In this document: positions 1 to 64,000 of the stretch, piece by piece | Position numbering within the stretch: position 1 is the stretch's first letter | How the letters are laid out: each line of letters begins with the position of its first letter | Assembly: GCA_044866315.1 (NCBI GenBank) | Contig: JBIOTX010000195.1 | Location: 5,175-69,174 of the forward strand | Source: Thermoanaerobaculia bacterium | Lineage (GTDB): Bacteria; Acidobacteriota; Thermoanaerobaculia; Gp7-AA8 | Length of the DNA: 64,000 nt | Direction of reading: 5' to 3' | The notes under the pieces: model-generated | Database searches by the model: none | What the model saw: only the letters and a program-made list of their open reading frames with translations | What the model was told of the DNA's origin: nothing | Made by a program: the position numbers and the translations under genes

Positions 1-194
1 CCTGGACCGTGCTGGTACCCGACTTGGATACAGCGCGTATCTACGGCCGGCTGCGCGGCGAGGGAGCCACGATCTCCGCCGCCCGTCGAAACGACCTCTG
101 GATCGCCGCCCTCTGTCTCCAGCACGACCTCCCTCTCCTCACCAACGACCGCGGCTTCGACGCCATCCCCAACCTTGCCGTCGTCCACTGGTGA
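1..194 (+). CDS. PIN-domain (VapC-like) toxin, C-terminal part
   Basis: NDLWIAA..L.H.LPLLTND..F motif; frame is open to the window edge. Confidence 0.85.
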   Translation, partial: WTVLVPDLDTARIYGRLRGEGATISAARRNDLWIAALCLQHDLPLLTNDRGFDAIPNLAVVHW

Positions 195-222
195 GTCATA
201 GACTCGCCTGGGAGCCCCGCCT

Positions 223-1131
223 ATGACCGTACAACCCATCCACGAAGTCGCCCCCCGGACCGCCCTCTTCGAAAGCCTGCTCGAGCTGATCCGCCGCACC
301 TCCACCCAGCTGCCGGACGACGTCGTCCGGGCGGTCACGGGGGCGCGCTCGCAGGAGGAGAAGGGGTCGAACGCCGACGTCGCGCTGGACGTGATCGGAT
401 GCAACATCGGCCTCGCTCGCGACAACTCGCTGCCGCTCTGCCAGGACACGGGGACGATCCTCTTCTACGTCCACACGCCGGTCGGGTACGACCAGCTGGA
501 ATTCGAAGACATCGCCACGGAGGCGGTGCGGGCGGCGACGAAGAAGGGGTTCCTCCGGCAGAACAGCGTCGATAGCGTGACCGGCAAGAACACCGGCGAC
601 AACACCGGGCCGGGCTCGCCGGTCTTTCACTTTTACCAGTGGCGCGAGCCGTATGTGGAAGTGAAGCTGATGCTGAAGGGCGGGGGCTGCGAGAACATGA
701 ACGCGCAGTACTCCCTCCCCCACCCCGACCTCGGCGGCCGCGATCTCAAGGGCGTCGAGAACGCCATCCTCGACTGCGTGCTTCAGGCCCAGGGGCAGGG
801 CTGCGGGCCGGGCATCCTCGGCGTCTGCATCGGCGGCGACCGCGGCACGGGATACGGCCACGCGAAGGAGCAGCTCCTCCGCACCATGGACGACGTCAAC
901 GAAGACCCGGAGCTGGCCGCGCTCGAAGAGCGCGTGGTCGAGAAGGCCAATCAGTCCGGCATCGGGCCGATGGGTTTCGGTGGTAGGACGACGCTCCTGG
1001 CCTGCAAGATCGGCAAGCTCAATCGCCTCCCGGCCTCATTCTTCGTCTCCATCGCCTACATGTGCTGGGCGTACCGGCGGCGCGGGGTGAGCCTCGACGT
1101 CCACGGCCAGCCAATGGAGTGGCTCTACTGA
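223..1131 (+). CDS. Fe-S hydro-lyase (class I fumarate hydratase/tartrate dehydratase) alpha subunit
   Basis: PLCQDTG, KGGGCEN and MCWAYRR motifs. Confidence 0.92.
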   Translation: MTVQPIHEVAPRTALFESLLELIRRTSTQLPDDVVRAVTGARSQEEKGSNADVALDVIGCNIGLARDNSLPLCQDTGTILFYVHTPVGYDQLEFEDIATEAVRAATKKGFLRQNSVDSVTGKNTGDNTGPGSPVFHFYQWREPYVEVKLMLKGGGCENMNAQYSLPHPDLGGRDLKGVENAILDCVLQAQGQGCGPGILGVCIGGDRGTGYGHAKEQLLRTMDDVNEDPELAALEERVVEKANQSGIGPMGFGGRTTLLACKIGKLNRLPASFFVSIAYMCWAYRRRGVSLDVHGQPMEWLY

Positions 1132-1703
1132 TGGCCTTGGTGAAACTGCACACCCCGATCGATGAGGCGACCATCCGCTCGCTGCACGTCGGCGACACGG
1201 TCGCGATCACCGGCCGCCTCTACACCGGCCGCGACGCCGTTCACCATCGCCTGCACGAGGGCGTGAAACCGCCCGTCGACCTGGAGGGCCACATCATCTA
1301 TCACTGCGGTCCGGTGATGGTGAAGGAAGGCGACCAGTGGGTCTGCAAGGCCGCCGGTCCGACAACCTCCTCGCGCGAAGAGCCGTACCAGCACGAGGTC
1401 ATCCGCGACTACCGGATCCGCGGGGTGATCGGCAAGGGCGGCATGGGCCCGAAGACCCTCGCCGCGTGCAAAGAGTACGGCGCGGTCTACCTCCACGCCA
1501 TCGGCGGCGCGGCCCAGGTCTGCGCCGCGTCGATCAAGCGCGTCGACGGCGTGGACTGGATGGACCTAGGCTCCCCCGAGGCCATCTGGCACCTGTGGGT
1601 GGAGGATTTCATGGCCATCGTGACCATGGACGCGCACGGCCAGTCGCTGCACCAGCAGGTCTTCGAGGAGTCGCGCGCGCGCCTTGCAGCACTGAAGGCC
1701 TGA
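1131..1703 (+). CDS. Fe-S hydro-lyase beta subunit
   Basis: TGRDA.H, IYHCGP, AGPTTSSR and IGKGGM motifs; TGATG coupling to the alpha gene. Confidence 0.92.
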   Translation: MALVKLHTPIDEATIRSLHVGDTVAITGRLYTGRDAVHHRLHEGVKPPVDLEGHIIYHCGPVMVKEGDQWVCKAAGPTTSSREEPYQHEVIRDYRIRGVIGKGGMGPKTLAACKEYGAVYLHAIGGAAQVCAASIKRVDGVDWMDLGSPEAIWHLWVEDFMAIVTMDAHGQSLHQQVFEESRARLAALKA

Positions 1704-3103
1704 TGCGCATCGAATTCGACACCCTCGGCGAAGTGGCCGTCCCCGATGATGCCCTGTACGGCGCCCAGACCCAGCGCGCCGTCGAGAACTACCCCATCAG
1801 CGGCCTGCGCGAGCACCCGCAGTTCATCCGCGCCTTCATCCTCCTCAAACGCGCCGCGGCCACGGCCAACCACGAGCTCGGCGCGATGGAGGAGCGCATC
1901 GCCAACGCCATCGTCGGCGCGTGCGACCGCATCCTCGGCGACTTCGAAAACCACCGGAAGCACTTCGTGGTCGACGTCTTCCAGGCCGGCGCGGGCACGT
2001 CGTTCAACATGAACTGCAACGAGGTGATCGCGAACCTCGCCAACCTCTCCCTCGGCGGCTTGCTCGGCGCCTATACCCCCGTCCATCCGAACGACCACGT
2101 GAACATGGCCCAGTCGACGAACGACGTCGTGCCGACGGCCATCCGCATCGCCACGCTCTTCCAGCTCGGCCAGCTCTATCCCGCGCTCGACATGCTGACG
2201 GGCATGCTCGACGCAAAAGGCGACGAGTTCGCGGACGTGATCAAGTCCGGGCGCACGCACCTCCAGGATGCCGTGCCGATCACGCTCGGCCAGGAATTCA
2301 AAGCCTTCGCGGCGGCGATGCGCCGCTCCACGCGCCTCCTCCGCGACGCCGGCGACGAGCTGCGCGTCCTCGGCATCGGCGGCACCGCGGTCGGCACGGG
2401 CATCAACACCCCGCCGGGCTACCGCTTCGCCGTCGTGCAGCACCTTACCGCCTCGACCGGACTGGAGCTGCGCGCGACGGACGATCTCCGCGAAGCCATG
2501 CAGTCGCAGCTTCCGGTCGTCGCCGTCTCCGCCGCCCTGCGCAATCTCGCCCTCGAGCTGACCCGGATCACGAACGACCTCCGCCTCCTCGCCTCGGGGC
2601 CGATGACCGGTCTCGCCGAGATCCTCCTGCCGTCCGTGCAGCCCGGCTCGTCGATCATGCCCGGCAAAGTGAACCCGTCGATGCTGGAGTGCATGAACCA
2701 GGTGCTCTTCCACATCATCGGCGCCGACACGGCCATCGCCTACGCCTCCCAGGCCGGACAGCTCGAGCTGAACGTGATGATGCCGCTCATGGCCTTCGAG
2801 ATCTCGTTCTCCATCGAGATCCTCAAGAACTTCCTTCCGGTGTTCGTGGAGAAGTCGATCCGCGGCATCGAGGCCAACCGCGAGCGCTGCGAGGCTTACT
2901 ACATCAGCTCGCCGTCGCTGGCCACGGCCCTGAACCCGATCATCGGCTACGCCGCGGCGGCCGAGATCGCCAAGGAGTCGGCGAAGACGGGAAAGCGCAT
3001 CCCCGACCTGCTGCGGGAGAAGAACCTGCTCCCCGAGGAGAAGATCCAGGAGATCTTCACCCCGGAGTTCCTTGCGGGACAGGCCGATCGAAAGCGACAA
3101 TGA
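1703..3103 (+). CDS. aspA: aspartate ammonia-lyase / class II fumarase family
   Basis: QAGAGTSFNMN, HPNDHVN, SGRTHLQDA and GSSIMPGKVNP; TGATG-coupled start at 1703. Confidence 0.85.
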   Translation: MRIEFDTLGEVAVPDDALYGAQTQRAVENYPISGLREHPQFIRAFILLKRAAATANHELGAMEERIANAIVGACDRILGDFENHRKHFVVDVFQAGAGTSFNMNCNEVIANLANLSLGGLLGAYTPVHPNDHVNMAQSTNDVVPTAIRIATLFQLGQLYPALDMLTGMLDAKGDEFADVIKSGRTHLQDAVPITLGQEFKAFAAAMRRSTRLLRDAGDELRVLGIGGTAVGTGINTPPGYRFAVVQHLTASTGLELRATDDLREAMQSQLPVVAVSAALRNLALELTRITNDLRLLASGPMTGLAEILLPSVQPGSSIMPGKVNPSMLECMNQVLFHIIGADTAIAYASQAGQLELNVMMPLMAFEISFSIEILKNFLPVFVEKSIRGIEANRERCEAYYISSPSLATALNPIIGYAAAAEIAKESAKTGKRIPDLLREKNLLPEEKIQEIFTPEFLAGQADRKRQ

Positions 3104-3128
3104 CGGCGGTCCGGATCCGCCTTCGACA

Positions 3129-3683
3129 ATGCGCCTCTTTCTCGCGTCGAGTTTTCCCGACGAGGTCCTGCGCGACCTCAACGAGCGCGTTGCGCAGTTC
3201 AAGGGGCGCCTGCCCGCCGCGTCCTGGGTGCGTCCGGAGACGCAGCACCTGACCTTCGCCTTCCTCGGCGATCAGGACGAGACCCTCGTCGAGAAGATCG
3301 CCTCTCCGCTCCAGCAGTCCGTCGGCGCGATCCCGCGCTTCGAGGCCGCGCTGCACGGCTGCGGGTTCTTCCCGAACCCGCGCCACGCCCGGGTCGGCTG
3401 GATCGGGCTCGAGCCGGAGAAGAACTTCGGCCACGTCGCCCGGGCCGTGCGCGAGGTGGTGACGAAGAACGGCGTGGAGCTCGATCGCGCCGACTTCAAG
3501 GCCCATCTGACGCTCATGCGCATGCGCGACAGCTGGCCACCCGCATCGATCGATCTCTTCAGTCGCTCGCTGCGCGACTACCGCTCGGCCGCGTTTCCCG
3601 TGGATCACGTGACCCTCTATTCGAGCCAGCTCAACCCGAAGGGAGCGATCCACACGCCGCTGCGGAAGTTCTCGCTGGCGTGA
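3129..3683 (+). CDS. thpR: RNA 2',3'-cyclic phosphodiesterase (2H family)
   Basis: MRLFLA start and two HxT motifs (HLTF, HLTL). Confidence 0.9.
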   Translation: MRLFLASSFPDEVLRDLNERVAQFKGRLPAASWVRPETQHLTFAFLGDQDETLVEKIASPLQQSVGAIPRFEAALHGCGFFPNPRHARVGWIGLEPEKNFGHVARAVREVVTKNGVELDRADFKAHLTLMRMRDSWPPASIDLFSRSLRDYRSAAFPVDHVTLYSSQLNPKGAIHTPLRKFSLA

Positions 3684-3686
3684 GGA

Positions 3687-4754
3687 TCAACGCCGCGAGC
3701 CGGCGACTTCGCGCCCGCCGGTAGCCCGGCTCTTCGCGATCTCTTTCCCGCGCAACTGCCCGCACGCGGCGGCGATGTCCCGCCCCTTCGAGCGCCGCAC
3801 GGTCACGCGCACGCGGTGACGCACGAGCGTGTCCACGAACCGGTCGATCTCCCGATCGCCCGGACGGCGCATCCAAGCCGGCAGGTTCGGGTCGGGATTG
3901 AACGGAATCGCATTCACCTTCGCGTGCAGGCCGCGAATCAGCTTCGCCAGCGCGATCGCGTCCTGCGCCGAGTCGTTGTAGCCGGCCAGGAGCACGTACT
4001 CGATGGTGATGTCGCGCCCCTTCTCCAGCGGATAGCGGCGCAGCGCGGCCATCAGCTCGTCCAGCGGGTACTTTGCGGTGATGGGCATGATCTCCTCGCG
4101 CCGCTTGCGGTCGGGCGCGTTGACGGAGATCGCCAGATTCGGCCGGCGATCGAGCCTCGCGAGCTGCTCGATGCCCGGGATGATCCCCGACGTCGAGACG
4201 GTGATGCGCCGCGGGGAGATGTTCTTGTAGAGCACCTCGAGCGTGGTCACGAGGTTGTCGAAGTTCAGCAGCGGCTCACCCATCCCCATGAACACGACGT
4301 TCATGTGCTCGGACGGCACCTGCTTTTCGTGCTGCACGGCGAAGAACTGGCCGAGCATCTCGGAAGGGGTGAGGTTCCGCCCCGCGCCGAAGAAGCCCGT
4401 CACGCAGAACGTGCAGCCCACCGCGCAGCCGGCCTGCGACGAGAGGCAGATGCTCGTGCGCTCGCCCATCGGCATGTACACCGACTCGATGCGCTGCTCG
4501 TCCTTCAGGCGGAAGAGGTACTTCTGGCTCCCGTCCGGCGCGGGCACGGTGCGCGTGAGCACTTCCGGCAGATCGATGGTGAAGCGCTCGGCGAGCTGTG
4601 CGCGCACGTCCTTCGGCAGGTTGGTCATGGCCTCGAACGAGTCGACGCCGCGGAGGTGCAGCCAGTCTTCGATCTGGCGGACGCGGAAGGAAGGGAAAAC
4701 GATTTCGCTGAGGGTTCGCTCGAGCTCTTCGGGCTTGAGATCGTAGAGGTTCAC
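3687..4754 (-). CDS. rlmN: 23S rRNA m2A2503 / tRNA radical SAM methyltransferase
   Basis: CLSSQAGCAVGCTFC, FMGMGEPL and DIAAACGQL. Confidence 0.96.
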   Translation of the reverse strand: MNLYDLKPEELERTLSEIVFPSFRVRQIEDWLHLRGVDSFEAMTNLPKDVRAQLAERFTIDLPEVLTRTVPAPDGSQKYLFRLKDEQRIESVYMPMGERTSICLSSQAGCAVGCTFCVTGFFGAGRNLTPSEMLGQFFAVQHEKQVPSEHMNVVFMGMGEPLLNFDNLVTTLEVLYKNISPRRITVSTSGIIPGIEQLARLDRRPNLAISVNAPDRKRREEIMPITAKYPLDELMAALRRYPLEKGRDITIEYVLLAGYNDSAQDAIALAKLIRGLHAKVNAIPFNPDPNLPAWMRRPGDREIDRFVDTLVRHRVRVTVRRSKGRDIAAACGQLRGKEIAKSRATGGREVAGSRR

Positions 4755-5074
4755 TGGTCGCTCACGAGCGGCTCCACGCGGCGCGCCCGCACCTTGCGAG
4801 TCGGGTCGATGCCGAGAGCGCGCAGCAGCGCGAGGTCGTTCACGTTGATCCGAAACTGCACTTCTTTCGGCGGCTCGGCAGCGGCCACCGCGTCCGTGGA
4901 GTCGCCGTCTTCGCCCTGTTTGTTGAGACCGATGGTCGCGTCGAGCACGACGTAGAGGTCATAGCCCTCGTCGCGGATTTTCTGGATGTGTCGATTCACG
5001 TCGTCGGATCCGGAGATCGACTCGTTGATGGCGGTGCCGAGGTCCTGCAGCAGCTGCTTGATCTTGTCGTCCAC
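4751..5074 (-). CDS. hypothetical protein coupled to rlmN
   Basis: Clean 107-aa ORF with a GGGAGAG RBS; stop overlaps the rlmN start. Confidence 0.75.
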   Translation of the reverse strand: MDDKIKQLLQDLGTAINESISGSDDVNRHIQKIRDEGYDLYVVLDATIGLNKQGEDGDSTDAVAAAEPPKEVQFRINVNDLALLRALGIDPTRKVRARRVEPLVSDQ

Positions 5075-5237
5075 GCGCTCTCCCTTGGATGCACGTAAAC
5101 GATTGCAAAATCAGCAGCTTAGAATTTACGTGCCCGAGACTGATTATCCAAACGGGGGCGCGCGCGGTCAATATTTCCCATTCGCCGCGACCGGAGTACA
5201 CTACTTGCCCCCCGCGCGGTGACCGGGCTGCAAACGT

Positions 5238-6067
5238 TCAGCCATACCTCCTGAGCTCCGACCAGTACGCGAGGTACTTCCACCGTCCCCACTTCGCGTA
5301 GCGCCGCAGCATCGCCGCATCGCTGACGCGCCGCCCGCGGTGATAGCGCTCCCGCACGAAGCGCCGGAACTCCGTGTCCACGGCGATGAAGTCGTGGCGG
5401 CCGTCCATCGCCAGAAGATGCGCCGCGCCGTACGGTCCGATGCCGGGCAGCTTCAGATAGCTCCGGAACAGTTCGTCCGTCGACTGCCGTGGATCCGAGA
5501 TGGCGTCGAGATCGATCGCGCCGGAGGCGATGCCGCTCGCCAAGAGGTGCAGCGACTTGGCGCGGTAGCCGAGGCGGCAGTCTTCCTTCAACTCGTCGGC
5601 GGAAAAGTGGGCAACGTCCTCCGGATCGGGAAACGCGCCCTCGCGACCACACTTCGCCACCAGCAGATCCACCATGCGCACCGTCTGCCGCCACATCGTG
5701 TTCGTCGTGGCGATGATCTTCACCGCGTCTTCGAACAGTGTGGACCCGCAGAGGAGACGCCCGAACCCAACCTCCTCGACCCAGGCGTGATCGGCCGACT
5801 CGCGCGCGAGGGCGACGAACTCCGTGGTGTCGAGGTTCAGCTGGAACATGCGCGTGAGGCGTTTGCGCAGCTCGTCCGACAGTTCCGCCCCACGCACGAT
5901 CAAGGCGTTGCGCTGAAACGAGATCGCCAGCTCCACGGTCCCGCCCGGCAGGGCCTCTTTGCGCCGCAGCACACCCTCCTCGGCGGACCAGCGGAACGGC
6001 GCGAGCCGGTACCAGCCGTGCGACTCCACGGTCGGGACGAAGGCGAAGTTTTTGGGGGCAGGGAGTT
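5238..6067 (-). CDS. HhH-GPD DNA glycosylase (AlkA/Ogg-like); start uncertain
   Basis: SHGW N-terminal motif, LGYRA, LPGIGPY HhH and VDT; no ATG after the tRNA. Confidence 0.8.
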
Positions 6068-6142
<75 letters not shown>

Positions 6143-6225
6143 TGATCAAGCAGCGAAAAGGAAAGCGAGTGTAGTGAACAGGCCCAAAAGCGTCAATATT
6201 CACCAGTCTGTGGCAGCATGAGCAG

Positions 6226-8517
6226 GTGAGCAACGCCCAGCTCGAGGCCCTCGGTCACTACCGAATCCTCTCTCTGATCGGCGAAGGCGGGATGGGAGAG
6301 GTTTATCTGGCCGAGGATACGCGGCTGGGGCGGCGGGTGGCGGTGAAGATTCTCGCCGAGAGCGTGCGTCTCGACCAGGAGGCCAAACGGCGCATGCTCC
6401 GGGAGGCGCGGGCCGTGGCGGCCCTCGATCATCCGAACGTCTGCACCATCTTCGAGGTCGGCGAGCACGAGGGGCGGCCGTTCATCGTCATGCAGTACAT
6501 CGAGGGCGAGACGCTCTTCCACCGCCTCGAGCACACGCGCCCCACGCTCGCGGAGTGCGTCGACATCGGCGCTCAGGTCGCCGCCGCGCTCGATCAGGCC
6601 CACAGCCGCGGCGTCGTCCACCGCGACATCAAGAGCCTGAACATCATGCTCACCCCGCAGGGACAGGTGAAGGTGCTCGACTTCGGCCTGGCCAAGGTGA
6701 ACAGCGCCTCCGAGCTGACCACGGACCTGCTCATGTCCAAGCCGGGCGTGATCACCGGAACGGCGCCATACATGTCGCCCGAGCAGTTGCGCGGCGTTCC
6801 CATCGACGGCCGCAGCGACATCTTCAGCCTCGGCGTGGTGCTGTACGAGATGGCCACGGGCCGGCGCCCCTTCGATCGCGACAATACCGTCTCGACGATC
6901 ACCGCGGTCCTGTTCGAGGAGCCGCCGCCGATCGAGGGCGAGGAGTTCGCGCCGCTCGTCCCGATCGTCCGCCGGGCCCTGACCAAAGACCCCTCCAAGC
7001 GCTACGCCTCGGCGGCGCTGATGCTGCGCGCGCTGCAGGACATCGAGGACCGCCCGCGCGCGCGCACGCGCCGCAGCCGGTCGGGATCGGGCGAAGTCGC
7101 GGCGGCCGCGCCCCCGCCCCGCCCGAAGTCGCGCATCGAGTCGGTGGCCGTGCTGCCGCTCGCCGCGTCCGAGCTCGACTACGTCGTCTACGGCCTCAGC
7201 GAAGGCATCGTCGTCGGTCTCTCCCAGATCAAGAAACTGCGCGTCATCGCCTCGACCACCGTGGCGCGTTACGCCGGCACCGACGTGGACATCCAGGCGG
7301 CCGCGCGCGAGCTCGGCGTCGAGGCCATCGTCGGCGTCCGCGCGCGCGTCGACGGCGAGAAGCTCTACGTCGACGTCGAGCTGATCTCCGCCACCGACGG
7401 CTCGCGCCTCTGGGGCTCGCAGTACATGCGGCCGGCGCGCGAGGTGGCGGCGCTCGCGGAGTCGATCGCCGCCGACATCGGCGAGCAGGTCCGCGCGCGG
7501 GGCGGCTCGAGTTCGCGCAAGCCGGTCAAGAAGAAACGCATCGACACCGAGGCCCAGCATCTCTTCCTCAAGGGCCGCTTCCAGTGGATCAAGCGCCACC
7601 CCGAGGCCTTGAAGCAGGCCATGACCTACTTTCAGCAGGCCGTCGAGCAGGACCCGTCCTTCGCCATGCCGTACGCCGGCCTGGCCGACGCGTTCGTGAT
7701 GCTCGGCTTCATGCAGGCCCTGCCGCCGCTGGAGATCCTGCCCAAGGCCAAGGCCGCGGCCGCGCGCGCGATCGAGCTCGATCCGCACCTCGCCGATCCG
7801 CACGCCACCCTCGGCTATGCCGCGGGCCTGTTCGAGTGGGACTGGGACGCCGCCTGCCGCGAGCTCGAAGAGGCCATGCGCCTCAACGCGAACTATCCGT
7901 GGGCGCCGCACTGGCTGGGCCTCCTGTCGTGCGGGCGCGGACAGACGCATCGCGGTCTCGAGCTGATCGAGCGCGCGCAGACCCTCGACCCGCTCTCACC
8001 GATCATCAACATCGCCGCCGGCATCCCCCTGCACATCGCCCGGCGGTACGAAGACGCCGTGCGCCGCTATCGCCGCGTGCTCGAGACCGAGACCGCCTTC
8101 GCCCCCGGCCACTACTACATCGGGATCTCCCTCCAGGAGCTCGGCCAGTTCGACGAGGCCATCCGCCACTACGAGCGGATGATCGAGATCGGCGGCCGGA
8201 ACTCGCTCTACCTCGGCGCCCTCGCGCACGGCTACGGCCGGGCCGGCCGCACCGCGGATGCAGAGCGCGTCCTCGCCCAGATCACGGAGATGAGCCAGCA
8301 ACGCTACATGTCGCCGTACTGCTTCGTCATGGCCTACGACGCCCTCGGCCGCGTGGATGATGCGCTGCAGGCGCTCGAGGCCACGCTCGAGGAGCGCAAC
8401 GCCTGGATGTGGTTCCTCCCCGTCGAGCCGCGCTTCGACCGCCTGCGCGACGACCCGCGCTTCGTGGCCATGGTCGAGCGGCACGGGCTGCCGGTGCGGG
8501 TGGAGACGGACGGCTGA
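6226..8517 (+). CDS. Ser/Thr protein kinase with TolB-like and TPR domains
   Basis: GEGGMGEVY, HRDIK, DFGLAK and YMSPEQ; SVAVLPL followed by TPR helices. Confidence 0.93.
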   Translation: MSNAQLEALGHYRILSLIGEGGMGEVYLAEDTRLGRRVAVKILAESVRLDQEAKRRMLREARAVAALDHPNVCTIFEVGEHEGRPFIVMQYIEGETLFHRLEHTRPTLAECVDIGAQVAAALDQAHSRGVVHRDIKSLNIMLTPQGQVKVLDFGLAKVNSASELTTDLLMSKPGVITGTAPYMSPEQLRGVPIDGRSDIFSLGVVLYEMATGRRPFDRDNTVSTITAVLFEEPPPIEGEEFAPLVPIVRRALTKDPSKRYASAALMLRALQDIEDRPRARTRRSRSGSGEVAAAAPPPRPKSRIESVAVLPLAASELDYVVYGLSEGIVVGLSQIKKLRVIASTTVARYAGTDVDIQAAARELGVEAIVGVRARVDGEKLYVDVELISATDGSRLWGSQYMRPAREVAALAESIAADIGEQVRARGGSSSRKPVKKKRIDTEAQHLFLKGRFQWIKRHPEALKQAMTYFQQAVEQDPSFAMPYAGLADAFVMLGFMQALPPLEILPKAKAAAARAIELDPHLADPHATLGYAAGLFEWDWDAACRELEEAMRLNANYPWAPHWLGLLSCGRGQTHRGLELIERAQTLDPLSPIINIAAGIPLHIARRYEDAVRRYRRVLETETAFAPGHYYIGISLQELGQFDEAIRHYERMIEIGGRNSLYLGALAHGYGRAGRTADAERVLAQITEMSQQRYMSPYCFVMAYDALGRVDDALQALEATLEERNAWMWFLPVEPRFDRLRDDPRFVAMVERHGLPVRVETDG

Positions 8518-8526
8518 CAGGCCCGC

Positions 8527-8877
8527 TCAGCGCACTTCCATCAGGTACGAGACCAGCCGGGCGATCTTTCCCTCCCGCATCTCGAAGACGTCGCAGAAGG
8601 CCAGGAGCAGCTCCTCACCCGTGACCTTACGCGCGATCACGGTTCCTTCCGCGATCACCACGTCGTTCTCCTCGGTCATCCGCGTCGTGGTGATCACGGG
8701 GCTACCGGTGAAGCCCTCTCCCTCGATCTGGCCGTCGAAGGCCTCCTTGCCGTTCACGCGGAAGAAGCCGGGGATCCACCACTCGACGTCGTCGGTCAGG
8801 CAGGCCAGGACCGCGGCGTGGTCGGTTCGGGCGAAGGCGTGCATGTAGCGCTCGACGGTCTGTTTGTTCTCGGTCAT
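8527..8877 (-). CDS. SnoaL/NTF2-like protein
   Basis: NKQTVERY..AF, DDVEW and FCDVFEMREGKI. Confidence 0.85.
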   Translation of the reverse strand: MTENKQTVERYMHAFARTDHAAVLACLTDDVEWWIPGFFRVNGKEAFDGQIEGEGFTGSPVITTTRMTEENDVVIAEGTVIARKVTGEELLLAFCDVFEMREGKIARLVSYLMEVR

Positions 8878-8886
8878 GACGACACC

Positions 8887-10431
8887 CTACCCCCGCGCGA
8901 TCTCCTGCAGCTCGAGCTCTCTTAGGTCCAGCTCCTCTTCGACCTTCTGAAACGCGGTATCGCCGATCGTCCCGTCGTCGCGGAGCTCGATCAGCCGCTG
9001 CCGCTCCGCCGCCGTGGCCGCGCGCATCGCCTCGAGGTCTCTCTCGTCGCCGTCGTGCTCGCCGTTTCGATCGGCGCGGCGCAGCCGCAGCTCGTAGCGC
9101 CGGCGAAGGAGGTCCGCGATCTCGCCTCCGTAGGTCCGGGCCGCCTCGACCGCCGCGCGCAGGGTCTCCACCCGAGCGAGCTCCACCTCGCGCTCGACGC
9201 TGCCGTCGTCGTGCACCTCGAGCCATTCCAGCAGCGGGCGGAGGGTCATTCCCTGCACGACCAGGGTGACCAGCACGACGGCGAAGGAGGTGAAGAAGAT
9301 GAGATCGCGGTACGGGAAGCCCGCCGGCAGCGCCAGCGCCGCGGCGAGGGTGACCGTGCCGCGCATGCCGCACCAGCCGACGACGTAGGCGGCGCGGCCG
9401 GAGAGGGCGACGACATCCTCCGGCGCCTCGCCGCCGCCCGGGCGCGGGCGGCAGCGCCAGCGGCTCACCGCGGCCGCGGCGGACACCCAGAGGATGCGCG
9501 CGAGGATGACCGCGACGCAGACGGCCGCCGCCACTCCCACGTACTGCGTCCAGGCGGTGCGCTCGACGATCTGGCGGAGCTGGAAGCCGACCAGGATGAA
9601 GGCGAGCACGTTCAGCACGAACACGGCCACTTCCCACACCGCGTACGACGGAACGCGCACGCGCGCGGCGACCATCTGCGCCGCGGGACGCGACACGGCC
9701 ATGGCGAAGACGACCGTGGTCAGGATGCCGGAGAGGTGGAGGCGCTCCGCCAGGATCCACACCGCGAACGTGCTGACGAACTGAAAGATCACCACCGTGG
9801 CGATGTCGTGAATGCGCGGGATGATGGCGATGGTGATCCGCGCCAGCACCAGAGCGAGCACGACGCTCCCGGCAGCCACCGCGACGAGCATTCCACTGAA
9901 CGACCAGCCGGAGACGATTCCGGTGGCGCTGGCGGCCACGGCGAAGCGGTAGATCAGCAGCGCGCTGGCATCGTTGAAGAGGCTCTCCCCCTCCAGGACG
10001 ACCAGCAGCCGGTTCGGGGGACGCAGTTGCTTGAGCACCGCGGTCGCGGCCGCGGCATCCGGCGGAGCGACGATCGCACCGAGAGCGATCGCGGCGGCCC
10101 AGGGCAGGCCGGGCACGAGCACGCGGGCGACCACGGCGACGACGATGACCGTCAGCACGACCGCGCCGAGGGCCAGGCTGACGATCGCCCGCCAGTTCCG
10201 GCGGAGATCGCGCTGCGAGGCATCGAACGCGGCGTCGAGCAGGACCGGCGCGACGAACAGCGCCAGCGCGAGCTCCGGATCGAGCACGAGGGTCGGCACG
10301 CGCGGAAACAGCGCGAGCGCCGCTCCGGCGATGGCCACGAGGGCGGGATAGGGCGTGGCGATGCGGCGCGCGATCGCGGCGAGAATCGCGCCGCCGAGGA
10401 GCAGCGCGATGACGATCTCGAACACTTCCAT
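8887..10431 (-). CDS. CPA1-family Na+/H+ antiporter
   Basis: PPDAAA, EGESLFND and GMRGTVTLAAAL; multiple TM helices. Confidence 0.92.
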   Translation of the reverse strand: MEVFEIVIALLLGGAILAAIARRIATPYPALVAIAGAALALFPRVPTLVLDPELALALFVAPVLLDAAFDASQRDLRRNWRAIVSLALGAVVLTVIVVAVVARVLVPGLPWAAAIALGAIVAPPDAAAATAVLKQLRPPNRLLVVLEGESLFNDASALLIYRFAVAASATGIVSGWSFSGMLVAVAAGSVVLALVLARITIAIIPRIHDIATVVIFQFVSTFAVWILAERLHLSGILTTVVFAMAVSRPAAQMVAARVRVPSYAVWEVAVFVLNVLAFILVGFQLRQIVERTAWTQYVGVAAAVCVAVILARILWVSAAAAVSRWRCRPRPGGGEAPEDVVALSGRAAYVVGWCGMRGTVTLAAALALPAGFPYRDLIFFTSFAVVLVTLVVQGMTLRPLLEWLEVHDDGSVEREVELARVETLRAAVEAARTYGGEIADLLRRRYELRLRRADRNGEHDGDERDLEAMRAATAAERQRLIELRDDGTIGDTAFQKVEEELDLRELELQEIARG

Positions 10432-11120
10432 CAGCGCCGGACCTTGTAGCGCAGCCAGACGATGTCACCGGCGCGCTTCTCGATCGAAAGCAGCTTGAGC
10501 CTGCGCGGCGGCGAGCGGCGATCCTCGACGTCGAACAGCGACGGTGTGCCGATGCTCCCGTCGGCGACCGGTCCGACGAGGACACTGAGCTCGTCGATCA
10601 GATTCGCAGCCAGGAACGACCCGTTGATCTTCCCGCCGCCTTCCAGCAGCAGCTTCTTGATCCCGAAGCGCGCGCGCAGCTTCTGCAGCACTGTCCCGAG
10701 ATCGATGCGCGACTTCCCGCCGAAGAGGTACGACACCCCCTTCGAGCGGAGGAAGGCCAAGTAGTCGTCCGACACACGCTCGGTGAGGATGGTGATGACA
10801 TGCTCGCCGTCGATGTCGCTCCTCGTCCACCTCAGCTTGCCGGACGGATCGATGGCGATGGCATACGACTCGGCGTCATGCTCGGCGACGAAATCCTCGC
10901 GCGGGATGCGCTCGCGGCTGGTGCGCCGTGGCACGCGGGCCTTGCCGGCATACGGCTCCATCGAGATCCGTCCGATGATCCACGCGTCGGCCTCGAACGT
11001 CGCGGCGGTCCGATCGTATTCGCGCGTGGCGTTGTCCAGTTTCCAGTGGCGGATCACGATCCGGCCGTCGATCGACGGAAACATGTGGCAGATGACGTAC
11101 GGGCGCCGTGTGTTGGCCAT
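10431..11120 (-). CDS. RibD C-terminal / dihydrofolate reductase family protein
   Basis: SIDGRI and LLLEGGG.INGSFL..LIDE. Confidence 0.88.
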   Translation of the reverse strand: MANTRRPYVICHMFPSIDGRIVIRHWKLDNATREYDRTAATFEADAWIIGRISMEPYAGKARVPRRTSRERIPREDFVAEHDAESYAIAIDPSGKLRWTRSDIDGEHVITILTERVSDDYLAFLRSKGVSYLFGGKSRIDLGTVLQKLRARFGIKKLLLEGGGKINGSFLAANLIDELSVLVGPVADGSIGTPSLFDVEDRRSPPRRLKLLSIEKRAGDIVWLRYKVRR

Positions 11121-11149
11121 GGCGCCCTAATCATACGGACGACGGACGG

Positions 11150-13036
11150 TCAAAACTCGATCTGCGCGCCGAGCTCCACCACCCGGTTCGCGGGAAGGCG
11201 GAAGAAGCGCGCGGCCGTCTCGGCGTTGCGCATCATCGACGCGAACAGCTTTTCCCGCCACTGCATCATGCCGCTCGGCCGCTTCGTGACGATCAGCGTC
11301 TCGCGCCCGAGGAAATACGTGGTGTCCATCGGAGGAACGGGAAGCCCCTGTTCCGCGGCCCGCTCCAGCAGCGCGGGCACGTCGATGTCTTCCATGTAGC
11401 CGTAGTGCGCCTTGAGGCGATGGATGCCTTCGCCCAGTTCCTCGATGGTGAAGCGCTCTTCCTCGCCGACGTGGGAGATCTCCTCGCTGAGGATCGTCAG
11501 CAGGATCACCTTCTGGTGCAGGGCCTTGTAATGCTTCAGGCTGTGCAGCAGCGACGCCGGCACGGTCTCGGGATTGCGATGCATGAACACCGCGGTGCCG
11601 GGCACGCGCACCGGCGGCCGCTTCCGCAGCGACTGGATGAACAGGTCGGGCGTGAGCGCACCCTCCCGCAGCTTGCCCGACAGGATCTCGCGGCCGCGCC
11701 GCCAGGTGGTCATGACGGTGAAGACGATCACCGCCACGAGCAGCGGGAACCAGCCGCCCGCGGCGATCTTCGCGTAATTGGCAACCAGGAAGGCGACATC
11801 GCCGACGAGGAAGCCGAGCGTCACCAGCCCGGCCACGACCCGGCTCCAGCCGCGCAGCCCGCGCGCGATGACGTAGGCCAGGATGGTGGTGACGAGCATG
11901 GTCGTGCTCACCGCCACGCCGTACGCGCCCGCGATCGCGCTCACCGAGCCGAAGCCGATGACCAGCGCGATGGTGGCGATCATCAGCGCCCGGTTCACGG
12001 TGGGCATGTAGATCTGTCCGATCTCCGCGCTCGACGTATGGATGATCTCCATGCGCGGCAGATAGCCGAGCTGAATGGCCTGGCGCGTCAGCGAGAACGC
12101 GCCGGAGATCATGGCCTGCGAGGCGATGATCGTCGCGCAGGTGGCCAGCACCACCAGCGGATAGAGCGCCCACTTCGGGGCCAGGAGATAGAAGGGGTTC
12201 GTCGCAGTGTGCGGATGCTCGATGAGCAGCGCTCCCTGCCCCAGGTACTGCAGCATCAGCGCCGGGGCGACGATGAGGAACCAGTCGATCTGGATGGGGC
12301 GCGCGCCGAAGTGGCCGAGGTCGGCGTACATCGCCTCGCCGCCCGTGGCGACGAGAAAGACCGCGCCCAGGACGAAGAAGCCGGGGATGCCGTTGTTCAT
12401 GAAGAACGTGACGGCGTGCATGGGATTCAGCGCGAACAGCACCGACGGATGCCAGAGGATGCCGCGGATGCCGAAGACGGCCAAGGTGGTGAACCAGAGC
12501 AGGGCGACGGGCCCGAAGATGAGGCCCACGCCGGCGGTCCCGCGGCGCTGGATGGCGAAGAGCATCACCAGCACGACGATGGTGATCGGAATGATGTAGG
12601 GCTTGAAGAAGGGCGTGGCGACCTGCAGCCCCTCCACCGCGCTGAGGACGGAGATCGCGGGCGTGATCATGCCGTCGCCGTAGAGCAGCGCGGCGCCGAA
12701 CACGCCCAGGGCGACGAGCGTCGCCTTCACGAAGGTGGGGCGCTTCCGAGTCAGACCGAGCAGGCCGAGGAGCGCCAGGATGCCGCCCTCGCCGCGGTTG
12801 TCGAACTTGATGACGTAGACCTGATACTTCAGCGTCACCACGATCACCAGCGTCCAGAAGATCAGGGAGAGGACGCCGTAGATGTTGGCCTGATTGAGCG
12901 GCATCGCATGCGGGCCGTGGAAGCATTCGCGCAGCGCGTACAGCGGACTCGTCCCGATATCGCCGTAGACGATGCCGAGGGCGAGGAGGGACAGGGACAG
13001 CAGCCGCTTGCGGCCGCGATCGTTCTCGGCGGACAT
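11150..13036 (-). CDS. kup: potassium uptake protein Kup
   Basis: GIVYGDIGTSPLY, YGDGMITPAISVLSAVEG and EAMYADLGHF. Confidence 0.97.
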   Translation of the reverse strand: MSAENDRGRKRLLSLSLLALGIVYGDIGTSPLYALRECFHGPHAMPLNQANIYGVLSLIFWTLVIVVTLKYQVYVIKFDNRGEGGILALLGLLGLTRKRPTFVKATLVALGVFGAALLYGDGMITPAISVLSAVEGLQVATPFFKPYIIPITIVVLVMLFAIQRRGTAGVGLIFGPVALLWFTTLAVFGIRGILWHPSVLFALNPMHAVTFFMNNGIPGFFVLGAVFLVATGGEAMYADLGHFGARPIQIDWFLIVAPALMLQYLGQGALLIEHPHTATNPFYLLAPKWALYPLVVLATCATIIASQAMISGAFSLTRQAIQLGYLPRMEIIHTSSAEIGQIYMPTVNRALMIATIALVIGFGSVSAIAGAYGVAVSTTMLVTTILAYVIARGLRGWSRVVAGLVTLGFLVGDVAFLVANYAKIAAGGWFPLLVAVIVFTVMTTWRRGREILSGKLREGALTPDLFIQSLRKRPPVRVPGTAVFMHRNPETVPASLLHSLKHYKALHQKVILLTILSEEISHVGEEERFTIEELGEGIHRLKAHYGYMEDIDVPALLERAAEQGLPVPPMDTTYFLGRETLIVTKRPSGMMQWREKLFASMMRNAETAARFFRLPANRVVELGAQIEF

Positions 13037-13077
13037 CGATCTCCGAGTCTATCGCCGGATCTCGTTGAACCGTCGAT

Positions 13078-13094
13078 TCTTAATGGTTTCTTAA
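13078..13094 (-). promoter_or_regulatory. putative OmpR-family binding site upstream of kup
   Basis: TCTTAA-N5-TCTTAA direct repeat with 11-bp period. Confidence 0.5.
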
Positions 13095-13498
13095 GGTGCG
13101 TCGTCCGCCGACGGCCGGGCCGCGAACAATGCCGGCGCGAAGATCCAGGCGAAGAGCAGGACGCTGCGGAGCAGCGGACGGTTGGGGGAGCCGAGCAGCG
13201 TGAACCAGCCGTGGCCGACGCGCGTCGTCAGGACGAGCTCCGTGGCGATGGACAGCACGAGCCAGGCGATCCCGACGCCGAGCGCGTGGGTGATTCCCGC
13301 CTCCCGTCCCGCGCATCGCGAGTAGGCATACGCGGTTGCGATCAGCGCCGCGACGGTGACCACGGCGCCGGTCTTCGACGACAGCGGCTCGATTTCCACG
13401 TGCGCGGCGACGACGAGGCCGGCTGCGATCATCCAGAAGAGCGTCACCAGGAGTGCGGTCGTGGCGAATCGTTCGATCGGTTGAGCCATGGTGGTCAT
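13091..13498 (-). CDS. small 4-TM membrane protein
   Basis: AGGAGG RBS and four hydrophobic segments. Confidence 0.75.
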   Translation of the reverse strand: MTTMAQPIERFATTALLVTLFWMIAAGLVVAAHVEIEPLSSKTGAVVTVAALIATAYAYSRCAGREAGITHALGVGIAWLVLSIATELVLTTRVGHGWFTLLGSPNRPLLRSVLLFAWIFAPALFAARPSADDAP

Positions 13499-13562
13499 CG
13501 CGACCTCCTGACTCGTACAACAAACTGCCGGACGAGCAGTCGCTAAGGAAGGCGAAGGATCG

Positions 13563-13580
13563 TCTTAAGAGATCGTTAAG
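13563..13580 (-). promoter_or_regulatory. second putative OmpR-family binding site
   Basis: TCTTAAG-N4-CGTTAAG, TTAAG at 11-bp period, matching the site at 13078. Confidence 0.45.
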
Positions 13581-13585
13581 GCGAG

Positions 13586-14275
13586 CTAGACCGGCTCGGC
13601 GATGAAGCGATAGCCGACCCACGGCTCGGTCACGATGTAGCGCGGCGAGGAGGGGTCGGGCTCGATCTTCCGGCGCAGAGCGCTCATGTGGACGCGCACC
13701 GTGTCCGCCGTCGTGCCGGGCGCGTCGCGCCACACGCGGGCGATGATGTGGTCGGTGAAGACCGGCTTGCCGGCGTTGACCGCCAGCAGCTCCAGGAGCG
13801 AATACTCCGTCGGGGTGAGCCGCACCTCCCGCCCTCCCTGGGTGACGCGCCGGCGCTCGAGATCGATGGTGAGATCGTCGAACGCCAGCGTCGTCGTCGT
13901 GGTCCCGCCGATCCGCCGGAGCTGCGCGCGGATGCGGGCGAGGAGCTCGGCCACCGAGAAGGGCTTGGTCACGAAGTCGTCGGCGCCGAGGTCGAGGGCG
14001 CGGACCTTGTCGGCATCGTTGCCGCGGACGGAGAGGACGATGATGGGCGTCCGGGCCGTCGGGCGAATGGCGGAGATCAGCTCGAACCCGTCCGAGCTGG
14101 GCATGGAGAGATCGGTGAGCACGATGTCCGGCGTATGGGTCTGGAAGGCATGGACGCCTTCCAGGCCGTCGCTCGCCAGCACGACCGTATAGCCGCTCAC
14201 GCGCAACTCGCGGGCCATCGACTCGCGAATGGCCGGATCGTCGTCGACGACGAGAATGACCGCCGGGAGGGTCAT
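13586..14275 (-). CDS. KdpE-like OmpR-family response regulator
   Basis: ILVVDDD, LGADDFVTKPF and IEPDPSSPRYIVTEPWVGYRF. Confidence 0.9.
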   Translation of the reverse strand: MTLPAVILVVDDDPAIRESMARELRVSGYTVVLASDGLEGVHAFQTHTPDIVLTDLSMPSSDGFELISAIRPTARTPIIVLSVRGNDADKVRALDLGADDFVTKPFSVAELLARIRAQLRRIGGTTTTTLAFDDLTIDLERRRVTQGGREVRLTPTEYSLLELLAVNAGKPVFTDHIIARVWRDAPGTTADTVRVHMSALRRKIEPDPSSPRYIVTEPWVGYRFIAEPV

Positions 14276-15762
14276 GGCAGCTCCGTCTCCGGAAGGATTG
14301 CGGGCAGCGGGGCAGCGGGCAGATCGACCCGTGCCACCGTGCCCCCGCCCTGCCGCGGCGTGATCCCGATCGAGCCGCCGTTGGCCGCGGCCAGACTGCG
14401 CGCGATCTCCAGTCCCAAGCCGCGCTGGGCGACGTCGCTCGTCGCACCGGCGAGGAGATTGCCGTCCGCATCCGCGACGCCGGCGGGAATGCCCGGACCG
14501 CGATCGAGCACTTCGAGCCGGACCTGAGACGGGTCGAGCGGATGCGTGCGCGCCGTCAGCTCCAGTGGCGCGCCGGCCGGGGACACCCGGTGCGCGTTCT
14601 CGATGAGGTTGACCAGGATCTCCAGGGCCAGCGACGGATCGACGTTCGCGTCCGGGCAATCCTCGGCCACGCGGATCGTCACCGGCCGCGCCTCGAAGAC
14701 CAGCGGCAGATTCTCCCGAACCGCGCGGAAGATGTCCGCCGGAGGGGTCGGCTCGCGGCGCGGCTGCGCCTTGCCCGCCTCCAGACGGGCCATGGAGAGC
14801 AGATTGTCGATGCGCCGCTTGAGACGCTGGGTCTCCTCGTTGATGCCGGCCACGGTGGGCTTGAGCTCCGCGTCCCTCTCCGCCTTCCGCTTGAGCGTTT
14901 CCGTATGCACGCGGATCGTGGTCAGCGGCGTGGTGAGATCGTGCGAGATCGCCCGCAGGAGGGAGGTCTTGAGGGTCTCGCTCTCCCGGATGGCCTGCAT
15001 GTGCGCATTCTCTTCGATGAACGTCTCGCGCTCGACCGCCAGCGCGACCAGGCCGGAGGCCGACACCAGCGCGTGCAGCGACGCCTCCGTCCCTCGGGCC
15101 ACGAGCGCCCCGGCGGTCTTCCCTCCGACGCGGAGGGGCAGATAGACATCGCGCCCGAGCGGCGAAGGGATCTCCAGCGGCTCCTTGTGCCGGCCGATGC
15201 CGGCGATCACGTCCTCGATCTCGTCCGGCTTGTCGCCGAGCCAGCAGACCACCTTCTGGCGGTACGGGCTGCCCTCGAAGAGCACGAGCCCTCCCTCGCG
15301 CGCGCCGAGCAGCGTGAGCGCGCGGCCCGCTGCCTCCGCGAGCGCGCCCTCGCGATTCGTGGCCGTGAACAGATCGACGCTCAGCCCGTACAGCGTCTCC
15401 AGCTCGCCCCGCCGCTGCTCGACCTGCTCCGCCTGGATCCGCGCCGCGAGCACGAGCCGGCTGACGATGACTGAGGTGACCAGAAACGCCGCCAGGGCCA
15501 TCCAGTTCGCCGGCTCGGCGATGAAGAACGTGTGGACGGGCGGAAAGAAGAAGAAGTTGTAGCAGAGCGTGGCGATGATCGAGGCCACGAGGCCGACGAT
15601 CAGCCCCCCGCGCAGGGATGCCAGAAGCACGACGATGAGGAAGGCGAAGCCGGCCGTGTTGGCATTGAGCCGCATCGCCCGGCCGATCAGGGTGACCGCG
15701 GCCGTCCCGCCGAGGGCGACGAGCCAGGGAAGCGCGCTCGCAAGCGCACGGCGCGAGGTCAT
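14272..15762 (-). CDS. KdpD-like sensor histidine kinase (TM, GAF-like, HisKA, HATPase; no N-terminal KdpD/Usp part)
   Basis: YNFFFFPPVHTF TM motif, ISHDLTTPL H-box, DRGPGIP and GLGLEIAR. Confidence 0.88.
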   Translation of the reverse strand: MTSRRALASALPWLVALGGTAAVTLIGRAMRLNANTAGFAFLIVVLLASLRGGLIVGLVASIIATLCYNFFFFPPVHTFFIAEPANWMALAAFLVTSVIVSRLVLAARIQAEQVEQRRGELETLYGLSVDLFTATNREGALAEAAGRALTLLGAREGGLVLFEGSPYRQKVVCWLGDKPDEIEDVIAGIGRHKEPLEIPSPLGRDVYLPLRVGGKTAGALVARGTEASLHALVSASGLVALAVERETFIEENAHMQAIRESETLKTSLLRAISHDLTTPLTTIRVHTETLKRKAERDAELKPTVAGINEETQRLKRRIDNLLSMARLEAGKAQPRREPTPPADIFRAVRENLPLVFEARPVTIRVAEDCPDANVDPSLALEILVNLIENAHRVSPAGAPLELTARTHPLDPSQVRLEVLDRGPGIPAGVADADGNLLAGATSDVAQRGLGLEIARSLAAANGGSIGITPRQGGGTVARVDLPAAPLPAILPETELP

Positions 15763-15949
15763 GGGGTACGGATAACACGAAATGGGTGGGAGGGGGTGGG
15801 GCTAAGATCGAGGATGTCCGACCGGAGGAGGAATCCCCTCATCCACACGCCCGCGACCACTTCACAAGATCTCCCTGATCGCCTTCCTGGCCTGGGGGAC
15901 TCGGCCGGGTCGCGACCGGCGTCACGGTTCTGTCCATCGCCGTGATCAG

Positions 15950-16422
15950 CGGCGTCATCCTGATGGTTGCCGGTTTCAAGCTGCCGGATTGAGAGCCGGC
16001 GCCGATCTTCCTCCAGATACAATGGCAGAACGTGCCTCAGAGGGAACGGCGACCTCGACCATCGCTGACAGCCCCTCACAGGGAATCCACGTCCGACGGC
16101 CGGAACCATCACCGCAAGAACGACCTGTGCGCCGTCGCTGGCCGTGGTCAACGGCACGCTCTGGCTCGTATCTCTGGCGCAGAGCCTGACCCCTTTCGTT
16201 TCGCTGTCACAGGATCAGGGGAAAACCTGGACGACCGTGCAGTTGCCGGGCAATGTGACCATTGTGTACTCGCCCGTTACCGCCGTCATGGGAGATCGAC
16301 TGTTCGTCATCTACGCCTCGTCTGCCGACAACACCATCTGGATCGTTTCGACGACGGACGCCGTTCATTGGGCAGGCCCCGCCCAGCTCCCGCCCGAGGG
16401 GATCACCTTTGGGATTGGATGA
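15950..16422 (+). pseudogene. possible remnant of a beta-propeller-like protein
   Basis: APSLAVVNGTLW...SQDQGKTW...SPVTAVMGDRLFVIY blade-like repeats; upstream frames broken. Confidence 0.35.
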
Positions 16423-16500
16423 CGGCAACGGTGCGAGTTGGTTGGTGTCCAGTGCGTCCGGCGGCCTGAGGGCCGCCGGACGCTCTCTTGCGGACGCGAT

Positions 16501-18537
16501 CTAGGGCAGCACTCGCGCCTGCGACGCGGTGCCGGCCGCATCAACGGTGTAGACGTCGAAGGCGCCGTTCGCCATCGTCGCCGACACCGCGAACGCCGAC
16601 ACCGCGCCGCTGGGGAGCACGTTGTCGATGAGACCGGAGAATACGTCCGGCCGGCTGGGATCGACCTGGAAGTTCGTGAACAACTTCCCGTTCGCGTCCA
16701 GCGCAAATCCGATCAGGCGTCCGTTCGAGACCGTGGCGGCGCGCAGCTTGCGCAGTCCCATCCCGCCGAGCGCGATCGGCTCGCCGAGGGCCGCGCCGGG
16801 TTGATTCTGAAAGCGCACCGCCAGCGCATCATTCGGGCCTTGAATCTCGAACAGGGCCAGACGGCCGTCGCTCCCGCGCGAGAGGCGGATCTCTTTGACC
16901 GCCGGCGTGTTCGGATGACGCAGATCGATCCAGCCGCCGAAGGCGGCGTTCGGCATGGTCTGCAGCTGCGAGTACACGTTCCCGTCGCCGCCCACGACGT
17001 ACACCTGAATGCGGCCGTCGTCATGCCGGGCCGCGGTCACGTTTCCGCTCAGGCCCCAGCCGCCCCATCCGCCCACCTGCACCGCGGGCGCGAAGCTCGC
17101 GCCGGGCGACCACTGATCCTGCTGGAACAGCGTGCCGTTCTCCACGATGAAGGCGACCAGACGCCCGTCGAGATGCTGGGCGATCGCAAAGCCGCTCACC
17201 GGATTCGAGGTCAGCTGCCGCCACGGGGACCACGGTCCGTTCGGAACCTGCTGGGTGCGGTAGTGCACGCGGCCGTTCGTATCGCGCGCGAACGCGGTGA
17301 TGCGGCCGTCGAATTCGTTCGCCGCGACGATCGGGCCGGCGAGCACGAATCCCGGATTGCCGAGGTAAGTGAGACCGCCGAACGCGCCGCCCGCGGGATC
17401 GAGCTCCGCTTCCGAGAACAGATCGCCGCCGCTGAGGTACAGCAGCTGCCTGCGTCCGTCGTTCTGGGTCGCCACCGCCACGTCGGTGAAGGCCTGCTGA
17501 TGGAGGATGCTCCAGTTCCAGAGCGCGCCCGTCGGTCCGGTCGAATTGAGATTCAGAATGCTCTGGCGCAGCTGCTCCCAGTCCGCCGGCCAGTACGCAT
17601 AGCTCGCCGGATGGCCGAACATCGTATTGGTCGGCTTGTTGAACAGCTCGTCCTTGCCGACGTCATAGCCGTAGTACCAGAGGTTCCAGTCGATGTAGAA
17701 GTTGCCGTGATTGCCGTCCGGCAGACTGCCGAGGAGATGGCCGAACTCGTGGCTGAACCCGTAGTGCACGTCGCCCTGATAGATCACCAGCCCCGCATGC
17801 TGGAAGACGCCGTTGCAGAAATGCGCGGCGTTCCCGCCCGCACCCTCTCCCGGCGAGTTCCAGCGGTAGACGATGCCGGTGTCGAGGTGATCGCCCTGCT
17901 GCTTGAAATGCAGCGGGAGAAAGAAGGGGCACGACTGCGTGTCGCCCGGCTGCGGATTGACCTGCATCGCCCAGCGCAGTCCCGAGGTGGAATCGGAGTC
18001 CAGCGGCGCGACGCCGTCGCGGATCGGAAGCAGCTGGGCCATGCGCCGCAGGGCCTGCTCCGCCTCTCCGACCTCCATCGCGGAGAACCCGTCGGCCGAC
18101 CACGCCAGATCCACGCCGAGCCGGATGTCCTTGGTCGGCAGCAGACCGACGGAGTCGATGGCGTCGTTCTGCACCGGCGCCCCCTGGTTGCTGAGCGCGA
18201 TCTGGAAAAAGTACGGGCCGACCATGGGCATGGCCGCACCCTTGATGGTGATGGCAACGCCGCGGTCCGCACCCGAGCCGACGACCTTCAGCGTGGCCAT
18301 CGCGCCGCCGGGCGTGGCGGTGACGGTGGTCCGCCGCGCGTCGGGACGGACGATGGTCACATCCGCGCGGTCGACGTTCACATTCGGATCGTTGAAATAG
18401 ACGCGCAGCGTGGTGGTCTTGCCCGCCACGAGTGTCGTCGGAAACAGACCCTGCACTGCATCGACGCGGCCGGCCCACGCCGACAGCGCCCACATCCCCC
18501 ATAGAAACCCGATGATGATGACTCGCTTTCTGAACAT
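16501..18537 (-). CDS. secreted protein with HExxH metallopeptidase motif and C-terminal lectin-like beta-propeller
   Basis: Signal peptide; FSHEFGHLLG; repeated DGR..F..+Q..P.G.F/W..W blades. Confidence 0.75.
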   Translation of the reverse strand: MFRKRVIIIGFLWGMWALSAWAGRVDAVQGLFPTTLVAGKTTTLRVYFNDPNVNVDRADVTIVRPDARRTTVTATPGGAMATLKVVGSGADRGVAITIKGAAMPMVGPYFFQIALSNQGAPVQNDAIDSVGLLPTKDIRLGVDLAWSADGFSAMEVGEAEQALRRMAQLLPIRDGVAPLDSDSTSGLRWAMQVNPQPGDTQSCPFFLPLHFKQQGDHLDTGIVYRWNSPGEGAGGNAAHFCNGVFQHAGLVIYQGDVHYGFSHEFGHLLGSLPDGNHGNFYIDWNLWYYGYDVGKDELFNKPTNTMFGHPASYAYWPADWEQLRQSILNLNSTGPTGALWNWSILHQQAFTDVAVATQNDGRRQLLYLSGGDLFSEAELDPAGGAFGGLTYLGNPGFVLAGPIVAANEFDGRITAFARDTNGRVHYRTQQVPNGPWSPWRQLTSNPVSGFAIAQHLDGRLVAFIVENGTLFQQDQWSPGASFAPAVQVGGWGGWGLSGNVTAARHDDGRIQVYVVGGDGNVYSQLQTMPNAAFGGWIDLRHPNTPAVKEIRLSRGSDGRLALFEIQGPNDALAVRFQNQPGAALGEPIALGGMGLRKLRAATVSNGRLIGFALDANGKLFTNFQVDPSRPDVFSGLIDNVLPSGAVSAFAVSATMANGAFDVYTVDAAGTASQARVLP

Positions 18538-18692
18538 TGCATCCTCCTCGAAGTCCCCGGCACTCTTGGGCCGGGGCCGAGCTGCAACATCGGCAAGTCG
18601 TTGATTCGGCGGGTTATGCGGACTTCACGAAGTTCTTATATTCCGCTCAAATCGATATACTTTCCTCCCACACTCACGTCCGGAACCGAGCC

Positions 18693-21158
18693 ATGTCGAA
18701 TCCACTGCTGTATTCGCCGGAAGTCGTCTACTCGTTCGGCTCTTTCCGGCTCGACCTCTCGCGCCAGCAGCTTCTTCGCGAGAACGAGCCGGTAGCGCTG
18801 ACCCCGAAGCTGTTCGACACGCTCTTGGTGCTCGTCAAGAGCGCCGGGCGCGTGGTCTCGCGCAAGGTGCTGATCGAGAAGGTCTGGCCGGACACGATCG
18901 TCACCGACACGAGCATCAGTCAGAACATCTTCCTCCTCCGAAAGATCGTCGGCGATGACGCGATCGAGACCGTTCCGCGGCGGGGCTATCGTTTTACCGT
19001 TCCGGTCGTGCTCGAGACCCGAGGCACGGCGCCGTGGATCACGGCCGTGCCTCCCGCCCCTCCGGACCCTGACGTTCGCGCGCAGCCGGGCCCGCGCCCG
19101 CGCACCAGAACGATGGCCGTGCTGGCGGTGGTGATCGTCGCCGCGCTGGCGGTGGGATGGATGGCCCACGAGTGGAGGCTCCGCCGGCGCATTGCCTTCG
19201 CCCGCGACGTCATGGCGCTGCACCGCCAGTCCGCACTCGTCGCCGCGCCGTTCGTGATCGAGCGCCGCGCGGACGGCGACCGCTGGCTCCGCACGGCGTT
19301 GCCGCGCATGCTCGCCGACCAGCTCGCGGGCGAGCGTCTTCGCGTCACGCCGGCCGAAACAGCCATCCGCATGCCGCTCGATCTCCGTCTGGCCGACGCG
19401 CCGGAGTTCGCCCCCGGGACCGCGGCGCGCATCGGCCGCTACACACACGCCGACCTGATCCTGGCCGGCTCCTTCGCCGCCCTCGGCGACGCCGCCTCCG
19501 ACCAGATCGCCCTCACCGCGCGCATTCAGGAGAGCCGCAAGGGCGAAGTCGTCGCCATCGCCTCCGCCGTCGGCCCGCGGGAGCAGCTCTTCCGGCTCGT
19601 CGAGAGCGTCTCCGGCGAGCTTCGCGCGCAACTCGGCATCGCCGAGCCGGCGCCCGACGAGCGCCGTCGCGCCGCGCGCCTGGCCGCGCCATCGAATCTC
19701 CAGGCGGCCCGGCTCTACGCGCGCGGCGTGGAGGAGCTGCATCGCTACAACCTCCTCGCGGCGCGCGATGCGCTGCTCGCGGCCGCAACGAGCGACCCCT
19801 CGTACGCGCCCACGCACCGCGCGCTCTGCGAGGTCTGGTCGAAACTGGCGAACAACGCCAAGGCGAAGGAGTCGGCGGAGCTCGCGCTTCGATCGGCGCG
19901 CGATCTGCCACGGGCGCAGCAACTGGAGATCGAGGCCGTGCACAGCCAGGCCTATCGCAACTTCGCCAAAGCGGTGGAGACGCGGCGCACGCTCACGAAC
20001 TTTTATCCCGACAACGTCGATTACGCACTCGATCTGGTCGGGGCTCTCTTCGCCGCGCAGCGCCTTCCCGAGGCCCTGGAGACGGCCCGTGCCCTGCGGG
20101 CGAAACATCCCGCGGCGAACGACCCGAGGATCGATTTCGCGGAGGCGAACGTGCAGCTCGAGATGGGCACGTGGCCCGAGGCGGCACGCCTCGCGGACCG
20201 TGCCGCCGCGCAACTGCGCAACGGCGGATCCCAGGTGCTGCTCGCGCGTACGCTGTCGATCAAAGGAACGGCGCAGCAGCGGCAGGGCGATGAAGGATGG
20301 CGCGCGACGCAGCAGGAATGCCTCGACGTCTCCCGGGCCGCGGGGTTCACCGCGGGCGCGTGGCGCGCGCTGAATACGCTGGCGGTCGGCTACGCGGACG
20401 GCGGCCAGCCGGAGAAGGCCATTCCCCTGCTCGTGGCGGCGGAAGCGGAAGCGAAGAAGAACGGCGACACGCGCCTGCTGCTCGGCTCGGCCGGCAACCT
20501 CGGTTATGTCTGCAATCTGGCGGGGCGGTGGGAGGAGGCCCGGCAGGCGATCGAGCGCGCGATCCCGCTTGCGCGCGCGGTAGGCGACAAGACCAACGAG
20601 GCCATCGCCATCAACATGCTGGCAGACCGCGACTGCGGCGTCGGCGATTATGCGGCCGCGCGCCGGCACGCCAGTGATGCACTGCAGCGCATGCGCGCGC
20701 TGTCGAGAAAGTCCGGCGTGGCGACGAGTCTGGCCGTCCTCGGCCGCGTCGCAACGATCGAAGGCCGTTTCGACGACGCGCGGTCGCTCCTCGGCGAGAG
20801 CCTGGAGACGTTCGAGAGCCTCGGCTCCAAAGAGACAAAGTCGGTGCGCATGGCTCTCGCGCAGCTCGCGGTCGCGGAAGGACGCACCGCCGACGCGATG
20901 GCGCTGATCGCCCAGGCCCCGGACTCCGCCGAAGGAATGGCCGTGCGCGCCTTCGCGACCTCGGACGAGAAGCTCGCGTCGGAGGCGCTGCGCGCGAAAC
21001 CAGCGCTGCACGCGCACGAGACGCTGATGCTGCACATCCTCATGGCCCGTGCGAGAGGCGATGCCGCGGGTCTGGACGCGCTCGCAGCCGTGGCTGCGCA
21101 AAAGGGCGATGTCGTCGCCGCGCGGTTCGCGCGGCGCGTGATGCGGCCAACTCTCTGA
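18693..21158 (+). CDS. winged-helix (CadC/OmpR-type) regulator with TM and TPR domains
   Basis: YSFGSFRLD, LTPKLFDTL, VWPDT and IETVPRRGYRF, then TM and TPR helices. Confidence 0.85.
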   Translation: MSNPLLYSPEVVYSFGSFRLDLSRQQLLRENEPVALTPKLFDTLLVLVKSAGRVVSRKVLIEKVWPDTIVTDTSISQNIFLLRKIVGDDAIETVPRRGYRFTVPVVLETRGTAPWITAVPPAPPDPDVRAQPGPRPRTRTMAVLAVVIVAALAVGWMAHEWRLRRRIAFARDVMALHRQSALVAAPFVIERRADGDRWLRTALPRMLADQLAGERLRVTPAETAIRMPLDLRLADAPEFAPGTAARIGRYTHADLILAGSFAALGDAASDQIALTARIQESRKGEVVAIASAVGPREQLFRLVESVSGELRAQLGIAEPAPDERRRAARLAAPSNLQAARLYARGVEELHRYNLLAARDALLAAATSDPSYAPTHRALCEVWSKLANNAKAKESAELALRSARDLPRAQQLEIEAVHSQAYRNFAKAVETRRTLTNFYPDNVDYALDLVGALFAAQRLPEALETARALRAKHPAANDPRIDFAEANVQLEMGTWPEAARLADRAAAQLRNGGSQVLLARTLSIKGTAQQRQGDEGWRATQQECLDVSRAAGFTAGAWRALNTLAVGYADGGQPEKAIPLLVAAEAEAKKNGDTRLLLGSAGNLGYVCNLAGRWEEARQAIERAIPLARAVGDKTNEAIAINMLADRDCGVGDYAAARRHASDALQRMRALSRKSGVATSLAVLGRVATIEGRFDDARSLLGESLETFESLGSKETKSVRMALAQLAVAEGRTADAMALIAQAPDSAEGMAVRAFATSDEKLASEALRAKPALHAHETLMLHILMARARGDAAGLDALAAVAAQKGDVVAARFARRVMRPTL

Positions 21159-21181
21159 AGGCTTGTGCTAGCTTCCGCCCC

Positions 21182-24004
<2,823 letters not shown>

Positions 24005-24048
24005 GGTCACGATTCACTGCGAGGCCATGGAGGTAGTGATCTGCCGCC

Positions 24049-24618
24049 TCAGTCCGGGAGGTTCGCGTAGAGAGTAGCCAGATCCAGCGTCGCGCCGGAG
24101 ACGAGTGTTACGGTTCCTTCGCGTACGTCGCGATACTCCCAGGTGCCTGCCGGAAGACGGCGGTAGATCTCGATGCGGGAATATTGGCTGACCAGCACGT
24201 ACTCCCCCAGCGAAGAGATGCGTTGATAGTCTTCCAGCTTGCTGCCGCGATCGACTTCTTCGGTTGACGGGGAGAGGACCTCGACGAGCAACGACGGATT
24301 CGTGATCGTCGTCCCGCTGGGATCGGCGGGATCGAGCTCGATCTGACCGCAGACCATCGATGCGTCGGGATACGCCGCTCTACCCGTAGCGAGTACGCGC
24401 AGCCTCATATCGGACTGAAAGGCGATGCCACCCGGCGGGCGGGCGCTTTCGAGAGCAGCACTGATCCTCGACGCAAGAGCGCTGTGCCGGAGAGATCCTC
24501 CGGCCATGGCGTAAATCTCCCCGTCGACGAATTCGTGCTTCAACTCGCTGGCACGCTCGTACACGAGGTACTCGTCGTACGTGTAATGGTGTCGCGAGTG
24601 CGGCAGTAACGCGCTCAT
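24049..24618 (-). CDS. Uma2-family endonuclease
   Basis: KHEFVDGEIYAMAGGS, YPD and VEVLSPST..DRG.K. Confidence 0.92.
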   Translation of the reverse strand: MSALLPHSRHHYTYDEYLVYERASELKHEFVDGEIYAMAGGSLRHSALASRISAALESARPPGGIAFQSDMRLRVLATGRAAYPDASMVCGQIELDPADPSGTTITNPSLLVEVLSPSTEEVDRGSKLEDYQRISSLGEYVLVSQYSRIEIYRRLPAGTWEYRDVREGTVTLVSGATLDLATLYANLPD

Positions 24619-24648
24619 GGCATCCTAGGATAACCGGTAAGGGGAGGT

Positions 24649-24678
24649 TGGCTGTGGGCGGGAGGACTCGAACCTCCG
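24649..24678 (-). repeat. degenerate tRNA-Asn 3'-end copy (distal att remnant)
   Basis: tggctgtgggcgggaggactcgaacctccg vs tggctgtggcgggaggattcgaacctccg at 41312 (1 insertion, 1 substitution). Confidence 0.8.
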
Positions 24679-24688
24679 GAAGGAACGG

Positions 24689-24951
24689 TCACCACTTGAT
24701 CCTTCTCGTCTTGTCGCGTTTTCGCGTAAGGTCGAGCGTCCGTCCCCCGCCGGCAGATTGGGAGAACTCGAGAGCGATTCCGGCTGCCGGGCAAGTCCGC
24801 TGCTGCGAGCGTATTGCTCCGCGCCGACGATAACGACTGCCTCTCCACATTGTTTCACAACGCGCTGCGGACCGTCCGAACGCACGCGCCGGAATAGCTC
24901 GCTGAATCGCGCCTTCGCCTCATGGAGTTGCCAGACCTTCGGATCGGACAT
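24689..24951 (-). pseudogene. Phd/YefM antitoxin, probably frameshifted and orphaned
   Basis: WQLHEAKARFSEL....GPQ.V; a plausible C-terminus (LDLTRKRDKTRRIKW) lies in another frame. Confidence 0.65.
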
Positions 24952-25217
24952 GCCCCAAGACTATGCGGACGGGTCAATGTGTCAAGTTCAAGACCAGACC
25001 ACTCTTCAGGTTTAGAAGATGCGCGGTGAGGTGATCTGGGACGACGACCCGTTGACCACCAAGCCGGTGGCCTTCGATCGTTCGTATTACGTCGGCCAGC
25101 GGTATCTCGAGCGCCTGTCGCCAGAGGCGTTCGCATGCATCACCGCGAACATCGACTAGCATCTCATGCGTACTTTCGGTATCGGATGCATGCCCGAACG
25201 TAACGGAATGATCTCGC

Positions 25218-26750
25218 TCAGCCCTCCGGCTTGTACTGCGATTTTCCCTCCGACAGGATTGCGTTCCCGGCACCGGTGAGTCCGAGACTCCAGAAGAACG
25301 TCGTGATGTAGTCCGGCCACGAGCCGAAGCTGCATTTGCCATGGAAGAGGATGAGGTAGGCGCTCGCGAGACTGACCAGCGACAGCACGCCCAGACGCAC
25401 CAGCCGGTAACGCTTGATCCGCTTCGCGATCTTGTCCTCGAATGACTGAAGCGCCGTTCGCGCAGCAGTCACGGCGGCGGCTCGGATCGTGGCTTTGGAA
25501 ATGGACTTGATCTGGGCTTCGAGGGCCTGGCGGTACTCCTCGACGGTTCCGGTTTCGGGAACCCCGTCAAGCAGATTCGATACGTCATCCTTTTTCGGGA
25601 GAAACTTCGATGCGAGCTCGAGGTAGTTTCGGAACAACCGCCACTTCTCGACGACGGTCGCAAACTCGACCGCCTTCTCCTTCAAATGAGCGGGATCTAC
25701 AGTGCCGCTGTTCGCGAGGATGCGTTCGAGATTCCCGACGTCGATCGCCATGCGAGTCATCGTCAGTGGAAACAGGTTCTGCGAACCGCCCTTTTGCCAG
25801 TCCACGAGCCAGGCCTGGATGCCCAGCAGGTCGCGATTCGAGTCAGCGAGTGAAAGGAGCGCAGTATCGCGTACCTGTTCTTGGCCGCTGCCATAGTAGC
25901 GCTCGAAGTTCCGTGATAGGAACGCGCCGAGCAGCACGATGAGCACGAACAACAGGGCCGCCCATATGCTGCCGGCCGGGCCGCGTGCGCGGATCGTCGC
26001 GTTGAGCTTCACGCTGTCCGCCGCGCCGGGAGCCTGGATCTCGATCGTTCCTGCGTAGTCGCCAGCGTGGAACGGGCGTTCGAACGGAATGTCCAGCACG
26101 GTCGATTGCCCGGGATCAAGGTTGATCGTGAAGGACCGCGGCTTCCGCTTCGGCTCCGGCGGAGTCGTCCCGGTCGTATCCGTCCCGGCCCTATCCGTAG
26201 TGCCGGTCGTGTCCGAACAAAAAAGCCAGCGATGGTGCCGCGACGCATCGGCAAGCGTCACCGGCAGCACGGCCACCGTCGGAATCCGCGTACCGCCGGT
26301 GTTCTTGATACGGATCGAGAACACGTCGTCCGTCGCGCACTCGAGGCAGACGTCGGCGGTCACCGGCTCCGCGGTCAAGGTGGGCGCAGGACGGGTAATC
26401 GTGAGCGGGATGTCGGTGAGTTTCCCGTCCGCCGCCTTGATTACGATCGTTCCGGTGTGCGACGCACCCCATGGCAGCTTGTTACCGGGCTTGACCGTGA
26501 TCGTCTCGGCGACCGTTCCGGACGGGCCGCGGCCGCGCGCAATCGTGATCTCCTTCCCGAACTGTAGCGGGCCGACCGGACTGACCTCAATGGTGGCGGT
26601 TGGGCCGTCGTGAAAGAAGGTCGCCGACGCGTCATTGCCGGTCACCGTGACCGTGATCGCGGTAGGACCGACGACTTTGACCTGCGCGACTCCAGAAAGT
26701 GCGAACAGCAGCAGTACGACCGCGGTGACAGCTGGTCGCCGAAGACTCAT
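25218..26750 (-). CDS. hypothetical exported/membrane protein (beta-rich N-terminus, 3 TM)
   Basis: AGGAGAG RBS, signal peptide, Thr-rich Ig-like region and C-terminal TMs. Confidence 0.75.
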   Translation of the reverse strand: MSLRRPAVTAVVLLLFALSGVAQVKVVGPTAITVTVTGNDASATFFHDGPTATIEVSPVGPLQFGKEITIARGRGPSGTVAETITVKPGNKLPWGASHTGTIVIKAADGKLTDIPLTITRPAPTLTAEPVTADVCLECATDDVFSIRIKNTGGTRIPTVAVLPVTLADASRHHRWLFCSDTTGTTDRAGTDTTGTTPPEPKRKPRSFTINLDPGQSTVLDIPFERPFHAGDYAGTIEIQAPGAADSVKLNATIRARGPAGSIWAALLFVLIVLLGAFLSRNFERYYGSGQEQVRDTALLSLADSNRDLLGIQAWLVDWQKGGSQNLFPLTMTRMAIDVGNLERILANSGTVDPAHLKEKAVEFATVVEKWRLFRNYLELASKFLPKKDDVSNLLDGVPETGTVEEYRQALEAQIKSISKATIRAAAVTAARTALQSFEDKIAKRIKRYRLVRLGVLSLVSLASAYLILFHGKCSFGSWPDYITTFFWSLGLTGAGNAILSEGKSQYKPEG

Positions 26751-26825
26751 GCGAGGCTCTCCTCGCTGATCTAGAGAGCCGCGGGCCTCGCTTTTCCTCG
26801 ATGTTGGAGCCTCCGCTCGTCAAAA

Positions 26826-27044
26826 CTATTCTTCAGTCTCCGGATCGCGATTGAGGACGCGGTCCGGATCGACTTCCTTCCCCTCGGGCAGGCGACCCGG
26901 CCGAGGCGGCAGCTTGCTGCGCTTCGACGATGCGGGCCCCCGCGCGCGCTCGGTGAGATTCGAAATGCGCGTCGTGAAATCCGGGACGGACACGCCCTTC
27001 GCCGGCGGGCAGGAGTCGTTTTCGGAGCTTTTCTCGTCTGCCAT
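26826..27044 (-). CDS. small hydrophilic hypothetical protein
   Basis: GGAGGG RBS before ATG 27044; co-oriented with its neighbours. Confidence 0.55.
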   Translation of the reverse strand: MADEKSSENDSCPPAKGVSVPDFTTRISNLTERARGPASSKRSKLPPRPGRLPEGKEVDPDRVLNRDPETEE

Positions 27045-27099
27045 GACACCCTCCGGGTCGTTCATGATCCGAAGCCAGTGTAATGCCAGCCGTGTGGAG

Positions 27100-28659
27100 C
27101 TACGTGACGCGCGCCCACTGCGTGGCCCACAGGTTCGGCGTCGCGGAAGCGCGCTCCTGTACGGTCCAGAAGCTCAGGTCGTCGACCGGATCCACCTGCG
27201 TGCTGCTGTAGTCGCCCCAGCGGTTCGGGTTTCCCCTGTCATAGCTGGCCCCGCCCGGCGCATAGACGTGCGGCGTTCGCATCCGGCCCGCCGGGTCCGC
27301 TGCACGGCGTAATGCGTACGCGCCGCTCGCGAACGTCGCCGCCGAGAAGTGCGCGCAACCGAGCAGGACGTCTTCGTTCGCGTTGACGGCCAGCGTCGGA
27401 AACGCGAAAAACTCGGCGCCGCCGGGATCGTCGACCCGGCCGACCTGCGCAACGGCCCACGTGCCGATGCGCGTCTGCACCCACTGCGCCGCGGTGCGTG
27501 TTGGAGTCGCCGCGGGAAGAAAGGCCGAATGGGAGAACCACAGCGAACCGTGACGGCAGACGACGCTGAGGATGCGATCGTCGCCGGCATCGATGAGCGC
27601 AGGCGTGCCACGCTGCGGCGCGAAGTTCTCGGTGGCGCTGCGCGCCGCCCAGGTCGTCCCGACGACCTGCACGAACCCCAGGTCGTTGAGCGCCAGGGTG
27701 CCGCCGGAAACGCTCCCGGTGATCTCGTGAATCTTGTAGTAGCCCGTCCCCTGGAAGTCGCCCGTCCATCGCGTGACGAGATACTGCGTCGACTGCCCAG
27801 GATCGAGCGTGACCGCCGGGACCTGCGGGCCGCCCTGATCGCGCAGCACGAACAGGCTCACGGCGGGCGTGTGCGGCGGGTCGTAGAACTGCTGTTTGTC
27901 CCAGACGTAGATGCTCGACCCCGCGAAATCATTGTTCGCGAGCGTGTACAGGTTCACCTGCACGGTGATCTTGTCCTCGGTGAACCCGACGCTCGGAAAA
28001 TCGAGCCATACGTCGCCCTGCTGCACGGGGTCCACGCGCACGAAGCCCATGATCCAGTTCGCGGTGGGATCGTCCGTCTCCAAGACCGCGATGAGCAGAC
28101 TGGACGCCGGGCTCTCGGCGTTCGCGGTGCTGACGAAGATGAAGCGGCGGCCGGCCGGGTCGTATACCGCCCGCGGGTCGAAGGCGTCCATCGGCGGCGG
28201 GATCCTCGGATCGATCCAGAAGTCGTCGAGCGTCATCTGCAGGACCGGAGTGCCGGTGCGGTCGAAGACGTGCACGTCGTCGTTGAGGGGGTTGAATGCG
28301 AAGTCGCGGTTCACCACCCCCATCGTGTCGGGCGGGATCATGTTGCTGTTGGCCGCGCCGCCGTCGAAGGTGACGGCGGGTGGGGGCGACGGCAGCGGAG
28401 GCGACGCCGGTTTTGCCGGCGCCGGCGCAGCCATGAACGCGGGCCCGCCGGGCGCGCGGTTACGCACGAGCGTGAGGTCCACTTCGTCCGCGACCGGGAG
28501 CTTCTCCTTGCGCCGGCGCCGCCGCTTCGGCTCGCGCGGCGCCCTCGGCGCAACCGTCTCGGCGGCGATCCGCCCGGCGAAGGTGACCCGCCGTGGCTCG
28601 AACTCGACCGGTTGGGCCTCGGGCATCGAGGCTCTGGAGCGCATCACCGCCATGTCCAT
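27100..28659 (-). CDS. hypothetical protein (PPDT...DP..YD...DFP...RWGDYS family)
   Basis: Long ORF with GGAGGG RBS; motifs seen in an uncharacterised beta-rich family. Confidence 0.75.
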   Translation of the reverse strand: MDMAVMRSRASMPEAQPVEFEPRRVTFAGRIAAETVAPRAPREPKRRRRRKEKLPVADEVDLTLVRNRAPGGPAFMAAPAPAKPASPPLPSPPPAVTFDGGAANSNMIPPDTMGVVNRDFAFNPLNDDVHVFDRTGTPVLQMTLDDFWIDPRIPPPMDAFDPRAVYDPAGRRFIFVSTANAESPASSLLIAVLETDDPTANWIMGFVRVDPVQQGDVWLDFPSVGFTEDKITVQVNLYTLANNDFAGSSIYVWDKQQFYDPPHTPAVSLFVLRDQGGPQVPAVTLDPGQSTQYLVTRWTGDFQGTGYYKIHEITGSVSGGTLALNDLGFVQVVGTTWAARSATENFAPQRGTPALIDAGDDRILSVVCRHGSLWFSHSAFLPAATPTRTAAQWVQTRIGTWAVAQVGRVDDPGGAEFFAFPTLAVNANEDVLLGCAHFSAATFASGAYALRRAADPAGRMRTPHVYAPGGASYDRGNPNRWGDYSSTQVDPVDDLSFWTVQERASATPNLWATQWARVT

Positions 28660-28761
28660 CCCTCCGCCGCCGTGACGTTCAATCCATGAGAGGGACGCGC
28701 GTCGCCGAATTACCGCGGCGTCTCCTTCCTGATACAGCAGTCGAGTGGTTGTTTGGAGTTG

Positions 28762-29226
28762 TCAGCGCCGCGACCGCGGGACCACGCGGCGCAGGACCTT
28801 CACATCCGCCTTGTCCTGTATGCGCCCGGCGCTGGTCTTGGCCCGGATCAAGTCATCGAGGGCGATGTAATGCGCGGGAACATCGCCGAAAACGGCATCC
28901 ACACGCCGCGACCACACGGATCGAAAGTTGGCAATTCCGGCGAGCCCGGCCATCAGGTCGATCCGCGTGGGAGCGACTCCTAGCTGCACGATCCGGCCGG
29001 GAGTCGAGAGATCTGTGGCGTTGATCCCGAGGTCCGTGCCGAGAAAATCGCGAATGGCTTGAAGGACGCGCTCCGCGTTCTCAGGAGTCGGGTCGATGTA
29101 GAGGTCGAGGTCCTTGGTCGCGCGGGGACGAGCGTGAAAGGCGACGGCGTGCGCGCCGACGATGAGGAACTCAGCGCCGTTTCGGTTCAACGACTCGATG
29201 AACTCTTCGTAGTCGCGGGATTTCAC
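28762..29226 (-). CDS. nucleotidyltransferase-family protein
   Basis: FLIVGAHAVAFH..PRATKDLD and K...GR.QD.AD. Confidence 0.85.
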   Translation of the reverse strand: MKSRDYEEFIESLNRNGAEFLIVGAHAVAFHARPRATKDLDLYIDPTPENAERVLQAIRDFLGTDLGINATDLSTPGRIVQLGVAPTRIDLMAGLAGIANFRSVWSRRVDAVFGDVPAHYIALDDLIRAKTSAGRIQDKADVKVLRRVVPRSRR

Positions 29227-29404
29227 GGATGCCTTTCGCCCGGAGCGCGGAGAGGAGACAGTCCTGGACCGCATCGACGCGCTCTTCCGGTGTCAGTCCC
29301 TCGTACCAGAAGCGGAAATCGGCCTCTTCGGCCTGGGACTCGGACAGGACCGTCGCCGTCCAGATCCTGCCGTGTCTGTCCGCGCCCCGCCCGCGCACTT
29401 TCAT
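29171..29404 (-). CDS. small partner of the nucleotidyltransferase (antitoxin-like)
   Basis: D..FW..LTPEER motif; overlaps the NTase start. Confidence 0.65.
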   Translation of the reverse strand: MKVRGRGADRHGRIWTATVLSESQAEEADFRFWYEGLTPEERVDAVQDCLLSALRAKGIREIPRLRRVHRVVEPKRR

Positions 29405-29432
29405 GGTGTCACGATAGCAGCTCTCGCGGCGC

Positions 29433-30265
29433 TCAGAGGTCGCGCTTCCTCAAACGCCAAGTGGCCAATAGCGCAGGGAAGAGCGTCCACAGAATCACGG
29501 ACGCCGTCAGGGCGATGGCCGCGCCCGTCGTTCCTTTGGTGAATCGCAGGAAAGCCAGCGAGGCGGCGCCGAATGCCGTGGTCCCGCTCGTGGCCAGGAG
29601 CGCGCCCGTGCGGATCGCGTCCACCGGATTGACGAGGACGGAAACGATCAGGACGCGCGAGGCCTGGCCCGACGGCAGGAAGGACGCGATACCGAGGGCG
29701 GCGAGGTCGAAGAGCACCGCGGTGAGGACCCAGAGGACCAGCGCCATGGCGATCGCGCGCACGCGCTCGCGGCTGACCGCTCCGGCGCTGGCGGCGGCTG
29801 CCGCGGCGACGAAGATCGCCGTCAGAAAGATCGACGCGGCAAAGAGAACAAAGTACGCGCCGAGGCCCCAGCTTCCGCCGCTGGAGAAGATCACCACGCC
29901 CGCGGCGCCGAAGCCGACGAGCTGCGCGGCGACGAGTGCGACGAAGACCCCGAGCATCTGCCCCGACAGGATGGTCGCGCGCGAGACCGGCTGTGAATAA
30001 AGGAGCTCCGCCGCGCCTCGCTCGGACGTGAAGGACATGACCCCGACGATCAGTGCGGCGAGCGGTACGAGAGGCGTGACGAGCTGAATCAGGGAACCGA
30101 CGTGCGCGCGTACTCCTGCACGCCGCTGCCGCCGGAAAGGATGTAGCCCGACCAGGCCACGCCGCTGGCCAGGAGGGCGAAGACGATGGCGAAGATCTGC
30201 GTCCAGCGCGAGCGAACCGCCAGGGTGAGCTCCTGCCGCGCGCAAAGAAGGACGGGGGAGCTCAC
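29433..30265 (-). pseudogene. NosY-like ABC permease, frameshifted near 30095
   Basis: ARTSV|SLIQLV needs one extra base; ELLYSQPVSR and NPVDAIR motifs. Confidence 0.75.
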
Positions 30266-30670
30266 GGCAGCTCCTTCCCGAACAGTTCCTGCGGCGACTT
30301 CGGCGCAGAAGGTCGGCGTCCCGGCCTTGGCCGAGGCGATCAGCCCGGAGCTCATCGGCGAAGCCATGCCCGGGCAGCGAAAAAAGTCCGCGCCGGGCGC
30401 GGGGATCCAGGTCGAGTTTTTGTAGTCCGTGACGAAGACATGCGCCTCCTGCGGCAAAGGATGCTCGCGCACATGACGGGCCAGGCAATCGAGATCGTCG
30501 AAGGAGCGCGGATCTTCGCCGGGATGGACGATTTGCGCCGGGAACCGCTTGTCGGAGATGACCATCCGGCAGAACGAGCAACTCTCCGAGCCGAAGGCGA
30601 TCTCCGCGGGCCCGGCCGGCTCGAAGCAGGCGATGAGCATCAGCAGCATCGAACAGACGGCGACTCTCAT
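30262..30670 (-). pseudogene. NosL-like copper-binding lipoprotein, frameshifted into the permease frame
   Basis: LIAC lipobox, CSFCRM.I, FDDLDC and SPMSSG; likely native end KELP* at the GTGA overlap is in another frame. Confidence 0.7.
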
Positions 30671-31548
30671 GAGACCAGCTCCCGATACAGCGCCTCGAGC
30701 CGCAGCTCCTCGGTCACCACGGACCGGATCTCCGCACCCGCATCCCGGATCGCGTCGAAGACGGCCAGGCGATTCTCCGGCGCGACTTCGACACGCAGCT
30801 CGTTGCCGATGACGAACGTCTTCGGCTCGAGAAGGCGTGCAATCGTCCCGGCGGGACGATCGAGCATCACCCGCATGATCGCGCGACGTCCGAGCCGGTC
30901 GGCGAGCTCGTGATTGGTCATCAGGGCGACGAGTTTCCCGCCCACGAGAATGCCGAATCGATCCGCGAGCTGTTCGACGTCGCCGAGATGATGGGACGTG
31001 AAAACGACCGAGCGTCCTTCGGCGCGGATCTGCACCGCCAGTCCAGAGAACGCGCACAGCCCATCGGGATCGAGTGCCGCGGTCGGCTCGTCGAGCAGCA
31101 GAACGTCCGATTCCGGCAACGCCGCGACAGCCAGACCGAGACGCTGGGTCATGCCGCCGGAATAGGTTCCCACGGGACGCTTCGACGCGCCGTTGAGCGA
31201 GGCGAAGCGGAGCACTTCATCGGTACGGGTGAGCCTCGTGCCGCGCAGGCGGGCGTAGAAGTCGACCACTTCCCGACCGGTGAGCGACTCGGGGAAGGAC
31301 ACGCGCTGGGGAAGATAGGAGATCGACCGGCGCGCGCGGACATCCGTCGCCGGCCATGCCGGATCGCCCACCAGAACCGCGCCTTCCATGGGCGAGAGCA
31401 GCCCGGCGGCGGCCTTGAGGGTGGTGGTCTTTCCCGAGCCGTTGGGGCCGAGGAGCGCGACGATCTCGCCGCGGCCGACGGCGAGCGACAGGCCGTCCAC
31501 CGCGGTCACCGTTCCGAAGCGCTTGCCGAAATTCTCGTAGCGGATCAT
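30667..31548 (-). CDS. NosF-like ABC ATPase
   Basis: GPNGSGKTT, YSGGM.QRL and LLLDEPT. Confidence 0.88.
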   Translation of the reverse strand: MIRYENFGKRFGTVTAVDGLSLAVGRGEIVALLGPNGSGKTTTLKAAAGLLSPMEGAVLVGDPAWPATDVRARRSISYLPQRVSFPESLTGREVVDFYARLRGTRLTRTDEVLRFASLNGASKRPVGTYSGGMTQRLGLAVAALPESDVLLLDEPTAALDPDGLCAFSGLAVQIRAEGRSVVFTSHHLGDVEQLADRFGILVGGKLVALMTNHELADRLGRRAIMRVMLDRPAGTIARLLEPKTFVIGNELRVEVAPENRLAVFDAIRDAGAEIRSVVTEELRLEALYRELVS

Positions 31549-32245
31549 GGCAGTCTCCGCCTCGCTCTCTTCAGCAGAAACACTCCGCCGCCCAGCAACA
31601 GCAGCGATGACGCGACGCCGTAGACGTTGGCATTGCGCTCCCGGAGCGGCGCACTCGGAACCCGAGGCAGGCGCGGAGGCCGTGCGAGCGGCGCGTTGTC
31701 GGTGAGGGGAACGTCTTCGAGCACGGGGAAGAGCCGTTCCGCCACCCCCAGTGTCCTCGCCGCCAGGCTGTCCGAGAAGAGGTCCGCGGCGCTGAGGTTT
31801 CCCCGGAAGTGGTCGAACACGCTGGAGAGCCGGTACGGGCGATCGGAGCGCCCGTCGCCGTCGAGATCGGGCTCGTCGTTCGCCGACCAGAAATTGCCGT
31901 CGAACTTCGTATCCGGCCGACGAACATGAGCGGCGACATGTTCGCCACGAACGAGTTCCCTTCGAATCGGTTCTTCTCGATGGAGTCGTAGAGGACGAGT
32001 GCGACGTCGGAGCTGGCCACGATGTTCCGCCGAAAGACGTTGCGCGAAGAGCCTTCGACGAAGATGCCCCGGGCGTTGTCGGCGATCAGATTGTCCTCGG
32101 CGAGGGTGTCCTCGCATGCCTTCAGCAGCAGTCCGACCGACGCGAAGCCGCGATTGTGGACGAAGCGGTTGCGGCGAAAGACGATGCGGCGCGAGAACAT
32201 GAGCGCCGCACCGGCCGCGCCGTCGGTGAAGGCACTATCCGCGAC
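31545..32245 (-). pseudogene. NosD-like beta-helix protein, 5'-truncated and frameshifted
   Basis: Parallel beta-helix repeats; GNFWS...DLDGDG..D.PY lies in a second frame; N-terminus absent. Confidence 0.75.
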
Positions 32246-32330
32246 TCAAGGCCTCTCGTAGCTCTTTCGCCGGTGGGGCATAGCCAGAGAACGCGGCCAC
32301 GGCCGGAACCGTGGCCGCCGTTCAAGAGCT

Positions 32331-33399
32331 TCATGCTCGGGGACGGATCGCTGGCGGCTCTGACGCACGGCTAATGAGACCAAGTTGCGAATTCCGCGCA
32401 TCCAACGCTCGAGTCGCTTCCGCGACTGCTGCGTCATTCACCCGTACGTAGCGTTCTGTCATTTTCGAAGATGTATGCCCAAGAATCTTCTGAATGACTT
32501 GTAGCGATACTCCTGCCGATGCGAGCGTGCACGCTGCCGTGTGGCGGAGGTCATGGAATCTGAAACGACGCGTCATACCCGCGATGCGTTTCGCCCGGAG
32601 AAACGCGCGCCGTAGCGAGATGTCCGCTACGCGACTTCCATCGTGATTGACGAACACGAAGCGACTCACGACGTGACGGGCGCGGCACTCCTCGAGCGCT
32701 TGTCGGCACAGCGCCGAAATGGGAACGACAGCCCACTTTTTCGTCTTCTTCATGAGCAGCCGAATGAACCCGCCGTCCAAATCAACCTGCGTCCATTCGA
32801 GATTCAGGAGGTCCATCTTCCGGAGGCCCGTCTCGATGGCGACAACGAAAATGGGCTCGAGTCTGCGAAAGCGCTCGAAGCGCTTCGTCGTGGACTCGCT
32901 GTCGGGGTTTGGCCCGAAGCCGAACCGCCGTGGCACTTTGAAGTGTTCGCTCGTTACCACGTGCGCATCCCGCCGCCGCCTCGCGACGTCCTCCTTGAAC
33001 CCGCGTTCATTGTCGAAAGCGCCAAGGAACGCCACACGTTCGTCGTCGTTCAGCTCGAGCCCCGGGAATGGGACATCCTCGAAGCGGATCTTCTCGGTCA
33101 GCGGTGAGGCGCCGATGAGCTGACGTTTCACGGCATGGTTCATGAGCGCTTTCATCGTTCGGGCGCAGTTGTTGACGTACGCGGAACTGCATTCGCCAAG
33201 CATCGTCGCCATGAAGTCCTCGATGTCGCACGAACGAATCGTCGCGGAAAGCCTGCCACAGCCGGATCGCGTCCTCTCTCGATTCATCATGGACCGTTCG
33301 TTCGCGACGTAGCTTACCGTTCGTCTTCGGGATGTAGAGCGAGAAGTGGGCGAGGTGCTTCTTTGGGTTGTAGCTGAAACCAGGAATGCGGCCTTTCAT
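32331..33399 (-). pseudogene. tyrosine integrase with internal deletion/frameshift; catalytic domain intact
   Basis: TGLRK, FHDLRHT and LGH...MTERY; N-terminus MKGRIPG in another frame. Confidence 0.85.
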
Positions 33400-33648
33400 G
33401 CTGACAAATCTCCCGTGCGTTTGCCGACGGCAGAACGCGCTTAGGCCGGCGAAGTCCGGAGATGAATCGCTCAAGTTCACGTCTCGGACAGGCGCGGCAG
33501 TGAGTGGGATTTGATCCAGCCGTTGGGCGCGATTCGTCAGGTTTAGAAGGGTGCGCTGTGAGGTGCTCTGGAAAAAATAGAGACTTTGCACATCGCGCAT
33601 CCATTCGATCGGACGTTGCGGATCTCTGCTAAGTCTCTGAGAGTGAGT

Positions 33649-33693
33649 TGGCTGGGGCGGGAGGATTCGAACCTCCGACCAACGGATTAACAA
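33649..33693 (-). repeat. tRNA-Asn 3'-half duplication (att site)
   Basis: 45 bp matching 41312-41356 with 1 mismatch; identity ends after the anticodon loop TTGTTAA. Confidence 0.92.
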
Positions 33694-33914
33694 CTTCACG
33701 CGAGAAAGGGGCCGATGAACGATGCGGTCAGGGCATCTCCCATGTCGGCGACAACCTTCGTATCCAGATGCTCCCGACGATCTGCACGACGCATCATCGC
33801 GAGGCTCTGGTCATGCTGCCGATCATCGTCAAGGAAGGCTCGAAGGGCGAGCGTTACGAGGATGACTGCGGGCACTGAGCGGCCGTTGGCATGGCGGGTG
33901 ATCGCAGAGTCCGC

Positions 33915-34439
33915 ATGGCGGACAGAGACCCGACTGCCAACCAGATTCTGAGCGAGTTGGAAACGAGCCGAGCGGAATTCCATGAGCTCCTCACCGCGGT
34001 TGCTGGGGATGCGTGGAACCGCCCGAGCCAAAATCGAGGTTGGACGAACGGCCAGGTCCTGTTTCACATCGCCCTCGGGTTCTTCCTCATCGTGCCGCTC
34101 GTCGTGCTCATGCGGGCATTCGCCGCTCTGCCGCGGAGCGCATCGAGGGCGTTTGCCCGTTGCCTCAACGCCACGACGCCGCTGTTCAACCGGATCAACG
34201 CGATCGGCCCGCGCTTCGGCGCGAAAGTGTTCTCCGCCAGGCGCCTTGGCGCCACGTTCGATTGGGTTCACCGGCGCATCCTTCGGAAAGTCGAAGCGAT
34301 GCGTCCGGAGGACTGGAGCCGCGGAATGCACTACCCGGAAAAGTGGGAGCCTCGGTTTTCGGACTTCATGACCTTCGAAGCTCTCTTTCGCTATCCGACG
34401 GTGCACCTGCGCCACCATCGGACGCAGTTGCAACTGTGA
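33915..34439 (+). CDS. DinB-family protein
   Basis: WT..QVLFH and C-terminal HLRHH. Confidence 0.75.
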   Translation: MADRDPTANQILSELETSRAEFHELLTAVAGDAWNRPSQNRGWTNGQVLFHIALGFFLIVPLVVLMRAFAALPRSASRAFARCLNATTPLFNRINAIGPRFGAKVFSARRLGATFDWVHRRILRKVEAMRPEDWSRGMHYPEKWEPRFSDFMTFEALFRYPTVHLRHHRTQLQL

Positions 34440-34451
34440 GCCGCGTACGGT

Positions 34452-34814
34452 TCACGGCTCGCAGCAACCGCCCGCTTTGCGAATCTTCTTCGCGCGCGTC
34501 GCGTCCCTCTTCAGCTCCGGCACGTCGGCGAAGCAGGCTTTGAGGCAGTCGAGCAGCTTTCGATGAAACTCCGATTTGGCTGGCGCCATCGAGTAGTACA
34601 TCCAGAGCCCGCTCTTGCGTGTCTCGACGAGCTGTGAGCGGCGGAGGTACGCAAGGTGCCGCGAGATCGTCGGCTGCGGCATGTCGAGGATCGTCACAAG
34701 ATCGCCGACGCACAGCTCCCCTTCACGCAGGAGATGCAGGATTCGCAGACGCGTCGGATCGGAAAATGCCGCGAACTTATCGCTGACGGACTTGGAGGCG
34801 GCGCGCGGCGGCAT
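34452..34814 (-). CDS. arsR: ArsR/SmtB-family repressor
   Basis: FSDPTRLRIL, ELCVGDL, QPTISRHL and C-terminal CC. Confidence 0.9.
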   Translation of the reverse strand: MPPRAASKSVSDKFAAFSDPTRLRILHLLREGELCVGDLVTILDMPQPTISRHLAYLRRSQLVETRKSGLWMYYSMAPAKSEFHRKLLDCLKACFADVPELKRDATRAKKIRKAGGCCEP

Positions 34815-34839
34815 CGAGTAATTATACTGGCGCGGCTGC

Positions 34840-34855
34840 ATCCGCTTATGCGAAT
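34840..34855. promoter_or_regulatory. putative ArsR operator 1
   Basis: ATCCGC-TTAT-GCGAAT imperfect palindrome between divergent arsR and acr3. Confidence 0.7.
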
Positions 34856-34933
34856 ATATCGCGCCGTCACGTCGTGGCGTGGCAGACGTCACCGGCATCT
34901 CATGCTTCGCAGGAGAAAGGTACTTCAAGATCG

Positions 34934-36007
34934 ATGGCGACCGCCGTTCCGAAGCGAATGAACGTCTTTGAGCGCTACCTCTCGCTTTGGGTCGCGCTCT
35001 GCATGGTGGCGGGAATCGTCCTCGGCAGGCTTCTCCCTGCGGCAGTCCGCAACCTCCAGCATCTGGAGTTCGGAACCGGCAGTCAGATCAACATCCCGAT
35101 CGCCGTTCTGATCTGGCTGATGATCTATCCGATGATGCTCAAGATCGATTTCGGATCGATTGCGAACGTAGGGCGGCGGCCAAAGGGGCTCGTCATCACC
35201 GTCATCGTGAACTGGCTGGTCAAGCCGTTCTCGATGGCGTTCTTCGGATGGCTGTTCTTCCAGCATCTTTTCCTGCCGCTGATCGGACAGGAGCTGGCGA
35301 GCCAGTACATCGCCGGCGTGATCATTCTCGCCGCGGCGCCATGCACGGCGATGGTGTTCGTCTGGTCGTATCTGTCGGACGGTGACCCGGCCTACACGCT
35401 GGTACAGGTGTCCGTGAACGATCTGATCATGCTCGTGGCGTTCGCACCGATCGTGAAGTTCCTGATTGCCGGTGCGGCAGGGTTGGACGTGCCGTTCCGC
35501 GTTCTCCTCTACTCAGTGGTGATCTTCGTCGTCATCCCGCTCGCGTTAGGAGCGATCAGCCGTGTGCTTTTGATCCGGCGCAAGGGCGCGGGATGGTTCG
35601 AGCAGTTCACGTCGCGCTTCGCTCCGGTCACGATCGTGGCGCTGCTGGCGACGCTCGTCCTGATCTTCGCGTTCCAGGCCGAGAACATCACGACACGCTG
35701 GTTCCACGTGATCCTGATCGCGATCCCAATCCTGCTGCAGGTCTACTTCAATTCCTCTCTGACGTACGGCCTGATGAAGTTGTTCCGCGTCCCCTATCCC
35801 ATTGCCGCGCCGGGCGCGCTCATCGGAGCGTCGAACTTCTTCGAGCTCGCAGTGGCGACGGCGATCGCGCTGTACGGCCCCGGCTCCGGTGCGGCGCTGG
35901 CAACGGTCGTGGGCGTGCTCGTGGAAGTGCCGGTGATGCTCTCGGTGTGCCGGATGTGCGTGTCCACGCGGCATTGGTTCGTCCGCGCGGAGGCGCGACC
36001 GGCCTGA
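34934..36007 (+). CDS. acr3: arsenite efflux transporter Acr3
   Basis: FERYLSLWV, NWLVKPFSM, AAPCTAMVFVWS and GASNFFELAVA. Confidence 0.96.
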   Translation: MATAVPKRMNVFERYLSLWVALCMVAGIVLGRLLPAAVRNLQHLEFGTGSQINIPIAVLIWLMIYPMMLKIDFGSIANVGRRPKGLVITVIVNWLVKPFSMAFFGWLFFQHLFLPLIGQELASQYIAGVIILAAAPCTAMVFVWSYLSDGDPAYTLVQVSVNDLIMLVAFAPIVKFLIAGAAGLDVPFRVLLYSVVIFVVIPLALGAISRVLLIRRKGAGWFEQFTSRFAPVTIVALLATLVLIFAFQAENITTRWFHVILIAIPILLQVYFNSSLTYGLMKLFRVPYPIAAPGALIGASNFFELAVATAIALYGPGSGAALATVVGVLVEVPVMLSVCRMCVSTRHWFVRAEARPA

Positions 36008-36031
36008 TTCGCACGGTGCCGGCGAATGGGC

Positions 36032-36061
36032 TTGGCCTGTATTCGCATAAGCGAGTATAGT
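36032..36061 (+). promoter_or_regulatory. sigma70-like promoter with putative ArsR operator 2
   Basis: TTGGCC-N18-TATAGT enclosing ATTCGC-ATAA-GCGAGT, an inverted near-copy of operator 1. Confidence 0.6.
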
Positions 36062-36152
36062 TTCCGTATCCGCTCAGGCGAATGCTGGCGGCTTTGACGG
36101 CAGCGGCGGTCATCGCGAGCCTTATCATCTTTCGGCGCGAGCGTTGAGCGAG

Positions 36153-36752
36153 TCAGCAGCGCGACGATGAAAGCTTGCCGTCGCTAGCACACGCGGGAGC
36201 GCACGCGTCGCCACGCTCGAACGCGATCGGAGCACCGTTGCGCCCCAGGTCGATGGCGCAGCACTGGTCGAAGGCTGAGCGCAGTTTCGTACGCGCGCGC
36301 TGCACGCGGGACTTCAGCGTGGAAAGCGGGATGCCGAGCGATGCGGCCAAATCGGTCTGTGCTTCACCTTGCAGATCGATGCGACGGAGGAGTTCGGCGT
36401 CGGACGCGGAAAGCATCCGAAGCATCGGATCGAGGCAGTCGCTGAGATTGCCGATGGCACGGTCGGCCGGATCGACGTCGTCGGTCTCGGGCACGTCGCC
36501 AAAGCTGTCGAGGTCCACCGATGGCCGATGCTGCCGGTAGTACTCGGCGACGGCGTTCCGCGTCACGGTGAAGAGCCAAGCGCGCACGGAGTCGGCGTCG
36601 ATCTCGGCGCGGCGCTCCAGCAGCTTCACCATCACCGACTGCACGACGTCGTCGGCATCGCCGGGATTCACGCGTCGCGCGACGAAGACGCGCAGGCGAT
36701 CCCCGAGCTCGTGCCACGCGGCGGCAACATCGATGGTCTGTTCGGCTTGCAT
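36153..36752 (-). CDS. sigZ: SigZ-like ECF sigma factor with Cys-rich tail
   Basis: DADDVVQ, AWLFTVTRN, STLKSRVQRAR.KL and QCC...CAPAC...C. Confidence 0.85.
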   Translation of the reverse strand: MQAEQTIDVAAAWHELGDRLRVFVARRVNPGDADDVVQSVMVKLLERRAEIDADSVRAWLFTVTRNAVAEYYRQHRPSVDLDSFGDVPETDDVDPADRAIGNLSDCLDPMLRMLSASDAELLRRIDLQGEAQTDLAASLGIPLSTLKSRVQRARTKLRSAFDQCCAIDLGRNGAPIAFERGDACAPACASDGKLSSSRC

Positions 36753-36767
36753 TGGTCCCCCCAAAGA

Positions 36768-36836
36768 TAGACGGAAACGGGCGGCAAAAGACGCATCGCG
36801 TCCCGAAGTGCGTCTTTTCGCCGCCGTCTGCATCTC
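36768..36836. promoter_or_regulatory. back-to-back ECF-type promoters
   Basis: Minus strand TGCGTC-N16-CGTCTA; plus strand TGCGTC-N16-CATCTC; both -35 elements followed by TTTT. Confidence 0.7.
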
Positions 36837-36854
36837 TGTGAACGGAGGACGACG

Positions 36855-38351
36855 ATGCAGACGAACGAGCTTCCCGTTGCAGTCATCGGCGGTGGTCCGG
36901 TGGGCCTCGCTGCCGCGGCACACCTGTTGGAGCGCGGCCTGCGCCCGGTCGTATTCGAGGCGGGGCCGCGAGTCGGTCACGCGATGCGCGACTGGGGGCA
37001 CGTGCGCATGTTCTCGCCGTGGCGCTACGTCGTCGATCACGCGTCGAAGCGAGCGCTCGCGGAGAGTGGCTGGATCATGCCGGATGAGGAAGAACTGCCG
37101 ACTGGACGCGATCTCGTCGAGCAGTATCTCGATCCGTTGGCCGCTCTCCCTTCGATCGGCGCGACCGTGCGTCTCGGCACGCGCGTGGCCGCCGTCTCGC
37201 GGCAGTTCGTGGACAAGGTAAAGACGCCGAACCGCGACGCGATGCCGTTCGTCGTGCGGACGATCGACACGGACGGCGTAGAGCACGACGTGCTCGCACG
37301 CGCGGTCATCGACGCATCGGGAACATGGTTCAAGGCGAATCCCATGGGCGCGAACGGCCTTCCAGCGCGTGGTGAGGCTGCGCACGCTGCGCGAATCCGC
37401 TACGGGATCCCTGACATTCTCGGCAGGGAGCGTGCGCGGTACGCCGGGAAGCGAACGCTCGTCGTCGGAACGGGTCACTCCTCCGTCAACAGTCTGCTCA
37501 CGCTGGTCGAGTTGATGGACCAGGACGAGCGCACGCGCGTGTTCTGGGGGATGCGGCGTAGCGCGCCCGGCAACGCGTTCGGCGGCGGTAATGACGACGC
37601 GCTACCCGCACGCGGCGCGCTCGGGACACGGCTGCGCGCGCAGGTCGAGGCCGGGAACGTGCGCATCCTCGCCGGCCTGCAGATCGGCGCCGTCCAGGAG
37701 AAGGGCGGGGCGCTCGTCATCAGCGACGTGAACGGAAACGAAGTGGCGCTCGTCGATGAGGTGATCGTCGCGACCGGCGCTCGTCCCGAGTTGGAGCTGC
37801 TGCGCGAGATGCGGCTCGATCTCGACTCGGCGCTGGAGAGTCCGCGCGTGCTTGGGCCGCTGATCGATCCCAACGATCACAGTTGCGGATCGGTGCGACC
37901 GCACGGCGCATTCGAGCTGGAGCAGCCCGAGCGCGGCCTGTTCATCGTCGGCATGAAAAGCTACGGGCGCGCGCCGACCTTCCTGCTCGCCACCGGATAC
38001 GAGCAGGTGCGGTCGGTCGCGGCGTACATCGCCGGCGACTACGCGGCTGCGCGCGAAGTACTGCTCGATCTGCCGGAGACCGGCGTGTGCAACGTGACAC
38101 TCGGAGACAAAGACGCGTCCGCGGGATGCTGCGGCGCGGAAACAACGAAGGAGACAGCCATGGCCGAAGTGAGTGCAGTGCAGGAACCAGCGTCCGCGTG
38201 TTGCGGAGGCCCCGCCCCCAAAGAAGCGGATGCGTGCTGCGTAAAAGACGCCGACGCGAAGGCGGCCGGCGAATCGGGCTGCGGGTGCGGCACGGCGAAG
38301 CCGGTGACGAAGAGCGCACCCGCGGCCGCAGCGGCGTGCTGCGGGTCGTGA
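36855..38351 (+). CDS. flavin-dependent oxidoreductase of ars clusters (ArsV-like, tentative) with Cys-rich tail
   Basis: GGGPVG, WGHVRMFSPW, HSCG.V.PHG and GMKSYGRAPTFL; several CC pairs. Confidence 0.8.
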   Translation: MQTNELPVAVIGGGPVGLAAAAHLLERGLRPVVFEAGPRVGHAMRDWGHVRMFSPWRYVVDHASKRALAESGWIMPDEEELPTGRDLVEQYLDPLAALPSIGATVRLGTRVAAVSRQFVDKVKTPNRDAMPFVVRTIDTDGVEHDVLARAVIDASGTWFKANPMGANGLPARGEAAHAARIRYGIPDILGRERARYAGKRTLVVGTGHSSVNSLLTLVELMDQDERTRVFWGMRRSAPGNAFGGGNDDALPARGALGTRLRAQVEAGNVRILAGLQIGAVQEKGGALVISDVNGNEVALVDEVIVATGARPELELLREMRLDLDSALESPRVLGPLIDPNDHSCGSVRPHGAFELEQPERGLFIVGMKSYGRAPTFLLATGYEQVRSVAAYIAGDYAAAREVLLDLPETGVCNVTLGDKDASAGCCGAETTKETAMAEVSAVQEPASACCGGPAPKEADACCVKDADAKAAGESGCGCGTAKPVTKSAPAAAAACCGS

Positions 38352-38355
38352 CGCG

Positions 38356-39525
38356 ATGACGAGTCGCCCGACAGTGCTGGCGTCGATCGTCCTGGCGCTG
38401 GCGCTGCTGGGCGACTCGCTCCTCTATGCAGTTCTTCCGCTGCACGCCGCGACGTTCGGCATTTCGCTCGCGTGGGTCGGCGTCCTGCTCTCCGCGAACC
38501 GCATCGTTCGTTTGTTTGTGTATCCGTTCCTTCCGCGCGTGGCGGCGACAGGATTGCGACGTTTCACCATCACGGCTGCGGCGATCGGCGCCATCTCGAC
38601 GCTCGTGTTTGCGTTCGGACGCGGGGCATGGGTATTACTCGTGTCACGCCTCGCATGGGGCACCGTGTTCGGCGCGCTGTCGCTTTCAACGCTGGCGTAT
38701 GCCACCGAGCGAAGCGAGGTCGCCGGAAGACGCGTGGGACTGTCCCTTTCGCTGCGCGAGCTCGGGCCGCTTTTCGCTCTGACGTTCGGAACCGCTGCCG
38801 CTGCCTTCAGCGTGCGTGCATCGCTCCTGATGCTCGGCGTGATGTCGTGCGTCGGTATCTTCGTCGCGCTGCTGCTGCCCGATATGAGGATGCCGAACGC
38901 GGAGAGATCAGGCAACGTAGTGCCACGTCGATGGACGGCACCGATGCTCAGCTTCGCCGCCGGCTTCGTGACGGATGGCGTCTTTCCGACGACCATTGGT
39001 CTACTCCTCGCACGATCGTCGGGCGTGGGCGCTGCGGTGATCGGCACGGGAATGCTGCTCGGGCTCAAGCGTCTGGCCGTCGTGCTTCTCGCGCCGATCG
39101 GCGGAAATGCGGCCGACCGATTCGGCGTCGGCGTCGTGACGACCGCAGGGCTCGCGATCGCAGCAGTGGGCGCCGTTGGGATCGGACTCGATCAGGCGAT
39201 CGTTGGCGCGGTGTTGCTCAGTTGCGGAGCTGCGCTGACGACGACAACGATCCCGGCTGCAGCAGCGATAGGCCGCGGCGAGGAACGCGTCCGCTCACTC
39301 GCGCTCGTCGGAATGTCACGGGATGCCGGCGCGGCGCTTGGGCCGCTGCTGGCTCTGGGGTTGTTCGACGTGGTGGGAGCACCTGTGACCTACTGGATGG
39401 CAGCTCTCCTGTTAAGCGGATGCGCAGTGATGCCGATCGTTCCGATGATGCGTTCCGCAACATACGACGAGGTGCGGCGCGGCTCGCATAGAATGGCGCG
39501 CGATGGCGGTGGAGTCCGCCGATAA
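38356..39525 (+). CDS. MFS transporter
   Basis: LLGDSLLY.VLP, LLSANR.VRL and G..ADRFG; about 12 TM. Confidence 0.85.
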   Translation: MTSRPTVLASIVLALALLGDSLLYAVLPLHAATFGISLAWVGVLLSANRIVRLFVYPFLPRVAATGLRRFTITAAAIGAISTLVFAFGRGAWVLLVSRLAWGTVFGALSLSTLAYATERSEVAGRRVGLSLSLRELGPLFALTFGTAAAAFSVRASLLMLGVMSCVGIFVALLLPDMRMPNAERSGNVVPRRWTAPMLSFAAGFVTDGVFPTTIGLLLARSSGVGAAVIGTGMLLGLKRLAVVLLAPIGGNAADRFGVGVVTTAGLAIAAVGAVGIGLDQAIVGAVLLSCGAALTTTTIPAAAAIGRGEERVRSLALVGMSRDAGAALGPLLALGLFDVVGAPVTYWMAALLLSGCAVMPIVPMMRSATYDEVRRGSHRMARDGGGVRR

Positions 39526-39561
39526 CCGCTGACGATCCGCGTCGGCCAATGACTTCTGCGA
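39503..39561 (+). ncRNA. fluoride riboswitch (crcB motif)
   Basis: GGCGGTGGAGTCCGCC..AACCGC..hairpin..AATGACTTCTGC matches the consensus; TAGAAT at 39489; upstream of crcB. Confidence 0.9.
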
Positions 39562-39628
39562 TGACTGTGCATTTGAAATGGTCGTGTCGCGGGAGAACGA
39601 GCGACACGCCCGAGAAAGTGAGGCGTTC

Positions 39629-40009
39629 GTGGCTCGCTTCCTTCTGATTTGTCTCGGCGGCGCGCTCGGCACCGGTGCGCGATACATGGTCGCCGTCTGG
39701 GTGGCGCGGACGGTCGGAACCGCGTTCCCCTACGGAACGCTGCTCATCAACGTGGCCGGCTCGTTTCTCCTCGGACTGTTGATGCAGCTCTCGCTCTCGA
39801 CCCAAATGATCAGCGCCGACATGCGGTTGATCATCGGCACGGGGATTCTCGGCGGATTCACCACGTACTCGACGTTTAACTACGAAACGCTGGCGCTGCT
39901 GCATGAGGATGCGTGGGGAGTGGCACTCGCGAATGCAGCGGCAACGCTGATCGGCTGTCTGGTCGCGGGTGCATTCGGCATCGGCGTGGCTCGCGCGGTG
40001 GCGCAGTGA
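39629..40009 (+). CDS. crcB: fluoride channel FluC
   Basis: GGALG..ARY, FPYGTL.IN..GSF and GILGGFTTYSTF..E. Confidence 0.95.
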   Translation: MARFLLICLGGALGTGARYMVAVWVARTVGTAFPYGTLLINVAGSFLLGLLMQLSLSTQMISADMRLIIGTGILGGFTTYSTFNYETLALLHEDAWGVALANAAATLIGCLVAGAFGIGVARAVAQ

Positions 40010-40020
40010 AGGAGTCTTCG

Positions 40021-40362
40021 ATGAGAACGTTAACGGGCGAGCAAACGCTGGTGCGCATCTTCTTCGGCGAGTCGGACAAATGGCACCATCAGTCTCTGGA
40101 GGCAGCGCTCCTCGAGCGGTTGCGTCGCGAAGGATTCGCCGGCGCCACAGTTCTGCGTGGTGTCGCGGGATTCGGCGCGAATAGCGTGATTCACACAGCG
40201 CGTCTTCTCGATCTGTCGAGTGACCTGCCGGTGGTCATCGAGATCGTCGATTCGGACGAGCAGGTGCAAAGGCTTTTGCCGATCCTCGATGAGATGCTCG
40301 ATGACGGGCTGGTCACGATGGAGAAGGTCCGCGTTTTGCGATATGCCGCGGCGCGCCAATAG
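40021..40362 (+). CDS. DUF190 (PII-like) protein
   Basis: RIFFGESD, GATVLRG..GFG and LS.DLP.VIEIVD; typical crcB neighbour. Confidence 0.9.
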   Translation: MRTLTGEQTLVRIFFGESDKWHHQSLEAALLERLRREGFAGATVLRGVAGFGANSVIHTARLLDLSSDLPVVIEIVDSDEQVQRLLPILDEMLDDGLVTMEKVRVLRYAAARQ

Positions 40363-40489
40363 AGCGGGACAGCGACAGAAAGCGATGCGCGCCGCTAAAG
40401 GCGGCGAGCGTGGTGTTTGGGATCATCCGCAAAGCAAGTGGTGAGGCACAGCCTCCTGGTTGCGCTGCTCCTTGCGCTCTCACTGTTGC

Positions 40490-41310
40490 ATGCGAGGATC
40501 GTGATGTCTGCGATTCGGCTTCCGTCGGCATTGACGAAGACGTAGCGACTCACGACGCTACGTTCGCGCCACTCTTTCAACGCCTCGCGGCATAGCGTTG
40601 AGATCGGAACGACGGCCCACTTCTTGGTCTTCTTCATGAGCAGGCGAATGAACCCGCCGTCGAGATCTACCTGCGTCCACTCAAGGTTCAGAAGGTCCAT
40701 CTTTCGCAGGCCCGTCTCGATCGCGACGACAAAAACGCGCTTCAGGCTGCGAAAGCGCTCAAAGCGCATCGTCGTGGACTCGCTGTCGGGATTCGGACCG
40801 AAGCCGAACCGACGCGGCGCATTGAAGTGGCACATCCTCGAACCGGATCTTCTCGGTCAGCGGTGAGGCGCCGATGAGCTGACGTTTCACTGCATGGTTC
40901 ATGAGCGCTTTCATCGTCCGGGCGCAGTTGTTGACGTACGCGGGACTGCATTCGCCGAGCATCGTCGCCATGAAATCTTCGACGTCGCACGAACGAATGC
41001 TGTCGAGCGATCAGTCGTGTGAATGCGATGGTCCGGTAGATCGCGTAGGTCTTCTTCGCGCGCCGTGCACAGATCTTCTCCAGGTACTCGGTCACGAACG
41101 CGCCGAAGGTGATGACGGTTGGCCGCACCGTTGGTTCAGGCGCCGGCGCCTTGCCGCTGATCTCGTCGCGGAAGGCCTGCCACAGCCGGATGGCTTCTCG
41201 CGCGATTCGGCGTGCACCGTGCGCTCGCGCCGCAGCTTGCCGTTCGTCTTCGGGACGTAGAGGGAGAACTGGGCAACGTGCTTCTTGGGGTTGTAGTTCA
41301 AACCTGGAAA
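40490..41310 (-). pseudogene. second tyrosine integrase remnant, paralog of 32331-33399
   Basis: Near-identical blocks (YNPKKH, TMKALMNHAVKRQL, ETGLRKMDLL); several deletions; HxxR/Y region and start lost. Confidence 0.85.
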
Positions 41311-41311
41311 T

Positions 41312-41387
41312 TGGCTGTGGCGGGAGGATTCGAACCTCCGACCAACGGATTAACAATCCGCCGCTCTACCAGCTGAGCTACACCACA
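41312..41387 (-). tRNA. tRNA-Asn(GTT)
   Basis: TGTGGTGTAGCTCAGCTGGTAGAGCGGCGGATTGTTAATCCGTTGGTCGGAGGTTCGAATCCTCCCGCCACAGCCA cloverleaf, G73, CCA. Confidence 0.96.
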
Positions 41388-41474
41388 GCAATGATCGGGA
41401 GGGAGGTGGATGGTCGCCGATCGGATGGTTATTTGTCAATCGCCGCCGGCGCTTCCGGCATACTCTCCCGCGCG

Positions 41475-41843
41475 ATGAACAGGATCGAGGAGATGCTGGA
41501 CGGGCTGCGGAAGGAAAGGGACCGTCTGGCGACGGAGCTGGCGGAAATCGAGCGGGCCATCGCGGCGTTAGAGGGGTCGGCGGCGGCCCAGGATGGGCGC
41601 GTGCCGAAGGCCGGGCCGTATACGGCCATGACGCTCTTTGAGGCAGCCGCGGCGTATCTCGCCGAGGCGGGGGAGCCGCGGACGACGCGCCAGATCGCGG
41701 ACGCGCTCCTCCAGGGTGGATTCATCACGCGCTCGACCTACTTCGCGGGGATCGTCTCGACGATGCTCAACCGCAAGGAGTCGGCGCAGGAATTCGGGAT
41801 TCGCAGGACCAGGGACCGGAAGCGTTGGCTCGTGGGCCGGTGA
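41475..41843 (+). CDS. coiled-coil plus winged-helix-like putative DNA-binding protein
   Basis: Heptad N-terminus; AAAAYL.EAGEP.TTRQIADAL..GG...VSTML wHTH-like pattern. Confidence 0.7.
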   Translation: MNRIEEMLDGLRKERDRLATELAEIERAIAALEGSAAAQDGRVPKAGPYTAMTLFEAAAAYLAEAGEPRTTRQIADALLQGGFITRSTYFAGIVSTMLNRKESAQEFGIRRTRDRKRWLVGR

Positions 41844-41847
41844 ATGA

Positions 41848-42010
41848 TCCACCCGTGCATTCGTTGATTCCACGCGTGGATATCTCATCTGCACGCGTGG
41901 AATCGACGAATCCACGCGTGGAATTGATGAATCCACGCGTGGAAAACGTGACCACACGCGTGGATTCATCGATTCCACTCATCCAATCCACAATTCCACG
42001 CGTGGAAAGC
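41848..42010. repeat. 21-bp-period array of palindromic CACGCGTG cores
   Basis: Cores at 41850 (degenerate), 41871, 41892, 41913, 41934, 41955, 41976 (degenerate) and 41997. Confidence 0.92.
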
Positions 42011-42012
42011 CG

Positions 42013-42708
42013 CTATCCACGAATACGCTCGCGGATCACACGGATGCGCTCCACGGCCTCGTCCATGTCCGCGTGGACGCACAGGGTGTCGAAATGCAGC
42101 GCAACGCGGGTCCCATCGCGCGCGACGACGATCCCCTCCTCCACCAGCATGACCGCCTGCTCCGCGGCCTCGGGGACGGTGAGGCAGGAGCCGGGGATTT
42201 TTCGCGCGACGAGGGATCCGTCGGGCTCGTAGCGGCGGTCGGCGAAGGCTTCGCGGATGACGGGCGTCCCGGCCTCGCGGGCGGCGGCGGCCATTTCGGA
42301 ATGATCGGGCGCGACGAGGGCGAGCGCGGGATCGACGAGGCGCATGGCCTCGACGATGACCGCGGCCAGCGCGCGGTCCTTGTGGGCATCGTTGTAGAGG
42401 GCGCCGTGGGGCTTGACGTGGCGGACCTCGCCGAAGGCGCGGAGCGCGGAGATCTGGGCCACGAGCGAGGCACGCAATTCATCGGCAGGCATGGAGAGAG
42501 ACTTGCGGCCGAAGTTCTCGCGGTCGGGATAGGACGGATGGGCGCCGAGGCGGACGCCGTGCTCTCGCGCGCGCTCGGCGGCCTCGCGCATCGACTGCTC
42601 GTCGCCGTAGTGGCCGCCGCAGGCGACGTTCGCGGAGCGGATGAGGGGCCAGATCCGGTCTTCGCCGGGCGAGCCTTCGCCCAGGTCCGCGGAGAGGTCG
42701 ACGATCAC
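42013..42708 (-). CDS. pxpA: LamB/YcsF family, 5-oxoprolinase subunit A
   Basis: DL.ADLGE, ANVACGGH, GAHPSYPD, HVKPHGALYN and EAFADRRY. Confidence 0.9.
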   Translation of the reverse strand: MIVDLSADLGEGSPGEDRIWPLIRSANVACGGHYGDEQSMREAAERAREHGVRLGAHPSYPDRENFGRKSLSMPADELRASLVAQISALRAFGEVRHVKPHGALYNDAHKDRALAAVIVEAMRLVDPALALVAPDHSEMAAAAREAGTPVIREAFADRRYEPDGSLVARKIPGSCLTVPEAAEQAVMLVEEGIVVARDGTRVALHFDTLCVHADMDEAVERIRVIRERIRG

Positions 42709-43907
42709 AGCTCGGTTCCTTTCGTCTCCGGGAGGAGCCAGATCAGGATCGCCCCCAGGGCGAAAAAGGCGGCGTCGCAGGCGATGGAGAAGCCGAGGCC
42801 GTACTTGGTCGCCGCGGCGCCGATGGCGTACGGCGCGGCCGCGCCGGCGAGGCGGCCGGCGTTGTAGCAGAAGCCCTGCGCGCTGGCGCGGATGCGCGTG
42901 GGGAAGAGCTCCGCGAGCATGGCCCCGAACAGGGAGAAGTAGCCGTGGGCGAAGTAGCCGACGAGCGGGCCGACGAAGAGCAGGGTCATGGGCGAGCGCG
43001 CGCCGAAGGCGAAGATGGGAACGACGGCCGTCGCGCCGATCATGAAGAGCGTGAATGCAGGACGGCGGCCGATCCGGTCGGCGATCCAGCCGAAGCTGAT
43101 GTAGCCGAGGAACGCGCCGAGCTGGAGGAGCATCAGCCAGGTCGCGGACTTGGTGATGGTCAGTCCCGCGCCGCCCTTCTCGACCGGGGAGGCGAGAAAC
43201 GCGGGGAGCCACGAGGTCACGCCCCAGTAGGCCACGAGCACACACGCGGCGACGAGCGTGGCCAGGAGGGTGCGCCGGCGGAACTCGGCGGAGAAGATCT
43301 CGCTCCAGCGCGACTCGGTCCGCTCGCGCTCGCGCCAGAGCGGCGGCTCTTCGACCGTGCGGCGGATGATGAAGGCGGCGACGGCCGGAGTCGCGCCGAC
43401 CAGGAAGAGCACGCGCCAGCCGAAGCGCTCGAGGAGCAGCGCCGACAGGCCGTAGGCGATGACCGCGCCGATGGCCCACCCGGACTGCATGATGCCCATG
43501 GCCTTGGCGCGATGCTTGGCCGGCCAGGTCTCGGCCACGAGCACGGAGCCGCACGACCACTCCCCGCCCATGCCCAGGCCCACCAGGATGCGCCAGGCGA
43601 TGAGATGCCAGAGCTCCGTCGCCGTGGCCAGCCCGGCCGTCGCGACGGAGTAGAGAAGGATGCTCCAGGTCATGGCCTTGACCCGGCCGATGCGGTCGGC
43701 CAGGCGTCCGAAGACGATCCCGCCGACCGCGGCGGCGAAGAGCGTCGCCGACAGCGGAAGGGCGACTTCTCTCGAAGTGAGGCCGAGCTCCTTCTGGATG
43801 GGAACGACGGCGATGGTGAACAGGAGCACGTCCATCGCGTCGAGCATCCACCCGAGCTGCGCGGCGAAGAGGGCCCGCCACGCGCGGCGGTCGACGTCGG
43901 CGAACAT
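42705..43907 (-). CDS. MFS transporter (organic acid/sialate-like)
   Basis: GWMLDAMD, FGRLADRIGR, GMGGEW and ELFPTRIR. Confidence 0.9.
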   Translation of the reverse strand: MFADVDRRAWRALFAAQLGWMLDAMDVLLFTIAVVPIQKELGLTSREVALPLSATLFAAAVGGIVFGRLADRIGRVKAMTWSILLYSVATAGLATATELWHLIAWRILVGLGMGGEWSCGSVLVAETWPAKHRAKAMGIMQSGWAIGAVIAYGLSALLLERFGWRVLFLVGATPAVAAFIIRRTVEEPPLWRERERTESRWSEIFSAEFRRRTLLATLVAACVLVAYWGVTSWLPAFLASPVEKGGAGLTITKSATWLMLLQLGAFLGYISFGWIADRIGRRPAFTLFMIGATAVVPIFAFGARSPMTLLFVGPLVGYFAHGYFSLFGAMLAELFPTRIRASAQGFCYNAGRLAGAAAPYAIGAAATKYGLGFSIACDAAFFALGAILIWLLPETKGTEL

Positions 43908-43927
43908 GCGCCGGGATTATGAACGAA

Positions 43928-45427
43928 TCAGAAGCAGCTCTTGGTCCGTCCTTCTCCCTGGTTAGCGTCGTCCCACACCCGGAAGTCGACCGTGTACGGG
44001 CCGTCGTATTTGTAGGTATAGGTGAACGAGCCGCAGGTCGTGTGTGTGACCGGCCGGTTCCAGTTGTCGTAGTCGATGATCCAGGTGCACCGCGTCACGG
44101 CGAAGTCGTCGCTGGTGGTGGTGAAGGTGCAGGTGCGCGTGCCGTTGCAACTGCAGACGAAGTCGCCGGTGGGAGGGTTGTCGATCTCCATGCCGCCGGG
44201 CGTGACGAAGAGCAGGCGGTTGGGCGAGGTGCCGGTGAGACGGCTGGAGGTGGCGTTGTTGAGAAGATGGCTTGTCACCGTGGCCGGCGACGCGGCAGTG
44301 TTGGTCTCGAGATAGAGCGCAGCCGCGCCGGAGACGAGGGGCGCGGAGGCGGACGTGCCGTCGAAGGGGCCGGGCAGGCCCTTGCCGGGAGCGAAGAGAT
44401 CGACGCATGTCCCGGTGTTGCTCGACTCGGTGGAGGAGAAGATCGCCCGGGCGTCGTTGATATCCGATGCACCGACGGTGATGGACTGCGGCACCTTCGC
44501 CGGCGAGACCGTACAGGCGTCGCCGCCGCTGTTCCCCGCCGCCGTGACGACGGTGACGCCGGCGTTGTACATCCCGAGCATGGCGCTGTCGTACGCCGAC
44601 GAGTTGGGATAGCCGAAGCTGAGGTTGGCCACCGCCGGGCGGACGCGGTTCTGGGCCACCCAGTTCATGCCGGTGATGACGTCGGAGTCGATGAGATAGC
44701 AGGCGCCGGTGCTGAAGAGCTTCGGGCCGCCCGGACGGCTTCCGTCACCCGACCCGCCTCAGCCGCAGATCGATCCGATCCGCACGTTGTACAGCTTCGC
44801 GCCCTTGGCCACGCCGGACGTCGCGCCGCCAGCCAGCTTGGCCACCTTCGTCCCGTGGCCGTTGCAATCGGCGAAGCGCGGAGCCCCGGCCTCGTCGGTG
44901 ATGGCCGTAAAGGCGTCGACCTTGCGCGTGCCGAATTCCGCGTCGTTGCTGATGCCGGTGTCGAGGATGTAGACGTTCACTCCCACGCCGGTGGTGTTGT
45001 AGGTGAAGTAATTGTTCATCGGCCGGTCCAGCTCGGCCATGCGGTCGAGGCCCCAGTGCGGAACGGACTGCGTGGCGAACAGCTCGCCGCCGTAGGCATC
45101 CTGTTCGACGGTGAGCACGCGCGGGTCGCGCGCCAGCTCGCGCGCGGCGGCCTCGTCGCCGAGGAACACGAAGCCCTGGAGGGCGTGCTCCCAGATCTTC
45201 TCGACGCCTCCGCGGTGGGCGATCGAGAGACGGTGGGCCTGTTCGGCGACGGACATGCCCGGCACGGCCTGCGCGCCGAGCGGCGTCACGGCGTCGGACC
45301 TGAGCTGCACTATGTAGCGGCCGGGAATGGCCCGCTTCGGAATTCTGAAATCGCCGGCCATGGCCGGCACGGCCACGAGGAGAAGTGCGAAAGCGGCGGT
45401 GAGGGAGCTGCTCTGTCTGCGGTTCAT
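43928..45427 (-). pseudogene. S8 subtilase (I9 propeptide, catalytic domain, C-terminal beta domain) split by an in-frame TGA at 44759-44761
   Basis: Signal peptide; ILDTG, DCNGHGT, AAGN and GTSAS; both halves in the same frame. Confidence 0.8.
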
Positions 45428-45686
45428 CGCGCAGACGGTAGAGATGCGCGCAGGGGCGGTCGAAGGAATTGTGATGATCCGGTCGCGCCAACGCGTGACG
45501 GTCTGCCATCGGACGTCAGCCGCACACGGCGGTCAACGTCGGCGAACATGTGCCGGTTATGGCGCGAACGGAGCCGTCGACGAGAAGGACGGAGGGGACG
45601 GCGCGGAAATCCTGCATGAATCGTCCGTCCAACGGGTAGGGAAAGTCTTCGCTGTGCAACTCCTGTGATGGGTCATCATCCAAACG

Positions 45687-46871
45687 GTGGAGGTTCATCT
45701 GTTGCGGGACGGACGAAAAGTCGTGTTCCTTCTCCACGGCGTCGACCCCGATCTCGACGAGCGGGGGGTGCCTGCCTGGTACGCGCCGGTGCGGCGCGAG
45801 CTGGAGGCGTTCTACGATGTGGTGGAGCTCCGCTACAGGCGGTATGACCGGTTCGGCAAGGTCCTCCTGACGACGTTCGGTGGCGCACCGATCGCGGCGA
45901 TTCTCATCGCGGCCTTCCTGCTCTTGCTCGGCCGCACTTCCGTGGTGGCCGTTGCCTCTGCAATTGCGGTTTTGCTGATTGGATGTCTCGCCTGCGCGGT
46001 GGAGCTCTTCCGGCGCAATGCATCGAGCCGTGAGGTCGCCGGTCAGTTGGGCAACGGCGCAGCGAGAAGAGAGAATCATCTGATAGCCCACAGCTTCGGG
46101 ACGTTCCTGTTTCCGCGGGCGGCTCGGCGCGCACCCGTTCCGCTGCAGCACGTCATCCTGACTGGCTGCGTGCTCTCACGACGGTTCGACTGGGAAGCGT
46201 TCTGGCACCATCGCGGAGACGGCGTGCGCCTGTTTCAGCACGTTCGCAACGAGTGCAGCACCGGCGACCGCATCGCCCGATGGGCCGGTCTGGCCACGCT
46301 CCTGACCGGCCTCGGAGATGCAGGGGCGCGAGGGTTCCTATCTTCGGACCGACCCGGTGCGCCATCGGTGCACAACGTCAACGGCCCGTGGGGACCATGC
46401 CGCGCGGCTTCCGCGGCCTGTCGCAAACCGCCGGTGATTCACAATCTGGTCCTCCATGCTTATGGCCATGACGGCGTATTTTTGTCCGGAGTGCACGCCC
46501 GCAATCTGTGGCTACCCACGTTCTGGTCGTATGATCCGCTCGCCTTCAGCGAATTCGTGATCCGATGCGGAGAGATTCTGGAGCAGCAGGAGCAGCACTA
46601 TTCGGTGCGAGAAATGTACGACGCGCTGGCTGACGAGCCTTTCCCGTGGTTTTCGATGGACTCCTCCGCGCCAAAGTCGATCCGCGCGGTCGTAGAAGGC
46701 GAAGCCGGCGCGAGAGGTCTCGCCGTCACCCCGGATCGACTTGCGCTGATCACCCAACGCACGTGCGAGTCGATGGTGGTGGCTTGGCAGCAGCCGGACA
46801 TCGAAGGACGAATGCTGGCCTACCCGCGTCAGGCCCTCGGCTGGTCCATGAAGAAGGTTCTGGAATTTTGA
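45687..46871 (+). CDS. membrane-anchored alpha/beta-hydrolase-like protein
   Basis: LLHG, two TMs, IAHSFGT elbow, later D and H candidates; TGATG coupling to the sigma gene. Confidence 0.65.
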   Translation: MEVHLLRDGRKVVFLLHGVDPDLDERGVPAWYAPVRRELEAFYDVVELRYRRYDRFGKVLLTTFGGAPIAAILIAAFLLLLGRTSVVAVASAIAVLLIGCLACAVELFRRNASSREVAGQLGNGAARRENHLIAHSFGTFLFPRAARRAPVPLQHVILTGCVLSRRFDWEAFWHHRGDGVRLFQHVRNECSTGDRIARWAGLATLLTGLGDAGARGFLSSDRPGAPSVHNVNGPWGPCRAASAACRKPPVIHNLVLHAYGHDGVFLSGVHARNLWLPTFWSYDPLAFSEFVIRCGEILEQQEQHYSVREMYDALADEPFPWFSMDSSAPKSIRAVVEGEAGARGLAVTPDRLALITQRTCESMVVAWQQPDIEGRMLAYPRQALGWSMKKVLEF

Positions 46872-47437
46872 TGGGCGAATCCGGCGGCGACGACCTCGAG
46901 GAGGCGCTCGCCCGTCTGGCCGAATTCCCTGGCGACCAAGAGGCGTGGGCGACGATCTACCGCCGGACGGCACCGTTCATTTTGTCGATCACGTTTCGGA
47001 TGATGCAGGACTTTAGCGCGGCGGAAGACGTGGCCCAGGAAACGTTCCTCCGCGTCGCCCACTATTATCCGTTCCACCGCCGTTTCGAGCCGAAGATCTT
47101 CAAGATCTACATCGCCCAGATCGCGCGGAACGCGGCGCTTGACGCCCGGCGCAAGCACGCACGGGTGCCCCAGACCGGGTTGGAAGAGGCGACGGAAAGG
47201 GCCGATCCCGGTCCCGAGCCGGGGGCGGAGGCGCAGGTGGCCAGTACCTTGGCCTGGCTTGAGCAGCGGTTGACGGCTCAGGAGGCCGAGCTGTTCCGCC
47301 AGCTCATCGCCGAGGTGCCGCGGCCTCTGTCGGAGATTGCCGATGGGCTCGGCGTTTCCTACAATGCGGCCGGGGTGCGCCTGCATCGGCTTCGGAGGCG
47401 GATTGGCAAACTCCTCGGTATCCGAGTAAAGTCATGA
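46871..47437 (+). CDS. ECF sigma factor
   Basis: AEDVAQETFL, IARNAALD and EIADGLGVS....VRLHRLRRR. Confidence 0.88.
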   Translation: MGESGGDDLEEALARLAEFPGDQEAWATIYRRTAPFILSITFRMMQDFSAAEDVAQETFLRVAHYYPFHRRFEPKIFKIYIAQIARNAALDARRKHARVPQTGLEEATERADPGPEPGAEAQVASTLAWLEQRLTAQEAELFRQLIAEVPRPLSEIADGLGVSYNAAGVRLHRLRRRIGKLLGIRVKS

Positions 47438-47562
47438 CAGCCGCGGCTGTTTTGTATGGTAAGACGCCTCCCCAGGGGTCCTCGTCTCAAACATTTTTTC
47501 GAAACCCTGCGTAAAACCAGGTTGTTGGCCCGGGTTTGGTAGGTCTCAGGAGGTGTGACGTG

Positions 47563-47988
47563 ATGATGAGTGACGCTGAAAAGGTGTCCGACATTCTGGC
47601 CCGTCTGCAGGCCGTCGACCGGATGGTGCTTCCGCAGCGCATTCACGATTTCGCGAATGCCTCCGCCGCCGAGCTCACCCCGGAGTGCATCGAGCCCTAC
47701 GAGCTGGCAGAGGTCGGGCGCTTCCACGAGCTGCCTCCGGCGCGCCAGAAGCACGTCCTCTCCTGCACGCTTTGCGCGCTGGTCGTGGGCGTTGAAAGGA
47801 CAGGCACGCCCGGCATCGCCGCCTCGGAGAACGTCGCCGCAACCGCAGCGGTCGCGCGCACTGCAGCGCGCCGGCCCTGGACCATCGCCGCCATTGTAGC
47901 TGCCATCGCCGTCGGTATCGCGACCGTCTTCGCCACGGGCGTGAAGTTGTTTGATCGCCTCAGCCTGCGAGTCGTCGCGCGCCGGTAA
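47563..47988 (+). CDS. putative zinc-finger (ZAS-like) anti-sigma with one TM
   Basis: AGGAGG RBS; C...HVLSCTLC (HxxxCxxC); C-terminal TM. Confidence 0.65.
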   Translation: MMSDAEKVSDILARLQAVDRMVLPQRIHDFANASAAELTPECIEPYELAEVGRFHELPPARQKHVLSCTLCALVVGVERTGTPGIAASENVAATAAVARTAARRPWTIAAIVAAIAVGIATVFATGVKLFDRLSLRVVARR

Positions 47989-48303
47989 TCCCCTCACTCG
48001 CGATACCTGACCTCTCCAATCCGCATCGAGTGCAGCCTCGGCTGCGACTCCTCTGTTCGCCGAATTGTGACGGTCTGCTCCGTAAAGACTGACGCTCCCT
48101 CAAAGTTTTTGAATGTATAGCCGCGGACGGTCGACGCAGACGCGCGCCGCCGCCAGCTATCGAACTCTCACGCGATCCGGTTGGACGTTCGGAGTCGCTG
48201 ATTCGAGACCCTGGGAAGCTCGTTCGGCGCTCTATCCGTGAGCCTCTCGCGTCGAGCCCATTTGATCGAAGCCATGGGAGACGTGTGTCTGCAGGAGGCC
48301 GCA

Positions 48304-49224
48304 ATGAAAGTTCCGGACGAGAACGCCGCACCGGACGTCCTTGAGTCAGCTGCAAGCGAAGGGAAATGGGACATGGTCATACCAGAGCGATACAAGACGC
48401 AGCGTAATCAATCGCGAATCTTCACCTTCACCTGCGAACGCCTGGCCGCGCGATTGCCCGGCCAGGGCATCGATCGCGCGCGACTGGCGGACTACATTGA
48501 GTACGCGCTCGAGCTGATCGAGCGTTCGGTCCGCACCGACGCGCGGCGTCGACCTCCGAAGGATCAGTGGTCCCGGCCGATCGTGGCCGTGCTCGAAACG
48601 GCCTACCTGCTCGATCGCGAGGAACTGCGTCTCAAATTCCTGAGCGCCGCCAAGCTCGGAGCCCAGCTGATCCCGTGGCTGGACGAGGAAGACCTCCGGT
48701 CGTCGGCGACCAGTCGCGTGCTGGCCTACGCGGCGAATCCGATCAATCCGCCGCTTCGGAGAGTGGAGGGGCTGTTTTTCACGGCGGCCCGCAATCTCTT
48801 CCGCGACCTGTTGCGCAAGGAACGGCGCGAGCAGGAAGCGGCCAGGGAGATGATTCGGCGCGCCGCCTTGCGCGAGCGCGAGGGCGAGCAGGAAGAGGCG
48901 CGGCCGGAGCTGCAATTCCCGCCGGACGAGGTTCGCCGCGCCCTGATCCCCTTCAGTCTCAACAAACTTCGCCAGCAGAGGCGTAGCCGGCGCACGCGTC
49001 GCCAAGCCGCACAGCGCGTGCGCGGATTCGCCATGACCGTGACGATGATGATCCCCCAGCCGCAGCTGTCGCGGGACGAGTGTCGGCTCATGGCCATCCG
49101 GCGCGCCGCCGCGATCAACCACCGCACCGGAAAAACGGCCGTTCTCGTTCCGCCGCGGGCGACGTTCTACGCCTGGCTGGACGAATTGAACGCGCGCGTC
49201 AAGCGCGCGCACGGGGTGGCGTGA
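48304..49224 (+). CDS. divergent sigma-region-2-like protein A
   Basis: GGAGG RBS; DEEDL...LFFTAARNLFRDLLRK; C-terminal PRATFYAW. Confidence 0.7.
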   Translation: MKVPDENAAPDVLESAASEGKWDMVIPERYKTQRNQSRIFTFTCERLAARLPGQGIDRARLADYIEYALELIERSVRTDARRRPPKDQWSRPIVAVLETAYLLDREELRLKFLSAAKLGAQLIPWLDEEDLRSSATSRVLAYAANPINPPLRRVEGLFFTAARNLFRDLLRKERREQEAAREMIRRAALREREGEQEEARPELQFPPDEVRRALIPFSLNKLRQQRRSRRTRRQAAQRVRGFAMTVTMMIPQPQLSRDECRLMAIRRAAAINHRTGKTAVLVPPRATFYAWLDELNARVKRAHGVA

Positions 49225-49322
49225 GAACGTGACCGAGTTCGGGAGAGAACCGCCGATTCCGCGTCTATAGAACAAATGAACCAACAGGTAATCCTCCAAG
49301 CAACACCTCGAAAGGAAATCTT

Positions 49323-50210
49323 ATGTGTCCCGACGAATACCGGTCCGTGGCTGCCCAGCGAATGATCAAGTGTCAGGCCCTGATGCAGATCGTAGCATCG
49401 GGCGAGAACGCCTTGATGGCGGACGTAGACTCCGAGCTCGAGCCGCTGATGCCGTTCGCAATGTCCCTCGTCGACGAGAACGGGAAAGAGCCCCCAGACG
49501 GCCAATGGCCCGACTTCCTCGTCTACGTCGCCACGTCCATCTACCGGCTCACTCGTCCGGCCCTGCGCCAGCGGTTCATCGTCGCCGTGCATCACGGCCT
49601 GTTTGCGTCCACCACCAACAACAACGTACCCATCGATGAGGAGGACTTATGGAGCATGTCACTGGCCACGGTCATGAAGCGCATCGCCGATCCCACACGC
49701 GAGCCTGTTCGGGAGCCGGACAAATTCCTCTTCAAAACGGCGAAAAACATTTTTCAGAATGAGATCCGGAGGTTGAACCACGAACGCTCCGTAACCCAGG
49801 AGCTCATGGAGCGCTCCGCGCGCCGCGAACGGCGAAAGGAGTGGCTGCGCGCGCGCGGAATCGAGGACCTCGCGGTGGAGCTCGAAGAAGAACTGCCGCT
49901 GTTCGTAAACGACAAACTGAAACAGCAAACACGCAGTAAACGGACTCGTGCGGTCGCGGAGGCGAGGATCAAGGGATTCGCCATGGTCATCGAGATGGTC
50001 ATGCAGCATCCCGAGCGCTCGCTTGACGCCTGCCGCATTCGAGTGGAAAGGATCGCCGACAGAATCAACCGTTACGCTCCGACGACGTTCGCCATCGTTC
50101 CCGGGCGTTCTACGTTCTTCCGTTGGACGAACGAGCTCGTAGGCCGGATCCGATCGCGGGCCGAGCGGCGCGTCGTGTTCCCGTTTACCGAGCGAGCGGC
50201 AGGCTTCTGA
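49323..50210 (+). CDS. divergent sigma-region-2-like protein B, paralog of A
   Basis: AAAGGA RBS; DEEDL...FLFKTAKNIFQNEIRR; C-terminal GRSTFFRW. Confidence 0.75.
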   Translation: MCPDEYRSVAAQRMIKCQALMQIVASGENALMADVDSELEPLMPFAMSLVDENGKEPPDGQWPDFLVYVATSIYRLTRPALRQRFIVAVHHGLFASTTNNNVPIDEEDLWSMSLATVMKRIADPTREPVREPDKFLFKTAKNIFQNEIRRLNHERSVTQELMERSARRERRKEWLRARGIEDLAVELEEELPLFVNDKLKQQTRSKRTRAVAEARIKGFAMVIEMVMQHPERSLDACRIRVERIADRINRYAPTTFAIVPGRSTFFRWTNELVGRIRSRAERRVVFPFTERAAGF

Positions 50211-50229
50211 TCATCGACGATGAAAAAAC

Positions 50230-51045
50230 ATGAATAAAGACGACAATCGACACCATTGCCACCACCTCCCCAAATTTGCGCCGTCCAAAGCCGTTGGCCC
50301 CAATGAATTCGAACATGCCCTGGAGTGCAACGACTGTTGGGCGGCGCTCATCCGATGGATGGATGCGGAGGTGATCAACCTCCCGGAATCCGCCGACATC
50401 CGCGGCCGCGCCAAGCGCCTCGCCGGTGTCGCGGAGATCATGGCCACCATGGCCGCCGGAACCGGCCCGCTCGAAGGCGAGGAGGCCATCGCGAACGAAG
50501 TGTTCGACGACGCCACCCTCGACGACGTGCTCGAGGCCACGCAACACGAATCGAGACTGGTTCGCGGCCCCTGGCCTTCTCCTCGGACCCGCTCTCGCAG
50601 AAAGGAGACCCCATGCGCAAATGGAAAAATTGCCAGCTCGTCCTCGCCGGAATCCCTGGAGGGATGCACGACCGAAACATCCACCGAGGAGCGCAGCGAA
50701 GAGGGTGTTTGTCGGCGACGACGAATGAACGAATGCGAGCCACCACGAACAATGGCCCAGGCTGCTCATGCTGTGGGCCCTGTGAGTGTGGCGCTGCCAA
50801 ACGGTGCAATTGAGGCGATCAGGACCATCGTCAGCACCCTCGGGCTCGAAAAGATCGCCGCCGGCCTGTCCACGACCACAGCCGAGACGAACGTCTGCAT
50901 GGCCGTCACCAGCCACAGCACGGCCCGCCTGTGCGAAAGCTGCGCGCTCCGGGGACAATGCCGGCTCGCCTCGGTCCCTCACCTGGGCGTGAGCTTCTGT
51001 GTCCCGCTCAGCGACGGTCACTTCGCGGAGCAATCAGTCCATTGA
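50230..51045 (+). CDS. Cys-rich protein with N-terminal ZAS-like motif (may be more than one gene)
   Basis: C...HALECNDC at the N-terminus; CESC.....C near the C-terminus; internal RBS at 50601. Confidence 0.5.
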   Translation: MNKDDNRHHCHHLPKFAPSKAVGPNEFEHALECNDCWAALIRWMDAEVINLPESADIRGRAKRLAGVAEIMATMAAGTGPLEGEEAIANEVFDDATLDDVLEATQHESRLVRGPWPSPRTRSRRKETPCANGKIASSSSPESLEGCTTETSTEERSEEGVCRRRRMNECEPPRTMAQAAHAVGPVSVALPNGAIEAIRTIVSTLGLEKIAAGLSTTTAETNVCMAVTSHSTARLCESCALRGQCRLASVPHLGVSFCVPLSDGHFAEQSVH

Positions 51046-51056
51046 TTCGAAGAGAT

Positions 51057-51085
51057 AGACTGCCGGTCCTAAGGGCCGGCAGTCT
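51057..51085. terminator. hairpin between convergent genes
   Basis: AGACTGCCGGTCC / GGGCCGGCAGTCT inverted repeat. Confidence 0.6.
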
Positions 51086-51091
51086 GCCGCG

Positions 51092-52468
51092 CTATCCCTT
51101 CACGCGCTGCAGGAGAAACGTCTCCATCCCCACGTCCACCGGCAGCCCGCCCGACTTGCGCTTGACGTCGAGGTCGGCGACGTCGGCGAGGGCGCGGAAG
51201 AGATCCGCCTCGCTGAAGGTGCGCGCGGCTTCCCACTTCTTGTGCAGGGGGAAGGGGTGGGGGCGCTGGCGCACGAGGCCGTGCTGTTTGAGGTAGTCGC
51301 CGAGCTTGTCGGCGATGGCGTCCTTGAAGCGGTTGTACGGCATGGAGGCCTTGAGATTGACGTTCTGCATGCGCGCCCAGGAGTGGATGCCGATCATCTG
51401 GCGGATCTCTTCGGCCAGGGGAAAGAGGAAGCGGCCGTAGTGGATCTCCGCCGATGCCTTCGCGTCTTCGCGGCGGGCCTGGGCGACGAGGTCGCGCAGC
51501 TTCGCCACGGCCTCGATGATCTTCCCCTCGGTGAAGAGCGATCCGAGCTCGTAGCGCGCGCCGCCTTCGATGGCGGAGATCTCGCGCTCGACCATGTCCG
51601 CGGTGATGCGCCCGCCGCTGCCCGCCAGCGTGGCCAGGCGCTCGGCCTCGGAGACGGCCAGGCGGAGGTCGGGGACGTCGCGCGAGAACTTGTCGGCGAG
51701 CATGCGCTCGATGCCGAGGCGCTGGCGCAGGCGAGCGACGGCATTCGCGTCGAACTTCACGCCGGCCTCGGAGGCCACCTGGGCGATGGCCTGCTCGAGC
51801 GCGGCGGCGAAGCCCTCGCGGGTGAGATCGGCGACGACGACCGCGCCCTGCTTGTCGATCAGCTCCGTCGTGGCGGAGTCGCGCGGCACCTCGCCGGTGC
51901 GCATGAGGAGGATCGTGCCGGGCGCGCCGCCTCGGGCGATCGCTTCCATCAGCAGCGCGGCGTCATCCTCGCCGCGGCCGGCTTTCTTGCCGGTGGCGCG
52001 GCAGAAGGCGAGCATGTCCGCGAGCGTGCTGTCGGCGACGCCGAGGGCGTCGGCGATGGCGCGGTCGGTCATGTCCAGGTCAGCGCCGGCGAGGCCGAGG
52101 ACGTGGAGAAGCTTGGCCGCGGCGGAGGCGCGCTTGCGGTCGGTCTTGGCGCTCTTCCAGTCGGCGACGGCCTTCTCGTACAGCGAAGCGATCTCCTTCG
52201 CCGACACGAAGGCGTTGACCTCGGGGACGATGACGAGGCGCGCCCCGCCGAAGAGGGACATGGTGCGGTAGGAGTCGAGGATGGCGCCGAGGTCGGCGCC
52301 GGGCTCGTAGGTCTCGACGTTGATCGAGGGAGTCCTGGCGACGATGGCGTCGCGGATGTCGTGGAAGGCGCGCTCGGAGAGGAAGTCGGACGAGCCGCCG
52401 ACGAGAAGGACGCGCGGAGGAGTGCCCTTTTCGATTTGGGCGAGGATCGAAGTCAGCGGCTTCGGCAT
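51092..52468 (-). CDS. holA: DNA polymerase III delta subunit-like
   Basis: TMSLFGG.RLV.V, E.ERL.T and D...KSG; longer than typical. Confidence 0.75.
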   Translation of the reverse strand: MPKPLTSILAQIEKGTPPRVLLVGGSSDFLSERAFHDIRDAIVARTPSINVETYEPGADLGAILDSYRTMSLFGGARLVIVPEVNAFVSAKEIASLYEKAVADWKSAKTDRKRASAAAKLLHVLGLAGADLDMTDRAIADALGVADSTLADMLAFCRATGKKAGRGEDDAALLMEAIARGGAPGTILLMRTGEVPRDSATTELIDKQGAVVVADLTREGFAAALEQAIAQVASEAGVKFDANAVARLRQRLGIERMLADKFSRDVPDLRLAVSEAERLATLAGSGGRITADMVEREISAIEGGARYELGSLFTEGKIIEAVAKLRDLVAQARREDAKASAEIHYGRFLFPLAEEIRQMIGIHSWARMQNVNLKASMPYNRFKDAIADKLGDYLKQHGLVRQRPHPFPLHKKWEAARTFSEADLFRALADVADLDVKRKSGGLPVDVGMETFLLQRVKG

Positions 52469-52475
52469 GGAGCGG

Positions 52476-52569
52476 ATGAAGGCAGAAGGCAGAAGGCAAA
52501 AGGCAAAAGGCAGAAATGATCCGCCGCCGTTCTGCCCTCTGCCTTCTGCCTTCTGCCTTCTGCCTTCAT
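52476..52569. repeat. inverted pair of 7-bp tandem repeats (GAAGGCA)n / (TGCCTTC)n
   Basis: Directly visible; forms a long hairpin between dksA-like and holA. Confidence 0.9.
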
Positions 52570-52624
52570 ATTGAAAAGGAGCGCCGAAGCGCTCCTCCTG
52601 CAAATCGGCGCACCGGCGATGGTG

Positions 52625-52996
52625 CTACGACAGCATCCCCTTCTCCTGGAGCTCCTGGCAGTCGATGCAGAAGGGCGTCCAGGGGACGGCCTGGAGGCGC
52701 TTTTCGCCGATCTCGGCGCCGCAGTTGGTGCAGGTGCCGTAGGAGCCGTCCTTGATGCGGTTGAAGGCCTCTTCGATGAGCATGAGCAGGTTGCGCTCGC
52801 CGTCGGAGAGGGAGAAGTTGAGCTCCTTGGAGTAGGCGCTGGCGGCCTTGTCGGCCAAGTCCTGGATCCCGTCGTCGGGGGAGGCATTGCCGGCAGCCTT
52901 GTCGCGCTGATAGGAGTCGACCAGCTCGCGCTGCTTGGCGCGGAGGGCGTCCTCATGAAGCTGGTAAGGGTTGACTTTCGCTTTCGTTCTGGCCAT
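52625..52996 (-). CDS. DksA/TraR C4 zinc-finger protein
   Basis: DLADKA, YGTCTNCG.EI...RL.AVP and CIDC. Confidence 0.92.
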   Translation of the reverse strand: MARTKAKVNPYQLHEDALRAKQRELVDSYQRDKAAGNASPDDGIQDLADKAASAYSKELNFSLSDGERNLLMLIEEAFNRIKDGSYGTCTNCGAEIGEKRLQAVPWTPFCIDCQELQEKGMLS

Positions 52997-53027
52997 TCGA
53001 GCCTCTTCGCCCCGCGCTTCGCCGGGG

Positions 53028-53498
53028 CTATTTGTGGTACGAGATGTTGCGCATCAACGTGCAGGCGCGATAGATCTGTTCCAGTAGGACCGCGCGAGCG
53101 AGCTGGTGCGGCAGGGTCATGGGGGACAGACTCAGGAGCTTGTCCGCCCGCTGGCGCACGGTGTCGTCGAATCCGACGTCCCCACCTACTATAAAATTGA
53201 CGCCGTGCGGGCTGTCGATGGTGAGCCTCTCCACCCATCGTGCAAACTTCAAAGAATCAAGGAGTTGCCCGCGTTCATCGAGGACAACCACATACCCTTT
53301 GTCGGGTATCGCGGCGACCAGCCGCGCGGATTGAGCGCGCATGATAGCCACATCGCTCTGACGTTGTCTACCGCGCTCCGGTGCCACTTCCGCAACCTCG
53401 ATCGGGAAGAAGTGCTTGATCCGATTGAGGTAACGCTCGGCCACGGCGGCGAGCTCGACGTCGGCATGGGAACCGGCCCAGATAAATCGAAATTTCAT
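53028..53498 (-). CDS. rlmH: 23S rRNA m3Psi1915 methyltransferase
   Basis: LDERG, FIVGG and MTLPHQLAR..LLEQIYRA...YHK. Confidence 0.95.
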   Translation of the reverse strand: MKFRFIWAGSHADVELAAVAERYLNRIKHFFPIEVAEVAPERGRQRQSDVAIMRAQSARLVAAIPDKGYVVVLDERGQLLDSLKFARWVERLTIDSPHGVNFIVGGDVGFDDTVRQRADKLLSLSPMTLPHQLARAVLLEQIYRACTLMRNISYHK

Positions 53499-53501
53499 AA
53501 A

Positions 53502-53568
53502 CAGTGGCCAGTAGCCGGTAGCCAGTCGCCAGGGAAAACCGGGCTACTGGGAACTGGCTACTGGCTAC
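53502..53568. repeat. inverted pair of degenerate 7-bp repeats (CAGTAGC / GCTACTG)
   Basis: Directly visible in the intergenic gap. Confidence 0.7.
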
Positions 53569-54473
53569 TCCAATCCGTATTTGCGGCGCTTCTCCAAGAG
53601 CGTCTTCCGATTGATGCCGAGGATCTCCGCGGCGCGCGAGTAGTTCGAGCGGGTGATGCGGAGGACTTCGCGGATGTAGTGGGACTCGAGCTCGTCGAGG
53701 GTCCAGGCGCCGCGGGCGGCGGTGGCGATGAGGTTCTCTCCAAGGGGTAGAGCGGCGGCGGTGATGCGGTCGCCGTCCCCTAAGAGCGACGCCCGCTCGA
53801 TGACGTTGCGCAGCTCGCGGACGTTGCCGGGCCAGGGATAGCTACGGAGCACGCGCTCGGCGCCGGCGTCGAGGCGCTGGCCCTTCTTCAGAAACTGTTT
53901 CGCCAGGGGGACGATGTCCTCGGGGCGCTCGCGCAGCGGCGGAAGGGTCAGGGTGACGACGTTGACGCGGTAGTAGAAGTCGCGGCGCAGAGCAGAGACG
54001 TCGGCGTTGGACGAGGAGACGATGCGCGCCTCGAAGGGCACGCTCGCGCCGCCGCCGAGGCGGGTGAAGCGGCGCTCCTCGATCACGCGCAGGAGCTTGG
54101 CCTGGAGCTGGGGGGTGAGCGCGGAGATCTCGTCGAAGTAGACCGTGCCGCGGCGCGCGGTCTCGAGCTTGCCGAGCTTGCGGGCGTGGGCGTCGGTGAA
54201 GGTGCCGCGCTCGTGGCCGAAGAGCTCACTCTCGAAGAGGTCCGCGGGAATGGTCGCGCACTCGATGTGCACGAACGGCTCTTCGCGGCGGCTGCCGGAG
54301 GCGTGAATGGCCCCGGCCAGGAAGTCCTTGCCGGTTCCGGACTCGCCGAGGATCAGGATGGGGACGTCGCGGTCGAGGACCTTCTCGACCGTCTCCAGCA
54401 CGTTGCGCATCGCAGCACTGCGCGTGCGAAAGCGGTCGCGGAGGCGAGGCTCACGACGTCTTCTTGAGAGCAC
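53565..54473 (-). CDS. sigma54-dependent activator (AAA+ and Fis-HTH) with no sensor domain
   Basis: GESGTGKD, ESELFGH..GTFTDA, WPGNVREL and AAEILGI.R.TL; start could be 54410. Confidence 0.88.
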   Translation of the reverse strand: MLSRRRREPRLRDRFRTRSAAMRNVLETVEKVLDRDVPILILGESGTGKDFLAGAIHASGSRREEPFVHIECATIPADLFESELFGHERGTFTDAHARKLGKLETARRGTVYFDEISALTPQLQAKLLRVIEERRFTRLGGGASVPFEARIVSSSNADVSALRRDFYYRVNVVTLTLPPLRERPEDIVPLAKQFLKKGQRLDAGAERVLRSYPWPGNVRELRNVIERASLLGDGDRITAAALPLGENLIATAARGAWTLDELESHYIREVLRITRSNYSRAAEILGINRKTLLEKRRKYGLE

Positions 54474-54846
54474 CGCGTTGCTGCGCTTCTTCGGTGAAGT
54501 CGGCGGTCACGTTCGGCGCATCGCCCCAGAGGCGCTCCAGTCCATAGAACCGCCGCACGTCCTCGGTGAAGATGTGGACGATGAAGTCGCCGAAGTCGAG
54601 GAGGACCCAGCGGCCGGGGGTGCTCCCCTCCACGAGCAGCGGCTTCACGTTCATCTCCTTTTTCAGCTTCTCCAGGATGGCGTCGGCGATGGCCTGGGCC
54701 TGACGCTCGTTCGAGGCGGAGGTGAGAACGAAGTAGTCGGCGATCGAGGTGAGGTCGCCGACGGCCAGCACGTCGAGATCGAATGCCTTCTTGTCCAGGG
54801 CCGCGGCCACTGCCAGGCGAACGCGGCTTTCAATGGAATCGTTCAC
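54451..54846 (-). CDS. rsfS: ribosome silencing factor
   Basis: DKKA.D, DYFV, WVLLD.GD.IVH and FY.LERLW. Confidence 0.95.
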   Translation of the reverse strand: MNDSIESRVRLAVAAALDKKAFDLDVLAVGDLTSIADYFVLTSASNERQAQAIADAILEKLKKEMNVKPLLVEGSTPGRWVLLDFGDFIVHIFTEDVRRFYGLERLWGDAPNVTADFTEEAQQRGALKKTS

Positions 54847-55471
54847 GATTGGCCCTTTCGATAGAGTCCGTAGTGATGAATGTAATGCGAGACGCGCGCG
54901 TCCACCAGATGGTCGATGGGCTGACCGTCGCGGATGCGCAGGCGGATCTCGGTCGAGGAGACGGGGATGGTGGCGTTCTCGGCGAAGACGATGGCGCCGT
55001 GAGTGGAGCGCCGGGAGGCCGTGGAGAGGCGCGCTCTCAGCGCGCCGGGAAGATCGGCGGGCTGAGAGCCCGCCGCTCCACGCGTCAACACGACGAAGTT
55101 CGCGAGATCGAAGATGCGATCGATGGACTTCCACTCCAGAAGGGACTCGAGGTTGTCGTCGCCGATGACCCAGTCGAGGGTGGCGCCGGGATGCTCGCTC
55201 CGCAGCTGCTGCAGGGTGTCGACCGTGTAGGAGATCGCGGCGCGCTCCAGCTCCTGCGGAGAGACGAAGACGTCCTCGTGATTCTCGGTGGCCAGGATGG
55301 CCATGGCGAAGCGGTGATAGCCGGAGGCGGTGTCGCGCTCCTGCTTGAAGGGATTGACGAAGGCGGGGATGTAGAGGATCCGGTTCCAGCCCAACCCATC
55401 GCGGACGGCGAGGACCGGGTCGAGGTGGCCGCGATGGAAGGGATCGAAGGTACCGCCGCAGATTCCGATTC

Positions 55472-55475
<4 letters not shown>
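54843..55475 (-). CDS. nadD: nicotinate-nucleotide adenylyltransferase
   Basis: GGTFDPFHRGH, SYTVDTL and SSTEIR. Confidence 0.95.
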
Positions 55476-56482
<1,007 letters not shown>

Positions 56483-56512
56483 CTACTTCTCAGTGCTAGG
56501 GATGTACCACAG

Positions 56513-56541
56513 AAAACAAAACGGCGGGCTAAAGCCCGCCG
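56513..56541 (-). terminator. rho-independent terminator after rpmA
   Basis: CGGCGGGCT/AGCCCGCCG stem with T-tract on the minus strand. Confidence 0.7.
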
Positions 56542-56564
56542 CTCCACGATTGCGTCGAAATGGG

Positions 56565-56822
56565 TTACTCGGCTGGCGTGACGGTCACGTAGCGGCCGCG
56601 CTCGCCTTTGTCGTGGAAGCTCACCACGCCGTCGATCTTGGCGAAGAGCGTGTGATCGCGACCCATGCCGACGTTCACGCCCGGGTAGAACTTCGTGCCG
56701 CGCTGGCGGACGATGATCGAGCCGCCGGTGACGAACTGGCCGGCGAAGCGCTTCACGCCGAGCATCTTCGGCTGAGAGTCGCGGCCGTTGCGCGAAGAGC
56801 CCTGTCCCTTTTTATGTGCCAT
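56565..56822 (-). CDS. rpmA: 50S ribosomal protein L27
   Basis: [16 protein letters not shown]. Confidence 0.98.
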
Positions 56823-56832
56823 TGGATCCCCC

Positions 56833-57150
56833 TCAGACGTTGATGCTGTCGATGCGCACTTCCACGACGTCCTGGCGGTGGCCGTGGGTCCGCTTGGTGT
56901 GGTTCTTCCGGCGCTTCTTCTTGAAAACGATGATCTTGTCGCCGCGGGTCTCGCGGACAACGGTAGCCACCACGGACGCGCCGGAGACGGTCGGGGTGCC
57001 GACCTTGGGCTCGTCGCCGCCGACCATCAGCACTTCGTTGAACGTGACCTTGTCGGACTCGGCAGTGCCGAGGGCGTCACGCTCGACCTGAAGGCGATCT
57101 CCTTCGGCGACGCGGTACTGCTTTCCACCGGAACGAATGATGGCGTACAC
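56833..57150 (-). CDS. rplU: 50S ribosomal protein L21
   Basis: YAII.SGGKQY.V and GHRQ; GGAGG RBS before GTG. Confidence 0.97.
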
Positions 57151-57249
57151 AGATCCTCCAAGAAAAGCGCTGCTAAATAACACGCCGGACGGGTGATAGT
57201 CAACGGCGCGGACCGGGTTCAACTCGTTGAAGGGGCAGCGAATTCCCGG

Positions 57250-57325
57250 TTTAGGAGTGCGGTAGCGAAGCTACCGCTTTGGGATTCGGATAGAAAAGCG
57301 GTGGCTGCGCCACCGCACTCCTAAA
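57250..57325. repeat. REP-like inverted doublet
   Basis: TTTAGGAGTGCGGTAGC..GCTACCGCTTT ... AAAGCGGTGGC..GCCACCGCACTCCTAAA. Confidence 0.75.
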
Positions 57326-57355
57326 AGGAGCGGCGGGCGTGAGGCCCGCCGCTCC
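57323..57355 (-). terminator. terminator after the TonB-receptor gene
   Basis: 12-bp GC stem GGAGCGGCGGGC followed by TTTT on the minus strand. Confidence 0.75.
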
Positions 57356-57364
57356 CGGGAGGAA

Positions 57365-60214
57365 TTAGAACCGGAAACGGGCGCCGAGCTGGGCCAGGCG
57401 CTGCTCGCCCTGGCCGGTGTCGCCGGCGAAGACCGTCGGCTGGTACTGGCCGGAGGAGTCGCGGACGAAGCGGGTGCCGTTCTTGGAGTTGAGGAGGTTG
57501 AAGATCTCGCCGATGAGCTCGACGCCGTACTTGCCGCCGAACCGGAACTCCTTGGCGAGGCGCACGTCGATCTGCGAGAAGCTGTCGCCGCGCTCGGTGT
57601 TCACGTGGTCGACGCCGGCGGCGAGGACGTTCGGGTAGCCGAAGTGCGTCGCGGACGGGTCGAACTTCGTGAACGGAAGCGCGGAGCGATAGCGCAGGAT
57701 GCCGGAGATGTTGATGTCGAAGGGCGCGCGGTAGAGGCCGCTCAGGGTGACGCGGTGACGGGCGTCGGTGAAGAGCGGGCCGAAGTTCTCGTCCGCGTAC
57801 GGATCGAGCGGGTTGACCGGGGTGTTCAGCTGGGCATCGGCCTGGGAACCGCCGTCCCACAGACGGAACTCATCGGCGCCCGTGAGCACGTTCCCTTCGG
57901 CCTCGGACCAAGTGTAGAAGCCCTGGGCTTCGAAGCGCGTGGAGCGTGCGCGGAAGCCGACGTTGAAGCCCTTGTACTCGGCCGAGCCGTCACCCACCCA
58001 CACGCGGACGTTGCCCGAGGAGCCGGCGCCGAGGATGCGGGTCGCGCCGATCTGCGGGTTCCCGCGGAAGCGGAAGGGGATGTTCTCGTAGTCGATGTGC
58101 ACGGCCTCGAAGTTCAGGCCGAGCCAGTTGTTCACTTCCCAGGAGTAGCCGAGGGAGAGCTGTTCCGACTCCGGAGACTCGAACGACTTCTGGGCGATGT
58201 TGTTCGGCAGGATGGCCCCGCCGCCCTGGTTGGGAGGCAGCGGCTGGCCCGGGCGGAAGAACGAGCCGTCCGGGTTGCGGATGCCGTTCGGATCCTCGTG
58301 CGAGTAGACGATGCCGTAGGTGGACTGCACCGCGGCCGCCGGGAAGAGGATCGTGGCGTTGGTGTACGGGAAGTCGTAGTAGATGCCGTAGCCGCCGCGG
58401 AGGACGTGCTTGCCGTTGGCCTGCAGGTCGTAGGTGAAGCCGAGGCGCGGGCCCCAGTTGTTGTCGTCATCGTCGAGCTGGTCGGCCTTTCCTTCGGCGA
58501 ACGGCCGGAGGTAGGCGATCTCCGGATGGGCCGCCGCGGCCGCCTTGTACAGCGGCAGGAGCGGATTGGTCCGCTGATCGAGATCGAAGCCCGTCCACTT
58601 GTCGTAGCGGATGCCGGCGTTCAGCTTGAACTGATCGGTGATGCCGATGTCGTCCTGGAAGTAGAAGTTGTACTGATCGACGGGAGTGTGATCGCCGAAG
58701 AACCCGCCGAAGATGGTGATCGCGGCGACCGGGGAGTCGGCGCGGTCCTCGAGCATGTCGTAGCGGCCGGTGGTGCCGGTGGTGAAGTCGCCGCCGAGAA
58801 TCGGCTCGTGAATGTAATTGAGGCCGGTCTTGAAGTCGTGGCGGCGGCCCATGAAGGTCGACGACCAGCTGAAGTCATCCTTGAACTGCGACTTCTCCTG
58901 GATGGTGGTCTGCGGGGTGTTGACGTTCTGGCCGGACTGGACGCCGGAGGGGAAGTAGAAGTTCGGATCGTCCGAGTCGGCGGTGATGCCGTTCTCGAAG
59001 CGGGTCCACTGGTAGACGAACTCGTTCAGCTTGTCGCCGCCGATGGTCCAGGTGTGGCTGGCCAGCGCGGACTTGTAGTCGTTCGAGATCGTGCCCCAGC
59101 CGGTCGGGGCGATGTAGGGGAAGGCGGCGTACTTGTCGCTGTTCTTCTGGAAGCCGTAGCGGACCGAGATGAGCTGCTTGGCGGTGGCGTTGAGGGTGGC
59201 CTTGACGGTGCCCAGCTCGTCCTCGAACGGCACGCTCGCCGACGTTCCGTCCAGGCTCGGGAAGATCCCGCCGGTGTCGAAGGTGGTGGTGGTGTCGCGG
59301 TCGGTCTTCTCGTAGGTGCCGAAGAAGTGGGCCTTGTCGCGGATGATCGGACCGCCGAGGGAGGCGCCGTACTGCTTGCGCTCGTAGTCGCCCTTGGGGG
59401 CGTCGTTGAGCCTTTCGGTCTCGGTCTTCTCGTTGAGACCCTTGTCGCGGAAGAAGCCGTAGACGCTACCGGAGAAGTCGTTCGTGCCGGTCTTGGTGAC
59501 GACGCTCAGGACGCCGCCGGACGAACGGCCGTACTCGGCCTTGTACTGCATCGTCTGGATCTTGAACTCCTGCACGGCCTCGAGGTTGAAGTTCTGCAGG
59601 GCGCCGCCGATCGTGTCGTCGGTGTTGTCGCCGCCATCGATCAGGTAGTTCACGTTGCGGCCGCTGCCGCCGTTGAGGGCCACGGTCAGCTGGCCCGGCT
59701 TGGTCGGGTCGGCGTTGACCGAGAGGGTCGTGCCCGGCGCGAGCGAGGCCAGGTTCGCGAACTGCCGGCCGTTGAGCGGCAGGTTCTCGAGCTCCTGCTG
59801 GCTGACGACCGTGCCCACCGAGGGCTCGGTGGCGATGAGCGGCGCGTCGGCGGTCACGGTGATCGCCTCCTGCACCGCGGCCTGCTTGAGCGTGACGTTG
59901 ATCTCACGCGGCGTGGCCACTTGCAGCTCGACGTTCTCGGTGGTCACCGTCGAGAAGCCGGAAAGCTCCGCGGTCACTTTGTACGTGCCGACGGGCAGCG
60001 CGGCGAAGCGATAGGAACCGTCCGATTCAGTCACCGTGGTGCGAACCAGACCGGTCTGGGTGTTGGTCGCGGTCACGGTCACACCGGGAACCGCACCCCC
60101 CGACTCGTCCGCGACGCGGCCCGAGAGCGAGGAGCCCGCGGACTGCGCGAAGAGCAAGGAGGGTATGAGGAGGGCTATGAGAGCGATGGTGGTCCATCTG
60201 AAACGACTAGTCAT
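57365..60214 (-). CDS. Oar-like TonB-dependent receptor with carboxypeptidase-regulatory-like N-domain
   Basis: G.V.D.SG..VPG.TVT, LPLNGR.F, AEYGRS.GG...VTK.GTN and C-terminal F. Confidence 0.92.
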   Translation of the reverse strand: MTSRFRWTTIALIALLIPSLLFAQSAGSSLSGRVADESGGAVPGVTVTATNTQTGLVRTTVTESDGSYRFAALPVGTYKVTAELSGFSTVTTENVELQVATPREINVTLKQAAVQEAITVTADAPLIATEPSVGTVVSQQELENLPLNGRQFANLASLAPGTTLSVNADPTKPGQLTVALNGGSGRNVNYLIDGGDNTDDTIGGALQNFNLEAVQEFKIQTMQYKAEYGRSSGGVLSVVTKTGTNDFSGSVYGFFRDKGLNEKTETERLNDAPKGDYERKQYGASLGGPIIRDKAHFFGTYEKTDRDTTTTFDTGGIFPSLDGTSASVPFEDELGTVKATLNATAKQLISVRYGFQKNSDKYAAFPYIAPTGWGTISNDYKSALASHTWTIGGDKLNEFVYQWTRFENGITADSDDPNFYFPSGVQSGQNVNTPQTTIQEKSQFKDDFSWSSTFMGRRHDFKTGLNYIHEPILGGDFTTGTTGRYDMLEDRADSPVAAITIFGGFFGDHTPVDQYNFYFQDDIGITDQFKLNAGIRYDKWTGFDLDQRTNPLLPLYKAAAAAHPEIAYLRPFAEGKADQLDDDDNNWGPRLGFTYDLQANGKHVLRGGYGIYYDFPYTNATILFPAAAVQSTYGIVYSHEDPNGIRNPDGSFFRPGQPLPPNQGGGAILPNNIAQKSFESPESEQLSLGYSWEVNNWLGLNFEAVHIDYENIPFRFRGNPQIGATRILGAGSSGNVRVWVGDGSAEYKGFNVGFRARSTRFEAQGFYTWSEAEGNVLTGADEFRLWDGGSQADAQLNTPVNPLDPYADENFGPLFTDARHRVTLSGLYRAPFDINISGILRYRSALPFTKFDPSATHFGYPNVLAAGVDHVNTERGDSFSQIDVRLAKEFRFGGKYGVELIGEIFNLLNSKNGTRFVRDSSGQYQPTVFAGDTGQGEQRLAQLGARFRF

Positions 60215-60370
60215 GCGTCACCGTCCTTGAAGTGTGTTGCAGCGTTGCCGATGAAAATTTAGGGGCAATCATACGGCAACGCCGTCCGCGCACAACTGCC
60301 CTTTTTGCGAGATTTTTCAACGATTTCGGTCATTCGGATTTTTGGACGAACAAATCCAAAGAGACGGATT

Positions 60371-62446
60371 TCAGCGCGCCGCGGGCATCCTGGCGAGCAT
60401 CGCCTGCGCGGTCTGCCGCTGACGCGTCCAGGCCGGGTCGTTCGCCGAGCGGGCGATGAAGGTGCGGTAGTCGGCCGCGGCCGCGGCCAGATCGCCGCCG
60501 AGCTGCAGGGCCACGGCGCGATTCAGTCGGGCCTCGAGATAGTCGGGCGAGAGCTGAAGGGCGCGATCGAAGCTGGCCACGGCGTCGGAGAAGCGGTTCT
60601 GATCGATCTGCAGCGCGCCGAGGCCGTTGAAGGGATCGGGATAGTTCGGAGCGAGGGCGATGGCCCTGCGGAAGGCCTCCTCCGCCTCGGCGGCATTGCC
60701 CATCGCCCGCGCGGCGTTGCCGATGTTGTTGTGCACGCGCGCGTTTCGCGGATCGATGGCCGCCGCCTTCCGGAACTCTTCGAGCGCCACTGCCTGCCGG
60801 CCTTCCGCAGAGTGGATGATCCCGAGCACGTTGTGGGCGTCGGGGTTGTTCGCGTCGCGCCGCAACGCCTCGCGCACCGCTTCCGCGGCGCGCGGAAGAT
60901 CGCCCGCCTCCTGGAACGCGGCGGCGAGGTTGTACCAGGCTTGGGCGTCTTCCGGCGCGAAGGCCACCGACTCGCGGTACAACTCGATGGCGCGCTCGGC
61001 GCGGCCGCGATGGCGCTCGACTTTCGCCAGCGTCGCGCGAAAGACCGAGTTTTCCGGATCGCGGCGCATGAGGTCCTCGAGCATGGCCGCGGCCTCGTCG
61101 TAGCGCTTCGCCGTCGTGGCCCACGTGGCCTCTTCGAACTTGCGGAACAGCGGCGCCATCACCTTCGGGTCGGGACGCGGTCCCGTGCGCGGCGACGGCA
61201 CGCCGCCGACATACCCGAGCGCAGCCAGCTTGGCCATGGCCTCGGCATCCGGCGCAGTGGACGGTTTCGCGGGTTTCGCCGTCGTCGCGCGCAGCGTGGT
61301 CAGGCTGTCGGAGAGCGCGCGCATCACCCGCCGCTCGTCGCTGTACAGATTGCGGCTCTCGCCCGGATCGCGCGCGAGGTCGTACAGCTCCGGTGCCGGC
61401 GCGGCGATGAATTTGTTGTTGCCGCGGCGCAGCGCCGCGAGCGCGCTCCAGCCGAAGACGGTCGGATACTCGGTCTCCGCGTAGACGTCCGCCGCCGGCG
61501 GCTCGTCGCCCTTGCGCAGGAACTCCGACAGATCGCGGCCGTCGACCTTCGGCGCATCCGCGAGCTGCATTAGTCCGGCGAGCGTGGGCATGATGTCGGC
61601 GAGGCTGACGGGCGTCTTCACCACGCCCGGCTTCATGAGGCCCGGCGCGGCGACGATCAGCGGCACGCGCAGCGTCGGCTCGTAGAGCAGGAGGCCGTGG
61701 GTCAGTTCTCCGTGCTCGCCGAGGGCCTCGCCGTGATCGCCGGCGATGACCACGATCGTGTCGTCGCCCACCTGGGCGAGCAGCCGCTGCACCTGCTGGT
61801 CGACAAAGGCGATCTCGCCGTCGTACGGCGACGACGCGTACTTGCTGCGAAACGGCTCCGGCGCGGCGTACGGCGCGTGCGGATCGTAGAGGTGGACCCA
61901 GCCGAAGAACGGCCGCCCGTCGTTCGCGCCGAGCCAGGCCAGGGCCCGGTCGACGACGTGGTCGGCGCGGCGCTCGGCCTCGAGATGATCGCCGAGGGTG
62001 GGATCGCGGGGGATCTCGTCGTCGTACACGGCGAAGCCGCGATTGAGTCCGAAGCGGTGATCGAGCACGAACGCGCCGGTGAACGCGCCGGTGCGATACC
62101 CACGCGCCTCGAGGAGCGTGGCCAGCGTCGGCCGATCCTCGGGGAAGGTGCCGAGGCCGTTGTTGCGCAGGCCGTGGTGGAGCGGGAGCAGTCCGGAAAG
62201 GATGGTCGCGTGGGAGGGCAGCGTGAGCGGCACCGCGCTGCCGGCGCGGTCGAAGCGGACGCCGCGCGCGGCGAGGGCGTCGATGTTCGGGGTCGTGCCG
62301 CTTTTCGAGCCGTAGGCGCCGACGTGATCGGCGCGGAGGGTGTCGAGGGTGATGAGGAGGACGTTGTAGTTCTTCGGTTCCGCCCGCGCGCAGGAGAGAA
62401 GAAGGCAGAAGGCAAAAGGCAGAAGGCAGAAGGCAGAACGTTTCAC
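60371..62446 (-). CDS. sulfatase-like hydrolase with C-terminal TPRs; probable lipoprotein
   Basis: [14 protein letters not shown] in place of CxPxR, HLYDPH.PY and GDHGE; GTG overlaps the pccB stop. Confidence 0.88.
62401..62438. repeat. (GAAGGCA)x5 inside the signal-peptide coding region
   Basis: gaaggca gaaggca aaaggca gaaggca gaaggca gaa. Confidence 0.9.
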
Positions 62447-63972
62447 AGGGGGATGTTGCCGTGTTTCTTCGGGGGGTTCTTGTCGCGCTTGTTGCGGAGC
62501 ATCGCAAACGTCGTGATCAGTTTGCGGCGCGTGAAGCGCGGCTCGAGGATCTCGTCGATGTAGCCGCGCTCGGCGGCGATATAGGGGTTGGCGAATTTCT
62601 CTTTGTACTCGGCGATCTTCTGCTCGCGGTCGCCGGGTGTCGCTCTGTAGAGGATGTTGACCGCGCCTTCGGCTCCCATGACCGCGATCTCCGCGGTGGG
62701 ATAGGCGTAGTTTATGTCCGCGCGGATGTGCTTGGAGTTCATCACGCAGTACGCGCCGCCGTAGGCCTTGCGCGTGATGACGGTGACCTTCGGCACGGTG
62801 GCCTCCGCCAATGCGTAGAGCAGCTTCGCGCCGTGGATGATGATGCCGCCGTACTCCTGTCCCGTCCCGGGCAGGAATCCCGGCACGTCCTCGAGCACGA
62901 GGAGCGGGATGTTGAAGGCGTCGCAGAAGCGCACGAAGCGCGCGCCTTTGCGCGAGGCGTCGATGTCGAGAACGCCGGCGAGGAACGCCGGCTGGTTGGC
63001 GACGACGCCGATCGAGTAGCCGTTGAGGCGCATGAAGCCCACCACGATGTTGCGCGCGTAGTGCTGGTGGACCTCGAGGAAGTGCTCCTCGTCGGCGACG
63101 GTCTTGATCAGCTCGCGCACCTCGTAGGGCTGGTTCGGATTGCCGGGGATGAAGGTGTCGAGCGCCGGGTCGACGCGGTTGACGTCGTCGTGCGTCGGCA
63201 CGCGCGGCGCCTCTTCCAGGTTGTTGGACGGGAGGTACGAGAGCAGCTCGCGGATGAGGGCGATGCAGTCCTCGTCGGAGTCGGCGGCGAAGTGGGCGAC
63301 GCCGGAAACCTGGTTGTGCGTGTCCGCGCCGCCGAGCTTCTCCTTGGTCACCTCTTCGTGGGTCACGGTCTTGATGACGTCCGGACCGGTGACGAACATG
63401 TAGCTCGTCTTCTTCACCATCAGGATGAAGTCGGTGATCGCCGGCGAGTACACCGCGCCGCCGGCGCAGGGGCCCATGATCGCGGAGATCTGCGGCACCA
63501 CGCCCGAGGCCAGGGTGTTGCGGAGGAAGATGTCGGCGTAGCCGCCCAAGGAGACCACGCCTTCCTGGATGCGCGCGCCGCCGGAGTCGTTGAGGCCGAT
63601 GAGCGGCGCGCCGTTCTTCATGGCCAGGTCCATGATCTTCACGATCTTCGCGGCGTGGGTCTCGCTCAATGAGCCGCCGAAGACGGTGAAGTCCTGGGCG
63701 AAGGCGTAAACCAGCCGCCCCTGGATGGTGCCATAGCCGGTGACCACGCCGTCGCCGGGAATGCGCTGCTTGTCCATCCCGAAGTCGATGGAGCGGTGGA
63801 CGACGAGCTGGTCGAGCTCCTGGAACGAGCCGGGATCGAAGAGGAGGGTGATGCGCTCGCGGGCGGTGAGCTTCCCTTCGTTGTGCTGGCGGTCGATGCG
63901 GGCCTGCCCGCCGCCCAGCTCACTTTCGCGCTTGCGGCGCTCGAGCTCTTCCAGTCTGCGGTCGAGCGACAT
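62443..63972 (-). CDS. pccB: acyl-CoA carboxylase beta subunit
   Basis: [28 protein letters not shown] and KKHGNIPL. Confidence 0.93.
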
Positions 63973-64000
63973 TAAAGAATGATGTTCCGTTCCGCGGCGA

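What the first reader, a model, noticed from the sequence alone, without database searches (positions are those of the whole stretch)
48304..51045. Tandem pair of divergent sigma-like paralogs plus a Zn-finger partner: candidate new transcription system
Seen: two ~300-aa ORFs align end to end (PPKDQW/PPDGQW; LDEEDL/IDEEDL; LFFTAARNLFRDLLRK/FLFKTAKNIFQNEIRR; NKLRQQRRSRRTR/DKLKQQTRSKRTR; RVRGFAM/RIKGFAM; LSRDECR/RSLDACR; VPPRATFYAW/VPGRSTFFRW). The central blocks resemble ECF region 2. The C-terminus is not a normal region 4 but a basic helix plus an RxTFxxW HTH-like end. A HxxxCxxC protein follows, and a conventional ECF/anti-sigma pair precedes them in a visibly less GC-rich block. Inference: a non-canonical sigma family, possibly heterodimeric or acting in a cascade, or sigma mimics that sequester RNA polymerase or anti-sigmas. 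I do not recognise this architecture.
Basis: partly seen in the sequence, partly recalled or inferred. Interest (0 to 1): 0.75.

Follow-up and report, generated by a model that had tools for sequence, protein, structure and literature searches.

The report
Divergent sigma-like paralog pair cassette
Two neighbouring genes in an uncultured soil acidobacterium encode very divergent relatives of bacterial sigma factors, followed by a cysteine-rich partner gene, in a rare horizontally acquired six-gene regulatory cassette that fits no described family.

Summary
A (48304-49224) and B (49323-50210) are real paralogs: 34% identity over 240 aa, E 4e-38. C (50230-51045) carries an invariant C-x18-H-x3-C-x2-C motif. 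A canonical ECF sigma/anti-sigma pair lies upstream.

The central block is a true but very divergent sigma region 2:
- profile-profile P 9.6e-6, score 41.9 against a null maximum of 23.3
- 9 of the top 20 genome-wide profile hits are ECF sigma genes
- one distant family member passes Pfam's Sigma70_r2 cut-off

The C-terminal basic, HTH-like domain shows no sequence similarity to region 4. No curated family covers A, B or C.

The family is tiny: 13 representatives among 1.84 billion proteins. The genes belong to a six-gene cassette inside a 7.2-kb insertion; a congeneric genome has the site empty and carries a divergent copy elsewhere. A unique 37-nt bipartite element conserved upstream of B looks like a dedicated promoter.

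Best reading (about 0.5): A and B are non-canonical ECF-like sigma factors, and B-C is an autoregulated sigma/anti-sigma-like unit. The fold test could not be run because the structure service was unavailable. The heterodimer, cascade and mimic ideas remain untested.

Verdict: new variant of a known kind; moderate interest.

The parts
43898..51110 (.). 7.2-kb insertion relative to a congeneric genome. It holds an S8 peptidase gene read in two frames plus the six-gene cassette.
   Evidence: blastn: G026 contig C38 (L049) positions 1-5003 match window 56155-51111 at 78%, and 5334-7196 match window 43897-42032 at 79%. In G026 only 330 bp separate holA from the LamB/YcsF gene. The cassette is 63.3% GC against 67.35% for the genome.
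45687..46871 (+). Gene X: 394-aa protein with a hydrophobic hairpin (residues 56-110) and an HSFGT motif. No family match. First gene of the X-ECF-anti-sigma operon.
   Evidence: ORF. No Pfam, PHROG or PADLOC hit. Hydrophobic segment. 35% identical orthologue in the G026 cassette. Its stop overlaps the ECF start (TGATG). Reading HSFGT as a hydrolase nucleophile elbow is recalled knowledge, not tested here.
46871..47437 (+). Canonical ECF sigma factor
   Evidence: Pfam Sigma70_r2 E 3.1e-11. TIGR02937 59.3 bits, above the 42.9 cut-off. 38% identical orthologue in G026.
47536..47988 (+). Tail-anchored ZAS-motif anti-sigma-like protein
   Evidence: HxxxCxxC conserved with G026. Hydrophobic segment at residues 113-139. 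hhalign against own-genome ZAS domains scores 26.3, P 8e-4. No Pfam zf-HC2 hit.
48304..49224 (+). Paralog A (clade A): sigma-2-like core plus basic HTH-like C-terminus. Alternative starts at 48238 (GTG) and 48373 (ATG).
   Evidence: TIGR02937 16.3 bits, E 0.0056, residues 148-238.
49235..49271 (+). Conserved bipartite DNA element: GAGTTYGGGAGA, 13 nt, CGCGTCTATAGA. Inferred promoter or operator of B-C.
   Evidence: 29 of 37 positions are identical between the window and G026, and the rest of the spacer is not conserved. Single copy in the window (1 match, 0.01 expected), in the own genome (3 matches against 1 control at up to 2 mismatches) and in G026 (1 against 0). Its function is inferred.
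49323..50210 (+). Paralog B (clade B): the most conserved gene of the cassette
   Evidence: 62% identical to the G026 orthologue, against 27-45% for the other cassette genes. Conserved AAAGGA ribosome-binding site before the ATG.
50230..51045 (+). Gene C: soluble Cys-rich protein with an N-terminal C-x18-H-x3-C-x2-C motif and a C-terminal Cys cluster
   Evidence: In 5 of 5 sequences C10, H29, C33, C36, C129, C146, C235, C238 and C244 are invariant. No hydrophobic segment. No family hit.
51057..51085 (.). Perfect hairpin downstream of C, convergent with holA. Cassette-borne terminator (inferred).
   Evidence: Inverted repeat I22, 14-nt arms. A similar hairpin follows C in G026 although the flanking gene differs.

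Best explanation
A and B are ancient paralogs of a very small, undescribed branch of the sigma-70/ECF superfamily. Each has four parts:
- an N-terminal extension of about 60 aa
- a genuine but highly divergent sigma region-2 domain
- a long charged linker
- a basic arm followed by an HTH-like C-terminal domain, which takes the place of region 4 but is not recognisably region 4 by sequence

I read them as non-canonical ECF-like sigma factors. B, its 19-nt-downstream neighbour C and the hairpin after C form a classical unit in the order promoter, sigma, anti-sigma, terminator. In that unit the unique conserved element at 49235-49271 (GGGAG-N16-CGTC spacing) would be the dedicated, probably autoregulated, promoter. 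C, a soluble protein with a ZAS-type Cys/His motif and a second Cys cluster, would hold B (and perhaps A) inactive until a thiol, redox or metal signal arrives. A has no adjacent partner. It would act upstream or in parallel, possibly linking the neighbouring canonical ECF/anti-sigma/membrane-protein operon to B-C.

Shown: paralogy, sigma-2 homology, rarity, conserved gene order, conserved Cys/His ligands, the conserved single-copy DNA element, and the cassette being an insertion.

Inferred: RNA polymerase binding, DNA binding by the C-terminal domain, the anti-sigma role of C, promoter function of the element, and the order of any cascade.
For: Paralogy: 34% identity over 240 aa, E 4e-38.

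Sigma-2 homology:
- hhalign of the 16-member family alignment A2 against 38 ECF sigmas of the same genome gives probability 82.6, P 9.6e-6, score 41.9, with B residues 104-156 on ECF positions 35-85. Nulls: reversed alignment 11.9; 60 column shuffles with mean 11.8 and maximum 19.9; 60 block shuffles with mean 15.1 and maximum 23.3.
- The aligned hallmarks are DEEDLWS on DAEDLVQE and FLFKTAKNIFQNEIRR on WLxRIAxNxxxDxxR.
- 4 of 16 members hit Pfam Sigma70_r2. P0017 reaches 25.5 bits, above the cut-off of 24.
- 6 of 16 members hit TIGR02937, and 15 of the 18 weakly matched NCBIfam families are sigma factors.
- An HMM of the sigma-2 part, run over 56,651 six-frame ORFs of the genome, has 9 of its top 20 non-self hits on sigma-70/ECF genes. 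Background is 0.82%, binomial P 2.6e-14.
- All 4 weak hits in 400 other genomes of the phylum fall on profile positions 92-204. One is a bona fide ECF: Pfam region 2, E 8.7e-10.
- 4 of 6 sub-threshold PDB hits are ECF sigmas, for example SigE 9m9d_F at E 0.076.

Partner C: the motif is invariant in 5 of 5 sequences.

DNA element: 29 of 37 positions identical across cassettes whose proteins are only 27-62% identical, and single copy in both genomes.

The hairpin after C is also conserved.

A language-model lead places the C-terminal 111 aa nearest to Sigma70_r4, r4_2 and GerE clusters at scores of 0.81-0.85. This is a lead only.
Against: - Neither A nor B reaches any curated sigma threshold. 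A scores 16.3 bits against 42.9 for TIGR02937, and neither has a Pfam region-2 hit at E <= 1.
- The C-terminal domain shows no region-4 signal. hhalign scores 13.2 against whole ECFs and 9.5 against region 4 alone, where the null mean is 10.9. Only 1 of the top 20 HMM hits is on a sigma gene. No member hits Pfam region 4 at E <= 5.
- The Q-E of region 2.2 is replaced by S-M or S-S, so core binding may differ or be lost.
- C does not match zf-HC2. Its hhalign score against ZAS domains, 15.4, lies within the null range (maximum 16.0).
- The element's reading as a promoter rests on two genomes only.
- No fold, no expression data and no binding data were obtained.
Confidence: 0.5

Rival explanations
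1. A and B are sigma mimics or decoys. They keep a degenerate sigma-2 surface to bind the ZAS-motif proteins (C or the membrane anti-sigma), so they titrate anti-sigma factors away from the canonical ECF sigma. This is analogous to the sigma-like domain of PhyR. They would not bind RNA polymerase.
For: The cassette has three sigma-like genes but only two ZAS-motif genes. The region 2.2 Q-E residues are replaced. No region 4 is detectable.
Against: No receiver or other switch domain is present: neither A nor B matches such a Pfam family at E <= 1 (B has only a weak HTH_55 hit at E 0.095). The strongly conserved basic arm and the RSTFxRW end (P260, T264 and W268 invariant in 16 of 16), together with a conserved single-copy DNA element in front of B, point to DNA binding. 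A pure decoy would not need that.
Confidence: 0.15
2. A and B are ordinary DNA-binding transcription regulators (activators or repressors) that merely descend from a sigma-2 domain. They control the acquired island, for example its own expression or maintenance, and do not act as sigma subunits.
For: The genes lie in a 7.2-kb insertion of low GC content. The C-terminal domain is not region 4 by sequence. The bipartite element could equally be an operator.
Against: The retained region 2.1-2.4 pattern includes the A-x-N and D/N-x-x-R positions. The sigma/anti-sigma-like gene order with a ZAS-motif gene is what sigma systems show. No integrase, transposase or transfer gene lies in the insertion. 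No homologue of B was found in 72,556 plasmid or 50,697 phage records.
Confidence: 0.17
3. A and B work only together, as a heterodimeric or two-subunit sigma factor.
For: A B-clade gene is preceded by an A- or A'-clade gene in tandem in the window and in G026. A third metagenomic contig is inferred to hold both, from equal contig length.
Against: Known split sigmas divide regions 2 and 4 between two short proteins (passages of bioRxiv 10.64898/2026.10.01.756105). Here both paralogs are full length and collinear. The partner of B belongs to different clades in different cassettes, A in the window and A' in G026. The A-B interaction was not tested.
Confidence: 0.08
4. The genes are decaying remnants of ECF sigma genes with no function.
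For: Extreme divergence from curated models. An S8 peptidase gene in the same insertion is read in two frames.
Against: The frames are open and full length in all 16 family members. Three well-supported clades exist, and many columns are conserved across 20-83% identity. GC3 is 0.78-0.80, as in neighbouring genes. A conserved ribosome-binding site and upstream element are present.
Confidence: 0.03

Closest known systems
ECF (group 4) sigma-70 family factors with co-transcribed ZAS anti-sigma factors (such as SigR-RsrA and SigE-ChrR; these names are recalled). The nearest solved chains by sequence are ECF SigE 9m9d_F and 6dxo_A.
   Same: A homologous region-2 core. The gene order is sigma-like gene, then a gene with an HxxxCxxC motif, then a terminator. 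A bipartite upstream element has GGGAG-N16-CGTC spacing resembling ECF promoters; the promoter consensus is recalled.
   Different: About 100 aa longer than typical ECFs. Below every curated sigma threshold. No detectable region 4. A long charged linker and a basic arm of about 20 aa. Present as a tandem paralog pair. C matches no ZAS profile.
ECF-like sigmas that the ECF re-classification left out because region 2 or region 4 misses the Pfam models (SigI, ComX, VP0055, phage sigmas): PMC7826278, discussion passage read.
   Same: The same situation: sigma-related proteins that are invisible to the Pfam-based ECF census.
   Different: A and B are related to none of those named examples in any search run here. 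The family was seen only in metagenome-derived sequences; the named ones are from a Thermoanaerobaculia MAG.
Two-subunit (split) sigma factors: SigO-RsoA of B. subtilis, Sig7-Sig8 of Tn916, T4 gp55/gp33, SPO1 gp33/gp34 (passages of bioRxiv 10.64898/2026.10.01.756105).
   Same: Two adjacent sigma-related genes, here on an acquired DNA segment.
   Different: In split sigmas each subunit carries only one of regions 2 and 4. A and B are collinear full-length paralogs.
PhyR-type sigma mimicry (recalled)
   Same: A degenerate sigma-like domain that might bind an anti-sigma factor.
   Different: A and B have no receiver domain, and they keep a conserved basic, HTH-like C-terminus.

Membership tests
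Sigma-70 family, ECF group | Region 2 domain recognised by curated models (Pfam PF04542, TIGR02937) | tested here: not met
   A: no Pfam hit at E <= 1; TIGR02937 16.3 bits against a cut-off of 42.9. B: no sigma hit in Pfam. Only the distant family member P0017 passes PF04542, at 25.5 bits against a cut-off of 24.
Sigma-70 family, ECF group | Homology of the core to region 2.1-2.4 (remote, profile level) | tested here: met
   hhalign P 9.6e-6, score 41.9 against a null maximum of 23.3. 9 of the top 20 genome-wide HMM hits lie on sigma genes against a 0.82% background. 4 of 16 members hit PF04542 and 6 of 16 hit TIGR02937. The top PDB hits are ECF sigmas.
Sigma-70 family, ECF group | Region 4 HTH domain (PF08281/PF04545) | tested here: not met
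   hhalign score 9.5 against a null mean of 10.9. 0 of 16 members hit a region-4 model at E <= 5. 1 of the top 20 HMM hits lies on a sigma gene. Only a language-model lead at 0.81-0.85 points to region 4 or GerE. The fold was not obtained.
Sigma-70 family, ECF group | Binds core RNA polymerase and directs promoter-specific initiation | not testable with these tools
   Needs pull-down and in vitro transcription.
ZAS (zinc-binding) anti-sigma factors, Pfam zf-HC2 PF13490 | H-x3-C-x2-C motif with an upstream Cys/His ligand | tested here: met
   C10, H29, C33 and C36 are invariant in 5 of 5 C proteins. The upstream ligand sits 18 residues before the His. This is shorter than the roughly 24-25 I recall for RsrA and ChrR.
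ZAS (zinc-binding) anti-sigma factors, Pfam zf-HC2 PF13490 | Profile-level match to the anti-sigma domain | tested here: not met
   No PF13490 hit for C at E <= 1. C is not among the 25 genome hits. hhalign score 15.4 lies within the null range, mean 10.6 and maximum 16.0.
ZAS (zinc-binding) anti-sigma factors, Pfam zf-HC2 PF13490 | Binds and inhibits its cognate sigma factor | not testable with these tools
   No usable result was obtained here. It needs co-purification or two-hybrid experiments.
Two-subunit split sigma factors (SigO-RsoA type) | Regions 2 and 4 divided between two short proteins | tested here: not met
   A and B align end to end and each carries both parts.
PhyR-type sigma mimics | Sigma-like domain fused to a receiver domain | tested here: not met
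   No receiver domain or any other Pfam domain in A or B.

The most novel reading that the evidence does not exclude
A and B found a new branch of the sigma-70 superfamily. In it a region-2 domain is joined, through a long charged linker and a basic arm, to a DNA-binding module that is not region 4. RNA polymerase would then be directed to an unusual bipartite promoter (GAGTTYGGGAGA, 13 nt, CGCGTCTATAGA). The paralog pair plus the double-Cys-cluster protein C would form a self-contained, horizontally transferable redox- or metal-gated transcription switch.
Probability: 0.2. Interest if true: 0.7.

Novelty: new variant of a known kind. Interest (0 to 1): 0.5.

Why it matters
ECF sigma factors are catalogued with Pfam region 2 and region 4 models, so families like this one are invisible to those censuses. 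The authors of the ECF re-classification say so themselves (PMC7826278, passage read).

This case shows a sigma-2 domain joined to a C-terminal module that sequence methods cannot assign, kept as an old paralog pair beside a ZAS-motif partner. If A or B does bind RNA polymerase, it would widen the known range of promoter-recognition modules in the sigma-70 family. It would also give a compact switch with its candidate promoter already identified.

Interest is tempered. The family is tiny and known only from uncultured soil Acidobacteriota. The architecture still follows the familiar sigma/anti-sigma pattern.

Tried and rejected
No model and no fold search were possible.
- Complex prediction of B with C residues 1-125 gave no verdict: runs 0.48, 0.00 and 0.18 against a mark of 0.32. 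This is not evidence either way.
The sources of P0011-P0017 are therefore unknown.
- The search for related loci found only the G026 contig in genome contigs. In metagenome contigs it found no relative and then only a 20-residue chance-like match.
- No RNA holder was listed among the sequencing runs.
- No B homologue in the plasmid or phage collections.
- PADLOC gave no hit for any of the six proteins, and PHROGs none for the five scanned, the ECF sigma not among them. A defence-system reading has no support.
- The PDB sequence search with A alone or with alignment A1 returned only noise.
- P0020, an 850-aa repeat protein, was judged spurious and left out of the alignments. The fragments P0014, P0018 and P0019 were also left out.
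- A shared CGAATTG 7-mer upstream of A in both genomes was rejected, because that many shared 7-mers are expected by chance. The regions upstream of A do not align.
- The top genome hits of the C-terminal HMM have no informative Pfam family.
- No terminal repeats or target duplication were seen at the insertion borders.
- The earlier-findings look-ups gave nothing relevant.
- Literature: 0 papers hold 'Thermoanaerobaculia' together with 'sigma factor'. A search on remote-homology sigma discovery gave 4 unrelated papers.
Full report
**1. What is there.**
On the + strand the window carries six genes in a row:
- X: 45687-46871
- an ECF sigma: 46871-47437
- an anti-sigma-like gene: 47536-47988
- A: 48304-49224. 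A GTG at 48238 and an ATG at 48373 are alternative starts. ATG 48304 has AGGAGG 6 nt upstream, while homologues begin at the 48373 position.
- B: 49323-50210
- C: 50230-51045

A perfect hairpin at 51057-51085 follows C (I22). After it comes the convergent holA. A and B align collinearly at 34% identity over 240 aa, E 4e-38.

One detail is wrong. The ECF pair does not sit in its own low-GC block. The whole cassette is 63.3% GC against 67.35% for the genome, in the lowest 3.9% of 1,943 windows of 5.4 kb. B is the lowest at 60.8%.

**2. No curated family.**
A, B and C have no significant hit in Pfam, PHROGs, NCBIfam or PADLOC. A has only a sub-threshold TIGR02937 match: 16.3 bits against a cut-off of 42.9, E 0.0056, residues 148-238. 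PDB sequence searches with A or with the 10-row alignment gave noise.

**3. Rarity.**
- In the 5.8-billion-cluster collection B has 7 matches including itself, and A has 2. JGI labels two of them 'sigma24 family'; NCBI calls one 'hypothetical'.
- An exhaustive profile search of 1.84 billion representatives found 13 proteins at E <= 1e-3. I regard one of them, P0020, a repeat protein, as spurious. Three are fragments.
- Among 60 relatives, only G026 has the pair. That is 1 of 34 other genomes of the same genus.
- In an even sample of 400 other genomes of the phylum there was no full-length match.
- No homologue appeared in the plasmid or phage collections.
- A tree of the 16 full-length members shows three supported clades: B (P0001-7), A (100/99) and A' (99/96), plus two long-branch outliers. 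The window and one metagenomic contig pair A with B. G026 pairs A' with B.

**4. The core is sigma region 2.**
- hhalign of the 16-row alignment against 38 ECF sigmas taken from the same genome (from the TIGR02937 hits) gives probability 82.6, P 9.6e-6 and score 41.9, with B residues 104-156 on ECF positions 35-85.
- The nulls are much lower: reversed query 11.9; 60 column shuffles with mean 11.8 and maximum 19.9; 60 seven-column block shuffles with mean 15.1 and maximum 23.3.
- The aligned hallmarks are DEEDLWS on DAEDLVQE and FLFKTAKNIFQNEIRR on WLxRIAxNxxxDxxR. The Q-E of region 2.2 is not kept.
- 4 of 16 members hit Pfam Sigma70_r2, and the outlier P0017 passes the curated cut-off at 25.5 against 24 bits.
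- 6 of 16 members hit TIGR02937, and 15 of the 18 weakly matched NCBIfam families are sigma factors.
- An HMM of the sigma-2 part, run over 56,651 six-frame ORFs of the genome, places 9 of its top 20 non-self hits on sigma-70/ECF genes. Background is 0.82%, binomial P 2.6e-14.
- The 4 weak hits in other genomes of the phylum all fall on the same profile stretch. One is a bona fide ECF. The other three are weak (L040, L041) or not sigma-like by Pfam (L042).
- With the 16-row profile, 4 of the 6 sub-threshold PDB hits are ECF sigmas: SigE 9m9d_F at E 0.076 and 6dxo_A at E 0.091.

**5. The C-terminus is not recognisable region 4.**
- hhalign of residues 185-295 against whole ECFs scores 13.2. Against region 4 alone it scores 9.5, where the null mean is 10.9 and the maximum 14.5.
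- 0 of 16 members hit a region-4 model at E <= 5.
- Only 1 of the top 20 HMM hits lies on a sigma gene, and the best of these hits have no Pfam family.
- The segment carries net charge +6 in residues 193-220 and +5 in residues 221-280. P260, T264 and W268 are invariant across all 16 members.
- A protein-language-model look-up of residues 185-295 places it nearest to Sigma70_r4, r4_2 and GerE clusters at 0.81-0.85. By the tool's own calibration this is a lead only.
- Reading 'R-S-T-F-x-R-W' as an HTH recognition helix is my inference.

**6. Gene C.**
- Five sequences share invariant C10, H29, C33 and C36, that is C-x18-H-x3-C-x2-C. They also share a conserved helix-like RAKRLAG stretch, the additional Cys residues C129 and C146, and a C-terminal cluster of C235, C238 and C244.
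- C has no hydrophobic segment.
- It matches no zf-HC2 profile. Its hhalign score against 15 ZAS domains of the genome is 15.4, within the null range of mean 10.6 and maximum 16.0.
- The ZAS assignment therefore rests on the motif and on the gene order.
- The homologues of C report the same longest-contig lengths as the homologues of B: 6092, 7917 and 6177 bp. I read this as co-location.
- By contrast the upstream anti-sigma-like gene scores 26.3, P 8e-4, against the same ZAS alignment. It has a C-terminal hydrophobic segment.

**7. A mobile six-gene cassette.**
- G026, a Thermoanaerobaculia MAG, carries all six genes. The X-ECF-anti-sigma operon is inverted relative to A'-B-C, and the cassette lies next to hslUV, not holA.
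- Protein identities between the two cassettes are X 35%, ECF 38%, anti-sigma 29%, A/A' 27%, B 62% and C 45%. The core genes holA and rlmH are 82% identical.
- At the window's site G026 is empty. Its holA is followed after 330 bp by the LamB/YcsF gene. Window 43898-51110 is therefore a 7.2-kb insertion, made of the cassette plus an S8 peptidase gene read in two frames.
- No integrase or transposase lies inside the insertion, and no border repeats were seen.

**8. Conserved non-coding signals.**
- In the A-B spacer a 37-nt block, window 49235-49271, is 29 of 37 identical between the two cassettes. It consists of GAGTTYGGGAGA and CGCGTCTATAGA, 13 nt apart. The rest of the spacer is not conserved, apart from the AAAGGA ribosome-binding site.
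- The element is single copy in the window (1 match, 0.01 expected), in the genome (3 matches against 1 control at up to 2 mismatches) and in G026 (1 against 0).
- GGGAG-N16-CGTC has the spacing I recall for ECF promoters. That it is the promoter of B-C is an inference from two genomes.
- The hairpin after C is also conserved, although the flanking genes differ.
- A short block, CGGGTAGGGA, is shared upstream of X. The regions upstream of A do not align.

**9. Interpretation.**
The most economical reading is that A and B are non-canonical ECF-like sigma factors of an undescribed small family. B-C would form a classical autoregulated sigma/anti-sigma-like unit with its own promoter and terminator. 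A would be an older paralog acting upstream or in parallel, next to a canonical ECF/anti-sigma/membrane-protein operon.

Rivals are sigma mimicry, plain DNA-binding regulators that descend from a sigma-2 domain, an obligate heterodimer, and gene decay. Their evidence is listed in the Rival explanations section. Split sigmas of the SigO-RsoA or Sig7-8 type (passages of bioRxiv 10.64898/2026.10.01.756105) do not fit, because both paralogs are full length.

The ECF re-classification states that ECF-like sigmas whose domains miss the Pfam models are outside its scope (PMC7826278, passage read). That explains why such a family would be unlisted. I found no paper on it: 0 papers for Thermoanaerobaculia plus sigma factor and nothing relevant. 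Supplements were not consulted.

**10. Verdict.**
This is a real, rare and undescribed variant of the sigma-70/ECF kind, with an unassigned C-terminal module, sitting in an acquired regulatory cassette. Sigma-2 homology is well supported (about 0.9). Sigma function and the anti-sigma role of C are inferred (about 0.5). Interest is moderate.

Noticed in passing
window 40395-41387: tRNA-Asn (41312-41387, minus strand) lies next to a phage-type integrase read in two overlapping frames (40395-40835 with a Pfam Phage_integrase hit, and 40742-41356). This is probably a degraded integrase at a tRNA integration site. In G026 the tRNA-Asn lies about 7 kb further from the LamB/YcsF gene.
   Followed up: partly
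window 43928-45427 (minus strand): An S8 subtilase gene is read in two frames: the N-terminal part at 44759-45427 and the C-terminal part at 43928-44668. This is a frameshift, a pseudogene or an assembly error. It lies inside the same 7.2-kb insertion as the cassette.
   Followed up: no
window about 52470-52570, and about 62398-62440: A palindromic dispersed repeat built of GGCAGAA-type heptamers. It gives 217 blastn HSPs in the own genome. Its translation matched more than 100 places in G026. It inflates the apparent N-terminus of the holA ORF.
   Followed up: partly
window 45687-46871: Gene X: 394 aa, with a hydrophobic hairpin at residues 56-110 inserted into what looks like an alpha/beta-hydrolase-like protein (HSFGT motif; that reading is recalled). 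It has no family match and is translationally coupled to the ECF sigma gene. Partial weak homologues occur in only 2 of 400 other genomes of the phylum.
   Followed up: partly
window 36153-37478 (minus strand): The ORF as listed is 441 aa, and sigma regions 2 and 4 match only at residues 259-399. Either the N-terminal extension is long or the true start lies downstream.
   Followed up: no
L041 and L042 (two other genomes of the phylum): Two related sigma-like proteins of about 200 aa (shared block LLELL.P.R..A.QRYEE) score below Pfam region 2/4 thresholds but are picked up by the A/B profile. They may be another under-annotated ECF-like group.
   Followed up: no
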